A stretch of 64,000 nucleotides of DNA, from NCBI GenBank assembly GCA_963745965.1, contig CAVUZC010000006.1, positions 148,895 to 212,894 of the forward strand, written 5' to 3'. Positions 1 to 64,000 of the stretch are shown here, piece after piece (positions within the stretch are counted from its first letter, which is position 1; every line of letters begins with the position of its first letter). The notes below the pieces were generated by a model that was given only the letters and a program-made list of their open reading frames with translations, was not told where the DNA came from and searched no databases. The DNA comes from an uncultured Acidobacteriota bacterium. Its GTDB lineage: Bacteria; Acidobacteriota; Terriglobia; Terriglobales; Acidobacteriaceae. The translations under genes and the position numbers were made by a program.

Positions 1-1147
1 ACGATCTCATCTATCGGATTCGTCCCTATGAGATCGTGCCCGGCAGCACCGACCTCGCCGTTGATGAGGCGGTGGATAAACTCGCCCATTTTCTCGAGAA
101 CCGCCGGCACTTTGAGATTCTCGAGCGGCTGCCCAGGCCGGCCGCGAACATCGTGGCTCGAAGCCGCAGATTGAAAGGATTTCTCAATGTCACGGGGAAA
201 GTGCTCGATCATCTTTACAGCCGCACCTTTGTGGCGGAGATGCAAAGCGCGCGAGAGCGGCTCGGCGAGTTGGAAGTCGATCACACACGCGTGAAGCCGG
301 TGGTGAAGATTGTGGGCGAGTTTTGGGCGCAGCTCACCGAGGGCGACGGCAACTTCAACATGTTTGCGTTCCTCGAGCGTGAGGGCGCGCAGGTGCATAT
401 CGAGTCGATCTCGGGATGGATCAGCTATCTGCTCTACCAGTCGCGCGCGGGCATGGAAGCAAGGAAGGGGCTCGAGTACCGATATAACGATGCGCACTGG
501 TGGGAACTGCGCAAGATCGCCGCTAACCGTTGGGGATACCGGCGCAAATGGCTCTTGTTGCGGGGCAGCGAGATGGCATGGGAACGCCTCTATGCGCGAA
601 CGGCGCGGCGCATGGGCGGAATTACGCCTCCCCTGGTTTCCCAGCGCGAACTGGCGCGTCTCGCGCATCCCTTCTACCATTCGCTCGCGCGCGGCGGCGA
701 AGGACACCTTGAGGTGGGCAAGAACGTCTACTACACCACGAACAAGCTCTGTCACATGGTGCTCGCGCTGAAGCCATTTGGCTGCATGCCCTCCTCGCAA
801 TCCGACGGCGTGCAATCGGCGGTAGTCAACCGGTTTCCGGAGATGACGTTTCTGCCCATTGAAACCGCGGGAGAAGGCGAGATCAACGCTTACAGCCGCG
901 TGCAGATGGCTCTGGGCGAAGCGCGCGCGAGGGCTCGCGACGGAGTTCGAAGCGGCGCTCGATTCCACGGGCCACTCGCTGGATGCGATCAGCGAGTATG
1001 CCGGGGCGCATCGGCAACTTGCGCAGCCCCTTTTATCCTTTTCCCCGCCAGCCGGGAATTGCCGGCGCGGCGGCGAACTTTGTGATGCATGTGGGCAGGC
1101 TGATGGACGGAAGAGAACAAATGGCGCGGCTTCCGGGTGAACGTTGA
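1..1147 (+). CDS. 2-hydroxyacyl-CoA dehydratase (HGD-D)-like reductase subunit, PlsR/Ger C-terminal-like; 5' truncated by window edge, frameshifted near 940 and 1040
   Basis: Frame open from nt 3 (DLIYRIRPYE...). Motifs KIVGEFWAQLTEGDGN and LALKPFGCMPS are typical of activase-associated HGD-D domains. The C-terminus continues in shifted frames (...EFEAALDSTG..., ...AANFVMHVGRLM...GER*) to a TGA at about 1147. Confidence 0.7.
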
Positions 1148-4100
1148 AAGAGGCGGTTCTGCAGGCTCAAACACAACGCGGCGGCGATGAGAACGGCGGA
1201 GCCGGAGGCCGCGTCCGCTTCCTGGTGGGATTCGATGTAGGTTCAACGACCGTAAAAGCGGTGGCCGTCAAAAGGCCCGAGTGAGCAAGATCGTGTGGCG
1301 CGACTATCGGCGACACGAGACGCGGCAGGCGGAGACGGTGCATGAGTTTCTCGTGCGCATGGAGCGCGAAGTCGGCATAGCCGCGGGAAACAGCCGCGTC
1401 TTCATCACCGGCACGGGAGGCGGCGCGCTCGCCGCTCCCATCGGCGCGCGTTTTGTACAGGAAGTGAACGCCGTCGCATTGGCGGTAGAAAAACTGCACC
1501 CGGAAGTGCACTCGGTCATCGAACTCGGCGGACAGGACGCGAAGATCCTGCTCTTCAAGCAGGATGGCCAGGGACGGCGCAAAAAGATCGCCTCGATGAA
1601 CGACAAATGCGCAGGCGGAACCGGCGCGGTCATCGACAAAATTGCAGCGAAGCTGGGCATTTCCGCCGGTTGCCTGCAAAGCCAGCGCTACCACGGCATC
1701 CCGATCCATTCCGTGGCCGGCAAATGCGGCGTCTTTGCCGAGACTGACATCAATAGCCTGCAAAAGCTCGGCGTCCCCGCAGGCGAACTCATGGCTTCGC
1801 TCTTCGACGCGATCGTTTTGCAGAATCTGACAGTGCTCGCGCGCGGCCATACGCTGGCTCCCGAGGTTCTGCTGCTCGGCGGACCCAATGTCTTCCTTCC
1901 TGGAATGCGCGAAGCCTGGCAGCACAAGATTCCGCTGCTCTGGCAAGAGCGCGGAGTGAAACTGCCGTCCGGCGCCGCAGCCGAAGACCTGATTCGCGTG
2001 CCGGAGGATGCGTTGTATTATGGCGCGCTCGGCGCCATCGAGTTTGGCAGAACCGAGGATGAGGCAAGCGGTCTTTATGCCGGGCGCAGCGCGTTGGAGT
2101 GCCTGATGCGCGAGCGCCGCGGCGACGGATCCGAGGTTCTCGGTAGTCGCGGATTGTGCGCCTCCGACGAGGAACTGCGCGAGTTCGAGCGCAGGTATCG
2201 GCGGCCCGCGTTTCAGTCGCCCGACTTTCGCGCAGGCGAACGGGTGGATGCCTTTCTGGGAATCGACGGCGGCTCGACTTCTACCAAGGCTGTACTGCTT
2301 TCTGCGCACGGAAAGCTCCTGGCCAAGGCTTACCAGTTGTCGAAAGGCAATCCTATTCAGGACACGATCGAAGTGCTCCAGCGGCTGCGCGGCCAGGTGG
2401 AGGAAGATGGCGCGCAACTTGCCATTCTGGGCGTGGGCACGACCGGGTACGCCAAGGATCTCCTCCGCCAGGTGTTCAAGGCCGATGTGGCAATCGTGGA
2501 AACCGTGGCGCACGCGGAATCCGCAAAGCACTTCTTCGCCGATCCGCAGGTCATCGTCGACGTGGGCGGACAGGACATCAAGATCATTCTGCTGCGCGAC
2601 GGCGCAGTGAGGGATTTCAGGCTCAATACGCAGTGCTCGGCCGGGAACGGCTACTTTCTGCAATCGACGGCAGAGTGTCTGGGGATTCCACTGGAGAACT
2701 ATGCCGAAGCCGCATTCAGTGCGAGGGCGATGCCGACGTTCGGTTATGGATGCGCGGTCTTTCTGCAATCCGATATCGTGAACTTTCAGCGCCAGGGATG
2801 GCGCGCCCACGAGATCCTCGCGGGACTGGCGACGGTGCTTCCACGCAACGTCTTTCTGCACGTGGCTAAGGTGCCAAACCTGCCCGCGCTGGGCACGCGG
2901 TTCATCCTGCAGGGGGGAACGCAAAACAATCTTGCCGCAGTCAAGGCGGAGGTGGATTTTCTGCGGGCCTCCTTCCGTCATTCTGGCATAGAGCCCGAAA
3001 TCTCGATTCATCCTCACTGCGGGGAATCCGGAGCGATCGGCGCGGCCCTCGAGGCGATCCGGACCAGGCGCGCGGGAATAGCGACCAGCTTCATCGGCAT
3101 GGACGCGGTGGCAGACGATCCGCTACAAGACCGAGTGCGACGAGCAAACGCGATGCTGCTACTGCACGAATGCATGTCTGCGCACGTTTCTCAGCGTAGA
3201 AGGACGGAATGCAGCCGTCTCCAGGCGCTTCGCGGCGCATTGTGCTGGCGAATTGCGAGAAAGGGGCGGCGCAGGACGTCGATGAGTTGCGCGGACATTC
3301 GAGCAAGATTGGAAACCGTCAAGGCCGCGAACCCTAATCTGGTCGCAGTCGCGGCGCGCGAAGTGTGGCGCTCGCGGCGGCCGGAGCTTGTGGTCGATTC
3401 CGTTCCACGGCGCGCATGGAACCGCAAGGACAGTCAGAAGCTGGCGTTGCGCAGAAAACGTGGTGAGCTGCGCATTGGCATTCCACGCGTGCTCAGCATG
3501 TATGCGTACGCCCCGTTGTTCAGCGCCTATCTCGAAAGCCTGGGCGTAGCAGCGGAGAACATCGTGTATTCGAGCGTGACCTCCGGAGAGATGTACCGTT
3601 CCGGCTCCAGCCGAGGTTCGATCGATCCTTGCTACCCCTCAAAGATCGCCATCGCCCATGTGCACGATCTGCTGTTTAAGCAGCATCCGCGCGCGCCGTT
3701 GGACGTAATTCTCTTCCCGATGTTCGACGTTTTGGCTACGCGGCTCGCGCATACTCGCGCCAACAACGGCTGTCCAACGGCATCGATCACGCCGGAAACC
3801 GTCGAAGCCGCCTACACGAAAGAGACCGATCTGTTTGGCGAGCGCGGTATCCGCTACATTCACCCTCTGGTGAATCTCACGAACCGCCGGCTCTTTGCCC
3901 GCCAGCTTTATGAGGCGCTCGAACCGGTTCTGGGATTGAGCGAGGACGAAAATGCGCGGGCCGTCGAAGCCGGCTTCAGGGAATTAGAGCGATTCGAAGA
4001 GGACCTGCGCCGCCGCGGCCGCGAGGTGCTGGACCGGGTGGAGCAGGAAGGGCGGATTGCCGTTGTCATGCTGGGCAGGCCGTATCATCACGATCCCGGC

Positions 4101-4577
4101 ATTCACCAGGGCATTCCGGAAGAAATTCAGAAGCTCGGTTATCCCGTCCTTTCGCAGAGCACGCTGCCCGTGGACAGCGATCTTCTGGAGCGGCTGTTCG
4201 GCGAGGAGATTCGCGAAGGCGTCATCTCATCCGCTCTCGAAATCTCCGACGTGTGGAAGACCGCGTTTTCCGCCAACTCCAACCAGAAGTTATGGGCGGC
4301 GAAGTTCGTGGCGCGCCATCCTAATCTTGTTGCGGTGGAGTTCTCCAGCTTCAAATGCGGTCACGACGCCCCGATCTACAGCGTAGTCGAGCAGATCATG
4401 CAGTGCTCCGGCACACCGTACTTCGCTTTCAAGGATATGGATGAAAACCGCCCCGCGAACTCGATCAAACTGCGCATCGAGACCATGGATTACTTCCTCA
4501 AGCGCTACCGGAAGGAGCGATTCGGGACCGGAGCTGAGCCGCTGGAACAAGCTGAGGTCGATGCGGCCGTCTGCTAA
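1144..4577 (+). CDS. CoA-substrate-specific enzyme activase: two BadF/BadG/BcrA/BcrD ATPase domains plus a DUF2229-type reductase region (PlsA/Ger-like); frameshifts near 1280 and 3110-3290
   Basis: GFDVGSTTVKAV (frame 1, about 1225) and GIDGGSTSTKAV ASKHA motifs; ELGGQDAK...MNDKCAGGTG and DVGGQDIK...NTQCSAGNG; RCCYCTNACLRTF in a shifted frame; GIPRVLSMY, CYPSKIA, GRPYHHDPG, FKCGHD. The TTG start overlaps the upstream stop. Confidence 0.85.
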
Positions 4578-4595
4578 GGCAACGCACGAACGCCC

Positions 4596-6380
4596 TCAGG
4601 TTAACTCTGTTGCGCGAGCGCGATTCGCCAGAACCTGCGCGATCCTCTCGCGCGCATATTGAAATCCGGTCAAGCCTGCGCAGGCTTCAGCGCGAAGGGC
4701 GGTTAATTCCCTTCGCAGGCTTGTTTCCGCCGGCGTGCCACGCGAGCCGCCGCTGATCACGCTGATACTGGTTTGCACTGCACGGGACACCGCGCGTGCC
4801 GATGCCAGATGGACGAGATCCTCGACCACGCCGGCGTTTGCATCCGGCGTGGACACTTCGAGTTCCGCGGAATCGAGCAGCAAAGAACGCGCGGCAAGCA
4901 AGCCGCAGAGCGAATCCGCCATTGCAAAGCCCGCTGCCTGACGCAAGCCGTGAAAGGCTCCTTCCGGGCCGGAACTGGTTTCGCTGCGCAAAACGCCAAG
5001 TGTGCGCGACCAGAACCTTAATCCTGTGGCGAGGATATTCGCAGCGGCCGTGTTGTGTTTGCGGTTTTCGAGATCTTCGATCCAGGCGGAAGCGTTTGCA
5101 GCAAACGTATCCGTCGTCATCGCGGCGGAGATCAGGCGCCGTTGCGAGGCGTCCGGGCCCATGTAGACGGCTTCCACCTGCGCATCGGCGATGTGCCTGT
5201 GGAGTTCGGCGGCGCTGGCGCCTGCAGCCGCGGCAACCCGAGAGAGCGCTGGAATGATGCGCGTGCTTGCGAAGAGCTTGGCGGCTGGGGAGAACAGATT
5301 GGAGTGCGCAGCAGCCGCGCGGTCGCAGGCGCCCCGGAAGTCCAGTTCGTCGCAAGAGCGCGCCGCTGAAAAACCCAGCGAGGCCGCGGCCTCTGCGGCC
5401 GCCCAAAGGTCCGCCATGTCAAGCCAGAACGCCGGGCTGTCGCATGGGGGTGCGGGGAAGAAATCGGCGGTTACTGCCAGGGCTTTGGCTGCGGTCATCA
5501 GCGCAAGGAGCGCCCGCGCCCGGCGCAACGCAGGCTCGAGCAGGTGCCGATGATCGAAGTTGGGCACGAGTACGCCATGCTCTTTCGTGTAGCCGCCCAC
5601 GATCCGCGCCGCGGGCACGCGCAAGCGAAAGCCGGGATGAGTAGCCGACGCGATGCGATGACCGATCTTTCTTGCCGGCGCTCCGCGATCGAACTCCCCT
5701 GCGTCGTGCGGCTCCAGAACGACGAGAGCGCTGCCGCTCGCTCCGTCGATTCCCTGTACGGCGGCTACCGCGAAATCCGCAAACTCCATGTGACTGGTGA
5801 ACCGCCCGCGCTTTTCGACCTCGATCCAGAGACCGTTCGCATCGCCGCTGGGACGATACGTTCCCATCAGCAGAAGCGCTTCCGCTCCGGCGCCGGGAAT
5901 CGGCTCGGTGAGACAGAGCGCGCCGTGCAGCAGGCTATTCTCCGAAGCATAGCGTTCCTTCTGTTCAACCGTGCCGAAATCTGCGATCGGCATCTGCGCC
6001 AGAAATCGCGACAGAAACAACGTCGCCAGGCCTCCATCCCGCGCGGCCAATTCGAGCAGAACCAGCCCGAGCGGTACGGCCGCCGGCTGCCGCGCGGAAG
6101 CCATCGCAGAAAGCAAGTGTGTATTGTCCAACGCTGCGAGCAGTTCCGCCTTTTCAGCGTTCCAACCGCAGGCGTTGCGAGTGCGTGCGGATTCAAGCTG
6201 CTCCTGCATTGCAGCCGCAAGTTGCCGAGCGCCGTCTTGCGCGGCGCAGAGGGCAGCTTCGTCCGCCAGCCGCCAGAGCCGCCGGTGGGTTGCCCGCAGC
6301 CAGTTGACAGACTCTGCCGGCCTAGGGCAGACGGACGGATTGCGGGCTATCTGGGACACAGTATTCCGCCATGTAGGCAC
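4596..6380 (-). CDS. Acyl-CoA dehydrogenase family protein (divergent)
   Basis: GALCLTEPIPGAG, EKRGRFTSHMEFADFAV, KIGHRIASAT, AKLFAST, DAQVEAVYMGPD resemble ACAD motifs. Start may be the GTG near 6360. Confidence 0.75.
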   Translation of the reverse strand: MPTWRNTVSQIARNPSVCPRPAESVNWLRATHRRLWRLADEAALCAAQDGARQLAAAMQEQLESARTRNACGWNAEKAELLAALDNTHLLSAMASARQPAAVPLGLVLLELAARDGGLATLFLSRFLAQMPIADFGTVEQKERYASENSLLHGALCLTEPIPGAGAEALLLMGTYRPSGDANGLWIEVEKRGRFTSHMEFADFAVAAVQGIDGASGSALVVLEPHDAGEFDRGAPARKIGHRIASATHPGFRLRVPAARIVGGYTKEHGVLVPNFDHRHLLEPALRRARALLALMTAAKALAVTADFFPAPPCDSPAFWLDMADLWAAAEAAASLGFSAARSCDELDFRGACDRAAAAHSNLFSPAAKLFASTRIIPALSRVAAAAGASAAELHRHIADAQVEAVYMGPDASQRRLISAAMTTDTFAANASAWIEDLENRKHNTAAANILATGLRFWSRTLGVLRSETSSGPEGAFHGLRQAAGFAMADSLCGLLAARSLLLDSAELEVSTPDANAGVVEDLVHLASARAVSRAVQTSISVISGGSRGTPAETSLRRELTALRAEACAGLTGFQYARERIAQVLANRARATELT

Positions 6381-7758
6381 GAGGGTTCATCAGTTGTTGC
6401 GAGCGCGCAAGGATGCGCGCAAGTTGGCCGACGTGCCGTAGATCCACCTGCGGCAGCCACTGCCACCACTTCTTGCGCCCGGCCGCATTCAGCACGGTGC
6501 GGCGCCACGTTTCGCAGTAAAGCTCGAAGAAACGTTCGACGGGAAGACGGGGCTTCCAGAGCAGATGATGCAGATCGTATTGGTTCCAGTCGAAGACTTT
6601 GATCTTTTCCCGGGTCGATGCGAAGAACTCCGTGCCAGGCAGGGGAGTCAGAATCGTGAATCCCAGCCGGAACAGCTGATGCGTCTCCACAAAATCCCAG
6701 AGAGTGTGAAAATCCTCTTCGGTAAAATCCGGATCGACGATAAAGTTGCCGGTGACGCCGAAGCCGCAGTCTCTCGCCACGCGCACGGCCTCCAGAGTCT
6801 TGGAAATATCGCTTCCTTTGTGCAGGGAATTGAGCCCTTGGCGCGTGGGCGACTCGAATCCGAAAAAGATGTCGAAGTTTTTTGCCAGCGGACGCCATAG
6901 CCGCAGCAGGTCTGCATTTCTGCTCACCAGGTCGGCGCGGGACTGCACCAGAATCCAGTTCTTGCGGGCCGGGGATGCGAGCAATTCGCGGGCGAGTTCC
7001 TCGCTGCGCGCCGAATCCGCCCAAAACAGGTCGTCGATGATAAAAAGATTGCGGCCGATGGCCGTGAAATCCTGGCGCACGTGCTGCGCCGAATGGTAGC
7101 GGCAGTTTCCCTCGTAGAACTGCCAAACGGAACAAAACTTGCAGCGGTGGCGGCAGCCGCGCGTCGTCTCCAGCGTCCACAGAGGCATGTAATTCAGACA
7201 GACATAGTGCTTGCGATAACCGCGGACGGCGGCGCGATCCGGCGGCAGGACGCGCTCCATCTCCAGCCATGGTTGCGCGCCGGCGGTGGCAACAAAACGT
7301 CCGTCGCCGGCGGGCAGAAGCAGGGATGGAATCTCGTCGAGAGGCCGGCCAGCGGCCAGAGCGCGGCACAGTGCCGGCATAATGCTCTCACCTTCACCGG
7401 CGCAGATGGCATCGATATTCTTCGCTCCCTCCAGTGCCTGCGGATAGGATGCGATGGAGTGTCCGCCGACGGCCACGAAAACCGAAGCATCGGCGGCCTT
7501 GATCTCCGCGGCCTGGGCAAGCGTTCCATGCACGTCGAGAATGTGCAGGCAGGAAATGCCCACGAGCTGCGGCCGGAAAGAGCGGATGAAATGCGCCATG
7601 GGCCGCCGCTCGAAGCCCATATCGACAATGCGCGCCTCGTGGCCTTCGGCGGCAAGCGCTGAAGCAATGTACTCAAGTCCGAGAGGCTCGGCGCGAAAGA
7701 AAGGCGCGAGACCGAAATGGGCAGTCGCGTTGCGCGGCTTGACGAGCAGAACCCTCAA
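6322..7758 (-). CDS. Cobalamin-binding radical SAM protein, HpnR-like class B C-methyltransferase family
   Basis: N-terminal B12-binding-like domain (EPLGLEYIA, VAVGGH); TTRGCRHRCKFCSVWQFY CxxxCxxC; IIDD, FFGFES, GNFIVDPDF, LTPLPGTE, YDLHH resemble hopanoid C-3 methylase HpnR-family motifs. Confidence 0.85.
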   Translation of the reverse strand: MRVLLVKPRNATAHFGLAPFFRAEPLGLEYIASALAAEGHEARIVDMGFERRPMAHFIRSFRPQLVGISCLHILDVHGTLAQAAEIKAADASVFVAVGGHSIASYPQALEGAKNIDAICAGEGESIMPALCRALAAGRPLDEIPSLLLPAGDGRFVATAGAQPWLEMERVLPPDRAAVRGYRKHYVCLNYMPLWTLETTRGCRHRCKFCSVWQFYEGNCRYHSAQHVRQDFTAIGRNLFIIDDLFWADSARSEELARELLASPARKNWILVQSRADLVSRNADLLRLWRPLAKNFDIFFGFESPTRQGLNSLHKGSDISKTLEAVRVARDCGFGVTGNFIVDPDFTEEDFHTLWDFVETHQLFRLGFTILTPLPGTEFFASTREKIKVFDWNQYDLHHLLWKPRLPVERFFELYCETWRRTVLNAAGRKKWWQWLPQVDLRHVGQLARILARSQQLMNPRAYMAEYCVPDSPQSVRLP

Positions 7759-8033
7759 CGGGGACCACCTTCTCCGCTCAGCCGGGAGTGGCTGACGACG
7801 ATGTGCGTAATTGCTTTCTAAATCTTAGGCCGAGTTTTGCGGCCGGTAAAGGGCTTGCGTTTTCGGCGTTTTCCCGCGCGGTTCTTGTTGAACGGATTGT
7901 GACGCACGTCCTTCGCCAGCGCAGCCGGAATGCTGTACATTCGTCTTGTCGCCTCCCAAGCCTCCGTGGATCTGCGAACCACGCGATCGGCGTTTGCTTG
8001 CGTGGTGTGTGCTTGTACAGGAAAGAACGAACG

Positions 8034-8815
8034 ATGCTGCGGCCGTATCTCTTTATCGGTCTGTTTGTAGCGACCAACTGCACCCTTGCGTTGCTCTATC
8101 CGTTCTCTTTGGCCCGATTTCTTGCCTTCGCGGCCCTCTACGGTCTGGGAACGGGAGTCATGCTCTTCCTGCTCTTTTATCCCACCAACGATTGGCTGGT
8201 GACGAACCGCTCGCATGTCGAAGGCGACAAAGAGATGGCGCTGACCTTCGACGATGGGCCCGACCCGGTGGACACGCCGCGGCTGCTGGATTTACTGCGA
8301 GCAAAAGGGCATCAAGGCGACATTTTTCGTCGTTGGCCGCCGCGCCGACGCAGCATCCCGAGATCGTGCGCCGCACCTGGGAAGAAGGGCATCTGATCGG
8401 CAATCACACGTGGTCGCATCAACCGCTTTTTTGTTTTTTGCCGCCATGGCGGCTGCGTCTGCGAGATCGAGCGCGGCACGGAGAGCATCCGGCGCGCTCT
8501 GTGGCATTAAACCACGCTACTTCCGTTCCCCGGTCGGATTGCGCCATCCCTTTCTCCGCCCCTATCTGGCCAGGCCGGGCTGACGTTTGTCTCCTGGCGA
8601 TTGCGCAGCCGCGATACCAGCATCCGCAATGCGGAGAAGACTGGCAGCATCGCATCGTGGAGAATGCGGAAGGCGGCGATATTATCCTTCTGCACGACCA
8701 CCGGCCCTGCGGAGCGAAGCCGATGCTGGAGGCGCTGCCCGGCGTGATCGACAATTGCGGGCGCGCGGATTTCGAATTCGTTCTTGCCGGCTCACGCGAA
8801 GAAGCGGAATACTGA
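8034..8815 (+). CDS. Membrane-anchored polysaccharide deacetylase (NodB/CE4), several frameshifts
   Basis: Two N-terminal hydrophobic segments, then LTFDDGP, ATFFVVG, GNHTWSH, RYFRSPVG and IILLHD spread over three frames. Confidence 0.85.
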
Positions 8816-8825
8816 AAAGGACTGC

Positions 8826-9502
8826 ATGAAAACCTGCGCATTGATTCCGGCATACAACGAGGCCAGCCACATCGGCCAGGTCGTGAGCGGCGCAAGAGCG
8901 CACGTGGATTCCGTGGTGGTCATCGACGATGGTTCCACGGACGAAACGGCCGAACTGGCCAGAAGGGCCGGCGCGGTTTGCTTGCGCAACGCTGCAAACC
9001 GCGGCAAGGGTTCAGTGCTGCGCACGGGCATGAAACATGCTATCTCCGAAGGATTTACCCACGCCGTGACTCTGGATGGCGACGGCCAGCATCTTCCCGG
9101 CAGATATTTCCGCGCTGCTGCGCGTCGCCCGGGAAACAGAAGCCGACCTGGTGATTGGCGCGCGCAACTTCGAACGTTCGCGATGCCAAGCGGCGCGCTA
9201 TTACTCGAACACGGTGGGCAGCCGCTGGGCGTCGGCGCATGGTGGGCAGGAAAATCGCCGACAGCCAAAGCGGATTCCGAGTGTACAAACTGGAGAGAGT
9301 TTCGCCAGATCGTTTTGCGCAGCACGCGTTATGAATTCGAAATGGAAGCGCTGATCAAGATGGCGCGAGCGGGGCGGTCATTGTCCATGCCCCCATCCAA
9401 ATGATTTACCAGGGCAATCAGCCGCGATCGAAGATGAAGCCGATACGCGATACCGTGCGCATCTGCTTCTGTTCCCTGGCATTTCGGTTTTTGGGAGCTT
9501 GA
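8826..9502 (+). CDS. Glycosyltransferase family 2 (DPM-synthase-like), frameshifted
   Basis: IPAYNEA, VVVIDDGSTD, NRGKG, TLDGDGQH (DxD), RYEFEMEAL. Stop at 9502 is followed by the next ATG at 9504. Confidence 0.85.
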
Positions 9503-9503
9503 G

Positions 9504-10136
9504 ATGAAGCCTCATCTCAAATGGTTCGCTCGCGCTGCATGGCTTCTGCTGTCACCGGCGCTTTGCGCCCAGCAGAACGATCTTCTGGCGCGCATCTGGG
9601 ATGGTGTACAGCAGGCCCAAGCGCATACAACTACGGCCTGCGGAACCGTGGTGGAGACGCGCACGTCGCCGCTGATGGTAAAGCCTATCGTGCTGCACGG
9701 CAAGTTCTGCGCCGAAGGCGCTGTGCGTTTCTGGCTCGAGTATCTTCCGCCGCATGCAATGACAGTGCGCTTCAACACGGATGATCTGAATGCGACTGGA
9801 AGCGACGGAGAAACTGAGATCGTCGACATAGGCAGCGGCGTGCGCCGCGCCCAGGCTGCGTTTAGCCGCGAAGGATCGCTGGCGGGCCTCGAGAAGGACT
9901 TCACCATCGCAGTTCACGAAGACGATCGCGAGTACGAGTTGAAGTTCCTTCCCCGTGCCGATGTTTTCCGGAGGCGGCTGAATCTTCTCGTCATCAAGCT
10001 GAGCAAGCGCACGTTTCTCCCCCGGTCCATAGAAGTCGATGGAAAGAGCGGGGTCAGCAGCGTCTTTGCCATCGACATTACGGCGACCAACGAGAAGCTG
10101 CCCGCGGGAATCTTCGAGGTGAAAAAGCCCAAATGA
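9504..10136 (+). CDS. LolA-like periplasmic lipid/lipoprotein carrier
   Basis: Signal peptide, about 210 aa beta-rich pattern (G.F.....VRFWLEY..P; LKFLP; IEVDGKSGVSSVF), and location next to FabZ and MMPL genes. Confidence 0.65.
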   Translation: MKPHLKWFARAAWLLLSPALCAQQNDLLARIWDGVQQAQAHTTTACGTVVETRTSPLMVKPIVLHGKFCAEGAVRFWLEYLPPHAMTVRFNTDDLNATGSDGETEIVDIGSGVRRAQAAFSREGSLAGLEKDFTIAVHEDDREYELKFLPRADVFRRRLNLLVIKLSKRTFLPRSIEVDGKSGVSSVFAIDITATNEKLPAGIFEVKKPK

Positions 10137-10549
10137 TGGAACAAGCAGAGATCGAAAAGCTGATTCCGCACCGGCCGCCGTTTCTGTGGATCGATCGCGT
10201 GGTGGAACTGGAACCGGGCAGCCGTTGCGTAGCGATTCTCAACGTCAGCGCGGAGAACCCGGTCTTCGGCGGGCATTTCCCCGGCAGGCCGATCTTCCCC
10301 GGCGTTCTGATGATCGAGGCCGTGGCGCAGACCGCGGCCGTGATGCTGGGCGCGGAAGGCCCGGCGGCGAGCGCGTTGCTCGCGTCCGTCAACCGCTTCA
10401 AGTTTTTGCGGCCGGTCATTCCCGGTGAATGCCTGCGTATCGAGACAAAAAAGCTAACGCAGATGGCGGCGATGGCTTACATTGAGGGCACCATCGCAGT
10501 AAGCGGGGAAAGAGTGGCAAGCGGCGAACTATCGGTCGCCTGGGGCTGA
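10133..10549 (+). CDS. fabZ: 3-hydroxyacyl-ACP dehydratase (FabZ family)
   Basis: IPHRPPFLWIDRV and FGGHFPGRPIFPGVLMIEAVAQ hotdog-fold motifs; ATGA overlap with the upstream gene. Confidence 0.9.
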   Translation: MMEQAEIEKLIPHRPPFLWIDRVVELEPGSRCVAILNVSAENPVFGGHFPGRPIFPGVLMIEAVAQTAAVMLGAEGPAASALLASVNRFKFLRPVIPGECLRIETKKLTQMAAMAYIEGTIAVSGERVASGELSVAWG

Positions 10550-10605
10550 ACTGCGTCGATCTCCCTGGAAGCAGGAATCGTTATCGGATAGGAACGAGTC
10601 GGACA

Positions 10606-11721
10606 ATGATGAAATCCGGCAGGGCATACATCAAGAAACTGGGAGCGACCCTGTTGACGGAGGGCCTGGACCCGGGTCAGGCCGGCATGGCGGTCGGCTT
10701 GGGTATCTTCATCGGCATCGTACCCATCTACGGTTTGCAGTCTCTGGCTGCTATCGGCCTGGCGATCGTCTTTCGCCTCAACAAACCTTTGACGTTGGCC
10801 GCAACCTTCATCAACAATCCCATCCTTCAACCTTTTCTCGTCATCGCATCGGTCGAGTGCGGCAGCTTGCTGCGCACCGGCTCTCTCCACCCATGGCATC
10901 TGGCGGGCTTCACCACCGCTGCCTTGCGCAACGATCTGGTTTCGTGGGCGCTGGGCAGCGTGGTTCTGGGAGTGGTTGCGGGCGCTGCCGGGACCGTGAC
11001 CACGATGGTTACCGTCGCATGGCTGCGGCCATCGAACTCCGGGCTGCGACGGGGTCCCGGTTTGCGCGCGCGGGTCCGCTTTGTGAATGGCATTTACGCC
11101 GCCGCGCCGCGGTTCGATCGCGGATTCGTGCGCTGGAAGATGCGGCTGGACAAGATATTCTCCCTCCTTGCTGCGGAAGGAATGGGATCGGGTACTGCCG
11201 TGGACCTTGGCTGTGGCTATGGGATGGCCTTGTGCTTTGCCGCTTACGGCCAGGAGGGGCGGCAGCTTGCAGGCTGCGACCTCGACCGGCGGCGCATCGG
11301 CGTGGCGCAAAAGGCGCTGGCCGGCGTTCGACGCCAAGGTTGAGGTGTGCGATGTGCGGCAATACCCATTGCCTGGTGCCGGCTTGATTCTGATTCTCGA
11401 CGTACTGCAGTACCTGACCGCCGAGGAGCAGTTGGCCCTGTTGGCCCGCTGTTGCGTGGCTTTGGAACCGGGAGGAAAGTTCGTCTTTCGCGTGCATGAC
11501 CGGGAGCACGGCGTGCGTTCGGCCATCACCATCGCTTTCGACAAGCTGATCTTCAAGATCGGCAGCGCGTCCACTCGGCCTTTGGTGCTTTCGCCGGAGC
11601 ATACCGTGCGGCGCTCGAAGCGGCAGGGATGCAGGTGCGCATGAAGCGCTTCTGCAATCTTCTGCCTCTGGCGCACATTCTTTTTGTTGCCGAGAAGCCC
11701 CGGCCGGAGAGCGCCTTATGA
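10606..11721 (+). CDS. DUF2062 membrane domain fused to a class I SAM-dependent methyltransferase; frameshifted
   Basis: AVGLGIFIGIVPIYGLQ...FINNPI (DUF2062-like), then AVDLGCGYG, GCDLD, ILILDVLQYL and LEPGGKFV across frames; ends at the TGA overlapping the MMPL ATG. Confidence 0.75.
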
Positions 11722-14259
11722 TCGCCCGGCTCACGCGTCCCCTGGCGCAGCTAGTCATCCGTTGGCCCGGATGGATAGCGGCTGCGGCGCTTGTCCTGAC
11801 CGATCGTTCTTTACTCGCATATTCATGCTCTGCGCACCGGAACCGACCTGACCGGCATGTTCGGAAACAAGGATCCGCAATGGCAGGCGGTGAGCAAAAT
11901 CGGCAATGAGCTCGGCTACGGAAATCAGCTCTACGTGCTGGTGCTGGCGCCCGCCGGCGATGAAGATCGCAGCGACCAGATGGAGCAGGTTGCGGACCAG
12001 CTGACACAGGAGATGTCCGCAAGCGGACTCTTCAGGTCGGCGCGTTCGGGACTGTCGGAAGAGGAATTGCTCGGCATCGTCCGGCTGTTTTCCTGGAACT
12101 TTCCCGGCCTATGCGGACGCCGAAAACAGCCAGGCCATTCGCGACCGGCTCGATCCCAGGCAGATCCATGCCAACGTGCGCGCCGCTGCCACCGAATTAG
12201 TGACGCCTTTCTCGACTCTGGGCACAAACTACTTTGTTGCCGATCCTCTGGGGCTCACGGCGGCGGCGGCGCGAAACAAGCAAGGCTTGAGTGAGTTTGG
12301 CAACTTCGATTTCAACTGGGGCTCGGGAAACCGCTTCTTCAGCAAGGATCACAAGGCGTTGCTGATTATCGCCCAGCCGCGCCAACCTGCCGTCGATTAC
12401 CAGTTTGCTCACCAGGTGATGGACTGGACACGGCAGCACATCGCGTACGCCACATCCGGCTCGGTCGTCAGGGATTCAGGCGTGCATGCCGTCCCAGCCG
12501 GGGCCTATGTCTATTCCGAGGAAGACCATCTGTTCATCGAGAAGAACATCCGCCGCGTCTCGCTGGTAGCGATCGTCGGCAGCCTGCTGCTTTGCCTGGC
12601 GGTCTATCCCAATGTCCAGATCGTTGTTCTTGTCGCTTCTGCCCACGGGCCTGGGAATCCTTTGGACGACAGGAATTGCCAGCTACTATCCCGGCGAAGT
12701 GAATCTGATCAGCCTGTCGTTCATCGCCATTCTCGCCGGGCTTGGTGACGACCAGGTAGTGCATTTCTTCAACCGCTCGCCGCAGGAATGGGAGAAGGGC
12801 GGCAGCTTCAACGACGCCATGCTGCGCACCTTTGAAACCACGGGGACCAGCATCGTGCTCTGCATTCTGACTGCGGCTACTTCGACGGCCGCGCTGGCCT
12901 GTTCCGGTTTCAAGGCGCTGTCGGAGTTTGGCTTCATTCTCACGGTGGGCATGTTCATGACGGGATTGCACACCCTGCTGACGGTGCCCGCCCTGATGCA
13001 GTTGTGGGGACGATACATCAAGCCGCTCGCTCCCAAGGCCATCACCTTCCGTTTTCTGCCTTCCCTGGCGCGGGTCTCGGTGGATTTTGTCGGCCGCCAC
13101 GCCGCGCATGGTCGCCATCGCTGCCGGGGGCCTGTTTCTCGCGTCGTTGTGTCTGCTGCCTTCCATACGCTGGGGAGGTCATTTCGCCGTGACGAGCGGC
13201 ACGGACTCGCCCGGGTTGGCGGCGCAGAATCTGCTTTCGTCAAAGTACGGCATCGAAGGCAGCCCGGATGTGCTGCTGATGGCGGGCACCGAGGAGGAGG
13301 TTCTGCGCCGCGCCGAGAATCTGACCGCCGCACTAGGGGAATACCAGAGAAACGGCGTGATCAAATCGGTGTTTTCGCCATCGCAACTTTTTCCTTCGGT
13401 GGAGATGCAAGCGCAGCGCGCCGACTCCCTTAAGGGAGTCGATCTGGGCGCCACGGCGCGCGCACTCAAAGAGTCTTTAGACGAGAACGGCTTCCGTCCC
13501 GGCCCGTATGCATCCTACTTCGCGCGCCTTCGGGAGTTGAGCCAGAACGCGCAGCCGCTCACGCTCGAGAGCGCGAAGTCCTATCTGCCTGCCGACCTGA
13601 TGGAAAACAGCATCCGCCGGACGCAGGACGGCAATTACGTCGCCGCCATCGCCTTCTATGCCTCCGATCCCAACACTCCGCAGGTTATTCCCGATTCCGT
13701 GCTGAAGCAGTGGCGCATGCGATACGGTTCATTTGTCGATTTCTCGTTCAACAAAATCGACAGGGACCTCCAGAGCCGCGTCTCTCATGACAGCCGCCGC
13801 GCTCTCCTGTGGACGGCAGCGGCGATCTTCCTGATCGTGTACTTCACCTTTCGGCGTATGTCCACGGCTTTGCTGGTCCTCATGCCAATCGGCTTCGCCA
13901 TCGTGGTCACCTTTGGCATTTTGCAAATTGCCGGGCATCGTTTCAGCATGATGGCAATCACCGCGCTCCCGCTGATCGTGGGCATCGGCATCGACAATGG
14001 CATTCACCTGGTGCGCCGTTATCTTGAAAGCGATCGCGATCGCAACCGCATTCTCACGGTCGCCAAGGCTTCCGGCGCCGCGCTGATTCAGTCCAATTTG
14101 ACCACCATCGTGGGTTTTGGCGCTTTGATGACTGCCACCTTCAAGCCCCTGGCCGAGATGGGGTTGGTGACTTCGCTGGGCGTAGCTCTGACCCTGGCGG
14201 GAGGGTTCTGGTTGATTCCTGCCCTGCTGTACCTGAGGGAAACGCGCAGAGAATCTTAA
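11718..14259 (+). CDS. MMPL/RND family lipid exporter; several frameshifts
   Basis: Two repeated TM bundles with AGLGDDQVVHF and IVGIGIDNGIHLV, TGTSIVLCILT and SGAALIQSNLTTIVGFGAL, and F..L.EMG motifs, spread over ORFs 11857, 12176, 12612 and 13087. Confidence 0.85.
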
Positions 14260-14394
14260 CTTAGCTGGCCGCGAACCCCGGGATTCTCTTAGCTGCCGTT
14301 GGGGCGTTGAGTTACGATGCGCCCCAATTACAGACCTCCAGAGTGCGATTCGGTGTATACTTGCCACACATTCCAACACTGAGTTGAAGGACGT

Positions 14395-15966
14395 ATGTCC
14401 AGATCTGCTACGGGGGATTTGAACATCGATTTGGTAGCTTCTCTGTGCCCTGAGTGCGGGGCGCCGAGTACCGCGACCATCTTCGATCGTGCAGGAAAGG
14501 TCTACCAAAGGTCTCAGTGCGCTTGCCACGAGCCAGTTGAAGACCTGATTTTTTCCGACACAGCCCTCTACCGCAAACTCGACGAGTGGAACCGGCTGAT
14601 CTTTCCCTCTTCGCAGGTTGCCGGCAACCCTCCAGGAAATACGTATTGCCCGCAGGACATGAAAAGCGGGAACGAGCCTTGCCTGGCGGTGATCGATATC
14701 ACAAATCGCTGCAACTTTCGCTGTCCTGTCTGCTTTGCCGAAGCCAAGGGAGAAGGCAGCCATTACGCGCTTGATCCTGAGACCGTAAGAAAGATGCTGC
14801 AGGCCCTGCTGGACCGCCCCGTACCCTGCCGCAGCGTGCAGTTTTCAGGCGGCGAGCCTACCGTGCATCCGGAGTTTCCCAGCATTCTGCGCATGGCGCG
14901 GGAGATGGGCTTCACGCACATCCAGGTGGCCACCAACGGAAGCAAGTTTGCCGATCCCGATTACGCAAAACTCTGCGAGGATGCGGGACTCCACACGCTC
15001 TATCTGCAGTTCGACGGAATGAGCGACGAAGTCTACGTGAAGATGCGCGGCCAGCGCCTGCTCGACAAGAAGATCGCCGCGGTGCGCAGCATCGAGCAGA
15101 CCAACATGCGGCTGGTATTAGTGCCCACCATTATCGGCGGCATCAATGTCGATCAACTTGGGCCCATCTTCCGCTTTGCCCTCGAGCACAGCCGCTTTGT
15201 CACCGGCATCAGCGTGCAACCGGCGGCGCATGTAGGCCGCGTCGGTGTCGACGAAAATGGGGCCGAGCCCTTCAATCTTGCCGCCATGGCGAGGGAGTTC
15301 GGCGAGCAGACCGGGCTGACGCGCTTTCCCGACGACTGGTTTCCGCTTAATTCAATTGCTTTGCTGAGCCGGGCCATCGAACGCGTGCGCAACGAGCGCG
15401 TTCACCCCCCGCTCAGCGATGCGCATTGCTCCATTGGAACCTTCTTTTACATCGACGACAACAACCGGCCCTTCTGCCTGAGTAGCTTCTTCGATCTGGG
15501 CCGCTTCCTGCGCGGCATGGCGCAGGTGCAGTCCATGGCCACGCAGGGTTTGATCGGAAGGCAAATATCCAGGATCAGGCAGTTCGGCAGGTTTGCCACT
15601 TGTCTCAATCAGCGCAAGGCTCCTCCCGGGCTCACCTTCCAGCGCCTGATACGCAGTCTCGATGCCTGGGAGGACAAGGCGGACGGTCGTTCCGAAGGCT
15701 GGGATCGGCGCGGATTCAACGGCATCTTCGTGGCCGGTATGCACTTCATGGACGCGCACAGCTATAACCTGCGCCGGCTGCACCGCTGCATCATCCAGTA
15801 TGTCTCCACGGATGGAGAACTGATCCCGTTCTGTAGTTATAACGCAGGCGCACGGCTACGCGAGCAGGAAGAGTTGATTCGCATCAAGAACCGTCAGGCT
15901 GCAGCCCCGGCGCACCTGCCCGCCGCTGCCATGCCCGCCGGGAGCGGCGCGGCGCTCGACGATTAA
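14395..15966 (+). CDS. Radical SAM protein of the tetraether lipid synthase (Tes/GDGT-MAS, MJ0619) family
   Basis: N-terminal SLCPEC...QCACH metal site; DITNRCNFRCPVCFA; VQFSGGEPTVHP; IQVATNG; LYLQFDG; C-terminal HCSIG...GMHFMD...RCIIQY...LIPFCSYN matches the family as I recall it. ORF intact. Confidence 0.8.
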   Translation: MSRSATGDLNIDLVASLCPECGAPSTATIFDRAGKVYQRSQCACHEPVEDLIFSDTALYRKLDEWNRLIFPSSQVAGNPPGNTYCPQDMKSGNEPCLAVIDITNRCNFRCPVCFAEAKGEGSHYALDPETVRKMLQALLDRPVPCRSVQFSGGEPTVHPEFPSILRMAREMGFTHIQVATNGSKFADPDYAKLCEDAGLHTLYLQFDGMSDEVYVKMRGQRLLDKKIAAVRSIEQTNMRLVLVPTIIGGINVDQLGPIFRFALEHSRFVTGISVQPAAHVGRVGVDENGAEPFNLAAMAREFGEQTGLTRFPDDWFPLNSIALLSRAIERVRNERVHPPLSDAHCSIGTFFYIDDNNRPFCLSSFFDLGRFLRGMAQVQSMATQGLIGRQISRIRQFGRFATCLNQRKAPPGLTFQRLIRSLDAWEDKADGRSEGWDRRGFNGIFVAGMHFMDAHSYNLRRLHRCIIQYVSTDGELIPFCSYNAGARLREQEELIRIKNRQAAAPAHLPAAAMPAGSGAALDD

Positions 15967-16130
15967 ACAGAGTACCTGACGCTTTGAACTGCTGCGATTC
16001 CGGGCCCGCTCTTTAGTCGAAAGACTTCAACTTTGAGCCTTGAGGTCCACAGACCTGAGGAACAAACCTAAATCGGCGAAAAACTGGGGCCTGTGAACAG
16101 GCGCCGAAAGCAAGGAACTCCAGGAGCAAG

Positions 16131-19103
16131 ATGAGACCGTACGTCGTTCAAGGAAGCGGATCGCTCGCAACCAAGCGATACACTTTGTTGCTGGCTTGTT
16201 CAGCTCTTCTGATTTTGCCGGCGTTTGGGCAGGCCGGTCTGCCGCATCTTGCGGTCCCTATCTCCTCTTCCAACACCTCCGGTGAGTTAGCCGCCAACGT
16301 GGCGGCAGGCGTTGCCTGCGCGGCCCCTGGCTCTCCGGTAATCATGCCGGGCGCGGATTTCAACCTCGGCGCAAAAGCAGTTTCCGTCTCGCCGCTCGCC
16401 GGCCAGGCCGCAACTCTCGGCAATCTCCCATCGACCGCGGCGGTATGGCTGCATCTCCGCGTCGACTTCGCAGGACTGACCGGAAACGAATCGGAGCAGG
16501 AGCTCGCCGCGCGGGTCGACGCAGCCCTGAATCAGGCTCCGCTGGCAGCGCAGGGCGTTCGCGGACTGATTGTAGAAGTGAACGGCCCCGGCAAAGCTGG
16601 GGATCCGGTTGCCTATGCGCTCTTGCGCCTCGCCATCGGTGCGCGCTCGCTCAATCCAGGCCTGCGGATCGCATTCGCTTTTCCCGCCGGATTCGTCGCC
16701 GACCATGAATCTCTGGTCAAGCGCCTGGCCCCCTACTCCGATCTGCTGGGCATCGCTTTTTCGTCGCAATGGCGCGCCGAGGCCACATGGATTTCCGAAC
16801 AAGCCCTCAACAAGCCGCTGTTGCTCAAGCTGGACGCATCGGCCGATCCGGAAAAGGCATTTCTTGACGCCGCGATGGATTCCTCGGGCACCCAGGTGGA
16901 GATGCTGTGGACGGAGGCGGACCAAGCCTCTCTAACCGGCCGAATCTGCCGCCTCAGTAGCTTTCTTGTCCAGAACGTTCCCGCCGGCATGTTGCAGCTC
17001 GAAGGCTCAGCCGCGCCTTTGTCGCTCACGGTCGATGGCTCGCCTTCCGCCGGCGCGTTGTGGCTCACGAGTGGTCAATCGGCGGACTTCGTCGTACTGG
17101 CTCGTATCGGCGGCAGCCCGGATCATCCTCGCACCGCGCAGCTCCAATGGAAAAGCAACGCGCAGTACGATGCGGAGTGGTTCGATGCGGCTGCCGGCGC
17201 CTCTCTTGCTCCCGGCAAGCCCGTCGAATCCGCCGGCGAAACCACGCAAACAGCCTCTTCGATTACGGGCGCTTACGTTCTGATCGCTCTCCATCGCAAG
17301 AACCCTAATGAGACCGCGGTCTATAACCAGGTGGAAGTCAAAAGCGGTATCGAGCTCAACGTCCAGGAGATTATTGCTCGCTGGCAGCAATATCGAGACG
17401 CCCAGGATAGAAGACTCGAAAACTACCAGGCCTCCGTCTTCGTGAGCCTCCATTTTGAAACCGTCTCCATGGGCACGGGATTCGACGTCTCCATGAATAT
17501 GCGGCAGTTTTACCGCCGCGGCAAGCCGATGGAGCAGGCGCAGACAGGGTTCTATGTGAACGGCGTGCGGTTCGGCAACAACCACGCGTTTCCGCTGCCG
17601 CAGTTGGAGCCGGAAAAGGTGCTCACCCAGCCTCTGGTGCTCACGCTCAATGAGAGCTACAGTTACAAACTGCTCGGCACCGAGAAGATCGCCGGATCGC
17701 TCTGCTATGTCGTTGGCCTGGAGCCGAAGGTCGCCAGCGAGAACCTCTACAGCGGCAAGGTGTGGATCGACGGCGTCTCTTTCCGCGAGGTTCGCCAATC
17801 GCTCAGCGAGATGAGCAGTAAGAGCAACCTGGTTGTGAACGTGGAGACCGAAAACTTCGCCCTCGTCGACGACGGCAAGGGAGGCACGTTCAACCTGCCT
17901 CAGTCCTCCGCCGCGCAGCAGACGCTCAACGTCGCAAGCCGCGACTTTCACTTGCAGCGCACCGCCGTGTTTTCGGGCTATTCCATCAATGGCTCCAGCT
18001 TCGACCCCGATCTCGCGGCAGAACGCGCCTCGAACGATCCGATGTTCCAGGATACTGACCAGGGCCTGCGCTCGCTCAAGAAGGTCAGCGGCCAGCGGGT
18101 TCTCGAAACCGGCAGCGAGAAGAAGATTCGCTCTCTGGTCGGCGGCGCCATGTACTCGGGAACCTTCGATTTCCCGATTCCCTTCGCAGGCATCAGCATT
18201 GCCGACTTCGATTGGCGCCACACCGGCGCGCAACTCTCCATCTTCTTCGCGGGGCCTATCGCGGCCGTCAACTATTCCCGGCAACAGGGAACCAGATTCC
18301 GCTACGGAACAGACCTCGCGGTGTCGGCTCTTCCGGGCGAGAATCGCATCTACGTGGGCAACGTTGAGCAAACCGGTGAAGAGGTTTGGAGCTGGTCTGA
18401 GACCGTAGGCCAGCGCGCAACCTGGCTGGCTTCGGATCATCTCAGCCTCACCGCATACGCCTATCTCGAGGGCGACATCTACGCGGGAACCAGCGACACC
18501 TCCAGCCTGTACGTCTTGCCGCGCAACGGCGTCGCCCTGCTGCCCGGAACGCAAGTCCGCTTCACCGCAAAAGGCTACATTTTCACCGCCGACGGCACCC
18601 GCGGCCAGCGCATCGCGTGGAAGTCCTTCGGGTACCCCAACGCTCCGGAGCGCGCTGAGAGCGGATACACCCTCTACGATGGCGACCTCAACAAGGATTA
18701 CTATATCGGCAAATTCACCAAGGGCGGATGGGACATGGGCTACTACGGCGGCGACCAGCTCGACCGCTTCTCGCGCTACTTTCCGTGGCTCTTCTCCGAG
18801 CCGCACCTGCACGGCATCCCCGGCGGGACAGATTCCTTCGATGCCATCGCCATGAGCAGCGCGCATTATGGCTTCAACATCATGGATCTGTTCAAAATCG
18901 AAGGCCTCTACAGCTATGCCCGCGCGCGCAACCTGAGCGAGTCAAGCCACTTCAAGAAATTCGATGGCGCCGAGACCAACTTCAATATCGGTGGTCCCAA
19001 AGGCACGTTGATTCAAGGCACCGTCGGCTATGCCATCGACGGCAACATCGCCCGCTACAACTCCCGTTGGAGCTTTGACATGTTGATCTACAAGCCATTC
19101 TGA
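16131..19103 (+). CDS. Large secreted protein: N-terminal periplasmic domain, RseB/LolA-like middle domain and probable C-terminal outer-membrane beta-barrel
   Basis: Signal peptide; Y.Y.LLG.EKIAG..CYVVGLEP...YSGKVWID pattern of the LolA/RseB fold; aromatic and Gly-rich alternating strands; terminal Phe (LIYKPF). Confidence 0.55.
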   Translation: MRPYVVQGSGSLATKRYTLLLACSALLILPAFGQAGLPHLAVPISSSNTSGELAANVAAGVACAAPGSPVIMPGADFNLGAKAVSVSPLAGQAATLGNLPSTAAVWLHLRVDFAGLTGNESEQELAARVDAALNQAPLAAQGVRGLIVEVNGPGKAGDPVAYALLRLAIGARSLNPGLRIAFAFPAGFVADHESLVKRLAPYSDLLGIAFSSQWRAEATWISEQALNKPLLLKLDASADPEKAFLDAAMDSSGTQVEMLWTEADQASLTGRICRLSSFLVQNVPAGMLQLEGSAAPLSLTVDGSPSAGALWLTSGQSADFVVLARIGGSPDHPRTAQLQWKSNAQYDAEWFDAAAGASLAPGKPVESAGETTQTASSITGAYVLIALHRKNPNETAVYNQVEVKSGIELNVQEIIARWQQYRDAQDRRLENYQASVFVSLHFETVSMGTGFDVSMNMRQFYRRGKPMEQAQTGFYVNGVRFGNNHAFPLPQLEPEKVLTQPLVLTLNESYSYKLLGTEKIAGSLCYVVGLEPKVASENLYSGKVWIDGVSFREVRQSLSEMSSKSNLVVNVETENFALVDDGKGGTFNLPQSSAAQQTLNVASRDFHLQRTAVFSGYSINGSSFDPDLAAERASNDPMFQDTDQGLRSLKKVSGQRVLETGSEKKIRSLVGGAMYSGTFDFPIPFAGISIADFDWRHTGAQLSIFFAGPIAAVNYSRQQGTRFRYGTDLAVSALPGENRIYVGNVEQTGEEVWSWSETVGQRATWLASDHLSLTAYAYLEGDIYAGTSDTSSLYVLPRNGVALLPGTQVRFTAKGYIFTADGTRGQRIAWKSFGYPNAPERAESGYTLYDGDLNKDYYIGKFTKGGWDMGYYGGDQLDRFSRYFPWLFSEPHLHGIPGGTDSFDAIAMSSAHYGFNIMDLFKIEGLYSYARARNLSESSHFKKFDGAETNFNIGGPKGTLIQGTVGYAIDGNIARYNSRWSFDMLIYKPF

Positions 19104-19118
19104 TCGAGGACCGAGCCG

Positions 19119-19859
19119 ATGACGGCTAAGGACAAGACCGCGCTTGTAACCGGGGCATCGGGCACGCTGGGGGCAGAAATTGCCCTGGCTCTGGCGCGGA
19201 GCGGCTTTCGCGTGGCCGTGCATTACCACAGCAACCAAGCGGCCGCTGCGCGGGTGGTTCAGAGCATTCAGGCGGCGGATGGAGAAGCCGTCGCCGTGGC
19301 TGCCGACCTCTCGGAGCGCAACAGCGTGGCCCCGCTGTTTGCCGAAGTCGAAGCCCGTCTCGGTCCGGTCGATTGCCTGGTCAACAACGCGGGAATCAAT
19401 CGCGACGCCGTGCTGGCCCTTATGAGCGACGCGCAGTGGGACGAGGTGATCGACACCAACCTTCGCGCTGCGTACTTGTGTTCCAAATTGGCCGTCGTCG
19501 GCATGATGCGCGCCGGCGGCGGCAGCATCTGCAATATCGTTTCTCCCAGCGGAGTGCGCGGCCAGGCCGGCCAATGCAATTACTCCGCCGCCAAGGGAGG
19601 CGTGATTGCTCTGACTAAAGCTCTGGCCCGCGAGGCAGGCCGCTTCAATATCCGCGTCAACGCCGTTTGTCCCGGCGTGGTGCCCAGCCCCATGTCGGCC
19701 AGATACATCGAAAAGGAGGAACAGCGCCTGCTCGCCGAGATACCTCTGGGCCGCTTCGGTAAACCCGAAGAAATTGCGCCATTGATTGCGTTTCTCGCGT
19801 CGCCTCAGGCGAGTTACATCACTGGGCAGGTGATCGCCGTGGATGGCGGCTTGCTTTAG
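19119..19859 (+). CDS. fabG: 3-oxoacyl-ACP reductase (SDR)
   Basis: [45 protein letters not shown]. Confidence 0.9.
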
Positions 19860-19940
19860 CAGGGCACACCGTTTCGGTGGACGGTGCCTCATCGATTGCA
19901 TTTCGCCGGAAGACGCTTCCGGCGCGAAAGGAGACGAATC

Positions 19941-20339
19941 ATGAGAAGACTTGTTTACCTGACTTTGGCATTCGGCATATTCCTCGCATTTTCGGGCAGC
20001 CTTGCAGCACAAAGGCTGAAGACGAAGGGACACGCGTGGCTCGATTCTCACACCGATCCTGCCGCGATCAATGTCGCGGGCAATTGGTATGAGCACGATT
20101 GGGGAACGATCGCCCTCATCCAGGCAAAAGACAGCCGGGAGGTGACCGGCTCCGGCGACGGTTGGAATATAGTCGGCGTGGTGAGCGGAAACAAGGTCTA
20201 TCTCCTGTTTTCCGCGCACGGAGAAGTCATGTACTCGGCAATCCTCACCGCCGTGAGCAATTCCGATTTGAATGGAAGTTATGAACGCGGGCTGATGAAA
20301 CAAGAGGGTAAGGGCAAGCGGATGGATATGACCCGGTAG
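19941..20339 (+). CDS. Small secreted hypothetical protein (paralog of next gene)
   Basis: Signal peptide MRRLVYLTLAFG; shares GxAWLD, DPAxxNVxGxW, QxKDSRxVTG and GVVSG with the next ORF. Confidence 0.7.
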   Translation: MRRLVYLTLAFGIFLAFSGSLAAQRLKTKGHAWLDSHTDPAAINVAGNWYEHDWGTIALIQAKDSREVTGSGDGWNIVGVVSGNKVYLLFSAHGEVMYSAILTAVSNSDLNGSYERGLMKQEGKGKRMDMTR

Positions 20340-20425
20340 TTAGCGAATGCCACGGGGCCGTCCAGTTGCGGCACTTTCCGTAATGGGGCGTTGAGAGTTT
20401 GTATCAACGTAAAGGAGAACGAAGA

Positions 20426-20851
20426 ATGAAACCATCAACCTATCGATTCCTACTTGTGGGCGCCGTTCTTTCGGCGGCGACTCTGATGTTCGCGGCTTCG
20501 CTGGAAAAACAGGGCAAAGCCTGGTTGGACCAATACAAAGATCCCGCGCAAGTCAATGTCACCGGAACCTGGAGCTCCAGCTTTGGCGCCCTTCAACTGA
20601 CTCAGGTCAAGGATAGCCGGGACGTAACCGGCAACGGCGGAGGATATGAGTTAAATGGAGTAGTGAGCGGCAGGACGCTCTATCTGCTCTTTTCCAAGAA
20701 TGGCACGATCGGCTACTGCGGCATCGTAACTGCGAGCAATGATACGAGCCTTGTGGGTCAGTATCAATACCGGCTATCGCACCTGCGTTTCGGTGCTGGC
20801 TCGGGTGTTTGCCAAACTAAGGGATACCCGCTGAACCTCACCAGGAAATAG
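20426..20851 (+). CDS. Small secreted hypothetical protein (paralog of previous gene)
   Basis: RBS-like AAGGAG upstream, signal peptide, shared motifs with 19941-20339. Confidence 0.7.
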   Translation: MKPSTYRFLLVGAVLSAATLMFAASLEKQGKAWLDQYKDPAQVNVTGTWSSSFGALQLTQVKDSRDVTGNGGGYELNGVVSGRTLYLLFSKNGTIGYCGIVTASNDTSLVGQYQYRLSHLRFGAGSGVCQTKGYPLNLTRK

Positions 20852-21073
20852 CAACTGTGGCAAAGCGGTAGCTTCCCAACCGGACGCGGGGTTAACCTCC
20901 GGCAGATGTTTAGGTCTGGCCGCGGTTGAAAGTGCAAGAGATGCACCGCTGGAGCCCAAACGTGTACTGATGCCAGTAATTGCTTCCGTGGAGCCGATCG
21001 AAGAGCAGCGCTCTTGATTAGCTCCCCGAGCATCGTTCTGGCCTAATTCGTCACTGCAAAAAGGAGATCTCTC

Positions 21074-21619
21074 ATGAAGAAGATAGGGGTATTTCTCGCT
21101 GCGCTATTCCTATGCCTTACTTTTGTAACTCCGGCGTTCGCCGCTCGCCACAAGGTACCGGTCTTTCACAACAAGGAAACCACAGTCGATATGAGCAAGA
21201 TGAACCGCATCTTTATCGGTTGGGTGGATATGCACGAAGACGATTGGGGCGCGCATGGCTATGCGACGAAGCAGCAATGGATGGACATTATCGCGTCGCT
21301 GAATGCCAGTTTTAATTCCAATCTGATTGCCAGCGACCTGACCGGACGCACCCTCGTGTCTGCAAAAAACAAGGACGACGAGAACGCCAAGGACTGCGAT
21401 CTCTACGTTAAATTCACAGATGTGCACGTCGATTACGACAACTACCACCTGATTCTGGCAATCCACTTCATCGATCCGAAGACCGGCAAGGAGATTGGAT
21501 CGATTCCGGTGCGTCCTTATTACGGTAATGACTGGGGCCTGCGCGGCTATCTGAACGAGGCGCTGAAGCAGGTTGGGCAGAAGCTGCAGGTGGAGATTGC
21601 CGGCGAGCCTCAGAAGTAG
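21074..21619 (+). CDS. Secreted hypothetical protein
   Basis: AAGGAG RBS, signal peptide MKKIGVFLAALFLCL...AFA, coding-like codon usage. Confidence 0.7.
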   Translation: MKKIGVFLAALFLCLTFVTPAFAARHKVPVFHNKETTVDMSKMNRIFIGWVDMHEDDWGAHGYATKQQWMDIIASLNASFNSNLIASDLTGRTLVSAKNKDDENAKDCDLYVKFTDVHVDYDNYHLILAIHFIDPKTGKEIGSIPVRPYYGNDWGLRGYLNEALKQVGQKLQVEIAGEPQK

Positions 21620-21775
21620 CAATAGCCGCGCCGTCTCCCGCTTCTGCTTTTTATTGGGTATGAGTTTTCGGCCGGCAACAGAGTAGCGCACGTTGGCCGT
21701 GCAGCGCGAGCACGGCCAATTTGCGATCATTGAACCGAGCAAGTACGGCATCGACGCCGCCCCGGAGGACTGCCG

Positions 21776-22750
21776 ATGAACCGCCCATGGCATCGCTATC
21801 TGTTGTTCGCGTTCCTGGCCGGCATCGTTCTGCTTTCCGCTTTCGCCTTGGTTCTCTGGCTCAAACTCCGCGGAACTCCCGTTCCCCCGGTCCGCAACGC
21901 AATCATCTCTCCTGGCATAAGCGGGCCGCAGGAAATCCGTCTTTGGCCGGGCAAAGCGCCGGGCTCGGAAGGCTGGACCCAGCAGGAGACGGAAACCAAC
22001 CTTTTCGGCGAGCGCTACCTGCGCAATATCGTCGACCCAACGCTCACAGCCTACTTCCCTGCTCCCGGCACTTCCAACGGAACCGCGGTCATTGTCTGTC
22101 CCGGCGGCGGCTTTCACGCGCTCTTCATCGACTCGGAGGGCGCCGAGGTGGCACGTTACCTGAACTCCATCGGCGTCACGGCGTTTGTTCTCAAATACCG
22201 CCTGATCCGAACCGGCCCCGCATACTTCATCGATGAAATTCGCCGCTTCAAGACGCCCGGCGGAATGAAGCCGTTTCTCGACGAGCTGACACCCCTGGTC
22301 GTTGCCGACGGACGCCAAGCCATGCGCATCGTGCGCGCGCACGCATCGCAGTGGGGGCTCGACCCCGGGCGGATCGGCATGATCGGTTTCTCTGCCGGAG
22401 GCTACCTGGCGCTGAGTCTCACCTATGGTCCGCGCGACGATGCCGCACCCGACTTCGTCGCGCTTCTCTATCCTCTGGCGCCCAACCTGCCCAACCCGCG
22501 AATTCTTCCCATTCCGATGTTCGTTCTGTGCGCTGCAGATGACAGGCGAGTTCCTCCTGAAAAAAACTGCATCAAGGTTTATCGGCAGTGGCGCGCCGCC
22601 GGCCTTCCCGCCGAGCTGCACCTGATGAGTAAGGGCGGCCACGGCTTCGGAATGACGAAACAGAATCTGCCCACCGATGCCTGGCCCGATCTCTTTCGCA
22701 AGTGGCTTCAAAGCCAGGTCTCGCACTCGTCGGCAAAAGGCACCTTGTAG
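21776..22750 (+). CDS. Alpha/beta hydrolase (esterase, BD-FAE/xylan esterase-like)
   Basis: AVIVCPGGGF, GVTAFVLKYRL, IGMIGFSAGG nucleophile elbow, D...HGFG triad region. Confidence 0.85.
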   Translation: MNRPWHRYLLFAFLAGIVLLSAFALVLWLKLRGTPVPPVRNAIISPGISGPQEIRLWPGKAPGSEGWTQQETETNLFGERYLRNIVDPTLTAYFPAPGTSNGTAVIVCPGGGFHALFIDSEGAEVARYLNSIGVTAFVLKYRLIRTGPAYFIDEIRRFKTPGGMKPFLDELTPLVVADGRQAMRIVRAHASQWGLDPGRIGMIGFSAGGYLALSLTYGPRDDAAPDFVALLYPLAPNLPNPRILPIPMFVLCAADDRRVPPEKNCIKVYRQWRAAGLPAELHLMSKGGHGFGMTKQNLPTDAWPDLFRKWLQSQVSHSSAKGTL

Positions 22751-22795
22751 CGCCGGCTTCCTGGCCGGCTGTAACGCGGGTCTCGCAGCCCGCGT
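22746..22795. repeat. GTAG-tagged REP doublet (family A), copy 1
   Basis: TGTAGCGCCGGC-ttcctg-GCCGGCTGTAACGCGGG-tctcgcag-CCCGCG; two hairpins; similar to 31551 and 37964. Confidence 0.7.
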
Positions 22796-22901
22796 TCGCT
22801 ATACAGCAACGGGAGAGATGCTCAAGATCGGGGAAGCCACAGAAGATACTTCGTGAAATGCGACAGCGCTCGTGTGCAGACAGAAGCAGAGCAGCCCGTC
22901 T

Positions 22902-24224
22902 TTAGCTCACCCGCGAGCATTCCTCCACCGGAATCGGCACCTGCTCGACGATCTCGAGGCCGAAGCCTTCGAGCGCGGGAACGTGCATCGGCGTGTTGGA
23001 GAGCAGCCGGATACGCTGAATTCCCAAATCGGACAAAATCTGTCCGCCGAGACCGATGGCGCGCAGAATGCGCCCCGAGCGAGCCTGTGCGCCTTCGCGA
23101 GAGCGCAACTCCTGATGCAGAACGATGCGGCCGGAGTGCTCCTCGCGCTGCTCGGCGGGGACGGCGTTGCCCTCGGAGTCGAAAGCCGGTGCGGGCGTGC
23201 GATCGATCTCAAACCCGCGCGACGTATTGTGCAGGTACAAAATCACGCCGCATCCTGCTTCGGCGATCATGCGCATCGATTGATCGAGAATCTCGCGGCA
23301 GCGGCAGTCGGCGGCGAAAACATCGCCTGCAGTGCAGCGCGTGTGCACGCGAACGAGTACGGGATGCGGGCACGGCGTGCGCGGCGGAGTACAGGCGCCG
23401 TCTGCGCTCCCGTCAACATTCGGATTAGGAAACGAGCCCAGATGAAACGCCGGACAATCGGGGCAGAGATCGCCGCGGATGAGCGCGATGTGGCTCTCGC
23501 CGCCCTGCACCTCGCTCTCGTAGGCGATCATGCGGAACTCACCGTAGCGGGTTTGAATGCGGGACTCGCCGGTACGGACGACGGTGCGCTCGTGGCGCAG
23601 GCGGTAGCGAATCAGCTCGGCAACCGTGAGAATCTTGAGGCCATGCTCGCGGCAAAACGGGATCAGATCCGGAATGCGGGCCATTGTACCGTCGTCCTTC
23701 ATGATCTCGCAGAGGACGCCGGCAGGGGTGAGGCCGGCCAGCCTGGCCAAGTCGACCGAAGCCTCGGTTTGTCCGGCGCGCACCAGCACGCCGCCGCGGC
23801 GCGCGCGCAACGGGAAAACGTGGCCTGGGCGCGCAAGATCGGCCGCGGTAGAGCGGGCATCGACGGCGACGCGGATCGTGCGCGCGCGGTCGTAGGCCGA
23901 GATTCCCGTAGTCACGCCCTCGCGCGCTTCGATCGACTCGGTGAATGCCGTGCCGAAACGCGAGGTGTTTTGCTGCGTCATCGGCGGCAGCCGCAAGTAG
24001 TCGGCGCGCTCCTCCGTGAGCGTGAGACAGACGAGGCCGCGGCCGTAACGTGCCATGAAGTTGATGGCATCGGGAGTCACATGCTCGGCGGCCAAAACAA
24101 GGTCGCCTTCGTTCTCGCGGTCCTCGTCGTCGACCACCACCACCATACGCCCCGCCCGGATTTCGTCCAGAGCGCCAGGAACGTCGGTGAAGTGCGGTTC
24201 GGAATTGCGGGAGGGCTGAGTCAT
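22902..24224 (-). CDS. ribBA: Bifunctional 3,4-dihydroxy-2-butanone-4-phosphate synthase / GTP cyclohydrolase II-like
   Basis: [42 protein letters not shown] (RibB intact); C-terminal GCH-II-like RVHTRC...[21 protein letters not shown]. Confidence 0.92.
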
Positions 24225-24378
24225 CCAGATGCTGTTATTTTCGCCGAACGGACCGATGACGGCAAAGGCGGACGATCGAAATGACATAAATCAGATAACT
24301 CAGGAACGAATGGCGCGAATCCCATCCAGCAAAAACGCCGCCCGCGGGCGGCGTCTCTGCATTCAACTGGCGAAGATC

Positions 24379-24606
24379 CTACAACGTGGATTCAATCTCA
24401 AAACCCCAGGCCTCAAGCAGAGCCTCGGGGATGTACTTCGAATTCTTGTTACGCCGCGCCCACTCCCGCAGGCGAGTCGACCGGATGAACTGATCCGGCG
24501 GCAGCTTGAACTCCTTGGTGATCGTCTCGAAGGAGGTTACGGTGGGCACAACCGGCCCTATGGGCTCTGGTTTGCCCCAATTCGGATTTCCACGACGCTT
24601 TGCCAT
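24379..24606 (-). CDS. Small basic hypothetical protein (75 aa)
   Basis: Clean ORF MAKRRGNPNWGK...LREWARRNKNSKYIPEALLEAWG with an upstream RBS-like AAGGA. I recall similar proteins in Acidobacteria but could not verify this. Confidence 0.7.
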   Translation of the reverse strand: MAKRRGNPNWGKPEPIGPVVPTVTSFETITKEFKLPPDQFIRSTRLREWARRNKNSKYIPEALLEAWGFEIESTL

Positions 24607-24885
24607 CGATTTGTGTGTCCTTAAAGAAGGATTTGCGGTACGTCCTCGGCGGGGGCGGGCATGCAGTAGGCCCGAGGAGCATTTATTGTCATTTTACGTA
24701 TATTTGGTTCAGAAATCAATAGAAAAACGACGTCTTAAGAGACGCTCAATGCGAGATCAATCACTTGCTAACTTATTTATTGTGTGTAGTTTGACAGCAA
24801 AGTCCCTCTCAAATAAGCCACAAAATAAATGGCTTTCAAAACCGCAAGAACAGTGGAAAACGGTGGGAGTGAAAGAATAGTCCCC

Positions 24886-25146
24886 ATGACCTCCTCGCGT
24901 ACGACGTTTGTAGTAGCCTTGGTGCTTTTGGCGGGCGCGAGGTGGTGCCGCGCCGTCGAACTGACCGTGAGCCGCAACGCCCTGGAGCGGACGCTGAAAC
25001 AACAACTCTTCAGCGGGCCCGACGGCCAATACTACTCAAAGGTAACCTGCACTCCCCGTGTTTCATCTCCACCGAGGATCCCGCACCTTAGTTTCCGCTT
25101 GGTGCGCCTCAGGAATTGTATTGAAGCGGCTCCATGGCTTGGATGA
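24886..25146 (+). pseudogene. 5' fragment of a secreted hypothetical protein, frameshifted and truncated
   Basis: Signal peptide MTSSRTTFVVALVLLAG..AVEL, ordered coding-like sequence to about 25095 (continuing ..YLKGNLHSPCFISTEDPHLSF in a shifted frame), then AT-richer non-coding-like sequence. Confidence 0.4.
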
Positions 25147-25257
25147 TGCAGAAATAGCCTGGAATCTGCGCTTCTTCGAGGTCAGACCACCAATTTAGAA
25201 TGTCCTAAAGGAAACAAAATCCCGCAATGCTACACTTTTGACGTTTGGAGAGAAAAA

Positions 25258-26718
25258 ATGCCTGAAGCATCGTGCGATATCGGCCTCATCGGCCTTGCCG
25301 TGATGGGACAAAATCTGGTCCTCAACATGAATGACCACGGATTCAAGGTAGCGGTATTCAACCGCACGGTTTCCAAGGTCGACGATTTTCTGGCCAATGA
25401 AGCCAAGGGGACGCAGATTGTCGGTGCGCACTCCATCGAGGAGCTGGTCAGCCTGCTCAAGCGTCCGCGCCGCGTCATGCTGATGGTGAAGGCCGGCGAT
25501 GTCGTGGACACGATGATCGACGAGATTGCGCCGCATCTCGAAAAAGGCGACATCATTATCGACGGCGGCAACTCGCTGTTTTCCGATTCCACGCGCCGCA
25601 CCAAGGCGCTGGCCGCAAAAGGCATTCTCTTTATCGGCACCGGCGTGTCGGGCGGCGAAGAAGGCGCGCGCCGCGGCCCGTCGATCATGCCGGGCGGCAA
25701 TCCCGCCGCATGGCCGCACGTCAAGCCCATCTTCCAGGCCATCGCGGCCAAGGTGGAAGACGGAACGCCCTGCTGCGACTGGGTGGGCGAAGAAGGCGCG
25801 GGACACTTCGTCAAGATGGTGCACAACGGCATCGAGTACGGTGACATGCAGTTGATCTGCGAGGCCTACGACCTGCTTAAGCGCGGGCTGGGGCTCTCGG
25901 CCGACGAGCTGCACAACGTCTTCGCCGAGTGGAACAAGGGCGAACTCGACAGCTACCTGATCGACATCACGCAGCAGATCTTTTTGAAAAAAGACGACGA
26001 CGGCGCGCCGCTCGTCGATAAGATTCTCGACACCGCGGGACAAAAAGGCACGGGCAAATGGACCGTCATTAGCGCGCTCGACGAGGGCCAGCCGGTGACT
26101 CTGATCGGCGAATCTGTCTTCGCGCGCTGCCTGTCTGCGCTCAAAGACGAACGCCTCGAAGCCGAAAAAGTCCTGCGCGGACCAAAGACCGCTCCCAAAG
26201 TCGGCGACCGCGCCAAGTTCATTGAGGATGTGCGGCGCGCGCTCTTCTGCTCCAAAATCATCAGCTACGCACAGGGCTACATGCTGCTGCGCGCCGCGGG
26301 CAAGGAGTTCGGCTGGAATCTGAATATGGGCGGCATCGCGCTCATGTGGCGCGGCGGCTGCATCATCCGCAGCCAGTTCCTCGGCAAGATCAAAGACGCG
26401 TTCCGCAAAAACAAGAAGCTCGACAACCTGCTGCTCGACAAATATTTTTCGCGCCTCGTGAACAAGTACCAGGCGTCATGGCGCAAGGCTCTGGTACATG
26501 CGGTCAAGCTCGGAGTGCCCACGCCGGCGTTCTCCACGGCGCTCAACTTCTTCGACGGCTACCGCACCGGCCGCCTGCCGCAGAATCTGCTGCAAGCGCA
26601 GCGCGACTTCTTCGGCGCGCACACCTACGAGCGCATCGACAAACCCCGTGGCGAGTTCTTCCATACGGACTGGACAGGACACGGAGGGCGCGTTTCGTCG
26701 GGGACGTACAACGCGTAA
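25258..26718 (+). CDS. gnd: 6-phosphogluconate dehydrogenase, decarboxylating (NADP)
   Basis: GLAVMGQN, VMLMVKAG, IIDGGNS, GVSGGEEGA, KMVHNGIEYGDMQ, QKGTGKW, QAQRDFFGAHTY. Confidence 0.98.
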   Translation: MPEASCDIGLIGLAVMGQNLVLNMNDHGFKVAVFNRTVSKVDDFLANEAKGTQIVGAHSIEELVSLLKRPRRVMLMVKAGDVVDTMIDEIAPHLEKGDIIIDGGNSLFSDSTRRTKALAAKGILFIGTGVSGGEEGARRGPSIMPGGNPAAWPHVKPIFQAIAAKVEDGTPCCDWVGEEGAGHFVKMVHNGIEYGDMQLICEAYDLLKRGLGLSADELHNVFAEWNKGELDSYLIDITQQIFLKKDDDGAPLVDKILDTAGQKGTGKWTVISALDEGQPVTLIGESVFARCLSALKDERLEAEKVLRGPKTAPKVGDRAKFIEDVRRALFCSKIISYAQGYMLLRAAGKEFGWNLNMGGIALMWRGGCIIRSQFLGKIKDAFRKNKKLDNLLLDKYFSRLVNKYQASWRKALVHAVKLGVPTPAFSTALNFFDGYRTGRLPQNLLQAQRDFFGAHTYERIDKPRGEFFHTDWTGHGGRVSSGTYNA

Positions 26719-26759
26719 AGGCAGGGAGTAGGGAATAGTCAATAGGGAATAGAAAACGC

Positions 26760-26800
26760 GGCGGCGATTTCCGAGACGGAAATCGCCGCCACTCTTTCTT
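26760..26800 (+). terminator. Intrinsic terminator after gnd
   Basis: Perfect 14-bp stem GGCGGCGATTTCCG / CGGAAATCGCCGCC with a 3-nt loop, followed by a T-rich tract. Confidence 0.8.
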
Positions 26801-26867
26801 GCCGGCCGATTCGAATCTTCAGATCAGGTCTTCATTTGTCGATTCGCTCCGCCACTCCCAAAAGCAG

Positions 26868-27359
26868 TGTCATCCTGAGCGAGCGCAGCGAGTCGAAGGA
26901 TCTGCAGTTGCTCTTCGTATCGCCATCACTGCAACGAAGCTCCGCCTTGTCGTACTATGCAATCCATGCACGAGGGCAGCTACTTTACCTACATCATGGC
27001 CAGCCGGAGCCGCACGCTCTACGTGGGGGTCACAGGCGATCTGCTCAAACGCGCCTTCCAGCACAAGTGGAGAGAGCACGATGGCTTTACCGAGAAATAT
27101 AACTGCGATCGCCTAATGTGGTTTGAACGCTATCAAGACGTGTCAAGAGCAATCGCAAGAGAGAAACAGCTAAAGGGCTGGAGTCGCGCGAAGAAGATTA
27201 CGCTGCTCGAGAAGACGAATCCAGCGTGGATTGACTTGAGCCGGGAGTGGTATGACGTTGAGCCCGCCGATCTGAAACGCGCCACTGATCGAATGGACGC
27301 TTAAAAGCAACTGCGGATCCTTCGACTCGTCCGCCGCGGCGGACTCGCTCAGGATGACA
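26868..27359. mobile_element. GIY-YIG nuclease gene enclosed by inverted REP-like repeats (family B)
   Basis: Left TGTCATCCTGAGCGAG...GAGTCGAAGGATCTGCAGTTGCT (26868-26912); right copy inverted (27306-27359); nuclease ORF between them. Confidence 0.65.
26966..27304 (+). CDS. GIY-YIG nuclease (YhbQ/UPF0213-like)
   Basis: YFTYIMAS..RTLYVGVTGDLLKRAFQH...GFT.KY...L.WFE.....AI.REKQLKGWSR.KK. Confidence 0.9.
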   Translation: MHEGSYFTYIMASRSRTLYVGVTGDLLKRAFQHKWREHDGFTEKYNCDRLMWFERYQDVSRAIAREKQLKGWSRAKKITLLEKTNPAWIDLSREWYDVEPADLKRATDRMDA

Positions 27360-27419
27360 AACTCATTTATCTGCTCTCAAAACATTCCATCATCCGCCGA
27401 ATCTCACCTTCCCCGAACC

Positions 27420-28019
27420 CTACGGCCGCGCCGTCTGCGCGGCCTGTGCCTTGGCAAGCATCACTGCATTCCTGAAAGCCATAGCGAATGCATGTGCCTC
27501 GGCCGGATCGGAGAACGTGAGGCCGAAGGCTTCGGTGTCGTCGGGCGACTGGCCGTATTCGCTGCTGGAGTGCGGGCCCGGACCGAGGTGCTCGAACTTA
27601 TCGAGATCGTAGATGAGCGTATGGAACTGCTTGCCGGAAACGCCCGCGACAACCACCATCGTGCTGTCTCCCAGCTCGCCCGGCTTGTAGCTGCGCAGCG
27701 CGTCGGCATTCGAAAACACGCGATCCTCGGCAATCAACGTCTCATCCACCTGGGCCAGCGGCACAGTGATCGACGCCAGCGGAAACGTGTAGAAAGACCA
27801 GGTCGTCGTGCCGCCCTGATTTTTGGGCAGCGCGCAAAGCGGGGCCGGCATGTGCGGCTCGATCACAATGGTGTTGCGATTGAGCAGAATAATGCTGCCG
27901 GACGCGGCGTAGGCGCTCTGCATAGTCTGGACACTCGACGAAATGTCCTGGGCAATCGCAGGAGTCACAGCCAGAGTAAGGCCATATAGGACAACTGAGG
28001 GAAAACTCTTCATAAACAT
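27420..28019 (-). CDS. Secreted hypothetical protein
   Basis: 199-aa ORF with signal peptide (…LAVTPAIAQ). Confidence 0.6.
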   Translation of the reverse strand: MFMKSFPSVVLYGLTLAVTPAIAQDISSSVQTMQSAYAASGSIILLNRNTIVIEPHMPAPLCALPKNQGGTTTWSFYTFPLASITVPLAQVDETLIAEDRVFSNADALRSYKPGELGDSTMVVVAGVSGKQFHTLIYDLDKFEHLGPGPHSSSEYGQSPDDTEAFGLTFSDPAEAHAFAMAFRNAVMLAKAQAAQTARP

Positions 28020-28305
28020 CTAATTCAACCGGTAAGGCTAAAGGGTGCGCCCATCCTAGCAGGAAAAATGTGATCTAGAACACCACGAAAGTGGTAGAAA
28101 GCCTCAATCGCCGACCTGAGGCAATACGAAACAAGCGAGTTGCGCCGCACGCCCCCGAAATGCGATTGGCGGCAAACCAATGATGGGCGTGACCTTGCGG
28201 CGCGTTGCCTGCGTTGCGTCCGGAGACCTGCTCTGCTCCGGCCGGCAGCAGCCTGGCCAGCAAAGTTAACAGTGCCTTAAACTATCCCCATAGGGGACAA
28301 CTCAA

Positions 28306-30255
28306 GTGGTTCGGTTCGCCCGTCTTTTTTTCGCTTTCTTTTCGTTAGCGTTCGTCATGCTTTGCGCGATGCAGCCCTGCGCGATCTATGCGCAGCAGGG
28401 GGCACAGCAGCAGCAGCGAAAGCCGCAGCCCAGCGCAACCGGCGGCGGCATGGCCACAGGCGCAGTTGTGCCTCCGGTGTACGACGCAGAAAAACGCCCC
28501 ATCACCGCAGGCGGATTCGTCAAAACCGGACCCATCATTTTTGAGAACATCGCCGAGCAAGCCGGCCTCACCAAGTGGCATCACACGGCGGGCACGCCGG
28601 AAAAGAAACTCATCCTCGAAGCCAAAGGCCCAGGCGTCTGCCTCATCGATTACGACAATGACGGCTGGCTCGACATCTACCTGGTCAACGGTTCCACCTA
28701 CGATGCGCTGAGCGGAAAAGCCACCCCTCCGCACGCCGCGCTCTTCCACAACAATCACGACGGCACCTTCACCGACGTGACGGAAAAAGCCGGCGTGGCC
28801 AATGATCGCTGGGGCTACGGCTGTGCAGTCGGCGACTACGACAACGACGGCTGGCCCGATCTCTACGTCACCAACTACGGCAAGAACCGCCTCTACCACA
28901 ACAATCATGACGGCACCTTCACCGACGTAGCCGAGAAAGCCGGAGTCACCGTCGGCGGTTGGTCCACCGGCGCCACCTTCGGCGACTACGACGGCGACGG
29001 CCGCCTCGATCTTTTTACTGCCGCCTATGCGCAGATCGATCTCGACAATCCGCCGCTTCCCGGATCGAAGGCTGCCAGTCAGGCCACTTGCTTATATCGT
29101 GGCGTGCAGGTGATGTGCGGCCCGCGCGGCCTCAAAGGCGAGCACGATCACCTCTTCCACAACAATGGCGACGGCACCTTCACCGACGTGAGCAAAAAAC
29201 TCGGCGTCGACAATCCCAACGGCTACTACGGCCTCGGCGCGCTCTTTGCCGACGTCAACAATGACGGCAAGCCCGACCTTCTCGTGGCCAACGACTCCAC
29301 TCCCAACTATCTCTACATCAACAAGGGCAACGGCACGTTTGAAGACGTGAGCTACGAGAGCGGCTATGCGCTGAACGCGGACGGCCGCGAGGTGGCCAAC
29401 ATGGGCATCGCCGTGGGCGATTACGAAAACAACGGCCATCTCTCCATCGTCAATACCGATTTTGCCGACGACTACAACGTGCTTTTTCAAAACGACGGCA
29501 CGGGATTTTTCACCGACGTCAGTTATCAGGCCGGCATCGCCGTATCGTCGATTCCCTTTGTCAGCTTCGGCGACGGCTTCCTCGATTACGACAACGACGG
29601 ATGGAAAGATCTGCTGATTGTCAACGGACACGTTTATCCGCAAGTCGACAAGCATCCGGAGTGGGGCCAGAGCTACGCCCAGCGCGTGCTGCTCTATCAC
29701 AACCTCGGCAACGGCAAGTTCGCGCTGGTGCCGGCCGTCGATGGCACCGGCCTGGCCGTGGTCACGGTCGGCCGCGGAGCGGCCTTTGGCGACATCTTCA
29801 ACGATGGCAAGATCGACGTGGTCATCAACAGCATGGATGGCGTGCCCATCCTGCTGCGCAACGTGAACCCTGACCACCATCATTGGGTCGAGGCCAGGCT
29901 CGTCGGCGGTGTCGATACTAGAACAGGCAAGGCGAGCCCGCGCGACGCCGTGGGCGCAACGGCCTATCTGGTTGCGAATGGGATGCGCCAGCGCGAAGAC
30001 GTTCTAAGCGGCGGCAGCTATCTCTCGTCGAACGACCTGCGCATCCACTTCGGCCTTGGCGACGCCACGGACGCCGGCTCGCTGGAAATTCACTGGCCCT
30101 CCGGCGCAAAGGAAACGCTCAAGCTTCCCGCCGTCGACCGCATCTACACCATTGAAGAAGGCAAGGGCATCACCGGCGCAATGTGCGCAGGCAAACCGTG
30201 CGCGACGGAAGCAAAGAGCGGCTCTGCGAGTGGAGTTGCGACGCAATCGCATTGA
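28306..30255 (+). CDS. CRTAC1-like FG-GAP/VCBS repeat protein with C-terminal ASPIC/UnbV domain (paralog 1)
   Basis: Repeated DYDNDGWxD and NxDGTFTDV; C-terminal GGSYLSSND.RIHFGLG...IHWPSG. Confidence 0.9.
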   Translation: MVRFARLFFAFFSLAFVMLCAMQPCAIYAQQGAQQQQRKPQPSATGGGMATGAVVPPVYDAEKRPITAGGFVKTGPIIFENIAEQAGLTKWHHTAGTPEKKLILEAKGPGVCLIDYDNDGWLDIYLVNGSTYDALSGKATPPHAALFHNNHDGTFTDVTEKAGVANDRWGYGCAVGDYDNDGWPDLYVTNYGKNRLYHNNHDGTFTDVAEKAGVTVGGWSTGATFGDYDGDGRLDLFTAAYAQIDLDNPPLPGSKAASQATCLYRGVQVMCGPRGLKGEHDHLFHNNGDGTFTDVSKKLGVDNPNGYYGLGALFADVNNDGKPDLLVANDSTPNYLYINKGNGTFEDVSYESGYALNADGREVANMGIAVGDYENNGHLSIVNTDFADDYNVLFQNDGTGFFTDVSYQAGIAVSSIPFVSFGDGFLDYDNDGWKDLLIVNGHVYPQVDKHPEWGQSYAQRVLLYHNLGNGKFALVPAVDGTGLAVVTVGRGAAFGDIFNDGKIDVVINSMDGVPILLRNVNPDHHHWVEARLVGGVDTRTGKASPRDAVGATAYLVANGMRQREDVLSGGSYLSSNDLRIHFGLGDATDAGSLEIHWPSGAKETLKLPAVDRIYTIEEGKGITGAMCAGKPCATEAKSGSASGVATQSH

Positions 30256-30409
30256 GCGCCTTTGGGTAACAGTGCAGTTTCGGGTTTCTCGTGATACCAA
30301 CGTCGCGCGGAATTCTCGCTTCCAAATCCACTGTCCTTGACTAGAATTGCTTAGAGTGCATGTAAGCTAGGGCCACTTAGTTGAACACCTTCTCCTCTTA
30401 GGTGACGCG

Positions 30410-30834
30410 ATGCTACCCACGTTGAGTTCCGTTCGGACAGATTCCCCGCGCTCCCAGACGAAGAAGAACGTATCAACCCGGGTCTTTGGGGCAAGCAACT
30501 GGCAGACTTCTTGAGAGAAGGGCTGAAACAAGAAGGCTTCGAAACTCATGAACCTTGCCCGGAGGATTGGGGTTGGGCTGTCAAGGTTGACAACGACACT
30601 TTCTCTCTGTGGATCGGGTGCGGTCATTATCAAGAGTTCGAGGATAGCTATCTCTGTTTCATTGAGCCGCACAAACCATTTCTTCGAAGATTCTTCCGCC
30701 GGATTGATACGCGAGCACGAGTCAATGCGCTCCAAATCGCTATGGACAGAATTTTATCCGAGGCGACGGGAATCAGAGAGAAGCGTTGGTGGACATTCGA
30801 CGAATTCAATCATCCCTTCACCATTCGGCATTAA
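30410..30834 (+). CDS. Hypothetical protein, apparent frameshift just after the start codon
   Basis: Frame 1 is open from about 30412 (HVEFRSDRFP...INPGLWGKQLADFL...EDWGW) with no in-frame start; the ATG at 30410 is one base off. Confidence 0.55.
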
Positions 30835-30930
30835 CTCTCGAAGCGTGCCATCCTGACTTCGCACATGCCTTCTTTGGCCCACCCAAATCAATGCGCTATA
30901 CTCCGGGCAGTCAATACAGGAGGGTTTACC

Positions 30931-31452
30931 ATGCGTTTGCAGGCAATGGCGAAGGTGATCATGGGCGCGGCGATGATGGTCGCGCTGGGTATGTCCGGCT
31001 CAGCGGCGGCGCAATCCAAAGCGGACACCGTGCTGAAACCGGCCGATCTCGCAAAGGTGTTTCCGCCCAATGTCTATTACGACGGGCAGAGCGCGCCGGT
31101 GCAGATGCGCAACACCGGCGGCGTCAAGTTTGCCGATGGCCACGCCATGATGGCCGGCCTGGTTGACACCAGCGGATACTCGAACGGCATTGCGGCCAAG
31201 TACCAGGGCTATCTGATCACCGAAGTCCCGCTCAAGATCGGTGGCAAGCACCTGCCCTTTGGCGCGTATGGCTTCGGCTTCCTCGATGACGGAAAGTTTG
31301 TGGTGACGGACCTTGGCGGCAACGACGTGCTCTCGGTGCCTTCAGCGAAAGACGCGGTCATCGCGCGTCCGCGGCCCCTCGAAGTCACCACCGATCCTGC
31401 CGGCGGCTTCCGCCTCTACTCCGGCCGCACCTACGTTGAATTCAGCCGGTAG
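30931..31452 (+). CDS. Secreted hypothetical protein (paralog of 35379-35882)
   Basis: Signal peptide; AGLVDTSGYS...KY..YLI...P..IGG..L..G.Y.FG shared with the paralog. Confidence 0.7.
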   Translation: MRLQAMAKVIMGAAMMVALGMSGSAAAQSKADTVLKPADLAKVFPPNVYYDGQSAPVQMRNTGGVKFADGHAMMAGLVDTSGYSNGIAAKYQGYLITEVPLKIGGKHLPFGAYGFGFLDDGKFVVTDLGGNDVLSVPSAKDAVIARPRPLEVTTDPAGGFRLYSGRTYVEFSR

Positions 31453-31550
31453 GAAAGAGAAGCTGTGTACTTTCTCGGCGCGCGCGGATCGTCGGCAGCA
31501 TCGGACAGAATGACGGTCCAAAAAACGATCTGGCGTGCAGGGAATGAATT

Positions 31551-31601
31551 TGTAGCGCCGGTCTCCAGACCGGCTGTCGTGCGGGCGTCCACGCCCGCAC
31601 A
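31551..31601. repeat. GTAG-tagged REP doublet (family A), copy 2
   Basis: TGTAGCGCCGGTCTCCAGACCGGCTGTCGTGCGGGCGTCCACGCCCGCACA. Confidence 0.8.
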
Positions 31602-31659
31602 TTGGAATCTTGGGACGGCTAATCCCTTGCCAGGCCCCGCGCTCCGAACTTCGGCAATC

Positions 31660-34576
31660 TTGATTTCCTTCCTTGTCGCCTGCGCCGTGGCCCTCGCGCT
31701 CGAACCCTCCAATCCTCTCGCCAATTACGGACGGCAGCCCTGGGCCATGGAAAACGGCCTGCCGCAAAACACCGTCCAGGCCCTCGCGCAAACGCAGGAT
31801 GGATTCCTGTGGCTGGGCACGGAAGCGGGACTGGTCCGCTTCGACGGCGTCGAGTTTGAAACCTACGACCGCAACTCCAATCCCGCCCTGCCCGGCAACG
31901 ATATTCGTGCCCTGCTCGCATCCAAAGACGGAGCTTTGTGGATCGGGACGAATGCGGGCCTCGCGCGGTGGAAGGGCGGCGCGGTTCGTGTGTTCACGAC
32001 GAGCGACGGTCTGCCCGCGAACGGAATTCTGGCGCTCAGTGAAGAGGCGAACGGCGCTCTCGATATTTGGACCGAGCAGGGCGCGGCGCTGATGGAAGGA
32101 AACGCATTTGTGCCTTTGACGAATGCCGGCGGGTTTCCTCCGACTGCGTTTCCCTCGCCGGGAGAGTATCCCGCCGCGACGATTTTCGAGGCGCATATGG
32201 CGAACGGCATTTTGCTGATGGGCAATCGCAGCACTCTGCATTCTGCGCCGAACAAAAAATCTCAAAGCGACGCCATCCATCTGGCAGTTGGCAAGGAACT
32301 TCCCGGCACCCGCATCCAGGCCATTCTCACTGACCGCCAAGGCGCGCTCTGGATCGGCACCAATGCCGGCCTCGTACGTTGGGTCAACGGTAAAGTCGAG
32401 CGCTTTCCAGTCACCGATCCGCTGGCCACCGCATCCATCCTCGCGCTGATGGAAGACCGCGAAGGCAATCTGTGGGTCGGCACCGAAACCGCCGGCCTCG
32501 ACATCCTGCGCGATCAGCGCTTCCGCACCCTCGACACGCGCGACGGCCTGCCTTCCGATCGCATCACTACCGTCGTCGAAGACGCAGCCGGAATGCTCTG
32601 GGCAGGCACGCAATCGGATGGCGTAATCGCGCTGCGCCGCGACGAAAGCACTGCGTCAGGCTGGCGTGTCGTGCGCACTCTCACCGTCGAAAACGGAGTG
32701 GTCAGCAACGTCATCCTCTCGCTGGCCGCGGCGCCGAACGGCGATCTGTGGGTGGGCACGCCCGATGGCCTCAACCGCATCCACAGCAATCGTGTGGACG
32801 TCTTCACTTCGGCCGATGGATTGCCCGACGACTTCATCCGTTCGCTGCTCATCGATAAAGATGGCTCGCTCTGGATCGGCACGCGGCGCGGATTGACGCA
32901 TTGGATCATGGGCAGCGACGCTCAGCCCACGGCGCAGATGCAAACGTATACGCACGCGAATGGCCTGGGCAGCGACCTGGTAGGAGCGATGGTTCGCGAC
33001 ACAAGCGGCGATCTATGGATCGCGACTCTGGCCGGCCTCTCGCGGCTGCACCAAAATAAAATCTCCAACTTCACCACTGCGGACGGACTTTCGAGCAACG
33101 TAATCACGGCGCTTCTACCGCGCAGCGACGGCACGCTGCTGATCGGCACGCAAGACCACGGCTGGGACATGTGGGATGGGCACAAGTTCACGGCGGCGAT
33201 GCACAACGGACTCGACCAGACCACGATTCACGCCATTCTCGACGATGGCATTGGTCATCTCTGGTTCGCGACGGGCAACGGCATTGCACGATGCGATTGC
33301 AACGCCATGCGCGGAGCCGGTCCCGGTGAAATGTGCTCGCACTGGATGGAATTCAGCACCGCCGACGGGCTGCACAGCCGCGAGACCGCGACCAACAGCC
33401 ATCCATCGGCTTGGCGCGCGCACGACGGGCGCCTGTGGTTTGCCACGCCCAAGGGGCTGGTCGAAGTCGATCCCGCGCATTTTCCCGTGAATACGCTTCC
33501 GCCCGATGTCGCGCTTGAGAGATTTGCAGTAGACGACGTCGCCCAACCGCTGCGCGGAGCGGGCTTATGGTTGAGAGTCTCCGCAGGACACGTTCATTTT
33601 GAATTCGACTACGCTGGCCTGAGTTTCGTTGCGCCGCAAAAAGTGCGCTACCGCTATATGCTCGAGGGCTTCGACCGCAGCATGGACCGAAGCCGGCACG
33701 CGCCGCGCAGCGTATTACACCAACATTCCGCCGGGCCGCTACACCTTCCGCGTGCAGGCCGCAAACAACGACGGCGTGTGGAACACAACCGGCACGACGC
33801 TCAGCTTCGAGCTGCGCCCGCACTTCTATCAGACCCTGTGGTTTTACCTGTTGCTGCTGGCCATCGCAGCGGCTGCGGTCGTCACGCTCTTGCGGGGCCG
33901 GCTGCGGCGCGCGCAGCGCGAGTTCCAGGTGATGCTTGGCGAGCGCAGCCGAATCGCGCGGGAGATTCATGATACGCTGGCGCAGGGTTATGCCGGTGTG
34001 TCGGTGCAGTTGGAGGTCCTTGCTGAATTGCTGCGCCAACATAGAGTCGATGCCGCCGCCAGCCAGCTCGACAAAGCCCGCGATACCGTGCGCCATGGCC
34101 TCGCGGATGCGCGGCAATCGATTTGGGCGCTGCGCACGCAGGATGCGGGCGAGACCACGCTGCCTGTGAAGCTGCGGCGCATGGCGGAGGCAGCCGGAGG
34201 CAACGGCCTGACAGTCGAATTCAGTTTGTTTGGCGCCTATCGCGCGCTGCCCGCGGAGACAGAGAAGGAAGTGGCTCGCATCGCACAGGAAGCGATTCAT
34301 AATGTGAAGAAGCACGCCGGAGCCACGCGTATTTCCGTCCAACTGGAGTATGGAACGGAAACCATCGCGCTCGAAGTGAGCGACAATGGGCGCGGCGGCG
34401 CATCCGGGCACACGGCCGGCCCCGCACGCGGCCACTTCGGGCTGACCGGAATGAAGGAACGCGCAGCGGCAATCGGCGGAACGCTGGAAGTTGTGAGCGC
34501 GTCCGGCGAGGGAACCACTGTAAGATTAAACGCGCCGGCGCGGAGCAAAGTGCGCGAGCAGAGGTCGGAACGGTGA
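31660..34576 (+). CDS. Sensor histidine kinase with Reg_prop beta-propeller, Y_Y_Y, TM, HisKA_3 and HATPase domains; frameshift near 33680; start approximate
   Basis: GLPQNTVQALAQTQDGFLWLGTEAGLVRFDG, repeated DxxGxLWIGT, KVRYRYMLEGFD / YTNIPPGRYTFRVQAAN, ERSRIAREIHDTLAQG, EAIHNVKKHA, SDNGRG, GHFGLTGMKER. Confidence 0.9.
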
Positions 34577-35223
34577 CGACAAAATCAATTCGAGTCCTGG
34601 TTGTCGAAGACCACAACGTGGTGCGCGAAGGATTGGTGGCTCTGCTGAACGTTGCGGACGGCCTTGAAGTTGTGGGCCAGGCGGCCGATGGCGCGGAGGC
34701 CGTCGCGCAGTTCCGCAAGCATCATCCCGACATCACGCTGATCGATCTGCGGCTGCCACGGATGAGCGGCGTGGATGTGATCGAGCGCGTGCGCATGGAG
34801 ACGCCCCATGCGCGCTTCATCGTGCTTACCACCTACGACGGCGATGAAGACATCTACCGCGCACTCAAGGCCGGCGCGCGCGCGTACCTGCTCAAGGGCA
34901 TGACGAGCGAGGAGCTCATCGGCACCATTCGCTCGGTTCACGCGGGCAAATCGTATATTCCGCCGGCGATCGCCGAACGGCTGGCCGAGCGCATGGGCGC
35001 GCAGGATCTCACGCCGCGCGAGTTCGAAGTGCTGGAGCAAATCGTGCACGGCAAGAGCAACAAGGAGATTGCGGCCGCGCTCGAAGTTTCAGAGGCAACG
35101 GTGAAAACGCATATTAACAGCCTGCTTGGAAAGTTGGGCGTGACGGACCGGACACAGGCGGCCACAGCGGCGATTCAGCGCGGCATTGTTCCGCTGGAGT
35201 CGTTAAGAAAGCCGAAGTCATGA
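34573..35223 (+). CDS. NarL/LuxR family response regulator
   Basis: VLVVEDH, PDITLIDLRLP, LTTYDGDEDI, LTPREFEVL...SNKEIA...TVKTH HTH. Confidence 0.95.
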   Translation: MTTKSIRVLVVEDHNVVREGLVALLNVADGLEVVGQAADGAEAVAQFRKHHPDITLIDLRLPRMSGVDVIERVRMETPHARFIVLTTYDGDEDIYRALKAGARAYLLKGMTSEELIGTIRSVHAGKSYIPPAIAERLAERMGAQDLTPREFEVLEQIVHGKSNKEIAAALEVSEATVKTHINSLLGKLGVTDRTQAATAAIQRGIVPLESLRKPKS

Positions 35224-35255
35224 TGAGAGCGTGTTTCAAAAGCCGGTTTTGTAAC

Positions 35256-35314
35256 AAGGGCACGGCTTTAGCCGGGCCGAAGAACGCAGGGAAATCATGG
35301 GGCTTCAGCCCCTG
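35256..35314. repeat. Palindromic REP-like repeat (family C), copy 1
   Basis: AAGGGCACGGCTTTAGCCGGGCCG...GGGGCTTCAGCCCCTG; similar to 57954-58013. Confidence 0.65.
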
Positions 35315-35378
35315 CGAAACAATAACCGGAATCTACACAATCATTTTTGAAGGCCGCAAGAACACGATCAAGAGCGCG

Positions 35379-35882
35379 ATGGTCTGCGGAGTCCTTTTTT
35401 TTCTGGCGGCGCTACCGGCGCCAGCCCAGAAATCCACATGGCGTCAGGCCACGCCCGCGGAGCTGCAATCCGTGCTGCCCTCGCGTGCGCCCGTCGAAAG
35501 CGAGCACATCGAGACGGAGATGCGCACGGCTTCCGGGATTGTCGATGAGCACGGGCGCTTTATCGCCGGAGTCGTACTGATCACGGCGGGCTACTCGGCG
35601 GAGGGCAAATACTCGCACTACCTCATCGTGCAGGCCCCGGTGGAGATTGGCGGCGTCGCGCTCAAGCCCGGCGAATACGCCTTCGGATGGACCCGCGAGG
35701 ACGGCGGCGACACGCTGACCGTTCACTTCAATCAGGCGGCGACGGGCGCACTGGTGGGAACCACGGATGCGCACCGCATCGCCGGTCCGGGCCGCGTCGA
35801 GAGCCTGCGCATCTGGCCGCCGGAAGATAAGTCGATTATCCAGATCGGCCGCTTTGCGATTCCCTACAAGCTGGGCAAATAA
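35379..35882 (+). CDS. Secreted hypothetical protein (paralog of 30931-31452); start approximate
   Basis: Signal-like VLFFLAALPAPAQ; ITAGYSAEGKYSHYLIVQAPVEIGGVALKPGEYAFGW. Confidence 0.7.
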   Translation: MVCGVLFFLAALPAPAQKSTWRQATPAELQSVLPSRAPVESEHIETEMRTASGIVDEHGRFIAGVVLITAGYSAEGKYSHYLIVQAPVEIGGVALKPGEYAFGWTREDGGDTLTVHFNQAATGALVGTTDAHRIAGPGRVESLRIWPPEDKSIIQIGRFAIPYKLGK

Positions 35883-36035
35883 CTGGGGCAGACACGCGTT
35901 GTCCGCATTGCCAGCCCATACCTTTAGTCACTCTGTCCCGCCTTCTTGTTCCCTCGGTCCCTTGTTCCCTGGTTCCCTGCTTCTCCACCTTTCGGTCGAT
36001 CCTGCCATCCCTCCCCGCCTCGTATACTTTCTGCC

Positions 36036-37933
36036 ATGCGTCTTTCCCCGCGTGCTTCCCTCTTCCTAGTTCTGATTCTGACGACTGCCCCCGCGCTGCT
36101 CTTGTCACAGGCGGCAGATTCCGGCACTCCCGACTTCCGGCCATTCCAGCGCACCCACTGCGCAGGATGCGCAGTCGCCATCAACCGGCGGCGAGGCCAC
36201 CGGCCCGCCGCAGCCCGCGCAATTCGACGAGCAGCACCGGCCCATCACCGCAGGCGGATTTGTGAAGAGCGGCCCGGTGATCTTCGAGGACATCTCCGAG
36301 AAGGCCGGCCTCACGCACTGGACCCACAAGATGGGCACCAAGGAAAAGAAGTACATCATCGAGACCAACGGCTCGGGCGTTTGCCTCATCGATTACGACA
36401 ACGACGGATGGCTCGACATCTACGTCGTCAACGGCTCGACCTTCGATGCCCTCGACGGCAAGGAGACGCCGCCGCACGCCGCGCTCTTCCACAACAACCA
36501 CGACGGCACCTTCACCGACGTGAGCGCCAAGGCCGGCGTGACCAACGACCGCTGGGGATTTGGCTGCGCGGTGGCCGACTACGACAACGACGGCTGGCCC
36601 GATCTCTACGTGACGAACTGGGGCAAGAACCGCCTCTACCACAACAACCACAACGGCACCTTCACCGACGTTGCCGAAAAAGCTGGCGTGACGCTGGGTA
36701 ACTGGTCCACCGGGCCCACGTGGGGCGATTACGACGGCGACGGGCGGCTCGACTTGTTTGTGCCCGGCTACGTGCACTTCGACCGCGACAATCTTCCCTC
36801 AGGCGGCGCCAATGGAGTGCCGGATACGTTCTGCACCTTCCGCGGCGTCGCGGTCAATTGCGGGCCGCGCGGCCTGAAGGGCGAGCCCGATCATCTCTTC
36901 CACAACAATGGCGACGGCACATTTACCGACGTGAGCGAAAAGGCCGGCGTGGCCGACGATCCCGGCTACTACGGGTTGAGCTCGCTCTTTGTCGATATCA
37001 ACAACGACGGCAAGGTCGACCTGCTCGTCGCCGATGACTCCACTCCGAACTATCTCTACCTGAACAAGGGTGACGGAACCTTCGACGATGTGAGCTATCA
37101 GTCGGGCTATGCCGTGAACGAGGCGGGGCGCGAAACCGCATCGATGGGCATTGCCGCCGGCGACTTCCAGAACAACGGCATGGTCGACATCTTCAACACC
37201 ACTTTCTCCGACGATTACAAGCCGCTCTATCGCAACGAGGGCGACGCCAACCTTACTGACATCAGTTTCCAGTTGGGCATCGCCAGCATCTCGGTGCCCT
37301 TTCTCGGATGGGGCGACGCATTCTTCGATTACGACAACGACGGCTGGAAGGACCTGATGATGGCTGACGGCCATGTTTATCCGCAAGTGGACCAGCACCC
37401 GTGGGGCACAACGCTGGGCTCAACGGCCCATGCTCTTCCACAACGTCGCCGGCAAAAAGTTTGAAGCGGTTCCGGCCGTCGAAGGCTCCGGCCTTGCCGA
37501 TGTGATCTCCGGACGCGGCATGGCCGTGGGCGATCTGTTCAACGACGGCAAGCTCGACGTCGTCATCAACGTAATGGACGGCCACCCCGTGCTCCTGCGC
37601 AACGTGAGCCCCGACCACAATCACTGGCTGGAACTGAAGCTGGTGGGCGGCGCAGGCAGCCCGCGCGACGCCATCGGTGCCACGGTGTACCTGACGGCCA
37701 ACGGCATGAGGCAGCGCGAAGATGTACTGAGCGGCGGCAGCTACTGCTCATCCAGCGACCCGCGTCCGCACTTCGGGCTGGGCCAGGCCACAAAGGTCGA
37801 TGACATCGAAGTGCATTGGCCCAGCGGCAAGGTGGAGCACTTCACCGTGCCCGGCGTGGACCGTATCGTGACCATCACCGAAGGCACCGGCAAGGAGAAA
37901 ACCCCGGCTCCCTCAATAGCCGCGCAACAGTGA
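36036..37933 (+). CDS. CRTAC1-like FG-GAP + ASPIC/UnbV protein (paralog 2); frameshifts near 36150-36260 and 37420
   Basis: Closely similar to paralog 1 (GPVIFEDISEKAGLTHWTH, CGPRGLKGEPDHLFHNNGDG, GGSYCSSSDPRPHFGLG). Confidence 0.9.
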
Positions 37934-37963
37934 AGCTGGGCGCACGATCGGTGGTCGCATGAG

Positions 37964-38014
37964 TGTAGCGCCGGTCTCCTGACCGGCTGTCGTGCGGGCG
38001 TCCTCGCCCGCACA
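37964..38014. repeat. GTAG-tagged REP doublet (family A), copy 3
   Basis: TGTAGCGCCGGTCTCCTGACCGGCTGTCGTGCGGGCGTCCTCGCCCGCACA; two mismatches relative to copy 2; lies between convergent genes. Confidence 0.8.
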
Positions 38015-38040
38015 AGAAGACACGCGAATTGGCTAGGTAG

Positions 38041-38874
38041 CTAAAACAGCACCCGCGTCGTAATCGCGATCTCGTGGTTATAGGTGTGGAAGTGGGTGGC
38101 CGCGATCTGTTCGCCCGCGCCCATGCAAATTCCTAACCGGCTGTGAGCCTCGCCGGGATGAATCCTGCGCGCCACAAGCAATCCGGGCGTGGCGAAGGTC
38201 ATGTTCTTGCCGTCGTTCGCGCCACCCGCAAACCATGTGGAGTTAATTTCAACCTCCGGCCAAAAATATTTGGCCAGATGAACCTGACCCGCAGTGTTCG
38301 ACGCAATCGTGCGCCCCAATGTGGCCGTATCCATCACCGGCAGGTTCGCGCCCAGCGTGCTCTGCAAGTCGAAAATCCCGAAGCCTTTGCCGAAGCCTAC
38401 ATTCGGAGACACGGTCGCGTCGGCGCTGCCATTTTTGTAGCTCCCCGTAGGAATCGTGGACGACAGGAAGGCGCTGACGTCGTAATTTCCGTGCTCCGCG
38501 CCGCCGCAGAGCGGCCGGTACTTCAGCACGAACGACATATCGCCCGCCCCGTTCGCCACTGTCGCACGGCTGTGCTCAAAATAGCCCGGGAGATTGACGT
38601 CCAATTCAGTATTTGCCACGGGAATCAGGTTGAGCCCCTTGCTTCCGTCCAGATTCCAGGTCTCGACTCCGTTCGAAGCCGTCTGTCGAATGAAATCCGC
38701 TCGATACACCTGGATCAGGCCGACATAGGTTGTGATGAGAGGCGGCGGCCACGCGGGCTGCCGCGCCTGGGTCTGGCTCGCGCGCTGCTCCCATTGCGCA
38801 ATGAAGTTTTGTTGCGCAACCAGCGGAGCAGACAGAGTGAGAACTGCAAGGGTGGCGAAGAATTTCTTTTGCAT
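38041..38874 (-). CDS. Secreted probable outer-membrane beta-barrel protein
   Basis: Signal peptide MQKKFFATLAVL..., NGAGDMSFVLKY, IPTGS, alternating strands, terminal Phe (ITTRVLF). Confidence 0.6.
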   Translation of the reverse strand: MQKKFFATLAVLTLSAPLVAQQNFIAQWEQRASQTQARQPAWPPPLITTYVGLIQVYRADFIRQTASNGVETWNLDGSKGLNLIPVANTELDVNLPGYFEHSRATVANGAGDMSFVLKYRPLCGGAEHGNYDVSAFLSSTIPTGSYKNGSADATVSPNVGFGKGFGIFDLQSTLGANLPVMDTATLGRTIASNTAGQVHLAKYFWPEVEINSTWFAGGANDGKNMTFATPGLLVARRIHPGEAHSRLGICMGAGEQIAATHFHTYNHEIAITTRVLF

Positions 38875-39088
38875 GAGGCCTCGTTCGGGGAAAATGGACG
38901 AATTCAAGCGAAGATAACAAGCCGCGTGGGAACCAACAACCAACTTTAGGTGGAGAAAGCGGTCCATCCTGCCTTGAAAGCCCGAGGTGACCACCGCGCG
39001 GCGCGCCGTCTCCACCCTTCGGTGGAGATTTTCCCTCGCCCATTTCCCGATGCCTGGACCCTCCAATTAAACTTAAGCTGACTCAACG

Positions 39089-41332
39089 ATGCTTCCCCGC
39101 GTCTCCTTCCCACAATTCGTGCGCATTGCCGGCAGCATCACATTTGCCGCGGCATGTGCCTGTGCTCTCATGACGTGGTGCACGCGCCCAGCCCGCGCGC
39201 AGGACGATCCTGCCGGGGCCCGGGCAGCCTACTCCCAGAGCGTTGCCGAGCATTACAACCTTCCCTTCGGCACCGACAAGCCCTTCCTGCCGTCGTACGC
39301 CACTACGGATACCGGCCAGTTCATCGATCCCAAAAGTTTTCCTACGGCCGAGTATTGTGGCCACTGCCATCAACAGGCCTACGCCGAGTGGCGGCAAACC
39401 GTGCACGCCAATGCGTTCCGCAATCTGTGGTACAGAAAGAACGTCAATCTGCTCATCAATGAGCGCGGCATCGAATACACGCGCCACTGCGAGGGCTGCC
39501 ATAATCCCATTGCGCTCGTCTCCGGCGCGCTCACCACGGGCTCGCCCATCGACCGCCATTTCGATACCGACGCCATCACCTGCTCCGTCTGCCACTCCAT
39601 TCAGCAGGTGAATACCCGCGGCACAGGCAGTTATGTCCTCGCCCAGCCAGCCGTGATGGTCGACGCCGATGGCAAGCCCATCTACGGCCCAGTCTCCGAC
39701 AAGGACATCCTGACGCATCTAGATCGCCACTCCAAAGCGGTGATGAAGGACTTCTACCGCACCAGCGAGTTCTGCAGCGCGTGCCACAAAGCTGCTCTCC
39801 CTCGCATGTTGAATCACTACAAATGGCAGCGCGCGATCTTCCTCTACGACGAGTGGCAGCAAGCCTCGTTCTCCAAACAGAACCCCCTTCCCTTCTACGT
39901 GAAGGATCAGGTCTCCACCTGCCAGACCTGCCACATGCCGCGCGAAGCCGTCACCATGCAGGACTACGGCGCCGAAGACGGCAAGATCGCATCGCATCGC
40001 TGGCTCGGCGGCAACACGCTGCTTTACAAGTACTACGGCTACGACGAGCAGCTTCAGAAAGCCATCGACTTCTTGAAAAATGGCCCGCAAAAAATTGGCG
40101 TGCTCAACGTCGATCTCTTCGCGCTCCAGCGCAATGGCGGCAAGCTCATCGCTCCACTGGGTGGCGAGTCCTACGATGTTGCTGCAGGCGACGTGCTCAC
40201 AGTTTCAGTCGTCATCCAGAACAAGGGCATCGGGCACTCGCTCATCCCCGAGCAGCGCGACTTCTACGAGTGCTGGGTGGAGTTCGAGGCCAAGGACGCA
40301 GCCGGGCACACCCTGATGCATTCGGGAGGCCTTCTTCCCGACGGCTCACTCGATCCCACCGCGCACAGTTTCACCAACCGCCTCGTCAACGTGCACGGCA
40401 CACTCAACGATCTGCACCAGGTGTGGGACACGCGTGTCATCGCCTACAACAACACCATCGCCTCGGGCCGCTCGCAGATCGTGCGCTATCAATTCAAGGT
40501 TCCCGAAGACGCCGCCGGTCCCATCACGATCACCGCCAAAGTGAATTACCGCCGCTTCAATCAACACTTCATCGACTTTGTAATGGGACGGCACTACGAA
40601 GACATGCCCATCGTGGAGATGGCTTCGCGCACGCGTACCATTGCGCTCGGCACGAACGCCGCCGCTCCTCCCGATCCCGCGGACAATCCGGAGTGGATGC
40701 GCTGGAACAACTACGGTATCGGCTTGCTCGACGCACAGCAGTACGCCGAGAGCGACCAGGCATTCGAGCGCGTTGCCCAGTTGCGGCCCACCTATGCCGA
40801 TGCGCAGACCAACGTCGCCGTCGCTGACTTCTCATGGCAGCGCTACGGCGATGCCCGCGACCATCTCGGCAAGGCTCTAGTGTTGGCTCCGCACAATGCC
40901 CGCGCGCTTTACTATCTGGCGCTCGTGGAGCGAATCCAGGGCCATCCCGACGCCGCCATCGCCGACCTGCTCGAAGTCATTACGCAATTCCCGCGCTCGC
41001 GCGACGCGCACCGCGAACTCGGCTTCTCCTTCTATCAACAACACAAATATCAGGAAGCGCGCGCTGAGTACGAGGCGGTGCAATCGATCGACCCCGACGA
41101 TCTCTCCGCGCATTACATTCTCTCGATCGTCTACCGCCGTCTGCACATGAAAGACAAAGCCGCCATCGAAGCCGCCGCCTTCGCTGACCAGAAGGACGAT
41201 CCCACGGCGAACGTCTACGCGCTCGAATTCCTGCGCAAACATCCTGAAGTGACCGCCGAGAGCGTGCCCTGGCATATTCACAGCAACGTGGAGACCAAGC
41301 ACGCGGAACATGGAGAAGGAAGCGGTCAATGA
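39089..41332 (+). CDS. Pentaheme cytochrome c (c554/c552-like) fused to C-terminal TPR repeats
   Basis: Five CxxCH motifs: CGHCH, CEGCH, CSVCH, CSACH, CQTCH; SHRWLGGN; TPR-like WNNYGIGLL, ALYYLALV, AHRELGFSF; N-terminal signal. Confidence 0.88.
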   Translation: MLPRVSFPQFVRIAGSITFAAACACALMTWCTRPARAQDDPAGARAAYSQSVAEHYNLPFGTDKPFLPSYATTDTGQFIDPKSFPTAEYCGHCHQQAYAEWRQTVHANAFRNLWYRKNVNLLINERGIEYTRHCEGCHNPIALVSGALTTGSPIDRHFDTDAITCSVCHSIQQVNTRGTGSYVLAQPAVMVDADGKPIYGPVSDKDILTHLDRHSKAVMKDFYRTSEFCSACHKAALPRMLNHYKWQRAIFLYDEWQQASFSKQNPLPFYVKDQVSTCQTCHMPREAVTMQDYGAEDGKIASHRWLGGNTLLYKYYGYDEQLQKAIDFLKNGPQKIGVLNVDLFALQRNGGKLIAPLGGESYDVAAGDVLTVSVVIQNKGIGHSLIPEQRDFYECWVEFEAKDAAGHTLMHSGGLLPDGSLDPTAHSFTNRLVNVHGTLNDLHQVWDTRVIAYNNTIASGRSQIVRYQFKVPEDAAGPITITAKVNYRRFNQHFIDFVMGRHYEDMPIVEMASRTRTIALGTNAAAPPDPADNPEWMRWNNYGIGLLDAQQYAESDQAFERVAQLRPTYADAQTNVAVADFSWQRYGDARDHLGKALVLAPHNARALYYLALVERIQGHPDAAIADLLEVITQFPRSRDAHRELGFSFYQQHKYQEARAEYEAVQSIDPDDLSAHYILSIVYRRLHMKDKAAIEAAAFADQKDDPTANVYALEFLRKHPEVTAESVPWHIHSNVETKHAEHGEGSGQ

Positions 41333-41682
41333 AGTTGCGGTTTGCGGTTTTTCTCCTGGTGTTTGCCTGTGCTTCCTTTGCATTCGCATCCTCCCGCGGC
41401 AAGCGGGAACGCGGCGCCGCAGTTTTTCAGGCAACGGGCTGCCAGCACTGCCACACCATCAACAGGGTCGGCGGCCATAAAGGTCCCGACCTTTCTGATG
41501 TAGGCAGACGCCTGCCGAAATCCGCCATGCGAGAGCAAATCGTGCATGGCAGCAAGGTGATGCCGGCCTTCAAAGACGTTCTCGCGCCCGACGAAATCAA
41601 GGATCTAATCGCTTATCTGCACTCCTGCCGCAAAAAGCCGACCGAACCCCCGCCGAGTTCCAGCCAGTCTATGGGCAATTGA
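41329..41682 (+). CDS. Monoheme cytochrome c
   Basis: Signal peptide, GCQHCH, GPDLS, VMPAF, DLIAYL; ATGA overlap with the upstream gene. Confidence 0.9.
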   Translation: MKLRFAVFLLVFACASFAFASSRGKRERGAAVFQATGCQHCHTINRVGGHKGPDLSDVGRRLPKSAMREQIVHGSKVMPAFKDVLAPDEIKDLIAYLHSCRKKPTEPPPSSSQSMGN

Positions 41683-41688
41683 TTCGCA

Positions 41689-42801
41689 TTATTTCGCAGA
41701 CGCAATTACCGCGCGCAATGCCGCTGCTACTTCTTCCTGTTGCTCACCGGTAATGCTGTTGAAAAACGGCAGCGCCAATGTTCGCCGCGCAATTGATTCC
41801 GTGACCGCGAGATCTTCGCCGACGCGCCCGCGCGAGGCCGGCTGCAAATGAATCGGCGCAAAGTACCGGCCCGTAGCAATGCCCTGCGCAGCAAGCCGCT
41901 CGCAAACTTTGTCGCGATCCAAGCCCTCAGGCAGCCGCACCACATAAACGAACCAACTGATCTCGCGCCGCGGAAGACTGAGCGGCGGTCGCTCCAATCC
42001 AGGAATACCTTCGAGCAGCGCGTCGTAACGCTGGGCGGCTTTTCTCCGCATCTGAAGCATTGCGTCAATCCGCCGCAACTGCACGCGCCCTAGCGCACAG
42101 GCCAGCTCCGACAGCCGATAGTTGTAGCCCAGCTCAACTTGATCGAGCCAATCGAGATTCCCGTCACGCCCTTGATTGCTGAGCCGGCGCAAGCGCGTAG
42201 CGTGCGTCGCATCACGCGCAAGCACCGCGCCGCCCTCGCCCGTCGTCATCTGCTTGTTGGGATAGAAACCAAAAACTGCCAGGTCGCCGAAGCTCCCCGT
42301 TTTACGCCCATCGAATTGCGCGCCAATCGCCTCACATGCATCTTCAATGAGCGCTAGCCCGCACCTCTGCGCCAGTTCGCACAGCGCATCCATCTCCGCC
42401 GGCACTCCGAAGGTATGCACCACCAAAACCGCCCGTGTGCGCGGCGTGATCGCCCGCTCCACAGCCGCCGAATCGAGATTGAGCGTGACCGGATCGATCT
42501 CCGCGAACACCGGCCGTGCGCCTGCCTGGTGAACCACGCCGGCCACAGCCACGAATGCGAATGAAGGCACAATCACTTCGTCGCCCTCGCCAATACGCAA
42601 CGTCAGCAGCGCGAGATGCAGCCCTGCAGTCCCCGAGCTGACAGCAACCGCGTGTTCCACGCCGCAATACGCAGCCAGTTCCGATTCAAACGCGGCAAGC
42701 TCCGGGCCGAGGCAAAGATGCGGCGTCCGCAGAACAGCGGTGACGGCCGCGATCTCCTCTTCGCCCACGTCGGGAGCAGACAATGGAATGCGCGCTCTCA
42801 T
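41689..42801 (-). CDS. DegT/DnrJ/EryC1/StrS aminotransferase
   Basis: AVSSGTAGLHLAL, IEDACEAIG, FGFYPNKQMTTGEGG (PLP Lys), GYNYRL. Confidence 0.93.
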   Translation of the reverse strand: MRARIPLSAPDVGEEEIAAVTAVLRTPHLCLGPELAAFESELAAYCGVEHAVAVSSGTAGLHLALLTLRIGEGDEVIVPSFAFVAVAGVVHQAGARPVFAEIDPVTLNLDSAAVERAITPRTRAVLVVHTFGVPAEMDALCELAQRCGLALIEDACEAIGAQFDGRKTGSFGDLAVFGFYPNKQMTTGEGGAVLARDATHATRLRRLSNQGRDGNLDWLDQVELGYNYRLSELACALGRVQLRRIDAMLQMRRKAAQRYDALLEGIPGLERPPLSLPRREISWFVYVVRLPEGLDRDKVCERLAAQGIATGRYFAPIHLQPASRGRVGEDLAVTESIARRTLALPFFNSITGEQQEEVAAALRAVIASAK

Positions 42802-43979
42802 AGGCGCTCCAGCGGGACCGGCTGCTTGATCAGCAAGCCATCGAGCGGCACCGTCGCCAGCACGCGCGCGATCGTCTCCGCCGCAGTCCCGTCGCCGTAA
42901 GGATTCGTCATGCCAGCGAGGCTCGCGCGAAACGCAGGATCGAGCCCCCGATCGAACGCCGCGCCAATCGCCTCCGCCTCGGCTGGCACGTCAATCACAT
43001 TGCGTGCGCGCTCCCGGCCCTGCTGGCGCATCCCCACATTCACAACCGGCAGCGCAAACGACGCCGCCTCCATAATCCCACTCGATGAATTGCCAATCAT
43101 CAAATCGGCCTGCCCGAGCAGGCTCCAGTAGCTGACGGAGTCGAGATTGACGAAGACGTGGGTGTGGGTTCTTGCCTGAACCAGAGCTTTCAAACGTTCG
43201 CTCAGCGCGAAGCTGCCCGCGTCGGCGTTCGGATACACAAAAATAATCTGTCCCGGCCCATGTTCGATCGCTGCAAAAAAAGCGTCAGCCTCGGCATTCG
43301 TGTCACGCAGAATCGTCACAGGATGCCACGCGGCGACGATGGTGGGCGAAGTCAGCCGCAGGTTCAACCGCTCTTCGAGCGCCGCGCGATCCAAGAGCTT
43401 CGAACGGCGCAGGTGATCGAGCGACGGCGCGCCGGCACGATGTACGCGCCACGGCTCCTCGCCCATCGCAATCACGCGCCGCCGCGCCGTATCCGTCGAA
43501 GTAAAGTGTACGTGCGCAAGCTTGGTCAGAGCGTTGCGCACCTGGTCGTCGATCGCACCCTGGCTCACCTCGCCGCCCTCGATGTGCGCGATGGGAATGC
43601 GCAACGCTGTCGCCGTCGCGGCCGGGGCCAGCATCTCGTAGCGGTCGGCGATGAGCAGCAGCAGGTCGGGACGCCACGCAGTCAGTGCATCCGCAAGCCC
43701 CAGCATCGCAACACCAATGGTCTTTGCCATACCCGTATCCGTGTCGGAGCTGAGCAGGCATTCAATGCGCGCCTTCACGGGAAATCCGTCGCGCTCAATT
43801 TCCGAAATCGTGTTGCCGAACTGCGGCGCGAGATGCGCTGCCATTGCAAACACGCCCAGTTCGATCTCCGGATGAGTAGCCAATTCGCGCAGCGGCCAAT
43901 AAAGATGGCTGTAATCCGCGCGCGAAGTAGTCACCACGCCAATACGGCGTCGCGCAATGCTGTGAGTTTCTGCGCTCAT
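42798..43979 (-). CDS. neuC: UDP-N-acetylglucosamine 2-epimerase (hydrolysing, NeuC/LegG type)
   Basis: TTSRADYS, ADRYEML, HIEGGEVSQGAIDD.VR.ALTKLAH.HF, HPVT, GNSSSGIMEA, GMRQQGR, NPYGDG. Confidence 0.92.
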   Translation of the reverse strand: MSAETHSIARRRIGVVTTSRADYSHLYWPLRELATHPEIELGVFAMAAHLAPQFGNTISEIERDGFPVKARIECLLSSDTDTGMAKTIGVAMLGLADALTAWRPDLLLLIADRYEMLAPAATATALRIPIAHIEGGEVSQGAIDDQVRNALTKLAHVHFTSTDTARRRVIAMGEEPWRVHRAGAPSLDHLRRSKLLDRAALEERLNLRLTSPTIVAAWHPVTILRDTNAEADAFFAAIEHGPGQIIFVYPNADAGSFALSERLKALVQARTHTHVFVNLDSVSYWSLLGQADLMIGNSSSGIMEAASFALPVVNVGMRQQGRERARNVIDVPAEAEAIGAAFDRGLDPAFRASLAGMTNPYGDGTAAETIARVLATVPLDGLLIKQPVPLERL

Positions 43980-45082
43980 ACGTACACCCGTGGAGCGCGG
44001 TTTTGCGCCAGCGCCAACACGCTCTCGCTAGGGCGATAATCGGGAACCAGCGCGCAAAGATGCTTGAGCGCTGCAGCTAGGTCGCGCTCCTGCAAAGCAC
44101 CCCGCAACGCCGCAAGACCGCTTGCGAAGTCTTCTGGCTGGGGCCGGTTAGAGCGGATCAACAGCAGACCGTCCGCGGCAGAGCTGGCACACTCGCCATC
44201 ATCCCACAACCGCTCCACTAGCTTGTCGCCGGGCCGCAGCCCCGTGAAATGAATCGAAATTTCGCGGCCGGGCGCGAGCGTGCGCGCCATGAACCCCGCC
44301 AATTCCGCAATGCTGTGATCGGCTTCGAGAGCCGGGCCTAGCAACATCGCCGTAGCCGTGTTTTCCGAAAGGTGCGCCGCCGCAAGCAGCAGGTCCACGG
44401 CTTCCTCCATGGTTAGAAAATACCGGCGGGCCTCCGCATCGGTCACGGTCATTGGGCCCCCGTGCGCGATCTGTTGCGCAAAAGCCTCCGTCACGCCGCC
44501 GCTCGAACCAAGCACATTCGCCAACCGCAGAACCGTTCCGCCGCTCGCGAGGACAATCCTCTCGGCAACTCTTTTCGTTGCACCCATCACCGATGCAGGC
44601 TGGACCGCTTTATCGGTCGAGAGCAGCACAACACGCGCGCCATGTTTCGCGCCCGCGGCAACCAGCGCTTCCGTAGCGAACACATTATTCGCGATGGCGG
44701 CAAGCGGCTGCGTTTCGAGCAATGGAACATGCTTATGCGCGGCGGCATGAAAGATAATGCTCGGCTGGTAGACGGCAAAAAGCTCCTCCAGAGTAGCGCC
44801 GTCACCCGCGCTTCCAAGCACGAAGGTCGCGTCTGCATTCCCATTCGTGTCCGCCATAGCTTGCTTCAACTGATAAAGACGGGTTTCGCTAGCCTCAAGC
44901 AGAACCATGCGCGACGCGCCCGATTGCGCCAGGCGCGGCGCCAGCGCGGAACCGATGGAGCCGCCCGCGCCGGTGATGAGGATATGCGTATCGACAAAGG
45001 CGTCCAGTACCTCCGGCCAGGGCCGGGACAAGGGCGGGCGCGCCAAAAACTCGCGCCAGTCGATCTGATGATGATCTGCAAT
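43976..45082 (-). CDS. Nucleotide-sugar 4,6-dehydratase (PglF/CapD/LegB-like catalytic domain only); start approximate
   Basis: ITGAGGSIGS, FHAAAHKHVP, STDKAV.P..VMGATKR.AE, NVLGSSG, GGPMTVTD...RYF, TGLRPGDKL.E. Confidence 0.85.
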   Translation of the reverse strand: MADHHQIDWREFLARPPLSRPWPEVLDAFVDTHILITGAGGSIGSALAPRLAQSGASRMVLLEASETRLYQLKQAMADTNGNADATFVLGSAGDGATLEELFAVYQPSIIFHAAAHKHVPLLETQPLAAIANNVFATEALVAAGAKHGARVVLLSTDKAVQPASVMGATKRVAERIVLASGGTVLRLANVLGSSGGVTEAFAQQIAHGGPMTVTDAEARRYFLTMEEAVDLLLAAAHLSENTATAMLLGPALEADHSIAELAGFMARTLAPGREISIHFTGLRPGDKLVERLWDDGECASSAADGLLLIRSNRPQPEDFASGLAALRGALQERDLAAALKHLCALVPDYRPSESVLALAQNRAPRVYV

Positions 45083-45193
45083 CACACGAGCAGTATAAAT
45101 TCGAACTACTGTTCCCCGCGTGCGCACTGCCACATGCGATCGACCTGCTCCTACGTATACTGTTCTGTTCCGCAGCGTAGGAGAATTGCCGTT

Positions 45194-48100
45194 GTGAGTA
45201 CGGGAACGACACGAAAGACCTGGTCTTTTCTATTCGCCGTCCTGATTTGCACGCCGCTCATAGGCGCGCAGACCCCAACTGGCGCCGAGGCAATCCGCCT
45301 GAACAATCGCGGCGTCGCCTTGATGGGCCAGCAGTCGACCCAGCGCGCGGCCGATACCTTCGCCGCAGCCCTCCAAAAAGACCCAAAGCTGGCGCAGGCC
45401 GCAATCAACGAGGGCATCGCGCTGCTTGTCCTCGAAAAACTGGACGACGCCAAACCATATCTGCGCAAGGCGATCGCGCTCGATCCTAACAACCCTCAGG
45501 CGTGGTACAACCTCGGCCTCGCGCAACATGCGAGCAACGATCTGCCAAATGCGCTGGCCAGCTTTCAGCAGGCGGCGAAGCTCGATCCCAAAGACGTGGA
45601 CTCGCTCTATTTCGAGGGCGCGTGCTATCAGGAAATGGGCCAGTACGATCGGGCGATCGCAATTTTCAAGAAGACGCTCGCAATCAACCCGCTTCATGCT
45701 TCGGCCGAGTTCGCACTGGCGCGCTCGCTGCAACGCACCGGGCACACGGCGGAAGCGCGCGAGCACCTCAAAATCTTTCAGCACTTAACCAGCACAAAAA
45801 TCTCGTCGCCTATCGGCCTGTCCTACGGCGAGCGAGGCCGCTACTCCACAGTGACTCCGATCGAGGAACCTGAGTCCATTCAGCGTCCGATGATCCCGGT
45901 AAGGCTCGTTGCGCAGCCGATGGTTTCTGCCGCCGAGGCGCGCACATTCTTCACCACCGGCGGCGCGTGCATGATGGACGTCACCGGCTCGGGACAGATG
46001 GATCTGATCCTGATGCAGTCTGGCCCGCAAGCCATCCGCATCTTGCACAATCGGGGTGGCGGCAGCTTTGAGGTGTTGGATGTCGAAGCGGCCGGGCTGA
46101 AAGCGAGCGGCCATGCCGTCGCCTGCGCGGTGGGCGACTATGATCGCGACGAGATGAACGACCTTGCCGTGGCCATGGATGACCGCGTGCTTCTGTTCCG
46201 CAATCTGGGGCACGGCAAGTTCAAGGATGTAACGGCAACTTCCGGCATCGTCCCGCGCAATCGGCCCACCGGCATCACGTTTGTGGATTACGACCACGAC
46301 GGCAATCTCGATCTGCTGCTCACAGGCGCACCGGTACGCGCGGGCGGACCCTCCAACGTGCTGTGGCGCAACAACGGCGATGGGAGCTTCACCGAAAAGA
46401 CCGAGGAGACCGGCATCGGCGGAAGCGGCAAAACCGAGGCAGCAATTCTCACCGACTTTAACAACGATCGTGCCGTCGATCTTGCGGTGACAGGCGACGG
46501 GGCCGCGCCGATTCTCTATATAAATCCCCGCGAAGGCAAATATCCGACGCAGCCGCTGTACGAAGGTGTTGCGCTGCCGCCGACGACGGGCATCGCGGTG
46601 CTCGACTACAACAAAGACGGCTGGATGGATATAGCCGTGACCCACGCGGGAGCACCGGGCCTCACGCTGTGGCGCAACGTCGAAGGCCCCAACCACATCG
46701 GCCGCCGCTTCGAGCGCGTCGATCTGCCGCTCCACGGCGCATTGCGTGGATGGGGCGTGACACCCATCGATATCGACAACGATGGATGGATCGACCTTGC
46801 CGCGATTGTCGAAACGCGGGCCGGCCCGCGCGTGCGCGTCTTTCGCAACCGCGGTGACGGCGCCTTTGAAGACATGAGCCATGCGCTGGGCCTGGACAGT
46901 ATCCGCCTGACTGCGCCGCGCGGGCTGATCGCCGCCGACGTAGACGGCGACGGCGCTCCCGATCTGATCGTGACCCAGCTAAACGCGCCGCCGCTGCTGC
47001 TGCGCAACCTGGGAGCGAACAAGAACCACTTCGTCCGTCTCGACCTGACCGGCTTCGCAGACAATAAGACCGCCCTGGGCGCGAAGGTCGAAGTCTTCGC
47101 CAACGGGCTCTGGCAAAAATGGGAGCTTGCCGGAGCATCGGGCTACCAGACGCAGGCGCCGCCGCAGATTCTCGTCGGCCTTGGCCAAGCGCCGGGCATC
47201 GACCTGTTGCGCATCCTGTGGCCCACCGGCGTCCTCCAGGATGAAATTGACTTGCCGCAGACGCGGGTGATCGCCATGAAAGAAGCCGACCGGCGCGGCA
47301 GTTCCTGTCCGGTGCTCTTCGTCTGGAATGGGCACCGCTACAAATTCGTCACTGACGTCATCGGCGCAGCGGTTGTCGGCCACTGGTTCACGCCCACGCG
47401 TCGCAACACGCCGAATCCCGGCGAATGGGTGAAGGTGGACGGCGCAGATGTCGCGCTCGTGAACGGCAAAATCAGCGCGCGCTTTATGGAGCCCATGGAA
47501 GAGGTGAACTACATCGATCAGTTGCGCATGATCGCCGTCGATCACCCCGAAGACGTCGAGGTCAATCCCGATGAGCGCTTTCTCGACGATCCACCGTTCG
47601 CTTCTGGCCGCGTGATCGCAAGCAAAGGCACGCGCCTGCCCCTCGGCGCTTGGGACGGCGAAGGACGCAATGTGCTCGACCTGCTCAGCCGGCGGGATCA
47701 CAACTTTGCCAGTGGATTCACCGCTCTGCCCTACGATGGTTTCGCCAGTCTGCACGCGCTCACACTCGATCTGGGCCCGCTCGACGCGCATGCCTCGCTG
47801 CGTCTGCTGATGACCGGCTACGTGAACTACTTCAGCGCGACCTCGCTCTATGCCGCTTGGCAGGCGAATGTGAAGGAGATTCCGCCGTACGTTGAAGCCG
47901 AGCTTCCTGACGGCGTCTGGCAGCGCATTCCGGGCGACGCAGGATTTCCCGCCGGTCTCGATCGCACCATCGTCATCGACCTGACGGGCAAGCTGCCGCC
48001 AGGCACGCGCCGCATCCGCCTGATGACGAATTTGCAAATCTATTGGGACCAGGTGCTCATCGACCAAAGTTCCGATGCAGAATCGCGCACGACAGAGATT

Positions 48101-48637
48101 CCCCTGGCCAGCGCGACGCTCCACTTCCGCGGCTACCCCAAGCAGATCGACCTCGCGAGTCCCGGCGATCTCGATTACAACTACGATCTCGTCAGTTTGA
48201 CCGGCCCCTTCCAGCACGAGCGCGGCAGTTACACGCGCATGGGCGAGGTGACGCCGCTCTTAAGAAATATTAGCGACCGCTTTGTGGTCTTCGGCAGCGG
48301 CGAAGAAATTCGCGCAGAGTTCGACGCATCACACTTGCCCGCGCTGCCCCCGCACTGGAAGCGCGACTACTTCTTCTACGCCAACGGTTATGTCAAAGAC
48401 ATGGACTGGTGGGACGCGTCGCCCTTCACCGTGGCGCAAATGCCATCGCATCGAATGTCCACATACCCTTATCCAAAATTAGAAGAAAATGTGCGGTCCC
48501 TCGACTATCAGTTGAACTGGAACGACCGTTTCGACTCGGGCGAACCAGTTCGCTCCTACCGCTTCGACTACAAACTGCTGCCTTCAACGCCGAGCGACGA
48601 TCGCGAGCTGCAGACCGCGCCGGAGACACAGCCATGA
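45194..48637 (+). CDS. TPR + FG-GAP/VCBS + ASPIC/UnbV multidomain secreted protein (paralog 3)
   Basis: GTG start with signal peptide; TPRs (NNRGVALM, AWYNLGLA); DYDHDGNLD, DIDNDGWID; LGAKVEV...SGYQTQ...ILWPTGVLQDE; GSSCPVLFVWNG C-terminal extension. Confidence 0.88.
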   Translation: MSTGTTRKTWSFLFAVLICTPLIGAQTPTGAEAIRLNNRGVALMGQQSTQRAADTFAAALQKDPKLAQAAINEGIALLVLEKLDDAKPYLRKAIALDPNNPQAWYNLGLAQHASNDLPNALASFQQAAKLDPKDVDSLYFEGACYQEMGQYDRAIAIFKKTLAINPLHASAEFALARSLQRTGHTAEAREHLKIFQHLTSTKISSPIGLSYGERGRYSTVTPIEEPESIQRPMIPVRLVAQPMVSAAEARTFFTTGGACMMDVTGSGQMDLILMQSGPQAIRILHNRGGGSFEVLDVEAAGLKASGHAVACAVGDYDRDEMNDLAVAMDDRVLLFRNLGHGKFKDVTATSGIVPRNRPTGITFVDYDHDGNLDLLLTGAPVRAGGPSNVLWRNNGDGSFTEKTEETGIGGSGKTEAAILTDFNNDRAVDLAVTGDGAAPILYINPREGKYPTQPLYEGVALPPTTGIAVLDYNKDGWMDIAVTHAGAPGLTLWRNVEGPNHIGRRFERVDLPLHGALRGWGVTPIDIDNDGWIDLAAIVETRAGPRVRVFRNRGDGAFEDMSHALGLDSIRLTAPRGLIAADVDGDGAPDLIVTQLNAPPLLLRNLGANKNHFVRLDLTGFADNKTALGAKVEVFANGLWQKWELAGASGYQTQAPPQILVGLGQAPGIDLLRILWPTGVLQDEIDLPQTRVIAMKEADRRGSSCPVLFVWNGHRYKFVTDVIGAAVVGHWFTPTRRNTPNPGEWVKVDGADVALVNGKISARFMEPMEEVNYIDQLRMIAVDHPEDVEVNPDERFLDDPPFASGRVIASKGTRLPLGAWDGEGRNVLDLLSRRDHNFASGFTALPYDGFASLHALTLDLGPLDAHASLRLLMTGYVNYFSATSLYAAWQANVKEIPPYVEAELPDGVWQRIPGDAGFPAGLDRTIVIDLTGKLPPGTRRIRLMTNLQIYWDQVLIDQSSDAESRTTEIPLASATLHFRGYPKQIDLASPGDLDYNYDLVSLTGPFQHERGSYTRMGEVTPLLRNISDRFVVFGSGEEIRAEFDASHLPALPPHWKRDYFFYANGYVKDMDWWDASPFTVAQMPSHRMSTYPYPKLEENVRSLDYQLNWNDRFDSGEPVRSYRFDYKLLPSTPSDDRELQTAPETQP

Positions 48638-50055
48638 AGGAGAAGGAGCGCGATCTGGTGCTCGCTCCAGCCGCGCAGCAGTTGGAATGGTTGCGCGCTG
48701 GCCGAATCTCAGTGGCTGAGCTGGCCGAAGCCCACATCCGTCAAATCGAGCGCCTCAATCCGCAACTGAACGTCTTTGCAGACTTTGACGCGGAACGCGT
48801 TCGCGAGCGGGCGCGGAAGCACGATGAGTGGCGCGGCACCCGGTCCCGCAGGCCATTGTTCGGTTTGCCGGTGACGGTGAAGTCGTCAATCGCAACGCGT
48901 GGATTTAAGTGCGAAATCGGCAGCCTGCTGCATAAAGGCGACGTGCCAGCTGAAGATGCGGTCGTCGTCGCGCGCTTGCGCGCCGCCGGAGCCTTGATTC
49001 TCGGCACCACCAACTGTCCCGAATTCCTGATGGCCTACGAAACCGCCAACCTGCTGCATGGCCGCACGAGCAATCCGTGGGATCTTGCCCGCTCTCCCGG
49101 CGGATCGAGCGGCGGCGAATCGGCCGCCATTGCCGCGGGAATGTCGGCGGGCGGATTGGGCTCGGACAGCGGCGGATCGGTGCGCGTGCCCGCGCACTTC
49201 ACAGGCATTTGCTCGCTCAAACCCACGCCGGGCCGCATTTCCGGGCGCGGGCATCTGCCGCCGTGCGTGGGGCCGTTCTCCACTCTCGGCGCCATCGGGC
49301 CTATGGCGCGCACCATCGGTGACGTCGCATTGTTCTTCCGCACCCTCAGCGGTCAGGACCCGCTCGATCCCGCCAGTCCCCCGATCACGTACCGCGAGCC
49401 CTGCCTCGAAGAGCTGCGCTCCCATCGCATCGGATTCTTCGAAGACGACGGTCTCGTTCCCGTGACAACAGAGACGCGCGCCGCGGTGAATGCCGCAGCC
49501 GCGGCCCTCCGTGACGCCGGTTTTCGCGTCGAGCCGTTCCGGCCGCGCACCCTCGAGCCGCTGCGCAAGTTGTGGTGGACATTCTTCGTGCAATGCGGCG
49601 CCATGTTTTACGAGCCGGAGATTCGCGGCCGGCGTCACCAACTCAGCCCTATCTTCAGCGAATTCCTCTCCATCGCCGAAGCCTCCGCTCCGCTCACCGC
49701 GACGGAGTTGCTCAATGCCTGGGCCGAGCTGGACCTTCTGCGCTCCAAAATGCTCGCGGAGATGAAGGATTATCCCGTCCTCCTCTGCCCGGTAGCCGCA
49801 ATTCCTGCGTTCCGTCACGGAGAGCGCAGTTGGACCATCGACGGCGCAGAAGTTGCCTACCTCGACGCGGTCCGCTACACGCAGTGGTTCAACACGCTCG
49901 GTGCACCGGCAGCGGTGGTTCCCGTGGGCCGCTCGCCGGAAGGCTTGCCGATCGGCGTGCAGATTGCCGCCCGCCCATTCGAGGATGAAGTAGCGCTGGG
50001 CGTCGCCGCCGTCGTCGATGCGGCCTTCGGCTTCCGCCCTCCCGCCCTCGCCTGA
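48634..50055 (+). CDS. Amidase signature family enzyme
   Basis: GLPVTVKSSI, PGGSSGGESAA, GSDSGGSVRVPA (Ser-cisSer-Lys triad), GLPIGVQI; ATGA overlap with the upstream gene. Confidence 0.93.
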   Translation: MKEKERDLVLAPAAQQLEWLRAGRISVAELAEAHIRQIERLNPQLNVFADFDAERVRERARKHDEWRGTRSRRPLFGLPVTVKSSIATRGFKCEIGSLLHKGDVPAEDAVVVARLRAAGALILGTTNCPEFLMAYETANLLHGRTSNPWDLARSPGGSSGGESAAIAAGMSAGGLGSDSGGSVRVPAHFTGICSLKPTPGRISGRGHLPPCVGPFSTLGAIGPMARTIGDVALFFRTLSGQDPLDPASPPITYREPCLEELRSHRIGFFEDDGLVPVTTETRAAVNAAAAALRDAGFRVEPFRPRTLEPLRKLWWTFFVQCGAMFYEPEIRGRRHQLSPIFSEFLSIAEASAPLTATELLNAWAELDLLRSKMLAEMKDYPVLLCPVAAIPAFRHGERSWTIDGAEVAYLDAVRYTQWFNTLGAPAAVVPVGRSPEGLPIGVQIAARPFEDEVALGVAAVVDAAFGFRPPALA

Positions 50056-50187
50056 TCCTTCGTCTCCACGTTTCGCCTCCACCTTTAGGTTGAGGCGCAC
50101 GGCAAGCAATCTCGATAGACTGAATCTTCCCTAATAGATGGAGGTCGCACGGAGAGCCCTGCGTGCGCGCAAGTTGGCAACAGCAGT

Positions 50188-51084
50188 TTGCCGAAAGCCC
50201 CGGCGTTCTTGGTCGGCGCGAGCCGTCGGCGAACGCTCGTTCCGGTGCGCGATTTCTTCGTCGGCGGAGACGAATTCGTCATCATGGCCGGGCCGTGCTC
50301 GGTTGAAACCGAAAGCCAGCTCATGGCCACGGCCCGTCATGTACGCCAGGCAGGCGCGCGCATCCTGCGCGGCGGCGCATTCAAGCCGCGCACCTCTCCG
50401 TATGCTTTCCAGGGTCTTGGTCTCGAAGGTCTGAAGCTTCTTGCCCGCGCGAGCGAAGCCACCGGGCTGGCAGTAGTCACCGAGGTGCTGTCGGAGACCG
50501 ACGTCGCGCTCGTCGCCGAATACGCCGACATCCTGCAAATCGGCTCGCGCAGCATGGAGAACTACGCTCTTCTCGAAGCCGCCGCACGATCCGGGCTTCC
50601 CATCCTCCTCAAGCGCGGCATGATGGCGACGATCGCGGATTTCCTCCGCGCGGCCCAGATCATCCTCGACCATGGCAACCCCAACGTCATTCTCTGCGAG
50701 CGCGGCATCCGTACCTTTGAAACCGCGATGCGCAACACCTTCGATGCGGCCGGCATCGCGCTCCTCAAGCAAGTCACGCACCTGCCCGTCATCGCCGATC
50801 CCAGCCATGCCTGCGGCTGCCGCGAGCTGGTTCCCGCGCTGGCGCGCATCGGCGTGGCTGCCGGTGCCGACGGCCTCATCGTCGAAGTGCATCCCGATCC
50901 CGACAATGCGTGGAGCGACGGCGAGCAGTCGCTCGATTTCCCCGCATTCGATGCCATGATGAACGCGTTGGAACCGTGGATCGAAGGTCGCGCCACGGCC
51001 CTCAATGGCGCCGCGGCGGTCTTGGAAGACAAGCTGGAACAGCACGAATTCGCCGGCCTCCGCATGGCGGGGGCATCGCGATGA
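50188..51084 (+). CDS. aroF: 3-deoxy-7-phosphoheptulonate (DAHP) synthase, class I-beta, lacking an N-terminal regulatory domain
   Basis: [58 protein letters not shown]. Confidence 0.9.
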
Positions 51085-52496
51085 CGTTTCATTCTCGGAA
51101 GGCTGCCGCAACCGTAGCCATTGCACTCCTGATTCTGGCCGGCGGTTTTGCACTCAGCAGAGCCAACGCGCCGGTTCCACTAATTGAAAGCGACATCATC
51201 GTGACCGCCGCGCCCGTTTACGTGCCCCTCGCCGAACTGCATGGACAGGAGCGATTTCCCAAGGGCGCGCAGTTGCTGCTGATTCATGCGGGCAAGGCGG
51301 AACCTCTCGTCACCGGCTTCGCGGCAACAGCGGATGCAAATGTTTCGTTCGACGCACAGACCGTGCTCTTCGCCGGACAACAAAATGAAAAAGACCCCTG
51401 GCAGATTTGGGAGCTCTCGCTCAGAGATCGCTCCGTGCGCAAAGTAATTGCGAGCGAAGGCAATGCGGAACGCCCGCTCTATCTGCCCGGCGGGCGGATG
51501 GTCTGGGCCGAGCGCACGCCCTCAGGATTTCAATTGCAATCCGCTGCGGATGGCCATCCAGCCGACGGCACCCAGTGGAATCCCACCGCCGGCCCCGGCG
51601 TGCTGCCGCTCAGCTACATCCAAGGCAACGCGTTTCCCGCCGACGTCCTGCGCGACGGCAGAATTCTGTTTGAGTCCGATTACCCGCTCGGCGCAGGCTC
51701 GACACCGGAGCTGTATCTCGTCTACGCCGATGGATCGGGCATCGAGTCGGTGCGCTGCGATCATGGCCGCCCGCGCTGGGGCGGAGCGCAGCTCTCGACT
51801 GGCGACATCGTATTCACGCACGGAACTTCGCTTGCCCGGTTCACTTCCCCTCTCGCGCGCGAAGTGCCGCTCCCCTCACCTCCCGCACACTACGCCGGGT
51901 CCATCGCGGAAACCGCATCGGGCACATGGCTCGTGAGCGCGCGCACAGCGACCGACGCACACTATGCCATCAGGATGTGGCAACCCGGTTCAGCGGCACT
52001 GCGCACAGTCTTTGCTCAAACCCGCGTGGATCTCGTCGAGCCGGTCGTCGTTGCGCCGCGTCCTCGTCCCAATCGCCACCCCTCCGGCCTGCACCCCTGG
52101 AACTACGCAAATCTGCTGGCTCTCGATGTGCGCATCTCGCGCGATGGCGCTCTGCGCGGTGTGCCCGCCAGCGTGCGGCTTGAAGTGCAAGATGCGACCG
52201 GAAAAATCAGCACTACAGGAGCCGCGCCCATCGAAAGCGACGGTTCGTTCTTTGTGCAGGTTCCGTCCGACCGGCCCATCCGCTTCGCAATCCTCAATGC
52301 CAAAGGCACGGTTCTGCGTCAGGAACACGGCTGGTTCTGGAGCCGCAGCGGCGAGCAGCGCATCTGCGTCGGCTGCCATGCCGGCCCGGAGCGCGCGCCG
52401 GAAAATCGCGTGCCAGCGGTGCTGCTGCGCACCATCACGCCATTCGACCTCACCGGAAAACCTCCGGCAGTCGCAGCAGGAGGGCTCTCCAAATGA
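51081..52496 (+). CDS. Hydrazine synthase alpha-subunit-like secreted protein (TolB-like propeller + HZS-alpha middle domain, one CxxCH)
   Basis: [12 protein letters not shown]...[43 protein letters not shown]...PIRF..L...G, W...[10 protein letters not shown]. Confidence 0.7.
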
Positions 52497-54310
52497 ATCT
52501 GCGCGCGGCCATTTTCACCGCGATCCTTTCTCTTACCTCGGCACATGCGCAAACCGCCGCGCCAGCAGCGGCTGCCGCCCCGCCCGCGCCGAGTTCTTCA
52601 GAACATCTACAGCCGGCGGCCAGCGTTCCCGCATCCAACGAGCAAACCGCATCTCCAGCCGCCATCGCGCCCACGAACGCGCCCGCCGGAAGCACCAACG
52701 CAAATGTTCCCGCCATCCGCTTTGAAGACACCACCGATTCCGCCGGCATCGACTTCGTGCACAGCTTCGGTTCGGCGCAGTTGGGATCGCTCCTCGAGGG
52801 CACCGGCGCCGGCTGCGTCTGGTTCGACTACGACAATTCGGGCCTGCCTTCGCTCTACGTCGCCAACGGCCGCCCGCTCGACAATTCCATGCATCCGCAT
52901 CCGCTCAAGGTGAAGCCCAATCCGCCGCCGCACAATCATCTCTACCGCAACGACGGCAACGGACACTTCACCGACGTAACCGACAAGGCCGGCCTCAACC
53001 CGGACATGTACTCGATCGCGGTCACTGCCGGCGATTACGACAATGACGGCAACGAAGATTTGCTCGTCACCGGCTACGGCAAGGTTGTTCTCTACCACAA
53101 CGACGGCGACGGCCACTTCACCGACGTTACCGAAAAAGCCGGCATCAAGGTCAGCGGCTGGGCCATCAGCTCCACATGGATCGACTACGACAGGGACGGC
53201 TGCCTGGATCTGTTCGTCGGCCGCTACGTCAAATTCGATCCCAAGTACCGCGCCTACTACGCCGCCGACAACTATCCCGGTCCGCTCGATTACGCGGGCG
53301 AAACCAACATGCTCTTCCACAACAACTGCAACGGCACTTTTACCGATGTAACTGACAAGTCGGGCATCGGCAGCTACGTCGGCCGCACCATGGGCGTCAC
53401 CATCGGCGATTTCACCGGCGACGGCTGGGACTCGATCTACGTTGCCAACGATCGCACGGAAAACTTTCTCCTCCACAACAAGCACGACGGAACCTTCGAA
53501 GACATCGCTTCCGACACCGGTACGGCCTTCGGCCAGAACGGCGAGTCCACCTCCGCCATGGGCCCCGTGTTTGCGGACTTCGGCAATCGCGGCGTGCTCG
53601 ATCTGTGGGTCTCCGATGCGCGTTACAACCGCATGTTGAAAAACACCGGCCAGATGAGCTTCGACGACATGGGCGCAACCAACGGCATCTCGCAGGCCAA
53701 CGCGCAATACACGAGCTGGGGTTCGGGCGTGTACGACTTCGATAACGACGGCAATCTCGACATCCTCATCTTCCACGGCGGCCTCATTCACCTCATTCCC
53801 GAAGAACATACGCTCTTCCGCGGATTGGGCAACGGAAAGTTCGAGGACGATTCGCTTGCCGCCGGTCCGGCACTCAGCACGCGCACCGTCGCCCGCGGCG
53901 CATGTTTCGCCGACTACATGAACGACGGCAAAGTGGGAGCCTTCGTCGTCAACCTCGGCGCGCGCGGCACGCTCCTGCGCAACGTCTCCACAAGCACCGG
54001 CCACTGGATCGACATAAATCTCGTGGGCGCCATGCGCGCCGGCGATCATGGCGCCCCTCCCGGCCCAACTTCCAAAAGCAACCGCGACGGCATCGGCGCG
54101 CGCGTTGAGGTCTTCGCTGGAAACTGGCATTCGCTTGAGGAGCGAGTGGCCGCATCGGGCTACCTTTCGCAGAACGATGGCCGCCTGCACTTCGGTCTCG
54201 GCGCGGCAACACAAGTGGACAAGATCGTAGTGCACTGGCCCAGCGGGCGCGAGCAGACGCTCGAACACCAGAGCGTAGACCGCGTGCTCACCATCGAGGA
54301 GCCGAAATGA
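52493..54310 (+). CDS. CRTAC1-like FG-GAP + ASPIC/UnbV protein (paralog 4)
   Basis: DYDNDGNED, DYDRDGCLD, DFDNDGNLD; GIGARVEV...ASGYLSQNDGRLHFGLG...VHWPSG. Confidence 0.9.
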   Translation: MNLRAAIFTAILSLTSAHAQTAAPAAAAAPPAPSSSEHLQPAASVPASNEQTASPAAIAPTNAPAGSTNANVPAIRFEDTTDSAGIDFVHSFGSAQLGSLLEGTGAGCVWFDYDNSGLPSLYVANGRPLDNSMHPHPLKVKPNPPPHNHLYRNDGNGHFTDVTDKAGLNPDMYSIAVTAGDYDNDGNEDLLVTGYGKVVLYHNDGDGHFTDVTEKAGIKVSGWAISSTWIDYDRDGCLDLFVGRYVKFDPKYRAYYAADNYPGPLDYAGETNMLFHNNCNGTFTDVTDKSGIGSYVGRTMGVTIGDFTGDGWDSIYVANDRTENFLLHNKHDGTFEDIASDTGTAFGQNGESTSAMGPVFADFGNRGVLDLWVSDARYNRMLKNTGQMSFDDMGATNGISQANAQYTSWGSGVYDFDNDGNLDILIFHGGLIHLIPEEHTLFRGLGNGKFEDDSLAAGPALSTRTVARGACFADYMNDGKVGAFVVNLGARGTLLRNVSTSTGHWIDINLVGAMRAGDHGAPPGPTSKSNRDGIGARVEVFAGNWHSLEERVAASGYLSQNDGRLHFGLGAATQVDKIVVHWPSGREQTLEHQSVDRVLTIEEPK

Positions 54311-56217
54311 ACCGCGTCGCCAAAGCCGGTCTGCTGGCCGCCTCATTTCTTGCAGCGGTTTTCATCGCTGCCGCGCCGTGGGCCGCAAAATCGGTTCACG
54401 CGGCGGCGCGCGCACGCACCGGCGAACCTCTCGTCTACGCCTCTCCCGTCGAGACCTTGTTTTCGCCCGACGGCGCGCGGCTTTACGTGCTTTGCCAGCA
54501 AAGCAACGACGTCCGCGTGCTCGACGCAACAACCTACAAAGTAATCGCCACAGTAGCCGTAGGCCGCGTCCCGCGCGGATTCGCGCTCTCGCCCGACGGT
54601 TCGCGTCTCTTCGTGGCCAACTCCTGGGACGACACGATCTCGGTCATCGACACGCAATCGTTGCAAGTCAGCATCACCTGGCCGGTCAGCGCGGAGCCGT
54701 CGAGCGTAGCCCAGGACCCAGCCGGCAAGTACATCTTCGTCGCCAATCGCATCTCGAACGACGTAGCCGTTCTCGACGCTCGCACCGGCGCGGAACTAAA
54801 GCGTCTCGCCGCCGGCCGCGGCGCGAGTTACATGACGCTCTCCCCCGACAGCCGACGCCTTTACGTTACGCATGTGTACCCGAACCTGCCCGCGCACGCC
54901 AGCGAACAGGGCAACCGGCTTCCGCCGGAGTCCGAGATCACCATCATCGACACCGCGCGCGCCGTAGTCGCCGATCGCATTCCCCTCCACAGCATCGCCG
55001 GCGTCTTTCACGTCGCCTTCACCGCAGACGGACGCTTAGGCGCAGTCGCCGAACTGCACCCCAAAAACCTTGTCCCGCTCGCGCATCTCGAGCACGGCTG
55101 GGCCTTCGCGGACACGCTGACTCTTTTTGGCGCTGACGTCGGTCCAAAACCAGTAGAAATACCTCTCGACGAGCTGGAGCGCTACGCCGCGCGACCCTTT
55201 GGCGTCGCCATCACGCCGGATAAATCACGCCTCTACGTCACCAGCGGCGGTTCCGAAATCGTGACCGCGATCGACGTTCGGCGTCTGCTCTCCACCGTGC
55301 GCGCGCGGCGCAAATCCTTCACCGAGGATCTATCGGCCAGCGCGAATTACGTCGTAACCCGCATCGACGTAGGCCACGATCCCCGCGGCGCAACCATCTC
55401 TCCTGACGGCCGCAAGCTCTTCGTCGCCAACCGTCTCGATGACACCATCAGCGTCATCGACACTCGCACCAATCGCGTGGCCGCAACCATCCCTCTGGAC
55501 GGACCGAAAGAGCTCTCGGTCCTGCGCTACGGCGAGCAAACTTTCTACACCGCCCGCTATTCCTTCCAGGGCCAGATCGGCTGCGCCAACTGCCACATCG
55601 ATTCCACCTTCGACGGCCTCGCCTGGGACCTCGAACCCGATGGCTTCGGCGTGGACATCGTGGAAAACAAACTGCTCGAGGGCGTCAAGAACGTCGCTCC
55701 CTACAAGTGGAACGGCGGCAATCCCAACCTGCCCACCGAGTGCGGCCCGCGCACGGAAAAATACTTCTGGCGCTCGGAGAGCTTCGACGATCTGACGCTG
55801 GCCGACCTCGTCACCTACATCCGCAGCCTGCAGCCCAGACCCAATCGCTGGCGTCTTCCGAATGGCGAATTGACCCCGGCACAGGAACGCGGCAAAGAAC
55901 TCTTCGAGCGCGCAACCGACAAACTTGGGGCGCCCATCCCGATCGAGAATCGCTGCTCCTATTGCCACAGCGGCCCCGAGGGCACTGATCGCAAACTCTC
56001 CGACGTGGGTACCAAGAAGCCCACCGACCGTTCCGGCATTTTGAAGACTCCTCAACTCACCAACATCGCGCTCATGGCGCCCTATCTGCACGACGGCTCC
56101 GCGCCATCGCTCGAAGAAATCTGGACCGTATTCAATCCCGCGGACAAGCATGGCCGCACCAACGACCTGACCAAAGACGAGCTTAATGACTTAATTGAGT
56201 ATTTGAGGACGCGATGA
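54307..56217 (+). CDS. YVTN beta-propeller fused to a diheme cytochrome c (CCP/MauG-like) domain; HzsB-HzsC-like architecture
   Basis: Repeated SPDGxRLYV/VAN...DTISVID; CANCH and CSYCH; PYKWNG; TPQLTNIALMAPYLHDGSA; DLIEYLRT. Confidence 0.85.
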   Translation: MNRVAKAGLLAASFLAAVFIAAAPWAAKSVHAAARARTGEPLVYASPVETLFSPDGARLYVLCQQSNDVRVLDATTYKVIATVAVGRVPRGFALSPDGSRLFVANSWDDTISVIDTQSLQVSITWPVSAEPSSVAQDPAGKYIFVANRISNDVAVLDARTGAELKRLAAGRGASYMTLSPDSRRLYVTHVYPNLPAHASEQGNRLPPESEITIIDTARAVVADRIPLHSIAGVFHVAFTADGRLGAVAELHPKNLVPLAHLEHGWAFADTLTLFGADVGPKPVEIPLDELERYAARPFGVAITPDKSRLYVTSGGSEIVTAIDVRRLLSTVRARRKSFTEDLSASANYVVTRIDVGHDPRGATISPDGRKLFVANRLDDTISVIDTRTNRVAATIPLDGPKELSVLRYGEQTFYTARYSFQGQIGCANCHIDSTFDGLAWDLEPDGFGVDIVENKLLEGVKNVAPYKWNGGNPNLPTECGPRTEKYFWRSESFDDLTLADLVTYIRSLQPRPNRWRLPNGELTPAQERGKELFERATDKLGAPIPIENRCSYCHSGPEGTDRKLSDVGTKKPTDRSGILKTPQLTNIALMAPYLHDGSAPSLEEIWTVFNPADKHGRTNDLTKDELNDLIEYLRTR

Positions 56218-57386
56218 GAAATCTTGCGCATCTGAGAGGTTTCGCAATGGCGCTTGCTCTGGCCGCCGCAGCGGCCGTGCAAGTCTCCAGCGCGCAACAT
56301 GCGCCCACCGTGCGGGCAGCGGCTCGGGCAACTAAAGCACAGATCTCGAAGACTTCCGCCTCAACTCAATCGCTTCCGCGTTTCCGCTTCCAGAACTTCA
56401 CCACCGCCGATGGCCTTCCCGACAATCACGTCTACGCGGTGCTGGTCGACGGAGATCGCATCTGGGCGGGCACAGACAACGGCGTCGGTCTCTACGAGAA
56501 CGGCAAATGGAAAACCTTCACCACGAAAGACGGCCTGGCCCAGCGCGCCGTGCTTTCGCTGGCCCTCGACAAGCGCACCGGCGCGGTGTGGGCCGGCACC
56601 ATGGGCGGGTTGAGCCGCATTTCTGCGGGTCGCATCGATACCTACACGCAACTCAACTCCGGCCTCAGCAACGATGTGGTCTACGGCGTCTCCGTGCAAG
56701 GCGACAACGTCTGGGTGGCAACAGCCGCCGGCGCATGCAGGCTGAACACCCGCACCGGCCAGTGGTCGCTCTGGAACGAACGCAACACGCCCATGCGCGA
56801 GATATGGGTCTATGGCGTCTCAGCCCAGCCGGACAAAGTCTACTTCGCGGTGTGGGGCAGCGGCCTGCTCGAGTACACGCAAAAGACCGGCGCATGGGAC
56901 ATCTACAAGGACCCCGACGGAGAAACCGAGGTCGTCGTGCTCAAGGATCAAGGTCTGATTCACGACATCACCAGTTCGGTCAGCTATGTCAACGGCATCG
57001 TCTGGGTCTCCACTTACTTCGGTGACAGTCGATACGACGGCCGCTACTGGCACAACTTCATGACCAAGGACAGCGGCCTGCCCTCCAACTTTACGAACTT
57101 CATCAAGGGCGTCGACGCGAACCGTGCCTGGTTCTGCACCGACAAAGGTCTGGCCTACTACGACGGCGCAAACTGGGCCGTCTATCGCCCTTCGCTCACC
57201 ACCGGCAAGCCGGAGATGACAGTCCGCGATGCACAGGGACGCGTCTCGGCAATCCCCGTCACCACAGCTCCGGCCCACAACTACATTCTCGGAATCGACT
57301 TTCAGGGCGACGACATCTGGGTCGCCACAGCCAAAGGATTGAGCCACGGAATTCGTCAACGATTCGCCAAGGAGGCATCACGATGA
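56214..57386 (+). CDS. Stand-alone secreted beta-propeller (Reg_prop-like repeats)
   Basis: FTTADGLPDNHVY, IWAGTDNGV, VWAGTMGGLS, GLSNDVVY, GLPSNF, IWVATAKGLS; no kinase domain. Confidence 0.8.
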   Translation: MRNLAHLRGFAMALALAAAAAVQVSSAQHAPTVRAAARATKAQISKTSASTQSLPRFRFQNFTTADGLPDNHVYAVLVDGDRIWAGTDNGVGLYENGKWKTFTTKDGLAQRAVLSLALDKRTGAVWAGTMGGLSRISAGRIDTYTQLNSGLSNDVVYGVSVQGDNVWVATAAGACRLNTRTGQWSLWNERNTPMREIWVYGVSAQPDKVYFAVWGSGLLEYTQKTGAWDIYKDPDGETEVVVLKDQGLIHDITSSVSYVNGIVWVSTYFGDSRYDGRYWHNFMTKDSGLPSNFTNFIKGVDANRAWFCTDKGLAYYDGANWAVYRPSLTTGKPEMTVRDAQGRVSAIPVTTAPAHNYILGIDFQGDDIWVATAKGLSHGIRQRFAKEASR

Positions 57387-57874
57387 GTGCATTTGCAGAA
57401 ATTCTTGAAGCCATCGCCCACGCGCCGGTAAAAAAACGTGCGATCACCAACCACAACGTCCTTAACGAGGCCTTCGCATACGCTAAGCCCAGCTCGTTCT
57501 CGCGCGGCATGAGAATCGATCTGGGCAGCGTAACCATTCTCCTGATCTCAGGCACGGCTTCCATCGACGAAACCGGCCAGAGCGTGCACATCGGCGATTT
57601 CCGCGCGCAGATGCGGCGCACGCTCTCCAACATCACCGGACTGCTGGCCGCCGAGGGCTGCACCTGGCACGACATCGTGCGCACCACCTGCTACCTCCGC
57701 GACATCGAGCGCGACTACGAAGCCTTCAACGAAGAGCGCACCACTTTCTTCAAGGAACAGGGGCTCGATCCGCTGCCGGCATCCACCGGCATTCAGGCCA
57801 TCCTTTGCCGTCCCGAGCTGCTCATCGAGATCGAGGCCATCGCAATGTTCCGCAACCAGAAGAGCAGCTCCTAG
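57383..57874 (+). CDS. Rid/YjgF family protein (non-RidA type, resembling the FkbO/Hyg5 C-terminal domain)
   Basis: LISGTASID..G...H.GD..AQ..RTL.NI; PASTGIQA.LCRPELLIEIEAIA; no Arg at the RidA PAR position. Confidence 0.8.
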   Translation: MSAFAEILEAIAHAPVKKRAITNHNVLNEAFAYAKPSSFSRGMRIDLGSVTILLISGTASIDETGQSVHIGDFRAQMRRTLSNITGLLAAEGCTWHDIVRTTCYLRDIERDYEAFNEERTTFFKEQGLDPLPASTGIQAILCRPELLIEIEAIAMFRNQKSSS

Positions 57875-57908
57875 TGACCTGTCTCGCGCAACGTTTGCGC
57901 CGAGGACT

Positions 57909-58013
57909 TGAAAGGCACGACTTTGCATCTCGCCGAAACAACCCGATGCTTTGAAAGGGCACGACTTCAGTCGTGCCGTGGAACGTTGGAATCGACTGGG
58001 CTTTAGCCCCTGA
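57909..58013. repeat. Palindromic REP-like repeat (family C), copy 2 plus a partial upstream copy
   Basis: AAGGGCACGACTTCAGTCGTGCCG...GGGCTTTAGCCCCTG, preceded by AAAGGCACGACTTT. Confidence 0.65.
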
Positions 58014-58095
58014 GGGATGGTTCTTCCGGAACATGAACCTCTGCCGTAGGCGGCTGGGCTCTGGCCGGCAAGTGCTCCAGACGGAGAGAAACACA

Positions 58096-60177
58096 ATGCG
58101 CAAACGTTGGATGATTTCGGCGACATGTCTATGGGTGCTATGCGTTGCACCTGCTCTCATGAGCCAAACTCCCGCACAAACCGGCCACATCTGCCAGTGC
58201 GGTGCTCATCCCCCCGGCCCGCCGCAGGACCGCACAGTCGAACCCTACGCCAACACCCCTCCTGACCTCGAGCCATACGAGCATTTTGTTAAGCCGTACT
58301 ACTTGAATTACACGCACCCAAACATCTACACCGGCGCGGCACGCGATATTCCCGATCCGATAGACGTGAAGGAAGTGCGTATAGGCTTTCTTGGCCCCAT
58401 CGCGAAGCAAGCCGACCAGGTCTACGGCCTGCGCATGTTACACGGCGCGCAAATGGCCATCGACGACGCCAACGCGCGCGGCGGCTACGGCGGCAAGCCA
58501 TTCCGCCTCATGGTGCACGACGACTATTCAAACTGGCAGTTCACCGCGGAAGGTGGCGAGCAACGGCCCACCGATCCCGCCATCTGGGGCGCGCCTCTCG
58601 ACGAATCCGTGAAGATGGTCTACGACGAAAACGTGTGGGCTGTCTTCGGCTCCATCAGCTCCGAGTCTACGCACATGATGCTGCGCCTTGCGCTCAAAGC
58701 GGAGTTCCCCATCGTCAACTCGGCTTCCACCGATCCCACGATTCCTGAAACCTCCGTCCCGTGGTACTTCACCGATCTACAGGACGATCGCGTGCAAGCC
58801 TACACTCTGGCGCGGCGCGTTTTCACTGAGCTCCGGCTCAAGCGTGTCGCGCTTCTGCGCGTCAACAATCGCTACGGCCGAATGGCAGCGGAAAAATTCC
58901 GTGATGCGGCCATACGCCTCGGCCGTCCGGTCGTCATCGAGCAGAAATTCATGCCAGGCGATACGGATTTCGCGCGTGAACTGGGCATCATTCGCGACTC
59001 GCGCGTCGACGCGGTCGTAATTTGGGCCGATCAGTCTGAAGCCGCCGGCATTCTCAAGCAGATGCGCGCCATGGGCATGAAGCAGCGCGCGTTTGGCGCC
59101 TATCGCACGCTTGGGTCCGATCTCGCCACCGAGGCTGGACCTGCCGCCGAGGGATTTGAAGCCGTCTTTCCCTACGATCCCACGCGCAACGATCCGCGCT
59201 GGCTCGATTTCAACCGCCGCTTCCAGGCGCGCTACCACGAGCCGCCGGAGCAGTTCGCCTCGCTGGCCTACGACGCCATGAACATTCTTCTGGATTCCAT
59301 CTGCAAAGCGGGATTGAACAGGGCGCGCATTCAGGACGCGCTGGATCAGGTCTATCAGTACGACGGCGTCACCGGCCACATGGTTTTCGATCCCAATAAC
59401 AAAAATGTAGCGCCCATGTTTCTCGGCACGGTGCACAACGGCGCAATCACCTACCGGTCGGCCACCATGAACAAAGCCCGCGCCGCCTCTGAGCAACCCG
59501 CAGCCGTGCCCGCTGCCAGGTCGACTGCGCCGCCGTCCACGCCCGAATCAGCCGTGCCGCCAACTCCCTACGCGCGCGTCGGTGAAGACAGCGTAGAGTT
59601 CCTTGGCCCGCACACCGCGAATCTGCCGGCGGGAACTGCGCGCGTAATCGTTTTCGGCCGCGGCGCAGAACAAGTCGCGCACAGCCCTGAAGTCCTTGCC
59701 ACATTGCGTGCAGCATCTCCACAAAATCCCAAATTGTCGCTTGTGCCCGTCGAGAGCGGCCAAAACTGGGGCGCGGCCTCAACCCAGCTGGTTCACGCGC
59801 TCATGGACGGCCACGCGCTGGCCATCCTCGCGCTCGATCGCGACGCCGCGCACCTGTCCGAGCAGCTGGCCCTCAAATGTTTCGTTCCCGTAATCGCCCT
59901 CAGCGACGACCAAACGCTCACCTCGGCCAATATCCCGTGGATCTTCCGCCTGCCCGCCGAAACCACGCCCGCCGCGGCGCTCCGCATCATTGAGCAAGCG
60001 TCCTCCCGCGATGGCGCAAATCCCGAGCGTCTCCGCGATCTGCTCGCCTCAGGAAAAGAAATCGCCGAGGCACAGCCTTCCTCCCCACCGGCGAGCCCCG
60101 CCGCCAATAGAGCGACCTCCGCCACCTTCGAAATTTACTTCGAGATTGATCTGCTGCCTCCCACGACCGCGCCGTAG
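58096..60177 (+). CDS. LivJ-like (type 1) periplasmic solute-binding protein with a second degenerate binding domain; C-terminal frameshift likely (true stop near 60110)
   Basis: VRIGFLGP, GAQMAIDDANARGG, VFGSISSES, GVTGHMVFD; second ALDRDAAHLSEQLALK...SANIPWIFRLP unit. Confidence 0.75.
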   Translation: MRKRWMISATCLWVLCVAPALMSQTPAQTGHICQCGAHPPGPPQDRTVEPYANTPPDLEPYEHFVKPYYLNYTHPNIYTGAARDIPDPIDVKEVRIGFLGPIAKQADQVYGLRMLHGAQMAIDDANARGGYGGKPFRLMVHDDYSNWQFTAEGGEQRPTDPAIWGAPLDESVKMVYDENVWAVFGSISSESTHMMLRLALKAEFPIVNSASTDPTIPETSVPWYFTDLQDDRVQAYTLARRVFTELRLKRVALLRVNNRYGRMAAEKFRDAAIRLGRPVVIEQKFMPGDTDFARELGIIRDSRVDAVVIWADQSEAAGILKQMRAMGMKQRAFGAYRTLGSDLATEAGPAAEGFEAVFPYDPTRNDPRWLDFNRRFQARYHEPPEQFASLAYDAMNILLDSICKAGLNRARIQDALDQVYQYDGVTGHMVFDPNNKNVAPMFLGTVHNGAITYRSATMNKARAASEQPAAVPAARSTAPPSTPESAVPPTPYARVGEDSVEFLGPHTANLPAGTARVIVFGRGAEQVAHSPEVLATLRAASPQNPKLSLVPVESGQNWGAASTQLVHALMDGHALAILALDRDAAHLSEQLALKCFVPVIALSDDQTLTSANIPWIFRLPAETTPAAALRIIEQASSRDGANPERLRDLLASGKEIAEAQPSSPPASPAANRATSATFEIYFEIDLLPPTTAP

Positions 60178-60190
60178 GCGCAGTGTATCG

Positions 60191-60258
60191 TTAGCCCCGC
60201 GCTTCAGCGTGGGGTAAATGGCTTCAAAGAGTGATTCCGGAGTCCCGTAGGGACGGCG
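60191..60258. repeat. REP-like palindromic element (family D)
   Basis: TTAGCCCCGCGCTTCAGCGTGGGG...AGTCCCGTAGGGACGGC; two short hairpins in an intergenic region; single copy in the window. Confidence 0.45.
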
Positions 60259-60332
60259 CAAAGACATTTCCTTATCGGAGTCAACTTCGCCTGCGATTAC
60301 GCCCGCATCTTTGAGTCAATCCCTCTAGTACC

Positions 60333-61917
60333 ATGGTCAACATGCATCCGCAGTCCACCATCAACGGTGCGCAGAGCGATCGCGCGCCTTCCTCACCCGC
60401 CGGCCAGCAGATGGTCGCAAGCCTGGGCCTCTTCAGCGCCACCACCATCGTCGTCGGCTCCATGATCGGCAGCGGCATCTTCATCGTCGACTGCGACATC
60501 GCGCGCCTCACCGATTCTCCGGCGCTGTACCTCGGCGCGTGGATCGTCACCGCCGTCATGACCATGATCTGCGCCCTCAGCTACGGCGAACTCGCCGCCA
60601 TGATGCCCAAAGCCGGCGGCCAATACGTCTACCTGCGCGAATCGCTCGGCCCCCTCTGGGGATTTCTCTACGGCTGGACGCTCTTCCTCGTCATCGAGAC
60701 CGGAACCATCGCCGCGGTCTGCGTGGCCTTCGGCAAATTTCTCGGCGTCTTCTTTCCCGTCGGTATCGAGCACGCACTGGCTCTGGCACATCGCGCACGT
60801 TCCGGCCATTCCCGTCGGCCCCATGCTGCTCGGCAACATGGACATCGGCGTCAGCACCGCGAATCTCGCCGGCATTCTCGTCGTTCTGCTTCGTCGCCGC
60901 CGTCAACATCTGCGGTGTGCGCTTCGGCGCGCTCGTGCAAAACGTCTTCACCGTGGCCAAGGCGCTCTCGCTCGCCGCGCTCGTGCTTCTGGGATTCACC
61001 ATCGGCCGCAACGCCGCGGCCATCGCGGCCAACTTCGGCAGCCACTGGCACGAGTTCTGGCGCAACGCGGGCTGGCATTCGCTTCATCCCGTGCAGGTGG
61101 GCGCGCAGGGCCCCATCGTCATGGTGGGCACTCTCGCCATCCTCGCCGTGGTGCAGGTCGGCTCGCTCTTCTCCGCCGACGCGTGGAACAACGTCACCTT
61201 CACCGCCGGCGAAATCAAGAATCCCCGCCGCAACGTGCCGCTCTCGCTCGCCCTCGGCGTCGGCTTCGTGCTGGTGGTCTATTTCCTCGCCAGCGCGGCA
61301 TACATCCTCGTGCTTGCCGCTGCACGGCGATCCGCACGGCGCAACGGTCTTCGCGCGCGGCGTGCAATACGCCTCCGAGGACCGCATCGGTGCCGCCGTG
61401 CTGCAGCAGATCTTTCCCGGAGTGGGTGGCTACCTGATGGCCGCGGCGATCCTCATCTCCACCTTCGGCTGCGCCAACGGCATCACGCTCTCCGGCGCAC
61501 GCGCCTACTACGCCATGGCGCAGGACGGCCTCTTCTTTGGTTTTGTAGGCAAAGCTGCATCCACGCTATAAAACTCCGGCCGCCGGCCTCGTCGTCCAGG
61601 CCGTGTGGACGACCATCCTCTGCGTCTCCGGCTCCTACGGCCAGTTGCTCGACTACATCATCTTCGCCGAGCTGGTCTTTTACATCCTCACCATCGTCGG
61701 CCTCTTCATCCTGCGCCAAAAGCAGCCCAACGCCCCGCGCCCCTACAAAGCCTTCGGCTATCCCGTGCTGCCCATTCTCTACATCGTGATGGCCGCAGGC
61801 ATCTGCGCCGCGCTGCTCCGCTACAAGCCGCAATACACCTGGCCCGGCCTGATCCTCGTGCTGCTGGGCATTCCCGTCTATCTTTATTGGTCGCGGAAAG
61901 ATCCAGCAAGGGTGTAG
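60333..61917 (+). CDS. APC family amino acid permease; multiple frameshifts
   Basis: GSMIGSGIF, YGELAAMMPKAGGQYVYL, LFSADAWNNVTF..GE.KNP.RNVP, GARAYYAMA.DG, RPYKAFGYPVLP across three frames. Confidence 0.9.
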
Positions 61918-61947
61918 CCCACGGAAATACGTAACCCGCAACGAAAT

Positions 61948-62001
61948 TGTCATCCTGAGCGAGGTCGCCGCAGCGACCGAGTCGAAGGATCTGCGGTTGC
62001 T
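61948..62001. repeat. Solo copy of the family B repeat that flanks the GIY-YIG gene
   Basis: TGTCATCCTGAGCGAG-GTCGCCGCAGCGACC-GAGTCGAAGGATCTGCGGTTGCT. Confidence 0.8.
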
Positions 62002-62068
62002 TTTCTCTCTGCTGAACAGTGCGCCAATTGTGGAATAGCCGCCGTCCTCTTAGGACTAGAATTTCGTC

Positions 62069-62239
62069 ATGGCGCAAAGCGACAAAAAATCCGAAGCGGA
62101 ATTGCACGAATCCGCACTGGCCGCCCCCGAGATCGACGAATCCAAGTTCCCCTACGGCTATGGCGATGAGAGAGGCGGATCGGGTCACTCAGTCCGGACG
62201 GTGAGCGCCGCTGGGATACCTGAAGAGAGGGATAAGTAA
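62069..62239 (+). CDS. 56-aa small ORF (below the ORF-track cutoff)
   Basis: MAQSDKKSEAELHESALAAPEIDESKFPYGYGDERGGSGHSVRTVSAAGIPEERDK*; its stop overlaps the next ATG (TAATG). Confidence 0.45.
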   Translation: MAQSDKKSEAELHESALAAPEIDESKFPYGYGDERGGSGHSVRTVSAAGIPEERDK

Positions 62240-62550
62240 TGTCTTCATTCGGTCTACCTAATCAAACTCCCGGCGAGACGGGGGCAAACGCGCCAAACCC
62301 GCTGCCACCGTCAGGGACAGCCAATGTAGCTCTCTGCAACTTCACAGGCCAGCATGTGAAATTCAAGATTTCTGGCGTCTTGGCCGGAAGAGCCGTGACG
62401 AAGGAGGTTGACGTGCCTCCTTTCACTTACATCTGGTCGACGGGGTGGGCAGCCGGAGATGGCTGTGTGCTCACCGTGAGCGCCCCCTGCGTCACGAGGA
62501 CGTTTTGTCCCTTTGTCACCTCTGATCTGGTGGCAATTTTTCAGAAATAA
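62239..62550 (+). CDS. Hypothetical protein, 103 aa, four Cys
   Basis: Clean ORF coupled to the 56-aa ORF, GAGGGA RBS-like sequence upstream. Confidence 0.5.
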   Translation: MSSFGLPNQTPGETGANAPNPLPPSGTANVALCNFTGQHVKFKISGVLAGRAVTKEVDVPPFTYIWSTGWAAGDGCVLTVSAPCVTRTFCPFVTSDLVAIFQK

Positions 62551-62633
62551 GTAAAACAGGTTCCGTAAGGTGTAGCGCCAAGTATCTCAAGCCTCGGCAT
62601 GGAGACTTGATGCGCTTCGCCGGATGCGCAACT

Positions 62634-64000
62634 CTACTGCAGCAGCGTCCCCTGCTCGCCCTCGTGATCGCCGTTCCCATTCCCGTTCAGCTCTTCTGGC
62701 GGAATGATCACCGCGGCGGCAACCTTATCTTCGGGATCGAGATTCAACAGCCGCACGCCCTGCGTGGCGCGGCCTGCCGAGCGGATGGTCTTGGTATCGA
62801 TGCGAATGATCTTGCCGAACTGGCTGATCACCATCAGCTCGCTGTTGTCGTCGACAAGCTGGATCGAGCTCACGCGGCCCACGCGCTCGGTGACGGAAAG
62901 ATTCTTCACGCCCTTGCCGCCGCGCGTTTGCAGGCGGTACTCCTCGACGTCGGTGCGCTTGCCGAAGCCGTTCTCGGTGACGGAAAGAATGCGGTACGCG
63001 CCCGCCGCGTGCTCCTTGGGCGTAACAGCGACGCCGATCACGTAGTCATTCTTCACCAGGGCAATGCCGCGCACGCCATAAGCCGGCCGGCCCATCGAGC
63101 GCACGTCGCTCTCTTCAAAGCGAATCGCCAAGCCCAAATGCGTAGCCAGGAAGATGACCTGCGAGCCATCCGTAATGCGTGCCGCAACCAGCTCATCGTC
63201 GGTGTCGATACCGATGGCAATAATGCCCCTCGACATCACGTTCGAGAAGTCCTTGAGCGGCGTCTTCTTTACCGTGCCTTTTTGCGTGGCGAAGAAGATG
63301 TACTTCCCCTCTTCCTCAAGATCGCGCAGGCCCAGAATCGCGCAGACCTTTTCGCCCTGCTGCAAATCGAGCAGGCTCTGCATCGACTTGCCCTTGCCCG
63401 CCGCGCTCACGTCGGGAATCTCGTAAACCTTGAGCCAGTAGACGCGCCCCGTGTTGGTGAAGCACAGCAGGTAGGCGTGCGTGGATTCGATGATGAGCTG
63501 CGAGACAAAATCCTCCTCGCGCGTCTTCATGCCCATGCGTCCTGTGCCGCCGCGCCGCTGTTGGCGATAAATAGAAATCGGAGTCCGCTTCAGGTAGCCC
63601 TGGTGGCTCACCGTCACCGCAACTTGCTCGTCGGCGATCAGGTCTTCGAGCTGGATCTCCGCGCTCTCGTCGATGATCTCCGTGCGCCGCTTGTCACCGT
63701 ACTTTTCCTTGACTTCCTCAAGCTCCTTCACGATCACCGAGCGCAGTTTCTTCTCGCTGCCAAGGATCTCTTCGTACTCGGCAATCTTCGCGCGGATTTC
63801 ATTGAGCTCGTTCAGGATCTCATCGACGGAGAACTGAGTGAGGCGATAGAGTTGCAGTTCTAGGATGGCGTCTACCTGGCGCAGCGTTAAACCTTTTTCC
63901 TCGTGCGGCAGGCGCTCGCGGCCCAGGTTGATAACAATGTCTTTGCCCTTGCCCCACGCATAGAGGTTCTCTCTCGCGTCGACTCGCGAGTTCGATCCGC
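62634..64000 (-). CDS. gyrA: DNA gyrase subunit A, C-terminal part (continues beyond window)
   Basis: Six beta-pinwheel repeats; GyrA box QRRGGTG; LLCFTNTGRVY, AYGVRGI, QTRGGKG, RATQGVRL. Confidence 0.97.
   Translation of the reverse strand, partial: GSNSRVDARENLYAWGKGKDIVINLGRERLPHEEKGLTLRQVDAILELQLYRLTQFSVDEILNELNEIRAKIAEYEEILGSEKKLRSVIVKELEEVKEKYGDKRRTEIIDESAEIQLEDLIADEQVAVTVSHQGYLKRTPISIYRQQRRGGTGRMGMKTREEDFVSQLIIESTHAYLLCFTNTGRVYWLKVYEIPDVSAAGKGKSMQSLLDLQQGEKVCAILGLRDLEEEGKYIFFATQKGTVKKTPLKDFSNVMSRGIIAIGIDTDDELVAARITDGSQVIFLATHLGLAIRFEESDVRSMGRPAYGVRGIALVKNDYVIGVAVTPKEHAAGAYRILSVTENGFGKRTDVEEYRLQTRGGKGVKNLSVTERVGRVSSIQLVDDNSELMVISQFGKIIRIDTKTIRSAGRATQGVRLLNLDPEDKVAAAVIIPPEELNGNGNGDHEGEQGTLLQ

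Follow-up and report, generated by a model that had tools for sequence, protein, structure and literature searches.

An acidobacterial HzsA-like haem protein with a Cys-x-His loop aligned to the zinc-binding Cys303 loop of hydrazine synthase

Hydrazine synthase (HZS) was long believed to have no relatives. A gene in a 64,000-nucleotide stretch of DNA from an uncultured acidobacterium (the window) encodes a 471-residue protein, P0001, that resembles the HZS alpha subunit, HzsA, and raises the question of how much of the odd haem and zinc site of that enzyme such a protein can retain. In HZS, His587 of the haem alpha-I attachment motif and Cys303 bind Zn, Tyr591 binds Fe and a second haem domain follows (PMC12607021, PMC12758564), in agreement with the initial annotation of this locus. 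That annotation proposed that the odd Zn/haem site may be partly conserved in P0001, with a different axial ligand. Gene clusters of HZS homologues from non-anammox organisms, ordinary soil bacteria among them, were catalogued only in 2025, in a study by Hagglund et al. (Genome Biol Evol 18:evaf244; PMC12758564), including a clade II arrangement of alpha, FG-GAP/CRTAC1 and fused beta-gamma genes. The same study found the homologue clusters not to be hydrazine synthases, stated that alpha-Cys303 is conserved in no homologue and described a canonical haem pocket in a model of the S. fumaroxidans alpha homologue. Acidobacteriaceae are not discussed in its main text, and Terracidiphilus appears in its supplementary hit tables only (PMC12758564).

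A minimal homologue of HzsA

P0001 is genuinely homologous to HzsA in structure. The protein matched Pfam PF18582 (HZS_alpha) above the gathering threshold (E = 1.6e-15), and matched chain A of the Kuenenia stuttgartiensis HZS structure (5c2v_A) at E = 4e-9 as a single sequence and 1.7e-44 as a profile. An AF2 model of the 471 residues (pLDDT 89.3, pTM 0.86) was paired by Foldseek with 5c2v_A/D at E of about 1e-21 and TM 0.72–0.74, with 17% identity in the structural alignment. Comparison by hhalign with 23 true HzsA sequences gave a probability of 99.93% over 406 columns and placed CVGCH on HzsA C583–H587; true hzsA genes from Kuenenia hertensis and Loosdrechtia were fetched using a degenerate DNA pattern for CxGCHYGxYRG. 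TolB propellers were the next-best PDB matches after HzsA in both profile and Foldseek searches. The N-terminal two thirds of P0001 resemble six-bladed beta-propellers of the TolB/PD40 type (profile E of about 1e-12, Foldseek TM of about 0.46), but TolB has neither a haem domain nor an RCxH loop, and the likeness is one of scaffold only. The score against the NCBIfam hydrazine_alpha equivalog (NF052339; 48.1 bits, E = 4.2e-13) was under the cut-off of 800, and in a tree of alpha-type proteins P0001 fell within a short-form clade, apart from both true HzsA and the long-form proteins. Relatives in the ESM Atlas carry the family name 'HzsA-related protein' and include domain fusions.

The protein is a minimal HzsA-like form that contains the haem alpha-I module only. 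A regex check of the translation found cysteines at positions 226, 429 and 432 and nowhere else, and the last tyrosine of the protein is Y342. The tail that follows H433 comprises 38 residues and starts with [10 protein letters not shown]. Across the 471 residues, Pfam and regex searches found neither another haem motif nor a cytochrome c domain. The initial annotation was thus accurate in describing a minimal HzsA-like protein that has a single CVGCH about 40 residues from the C terminus, no tyrosine near this motif, one other cysteine, within the propeller, and no second haem domain. P0001 shares with HzsA (K. stuttgartiensis, PDB 5C2V chain A) the fold of propeller and middle domain, the haem alpha-I CxxCH, a residue of Cys/His type on the Cys303 loop and a partner protein with homology to HzsB and HzsC. 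Unlike HzsA, it is about 340 residues shorter, lacks the haem alpha-II cytochrome c domain and has an extra histidine, His228. Tyr591, four residues after the motif histidine and invariant in 23/23 true HzsA, is missing from P0001, in which its column holds Glu437 in some alignments and a gap in others.

Among 43 diverse homologues in an alignment of the relatives of P0001, CxxCH was kept in all, and H433 was invariant, as were W418 and W420, which adjoin the haem motif. E425 is also family-invariant, at a position at which HzsA has His or Gly. The N-terminal hydrophobic segment, together with the periplasmic requirement of haem c attachment, suggests that the protein is exported. Three Cytochrom_C_asm-family genes (haem c maturation) are present in the host genome, in which haem maturation of the ResB type was not found. 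PF18582 occurs there as a single copy, and the gene is patchy in Acidobacteriaceae, being present in 19 of 150 other genomes.

Table 1. Positions, within the window, of the alpha-type gene, its parts and its neighbours.
Feature	Coordinates	Strand	Basis
Gene for short HzsA-like alpha-type haem protein (P0001)	51081..52496	+	ORF and translation, 471 aa
Hydrophobic N terminus, putative export signal or anchor, residues 1–30, [30 protein letters not shown]	51081..51170	+	Sequence; AF2 helix 5–21
PD40/TolB-like beta-propeller, about residues 38–325	51192..52055	+	AF2 strand pattern; TolB matches; aligns with HzsA N-terminal propeller
R225-C226-D227-H228 loop, Cys-x-His pair	51753..51764	+	Subfamily-invariant; aligned with HzsA Cys303 loop
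Pfam HZS_alpha middle domain, residues 379–433	52215..52379	+	57.8 bits (gathering threshold 26.6)
CVGCH (C429, C432, H433), only haem c attachment motif	52365..52379	+	Regex; invariant in 43 homologues; aligned with HzsA C583–H587
38-aa Tyr-free C-terminal tail, Glu437 at His+4	52380..52493	+	Translation and regex check
DAHP synthase gene, stop overlapping alpha-type start (ATGA)	50188..51084	+	Directly upstream of alpha in 6/7 fetched Acidobacteriaceae loci
FG-GAP/UnbV_ASPIC (CRTAC1-like) gene between alpha and beta-gamma	52493..54310	+	Pfam FG-GAP_3 2.3e-39, UnbV_ASPIC 8.4e-22; position conserved
Fused HzsB/HzsC-like gene: YVTN propeller and CCP/MauG-like dihaem domain (CANCH, CSYCH)	54307..56217	+	NCBIfam; 5c2v_B/C matches
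Reg_prop propeller and Rid-family genes, completing the ATGA-chained operon	56214..57874	+	Pfam; ATGA junctions; order conserved elsewhere

The operon and its partner proteins

The alpha-type gene is joined to both of its neighbours by ATGA junctions, its start overlapping the stop of the DAHP synthase gene and its stop overlapping the next start. The operon holds five such junctions, and these overlaps suggest that the alpha-type gene is co-translated with the FG-GAP and beta-gamma genes. The gene order from DAHP synthase to Rid was found in 7/7 fetched Acidobacteriaceae loci and in one metagenome locus with 33% identity. The beta-gamma protein matched 5c2v_B over its full length (1.6e-41) and 5c2v_C (3.5e-24); against NCBIfam hydrazine_BC it reached 4.5e-57 and 194 bits, under the cut-off of 1250. 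Two CxxCH motifs are the only ones in this protein. The cysteine of its PTECG motif aligned with gamma-Cys165, the residue through which HzsC forms its third haem link (PMC12758564), and a tryptophan aligned with gamma-His144.

The features of the cluster in the window match those of clade II, with the order alpha, FG-GAP/CRTAC1, fused beta-gamma, an alpha protein without haem alpha-II, the last approximately 100 residues or a Tyr591 equivalent, and a beta-gamma protein with two haem motifs only and Trp at gamma-His144 (PMC12758564). The subfamily centred on Acidobacteriaceae differs from those clusters in having an invariant Cys-x-His on the Cys303 loop. Compared with the HzsA gene cluster, the gene order of this cluster is reversed and an FG-GAP gene is inserted, and the host is a non-anammox acidobacterium. 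Databases list such proteins as 'HzsA-related protein' or HZS_alpha domain-containing protein.

The RCxH loop and the ligands of the alpha haem

The lone propeller cysteine, C226, lies within [13 protein letters not shown], in a loop that DSSP of the AF2 model places after a brief inner strand of one propeller blade. RCxH was kept in 25/25 close homologues and in 17/17 members of the subfamily, down to 29% identity, at a mean column identity of 40%, and neither this motif nor CxxCH can be put down to chance; H228 and H433 are the only histidines invariant in those 17 members. The cysteine and the histidine of the motif co-occur, with 73 proteins having both, 48 neither and 4 being discordant. 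Their joint loss on the tree agreed in 3/3 contrasts on well-supported branches (5 on all branches), numbers too small to reach significance (p = 0.25). No third ligand peculiar to RCxH-plus proteins emerged, as the only discriminating columns (A84, R131, R225, R232, L404 and R450) are not of ligand types.

Four alignments placed the RCxH loop in the blade of Cys303 and in the same loop between inner and second strand, with the flanking DG turn and the following strands in register. The alignments fall into two classes that differ by two residues, RCDH being set against HzsA Y300–C303 or N302–G305: C226 lies on Cys303 in hhalign and with the subfamily HMM, and H228 does so with the broad HMM and with MAFFT. 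Homology to 5C2V supports the placement of the RCxH loop of the alpha subfamily at the HzsA Cys303 loop, which carries a Zn ligand. Cys303 itself was variable among the 23 true HzsA.

On the haem iron, ordinary ligation by His433 with the Cys/His pair adjoining is the most likely arrangement suggested by the sequences. Glu437, of the AGPE that follows the haem motif, is replaced by Ala in an RCDH-bearing orthologue of 66% identity, and by Ala or Ser throughout the RC[EQ]H clade. Because it varies in this way among orthologues, Glu437 probably does not serve as an axial ligand, and it was ruled out as an essential replacement ligand. The proposal of a partly conserved site with a different axial ligand therefore held in one part only: the RCDH loop falls on the Cys303 loop in all four alignments, but Glu437 is variable and no other ligand column emerged.

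We lean, on balance, towards P0001 serving as the alpha-type subunit in a periplasmic HZS-like haem complex of the non-anammox kind, with its RCxH loop by the proximal side of the haem. The protein combines an HzsA-type propeller and an HZS_alpha middle domain with one predicted covalent c-type haem (C429/C432), and would associate with the beta-gamma protein as the subunits of HZS do. The alpha haem may be catalytic or ligand-binding, with an open distal side and His433 as its ordinary ligand, and the RCxH loop of the propeller would pack against its proximal side, where HzsA has Cys303. There the loop could act as a second-sphere pair, with a thiol(ate) and an imidazole beside the proximal histidine tuning the haem, or it could form an auxiliary metal site.

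A possible but doubtful alternative is that the odd site of HZS has been kept, with His433 off the iron and binding Zn together with C226 (possibly also H228) and the iron taken by His228 or Glu437. In hhalign and with the subfamily HMM, C226-D227 falls exactly on HzsA Cys303-Asp304, and hhalign and phmmer set E437 on Tyr591 without a gap. C226 is the only free cysteine of a protein that is probably exported, it is invariant and is gained and lost together with H228, and H228 and H433 stand alone as invariant histidines of the subfamily. A lone invariant cysteine followed two positions later by a histidine is seen more typically in metal sites than in second-sphere contacts, and a diverted histidine with Zn is therefore favoured more than a default prior would allow. 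Against it stands the replacement of Glu437 by Ala in the 66%-identical RCDH orthologue and by Ala or Ser across the RC[EQ]H clade. Moreover, Tyr591, present in 23/23 true HzsA, has no equivalent in P0001, whereas Cys303 varies among true HzsA, so the core that is conserved in the HZS site is not the Zn site. In other alignments, including the published one (PMC12758564), a two-residue gap falls at Ser590/Tyr591, and we found no precedent for a haem c in which the CxxCH histidine is diverted with no substitute for the tyrosine. The specific arrangement in which C226 and His433 hold Zn or another metal and His228 replaces Tyr591 on the iron, giving a c-type haem with an axial ligand from a different domain beside a Lewis-acid metal, seems to us rather improbable.

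It is unlikely that the RCxH loop lies far from the haem and has a role only in stabilizing the fold or in contacting the FG-GAP or beta-gamma partner, in which case the alignment with Cys303 would be a coincidence of propeller repeats. The two-residue difference between alignment classes would be compatible with such a coincidence, but all four alignments agree on the blade and loop of Cys303 with flanks in register, and an invariant lone cysteine with a histidine would be unusual for a purely structural loop. A contact with the FG-GAP partner is hinted at by two RCxH-minus proteins from P0001's own clade, which occur in clusters without the FG-GAP gene; two other RCxH-minus proteins, however, occur in full clusters that keep it. 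For a tie between the absence of the motif and that of the FG-GAP gene, two reduced clusters thus speak in favour and two full clusters against.

Still more improbable, in our judgement, is a reactive C226 that makes an extra haem thioether, as gamma-Cys165 does, or enters a protein-derived cofactor or cross-link that the MauG-like partner would mature, with H228 as acid/base. The partner has a dihaem domain of the CCP/MauG type, carries Trp at gamma-His144 and keeps the third-link cysteine of HzsC (PMC12758564); the family-invariant W418 and W420 lie beside the haem motif, and C226 has no disulfide partner. The case is nevertheless purely analogical, as the sequence shows no signature of any known cross-linked cofactor, and homology to Cys303 indicates the proximal side and not the haem edge. 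RCxH-minus relatives also retain the same operon, and the cysteine is therefore not essential to the system.

A cryptic hydrazine synthase, with a host that forms N–N bonds in an anammox-like manner, is very improbable: all three HZS subunits have fold-level homologues here and the gamma-Cys165 equivalent is kept, but the equivalog scores are 48 of 800 for alpha and 194 of 1250 for beta-gamma, the alpha protein lacks Tyr591 and haem alpha-II, Trp stands in place of gamma-His144, the host belongs to the Acidobacteriaceae, in which the gene is patchy (19/150 other genomes), and the published analysis agrees in rejecting it (PMC12758564). The gene family and operon almost certainly do not make hydrazine. 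The KinJ-type haem enzymes that form hydrazines in natural-product pathways (bioRxiv 2025.05.27.656397) were also checked and are unrelated.

Chemistry of the complex and origin of the haem/Zn site

Returning to the subunit with an ordinarily ligated haem, the potential of the alpha haem would not be as very low as that of HZS haem alpha-I, because the tyrosine ligand is absent. Without that ligand and that very low potential, the complex would be expected to carry out a reaction other than the comproportionation of hydroxylamine and ammonia. A chemistry related to but distinct from that of HZS, as the initial annotation suggested, is reasonable, and is already the published view of the homologues.

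The window gene leaves the catalogue of HZS homologues itself unchanged, and metagenome surveys should not take alpha-type genes of this kind as markers of anammox. It corrects one published detail, in that a large branch centred on Acidobacteriota keeps a strict Cys-x-His at the position of the Zn-binding Cys303. The conserved pair offers a specific handle for the first biochemistry of the alpha homologue family, and the branch that carries it bears on whether the haem/Zn site of HZS was inherited or invented. If the site with a diverted histidine were true, the odd haem/Zn pair would be older than hydrazine synthase and not an invention of anammox.

Homology of P0001 to the hydrazine synthase alpha subunit

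The gene for P0001, a short one-haem alpha-type protein, shares an ATGA overlap with each of its neighbours: its ATG overlaps the stop codon of the upstream DAHP synthase gene, and its stop codon overlaps the start of the gene that follows. Three more ATGA junctions link the downstream genes as far as position 57874. A hydrophobic export segment is predicted at the N terminus, with a helix at residues 5–21 in the AlphaFold2 model. The protein contains three cysteines in all: C226, within [13 protein letters not shown], and C429 and C432, which belong to the sole haem c motif, CVGCH. The tail after H433 ([10 protein letters not shown]...) is 38 residues long and has no Tyr, the last one being Y342. 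A check of the sequence bore out every element that the initial annotation had observed: a single CVGCH, no Tyr nearby after it and one other Cys. We also note that most family members keep a Cys in a 'DCxRP' motif, in the same column as the Cys of the HzsA consensus 'GxCRSP'; in P0001 and its near relatives this residue is Ala129. The branch has therefore lost a Cys that is common in the family but retained C226.

Features of the operon region and of comparison loci
Feature	Sequence	Position	Strand	Remarks
TPR + FG-GAP + ASPIC protein and amidase genes	window	45200-50055		upstream of the operon
P0001 open reading frame (alpha)	window	51081-52496	+	471 aa
'DCxRP' site, residues 128-129 of P0001	window	51463-51468
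FG-GAP/UnbV_ASPIC, CRTAC1-like protein gene	window	52493-54310		directly after the P0001 gene
Beta-gamma gene	window	54307-56217		YVTN propeller fused to CCP/MauG-like dihaem domain; after the FG-GAP gene
CxGCHYGxYRG match, MAG M_DeepCast_100m	L020	6018-8000		lake-water Planctomycetota
Reduced cluster, Terracidiphilus sp002307235	L022 (GCA_002307235.1)	7666-12871
Reduced cluster	L023	9001-12156

The Pfam HZS_alpha middle domain was found at residues 379–433 (57.8 bits against a cut-off of 26.6), and the sole PDB relative by sequence was 5C2V chain A, hydrazine synthase (HZS) alpha, matched at E=4e-9 by the single sequence and at 1.7e-44 by a profile of 43 homologues. The AlphaFold2 model built on the 43-homologue alignment was confident (pLDDT 89.3, pTM 0.86), and its best structural matches were 5c2v_A and 5c2v_D (E~1e-21, TM 0.72–0.74 on query length), followed by TolB propellers. 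Real hzsA genes were retrieved with a degenerate DNA pattern and 27 anammox HzsA proteins were gathered; profile–profile comparison of the P0001 subfamily with 23 of them gave 99.93% probability over 406 columns. As the Pfam, PDB, model and profile–profile matches agree, P0001 is a genuine HzsA homologue, comprising just the propeller and the haem alpha-I module. It is not HzsA itself. The NCBIfam HzsA equivalog scored it at 48 bits against a cut-off of 800, it lacks the haem alpha-II domain present in HzsA, Tyr591 is invariant in 23 true HzsA proteins but absent here, and E425, invariant in the P0001 family, replaces a His or Gly of HzsA.

The HzsA-specific pattern CxGCHYGxYRG also matched one Planctomycetota MAG from lake water (L020) and two from Proteobacteria, Thiolinea (L017) and Bermanella (L019); the two proteobacterial matches may be due to chance. 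Among control genomes, PF18582 was matched in Bacteroides thetaiotaomicron as well. In ESM Atlas clusters from Planctomycetota, the propeller and HZS_alpha module is joined to FGE-sulfatase, CBM-like, NPCBM and F5/8 type C domains. Such a module is widely used as a building block and in some proteins is linked to domains that bind glycans.

The R-C-x-H loop and the alpha haem

In HZS, His587 of CxxCH and Cys303 bind zinc and Tyr591 binds the iron of a haem with very low potential (PMC12607021, PMC12758564); 5C2V chain numbering is offset by 27 from this literature numbering. Four alignments placed the RCDH loop of P0001 (R225 to H228) at the Cys303 loop, within the corresponding blade and directly after the inner strand that follows an invariant DG turn. 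Without a gap from the DG turn onward, the broad HMM and a 77-sequence MAFFT alignment paired H228 with Cys303. With a two-residue gap, the subfamily HMM and hhalign paired C226-D227 with Cys303-Asp304. Under either alignment, the P0001 branch has a Cys and, two residues on, a His where HzsA sends a zinc ligand toward the CxxCH His. The Cys303 column of the MAFFT alignment held 22 His, 13 Gln and 6 Cys, and long-form relatives have GNH or GNQ at the GNC of HzsA. Position 303 varies even within true HzsA, with Cys in the Kuenenia/Brocadia-type proteins and Tyr, Leu or Glu in others. Cys303 has been stated not to be conserved in any homologue (PMC12758564); for the P0001 branch, the Cys and His at this loop contradict that statement. 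The conserved Cys-x-His loop at this position is the sole detail beyond the literature; the family itself has already been described.

R225, C226 and H228 are invariant among 25 close homologues and in a 17-member subfamily that reaches down to 29% identity (mean column identity, 40%). They are not conserved across the whole family alignment of 43 sequences, in which only R194, G218, D387, S389, W418, E425, C429, G431, C432 and H433 are invariant. Cys and His were both present in 73 of 125 representatives covering the site, both absent from 48 and discordant in 4. On the tree of 77 alpha-type proteins, RCxH marks two neighbouring short-form clades, with several losses in which Cys and His disappeared together. 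With only three contrasts on well-supported branches (five on all branches), the joint loss is consistent across contrasts but does not amount to a significant test. Members of P0001's own clade that lack the motif have RNDA or RKDT and lie in reduced clusters (L022, L023) without FG-GAP, Reg_prop, DAHP synthase or binding-protein genes; one contains cupin, alpha, beta-gamma and Rid genes and the other alpha and beta-gamma. Two further proteins without the motif (L024, L025) retain the full module, so no rule ties loss of RCxH to cluster reduction.

The initial annotation had proposed an odd zinc/haem site, partly conserved with a different axial ligand. This interpretation is partly supported. 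It requires a substitute for Tyr591, for which Glu437 is the only candidate in the tail. Both phmmer and hhalign aligned it with Tyr591; HMMER with the broad profile placed a two-residue gap there instead, as does a published alignment (PMC12758564). An orthologue of 66% identity that retains RCDH has Ala in place of Glu437, and the RC[EQ]H clade has Ala or Ser throughout; Glu437 was therefore rejected as an essential ligand. The columns separating proteins with and without RCxH (A84, R131, R225, R232, L404, R450) offered no further ligand-type residue. Because Glu437 varies and no other discriminating column is of ligand type, the simplest reading is that His433 would ligate the iron in the ordinary way; with no second His or Met conserved, the distal side would be open. 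The Cys/His pair would lie next to this proximal His433, acting either in the second sphere or as an auxiliary metal site. A more unusual and less probable alternative, in which C226 and H433 would hold zinc and His228 would sit on the iron, fits the strict linkage of Cys and His, as well as the invariance of just two His, H228 and H433, across the 17-member subfamily.

The operon and its distribution

The beta-gamma protein, an HzsB/HzsC-like fusion, matched 5c2v_B (HzsB) over its full length at E=1.6e-41 and 5c2v_C (HzsC) at E=3.5e-24, and has just two CxxCH motifs. Its C479, the Cys of NLPTECG/PTECG, aligns with gamma-Cys165, which in HzsC makes the third covalent link to the haem. At gamma-His144 the aligned residue is a Trp, as in CCP/MauG. 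Hagglund et al. 2025 reported a gamma-Cys165-type Cys for clade I only, and described non-anammox 'clade II' HZS homologues that share with the window the alpha / FG-GAP / beta-gamma order, a short alpha and the Trp in beta-gamma (PMC12758564). An earlier study (Dalcin Martins et al. 2023, PMC10732223) suggested that hzs-like genes make up a broad family whose members act on other substrates.

A wider module of DAHP synthase, alpha, FG-GAP, beta-gamma, Reg_prop, Rid and solute-binding protein genes was kept in all seven Acidobacteriaceae regions fetched, often accompanied by a TPR-ASPIC protein and an amidase; the alpha / FG-GAP / beta-gamma core also occurs on a metagenome contig with a 33%-identical alpha. 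The large TPR + FG-GAP + ASPIC protein and amidase of the window travel with the operon in other Acidobacteriaceae, lying on the same side of alpha and in the same direction as in the window in L010 and L016, and inverted on the far side in L011. Both genes are probably part of one functional unit with the operon. The P0001 gene is single-copy in the source genome, which also contains haem c maturation genes. P0001-type genes were found in 19 of 150 other Acidobacteriaceae genomes and not in the sole other genome of the same genus; the gene is accessory. Among named relatives, the nearest are proteins from Terracidiphilus MAGs, every one annotated 'hypothetical'.

In the operon of the window, alpha and beta-gamma are homologous in fold to HZS, an equivalent of gamma-Cys165 is retained, the genes are translationally coupled and synteny is conserved. 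We infer that alpha and beta-gamma form a periplasmic complex with two haem sites, like HZS, whose substrate would be a different small molecule. The operon's supply genes, for DAHP synthase, a Rid-like protein, an amidase and a binding protein, tentatively suggest an aromatic or amine compound. P0001 adds a new member to an already known family of HZS homologues that was described only recently.
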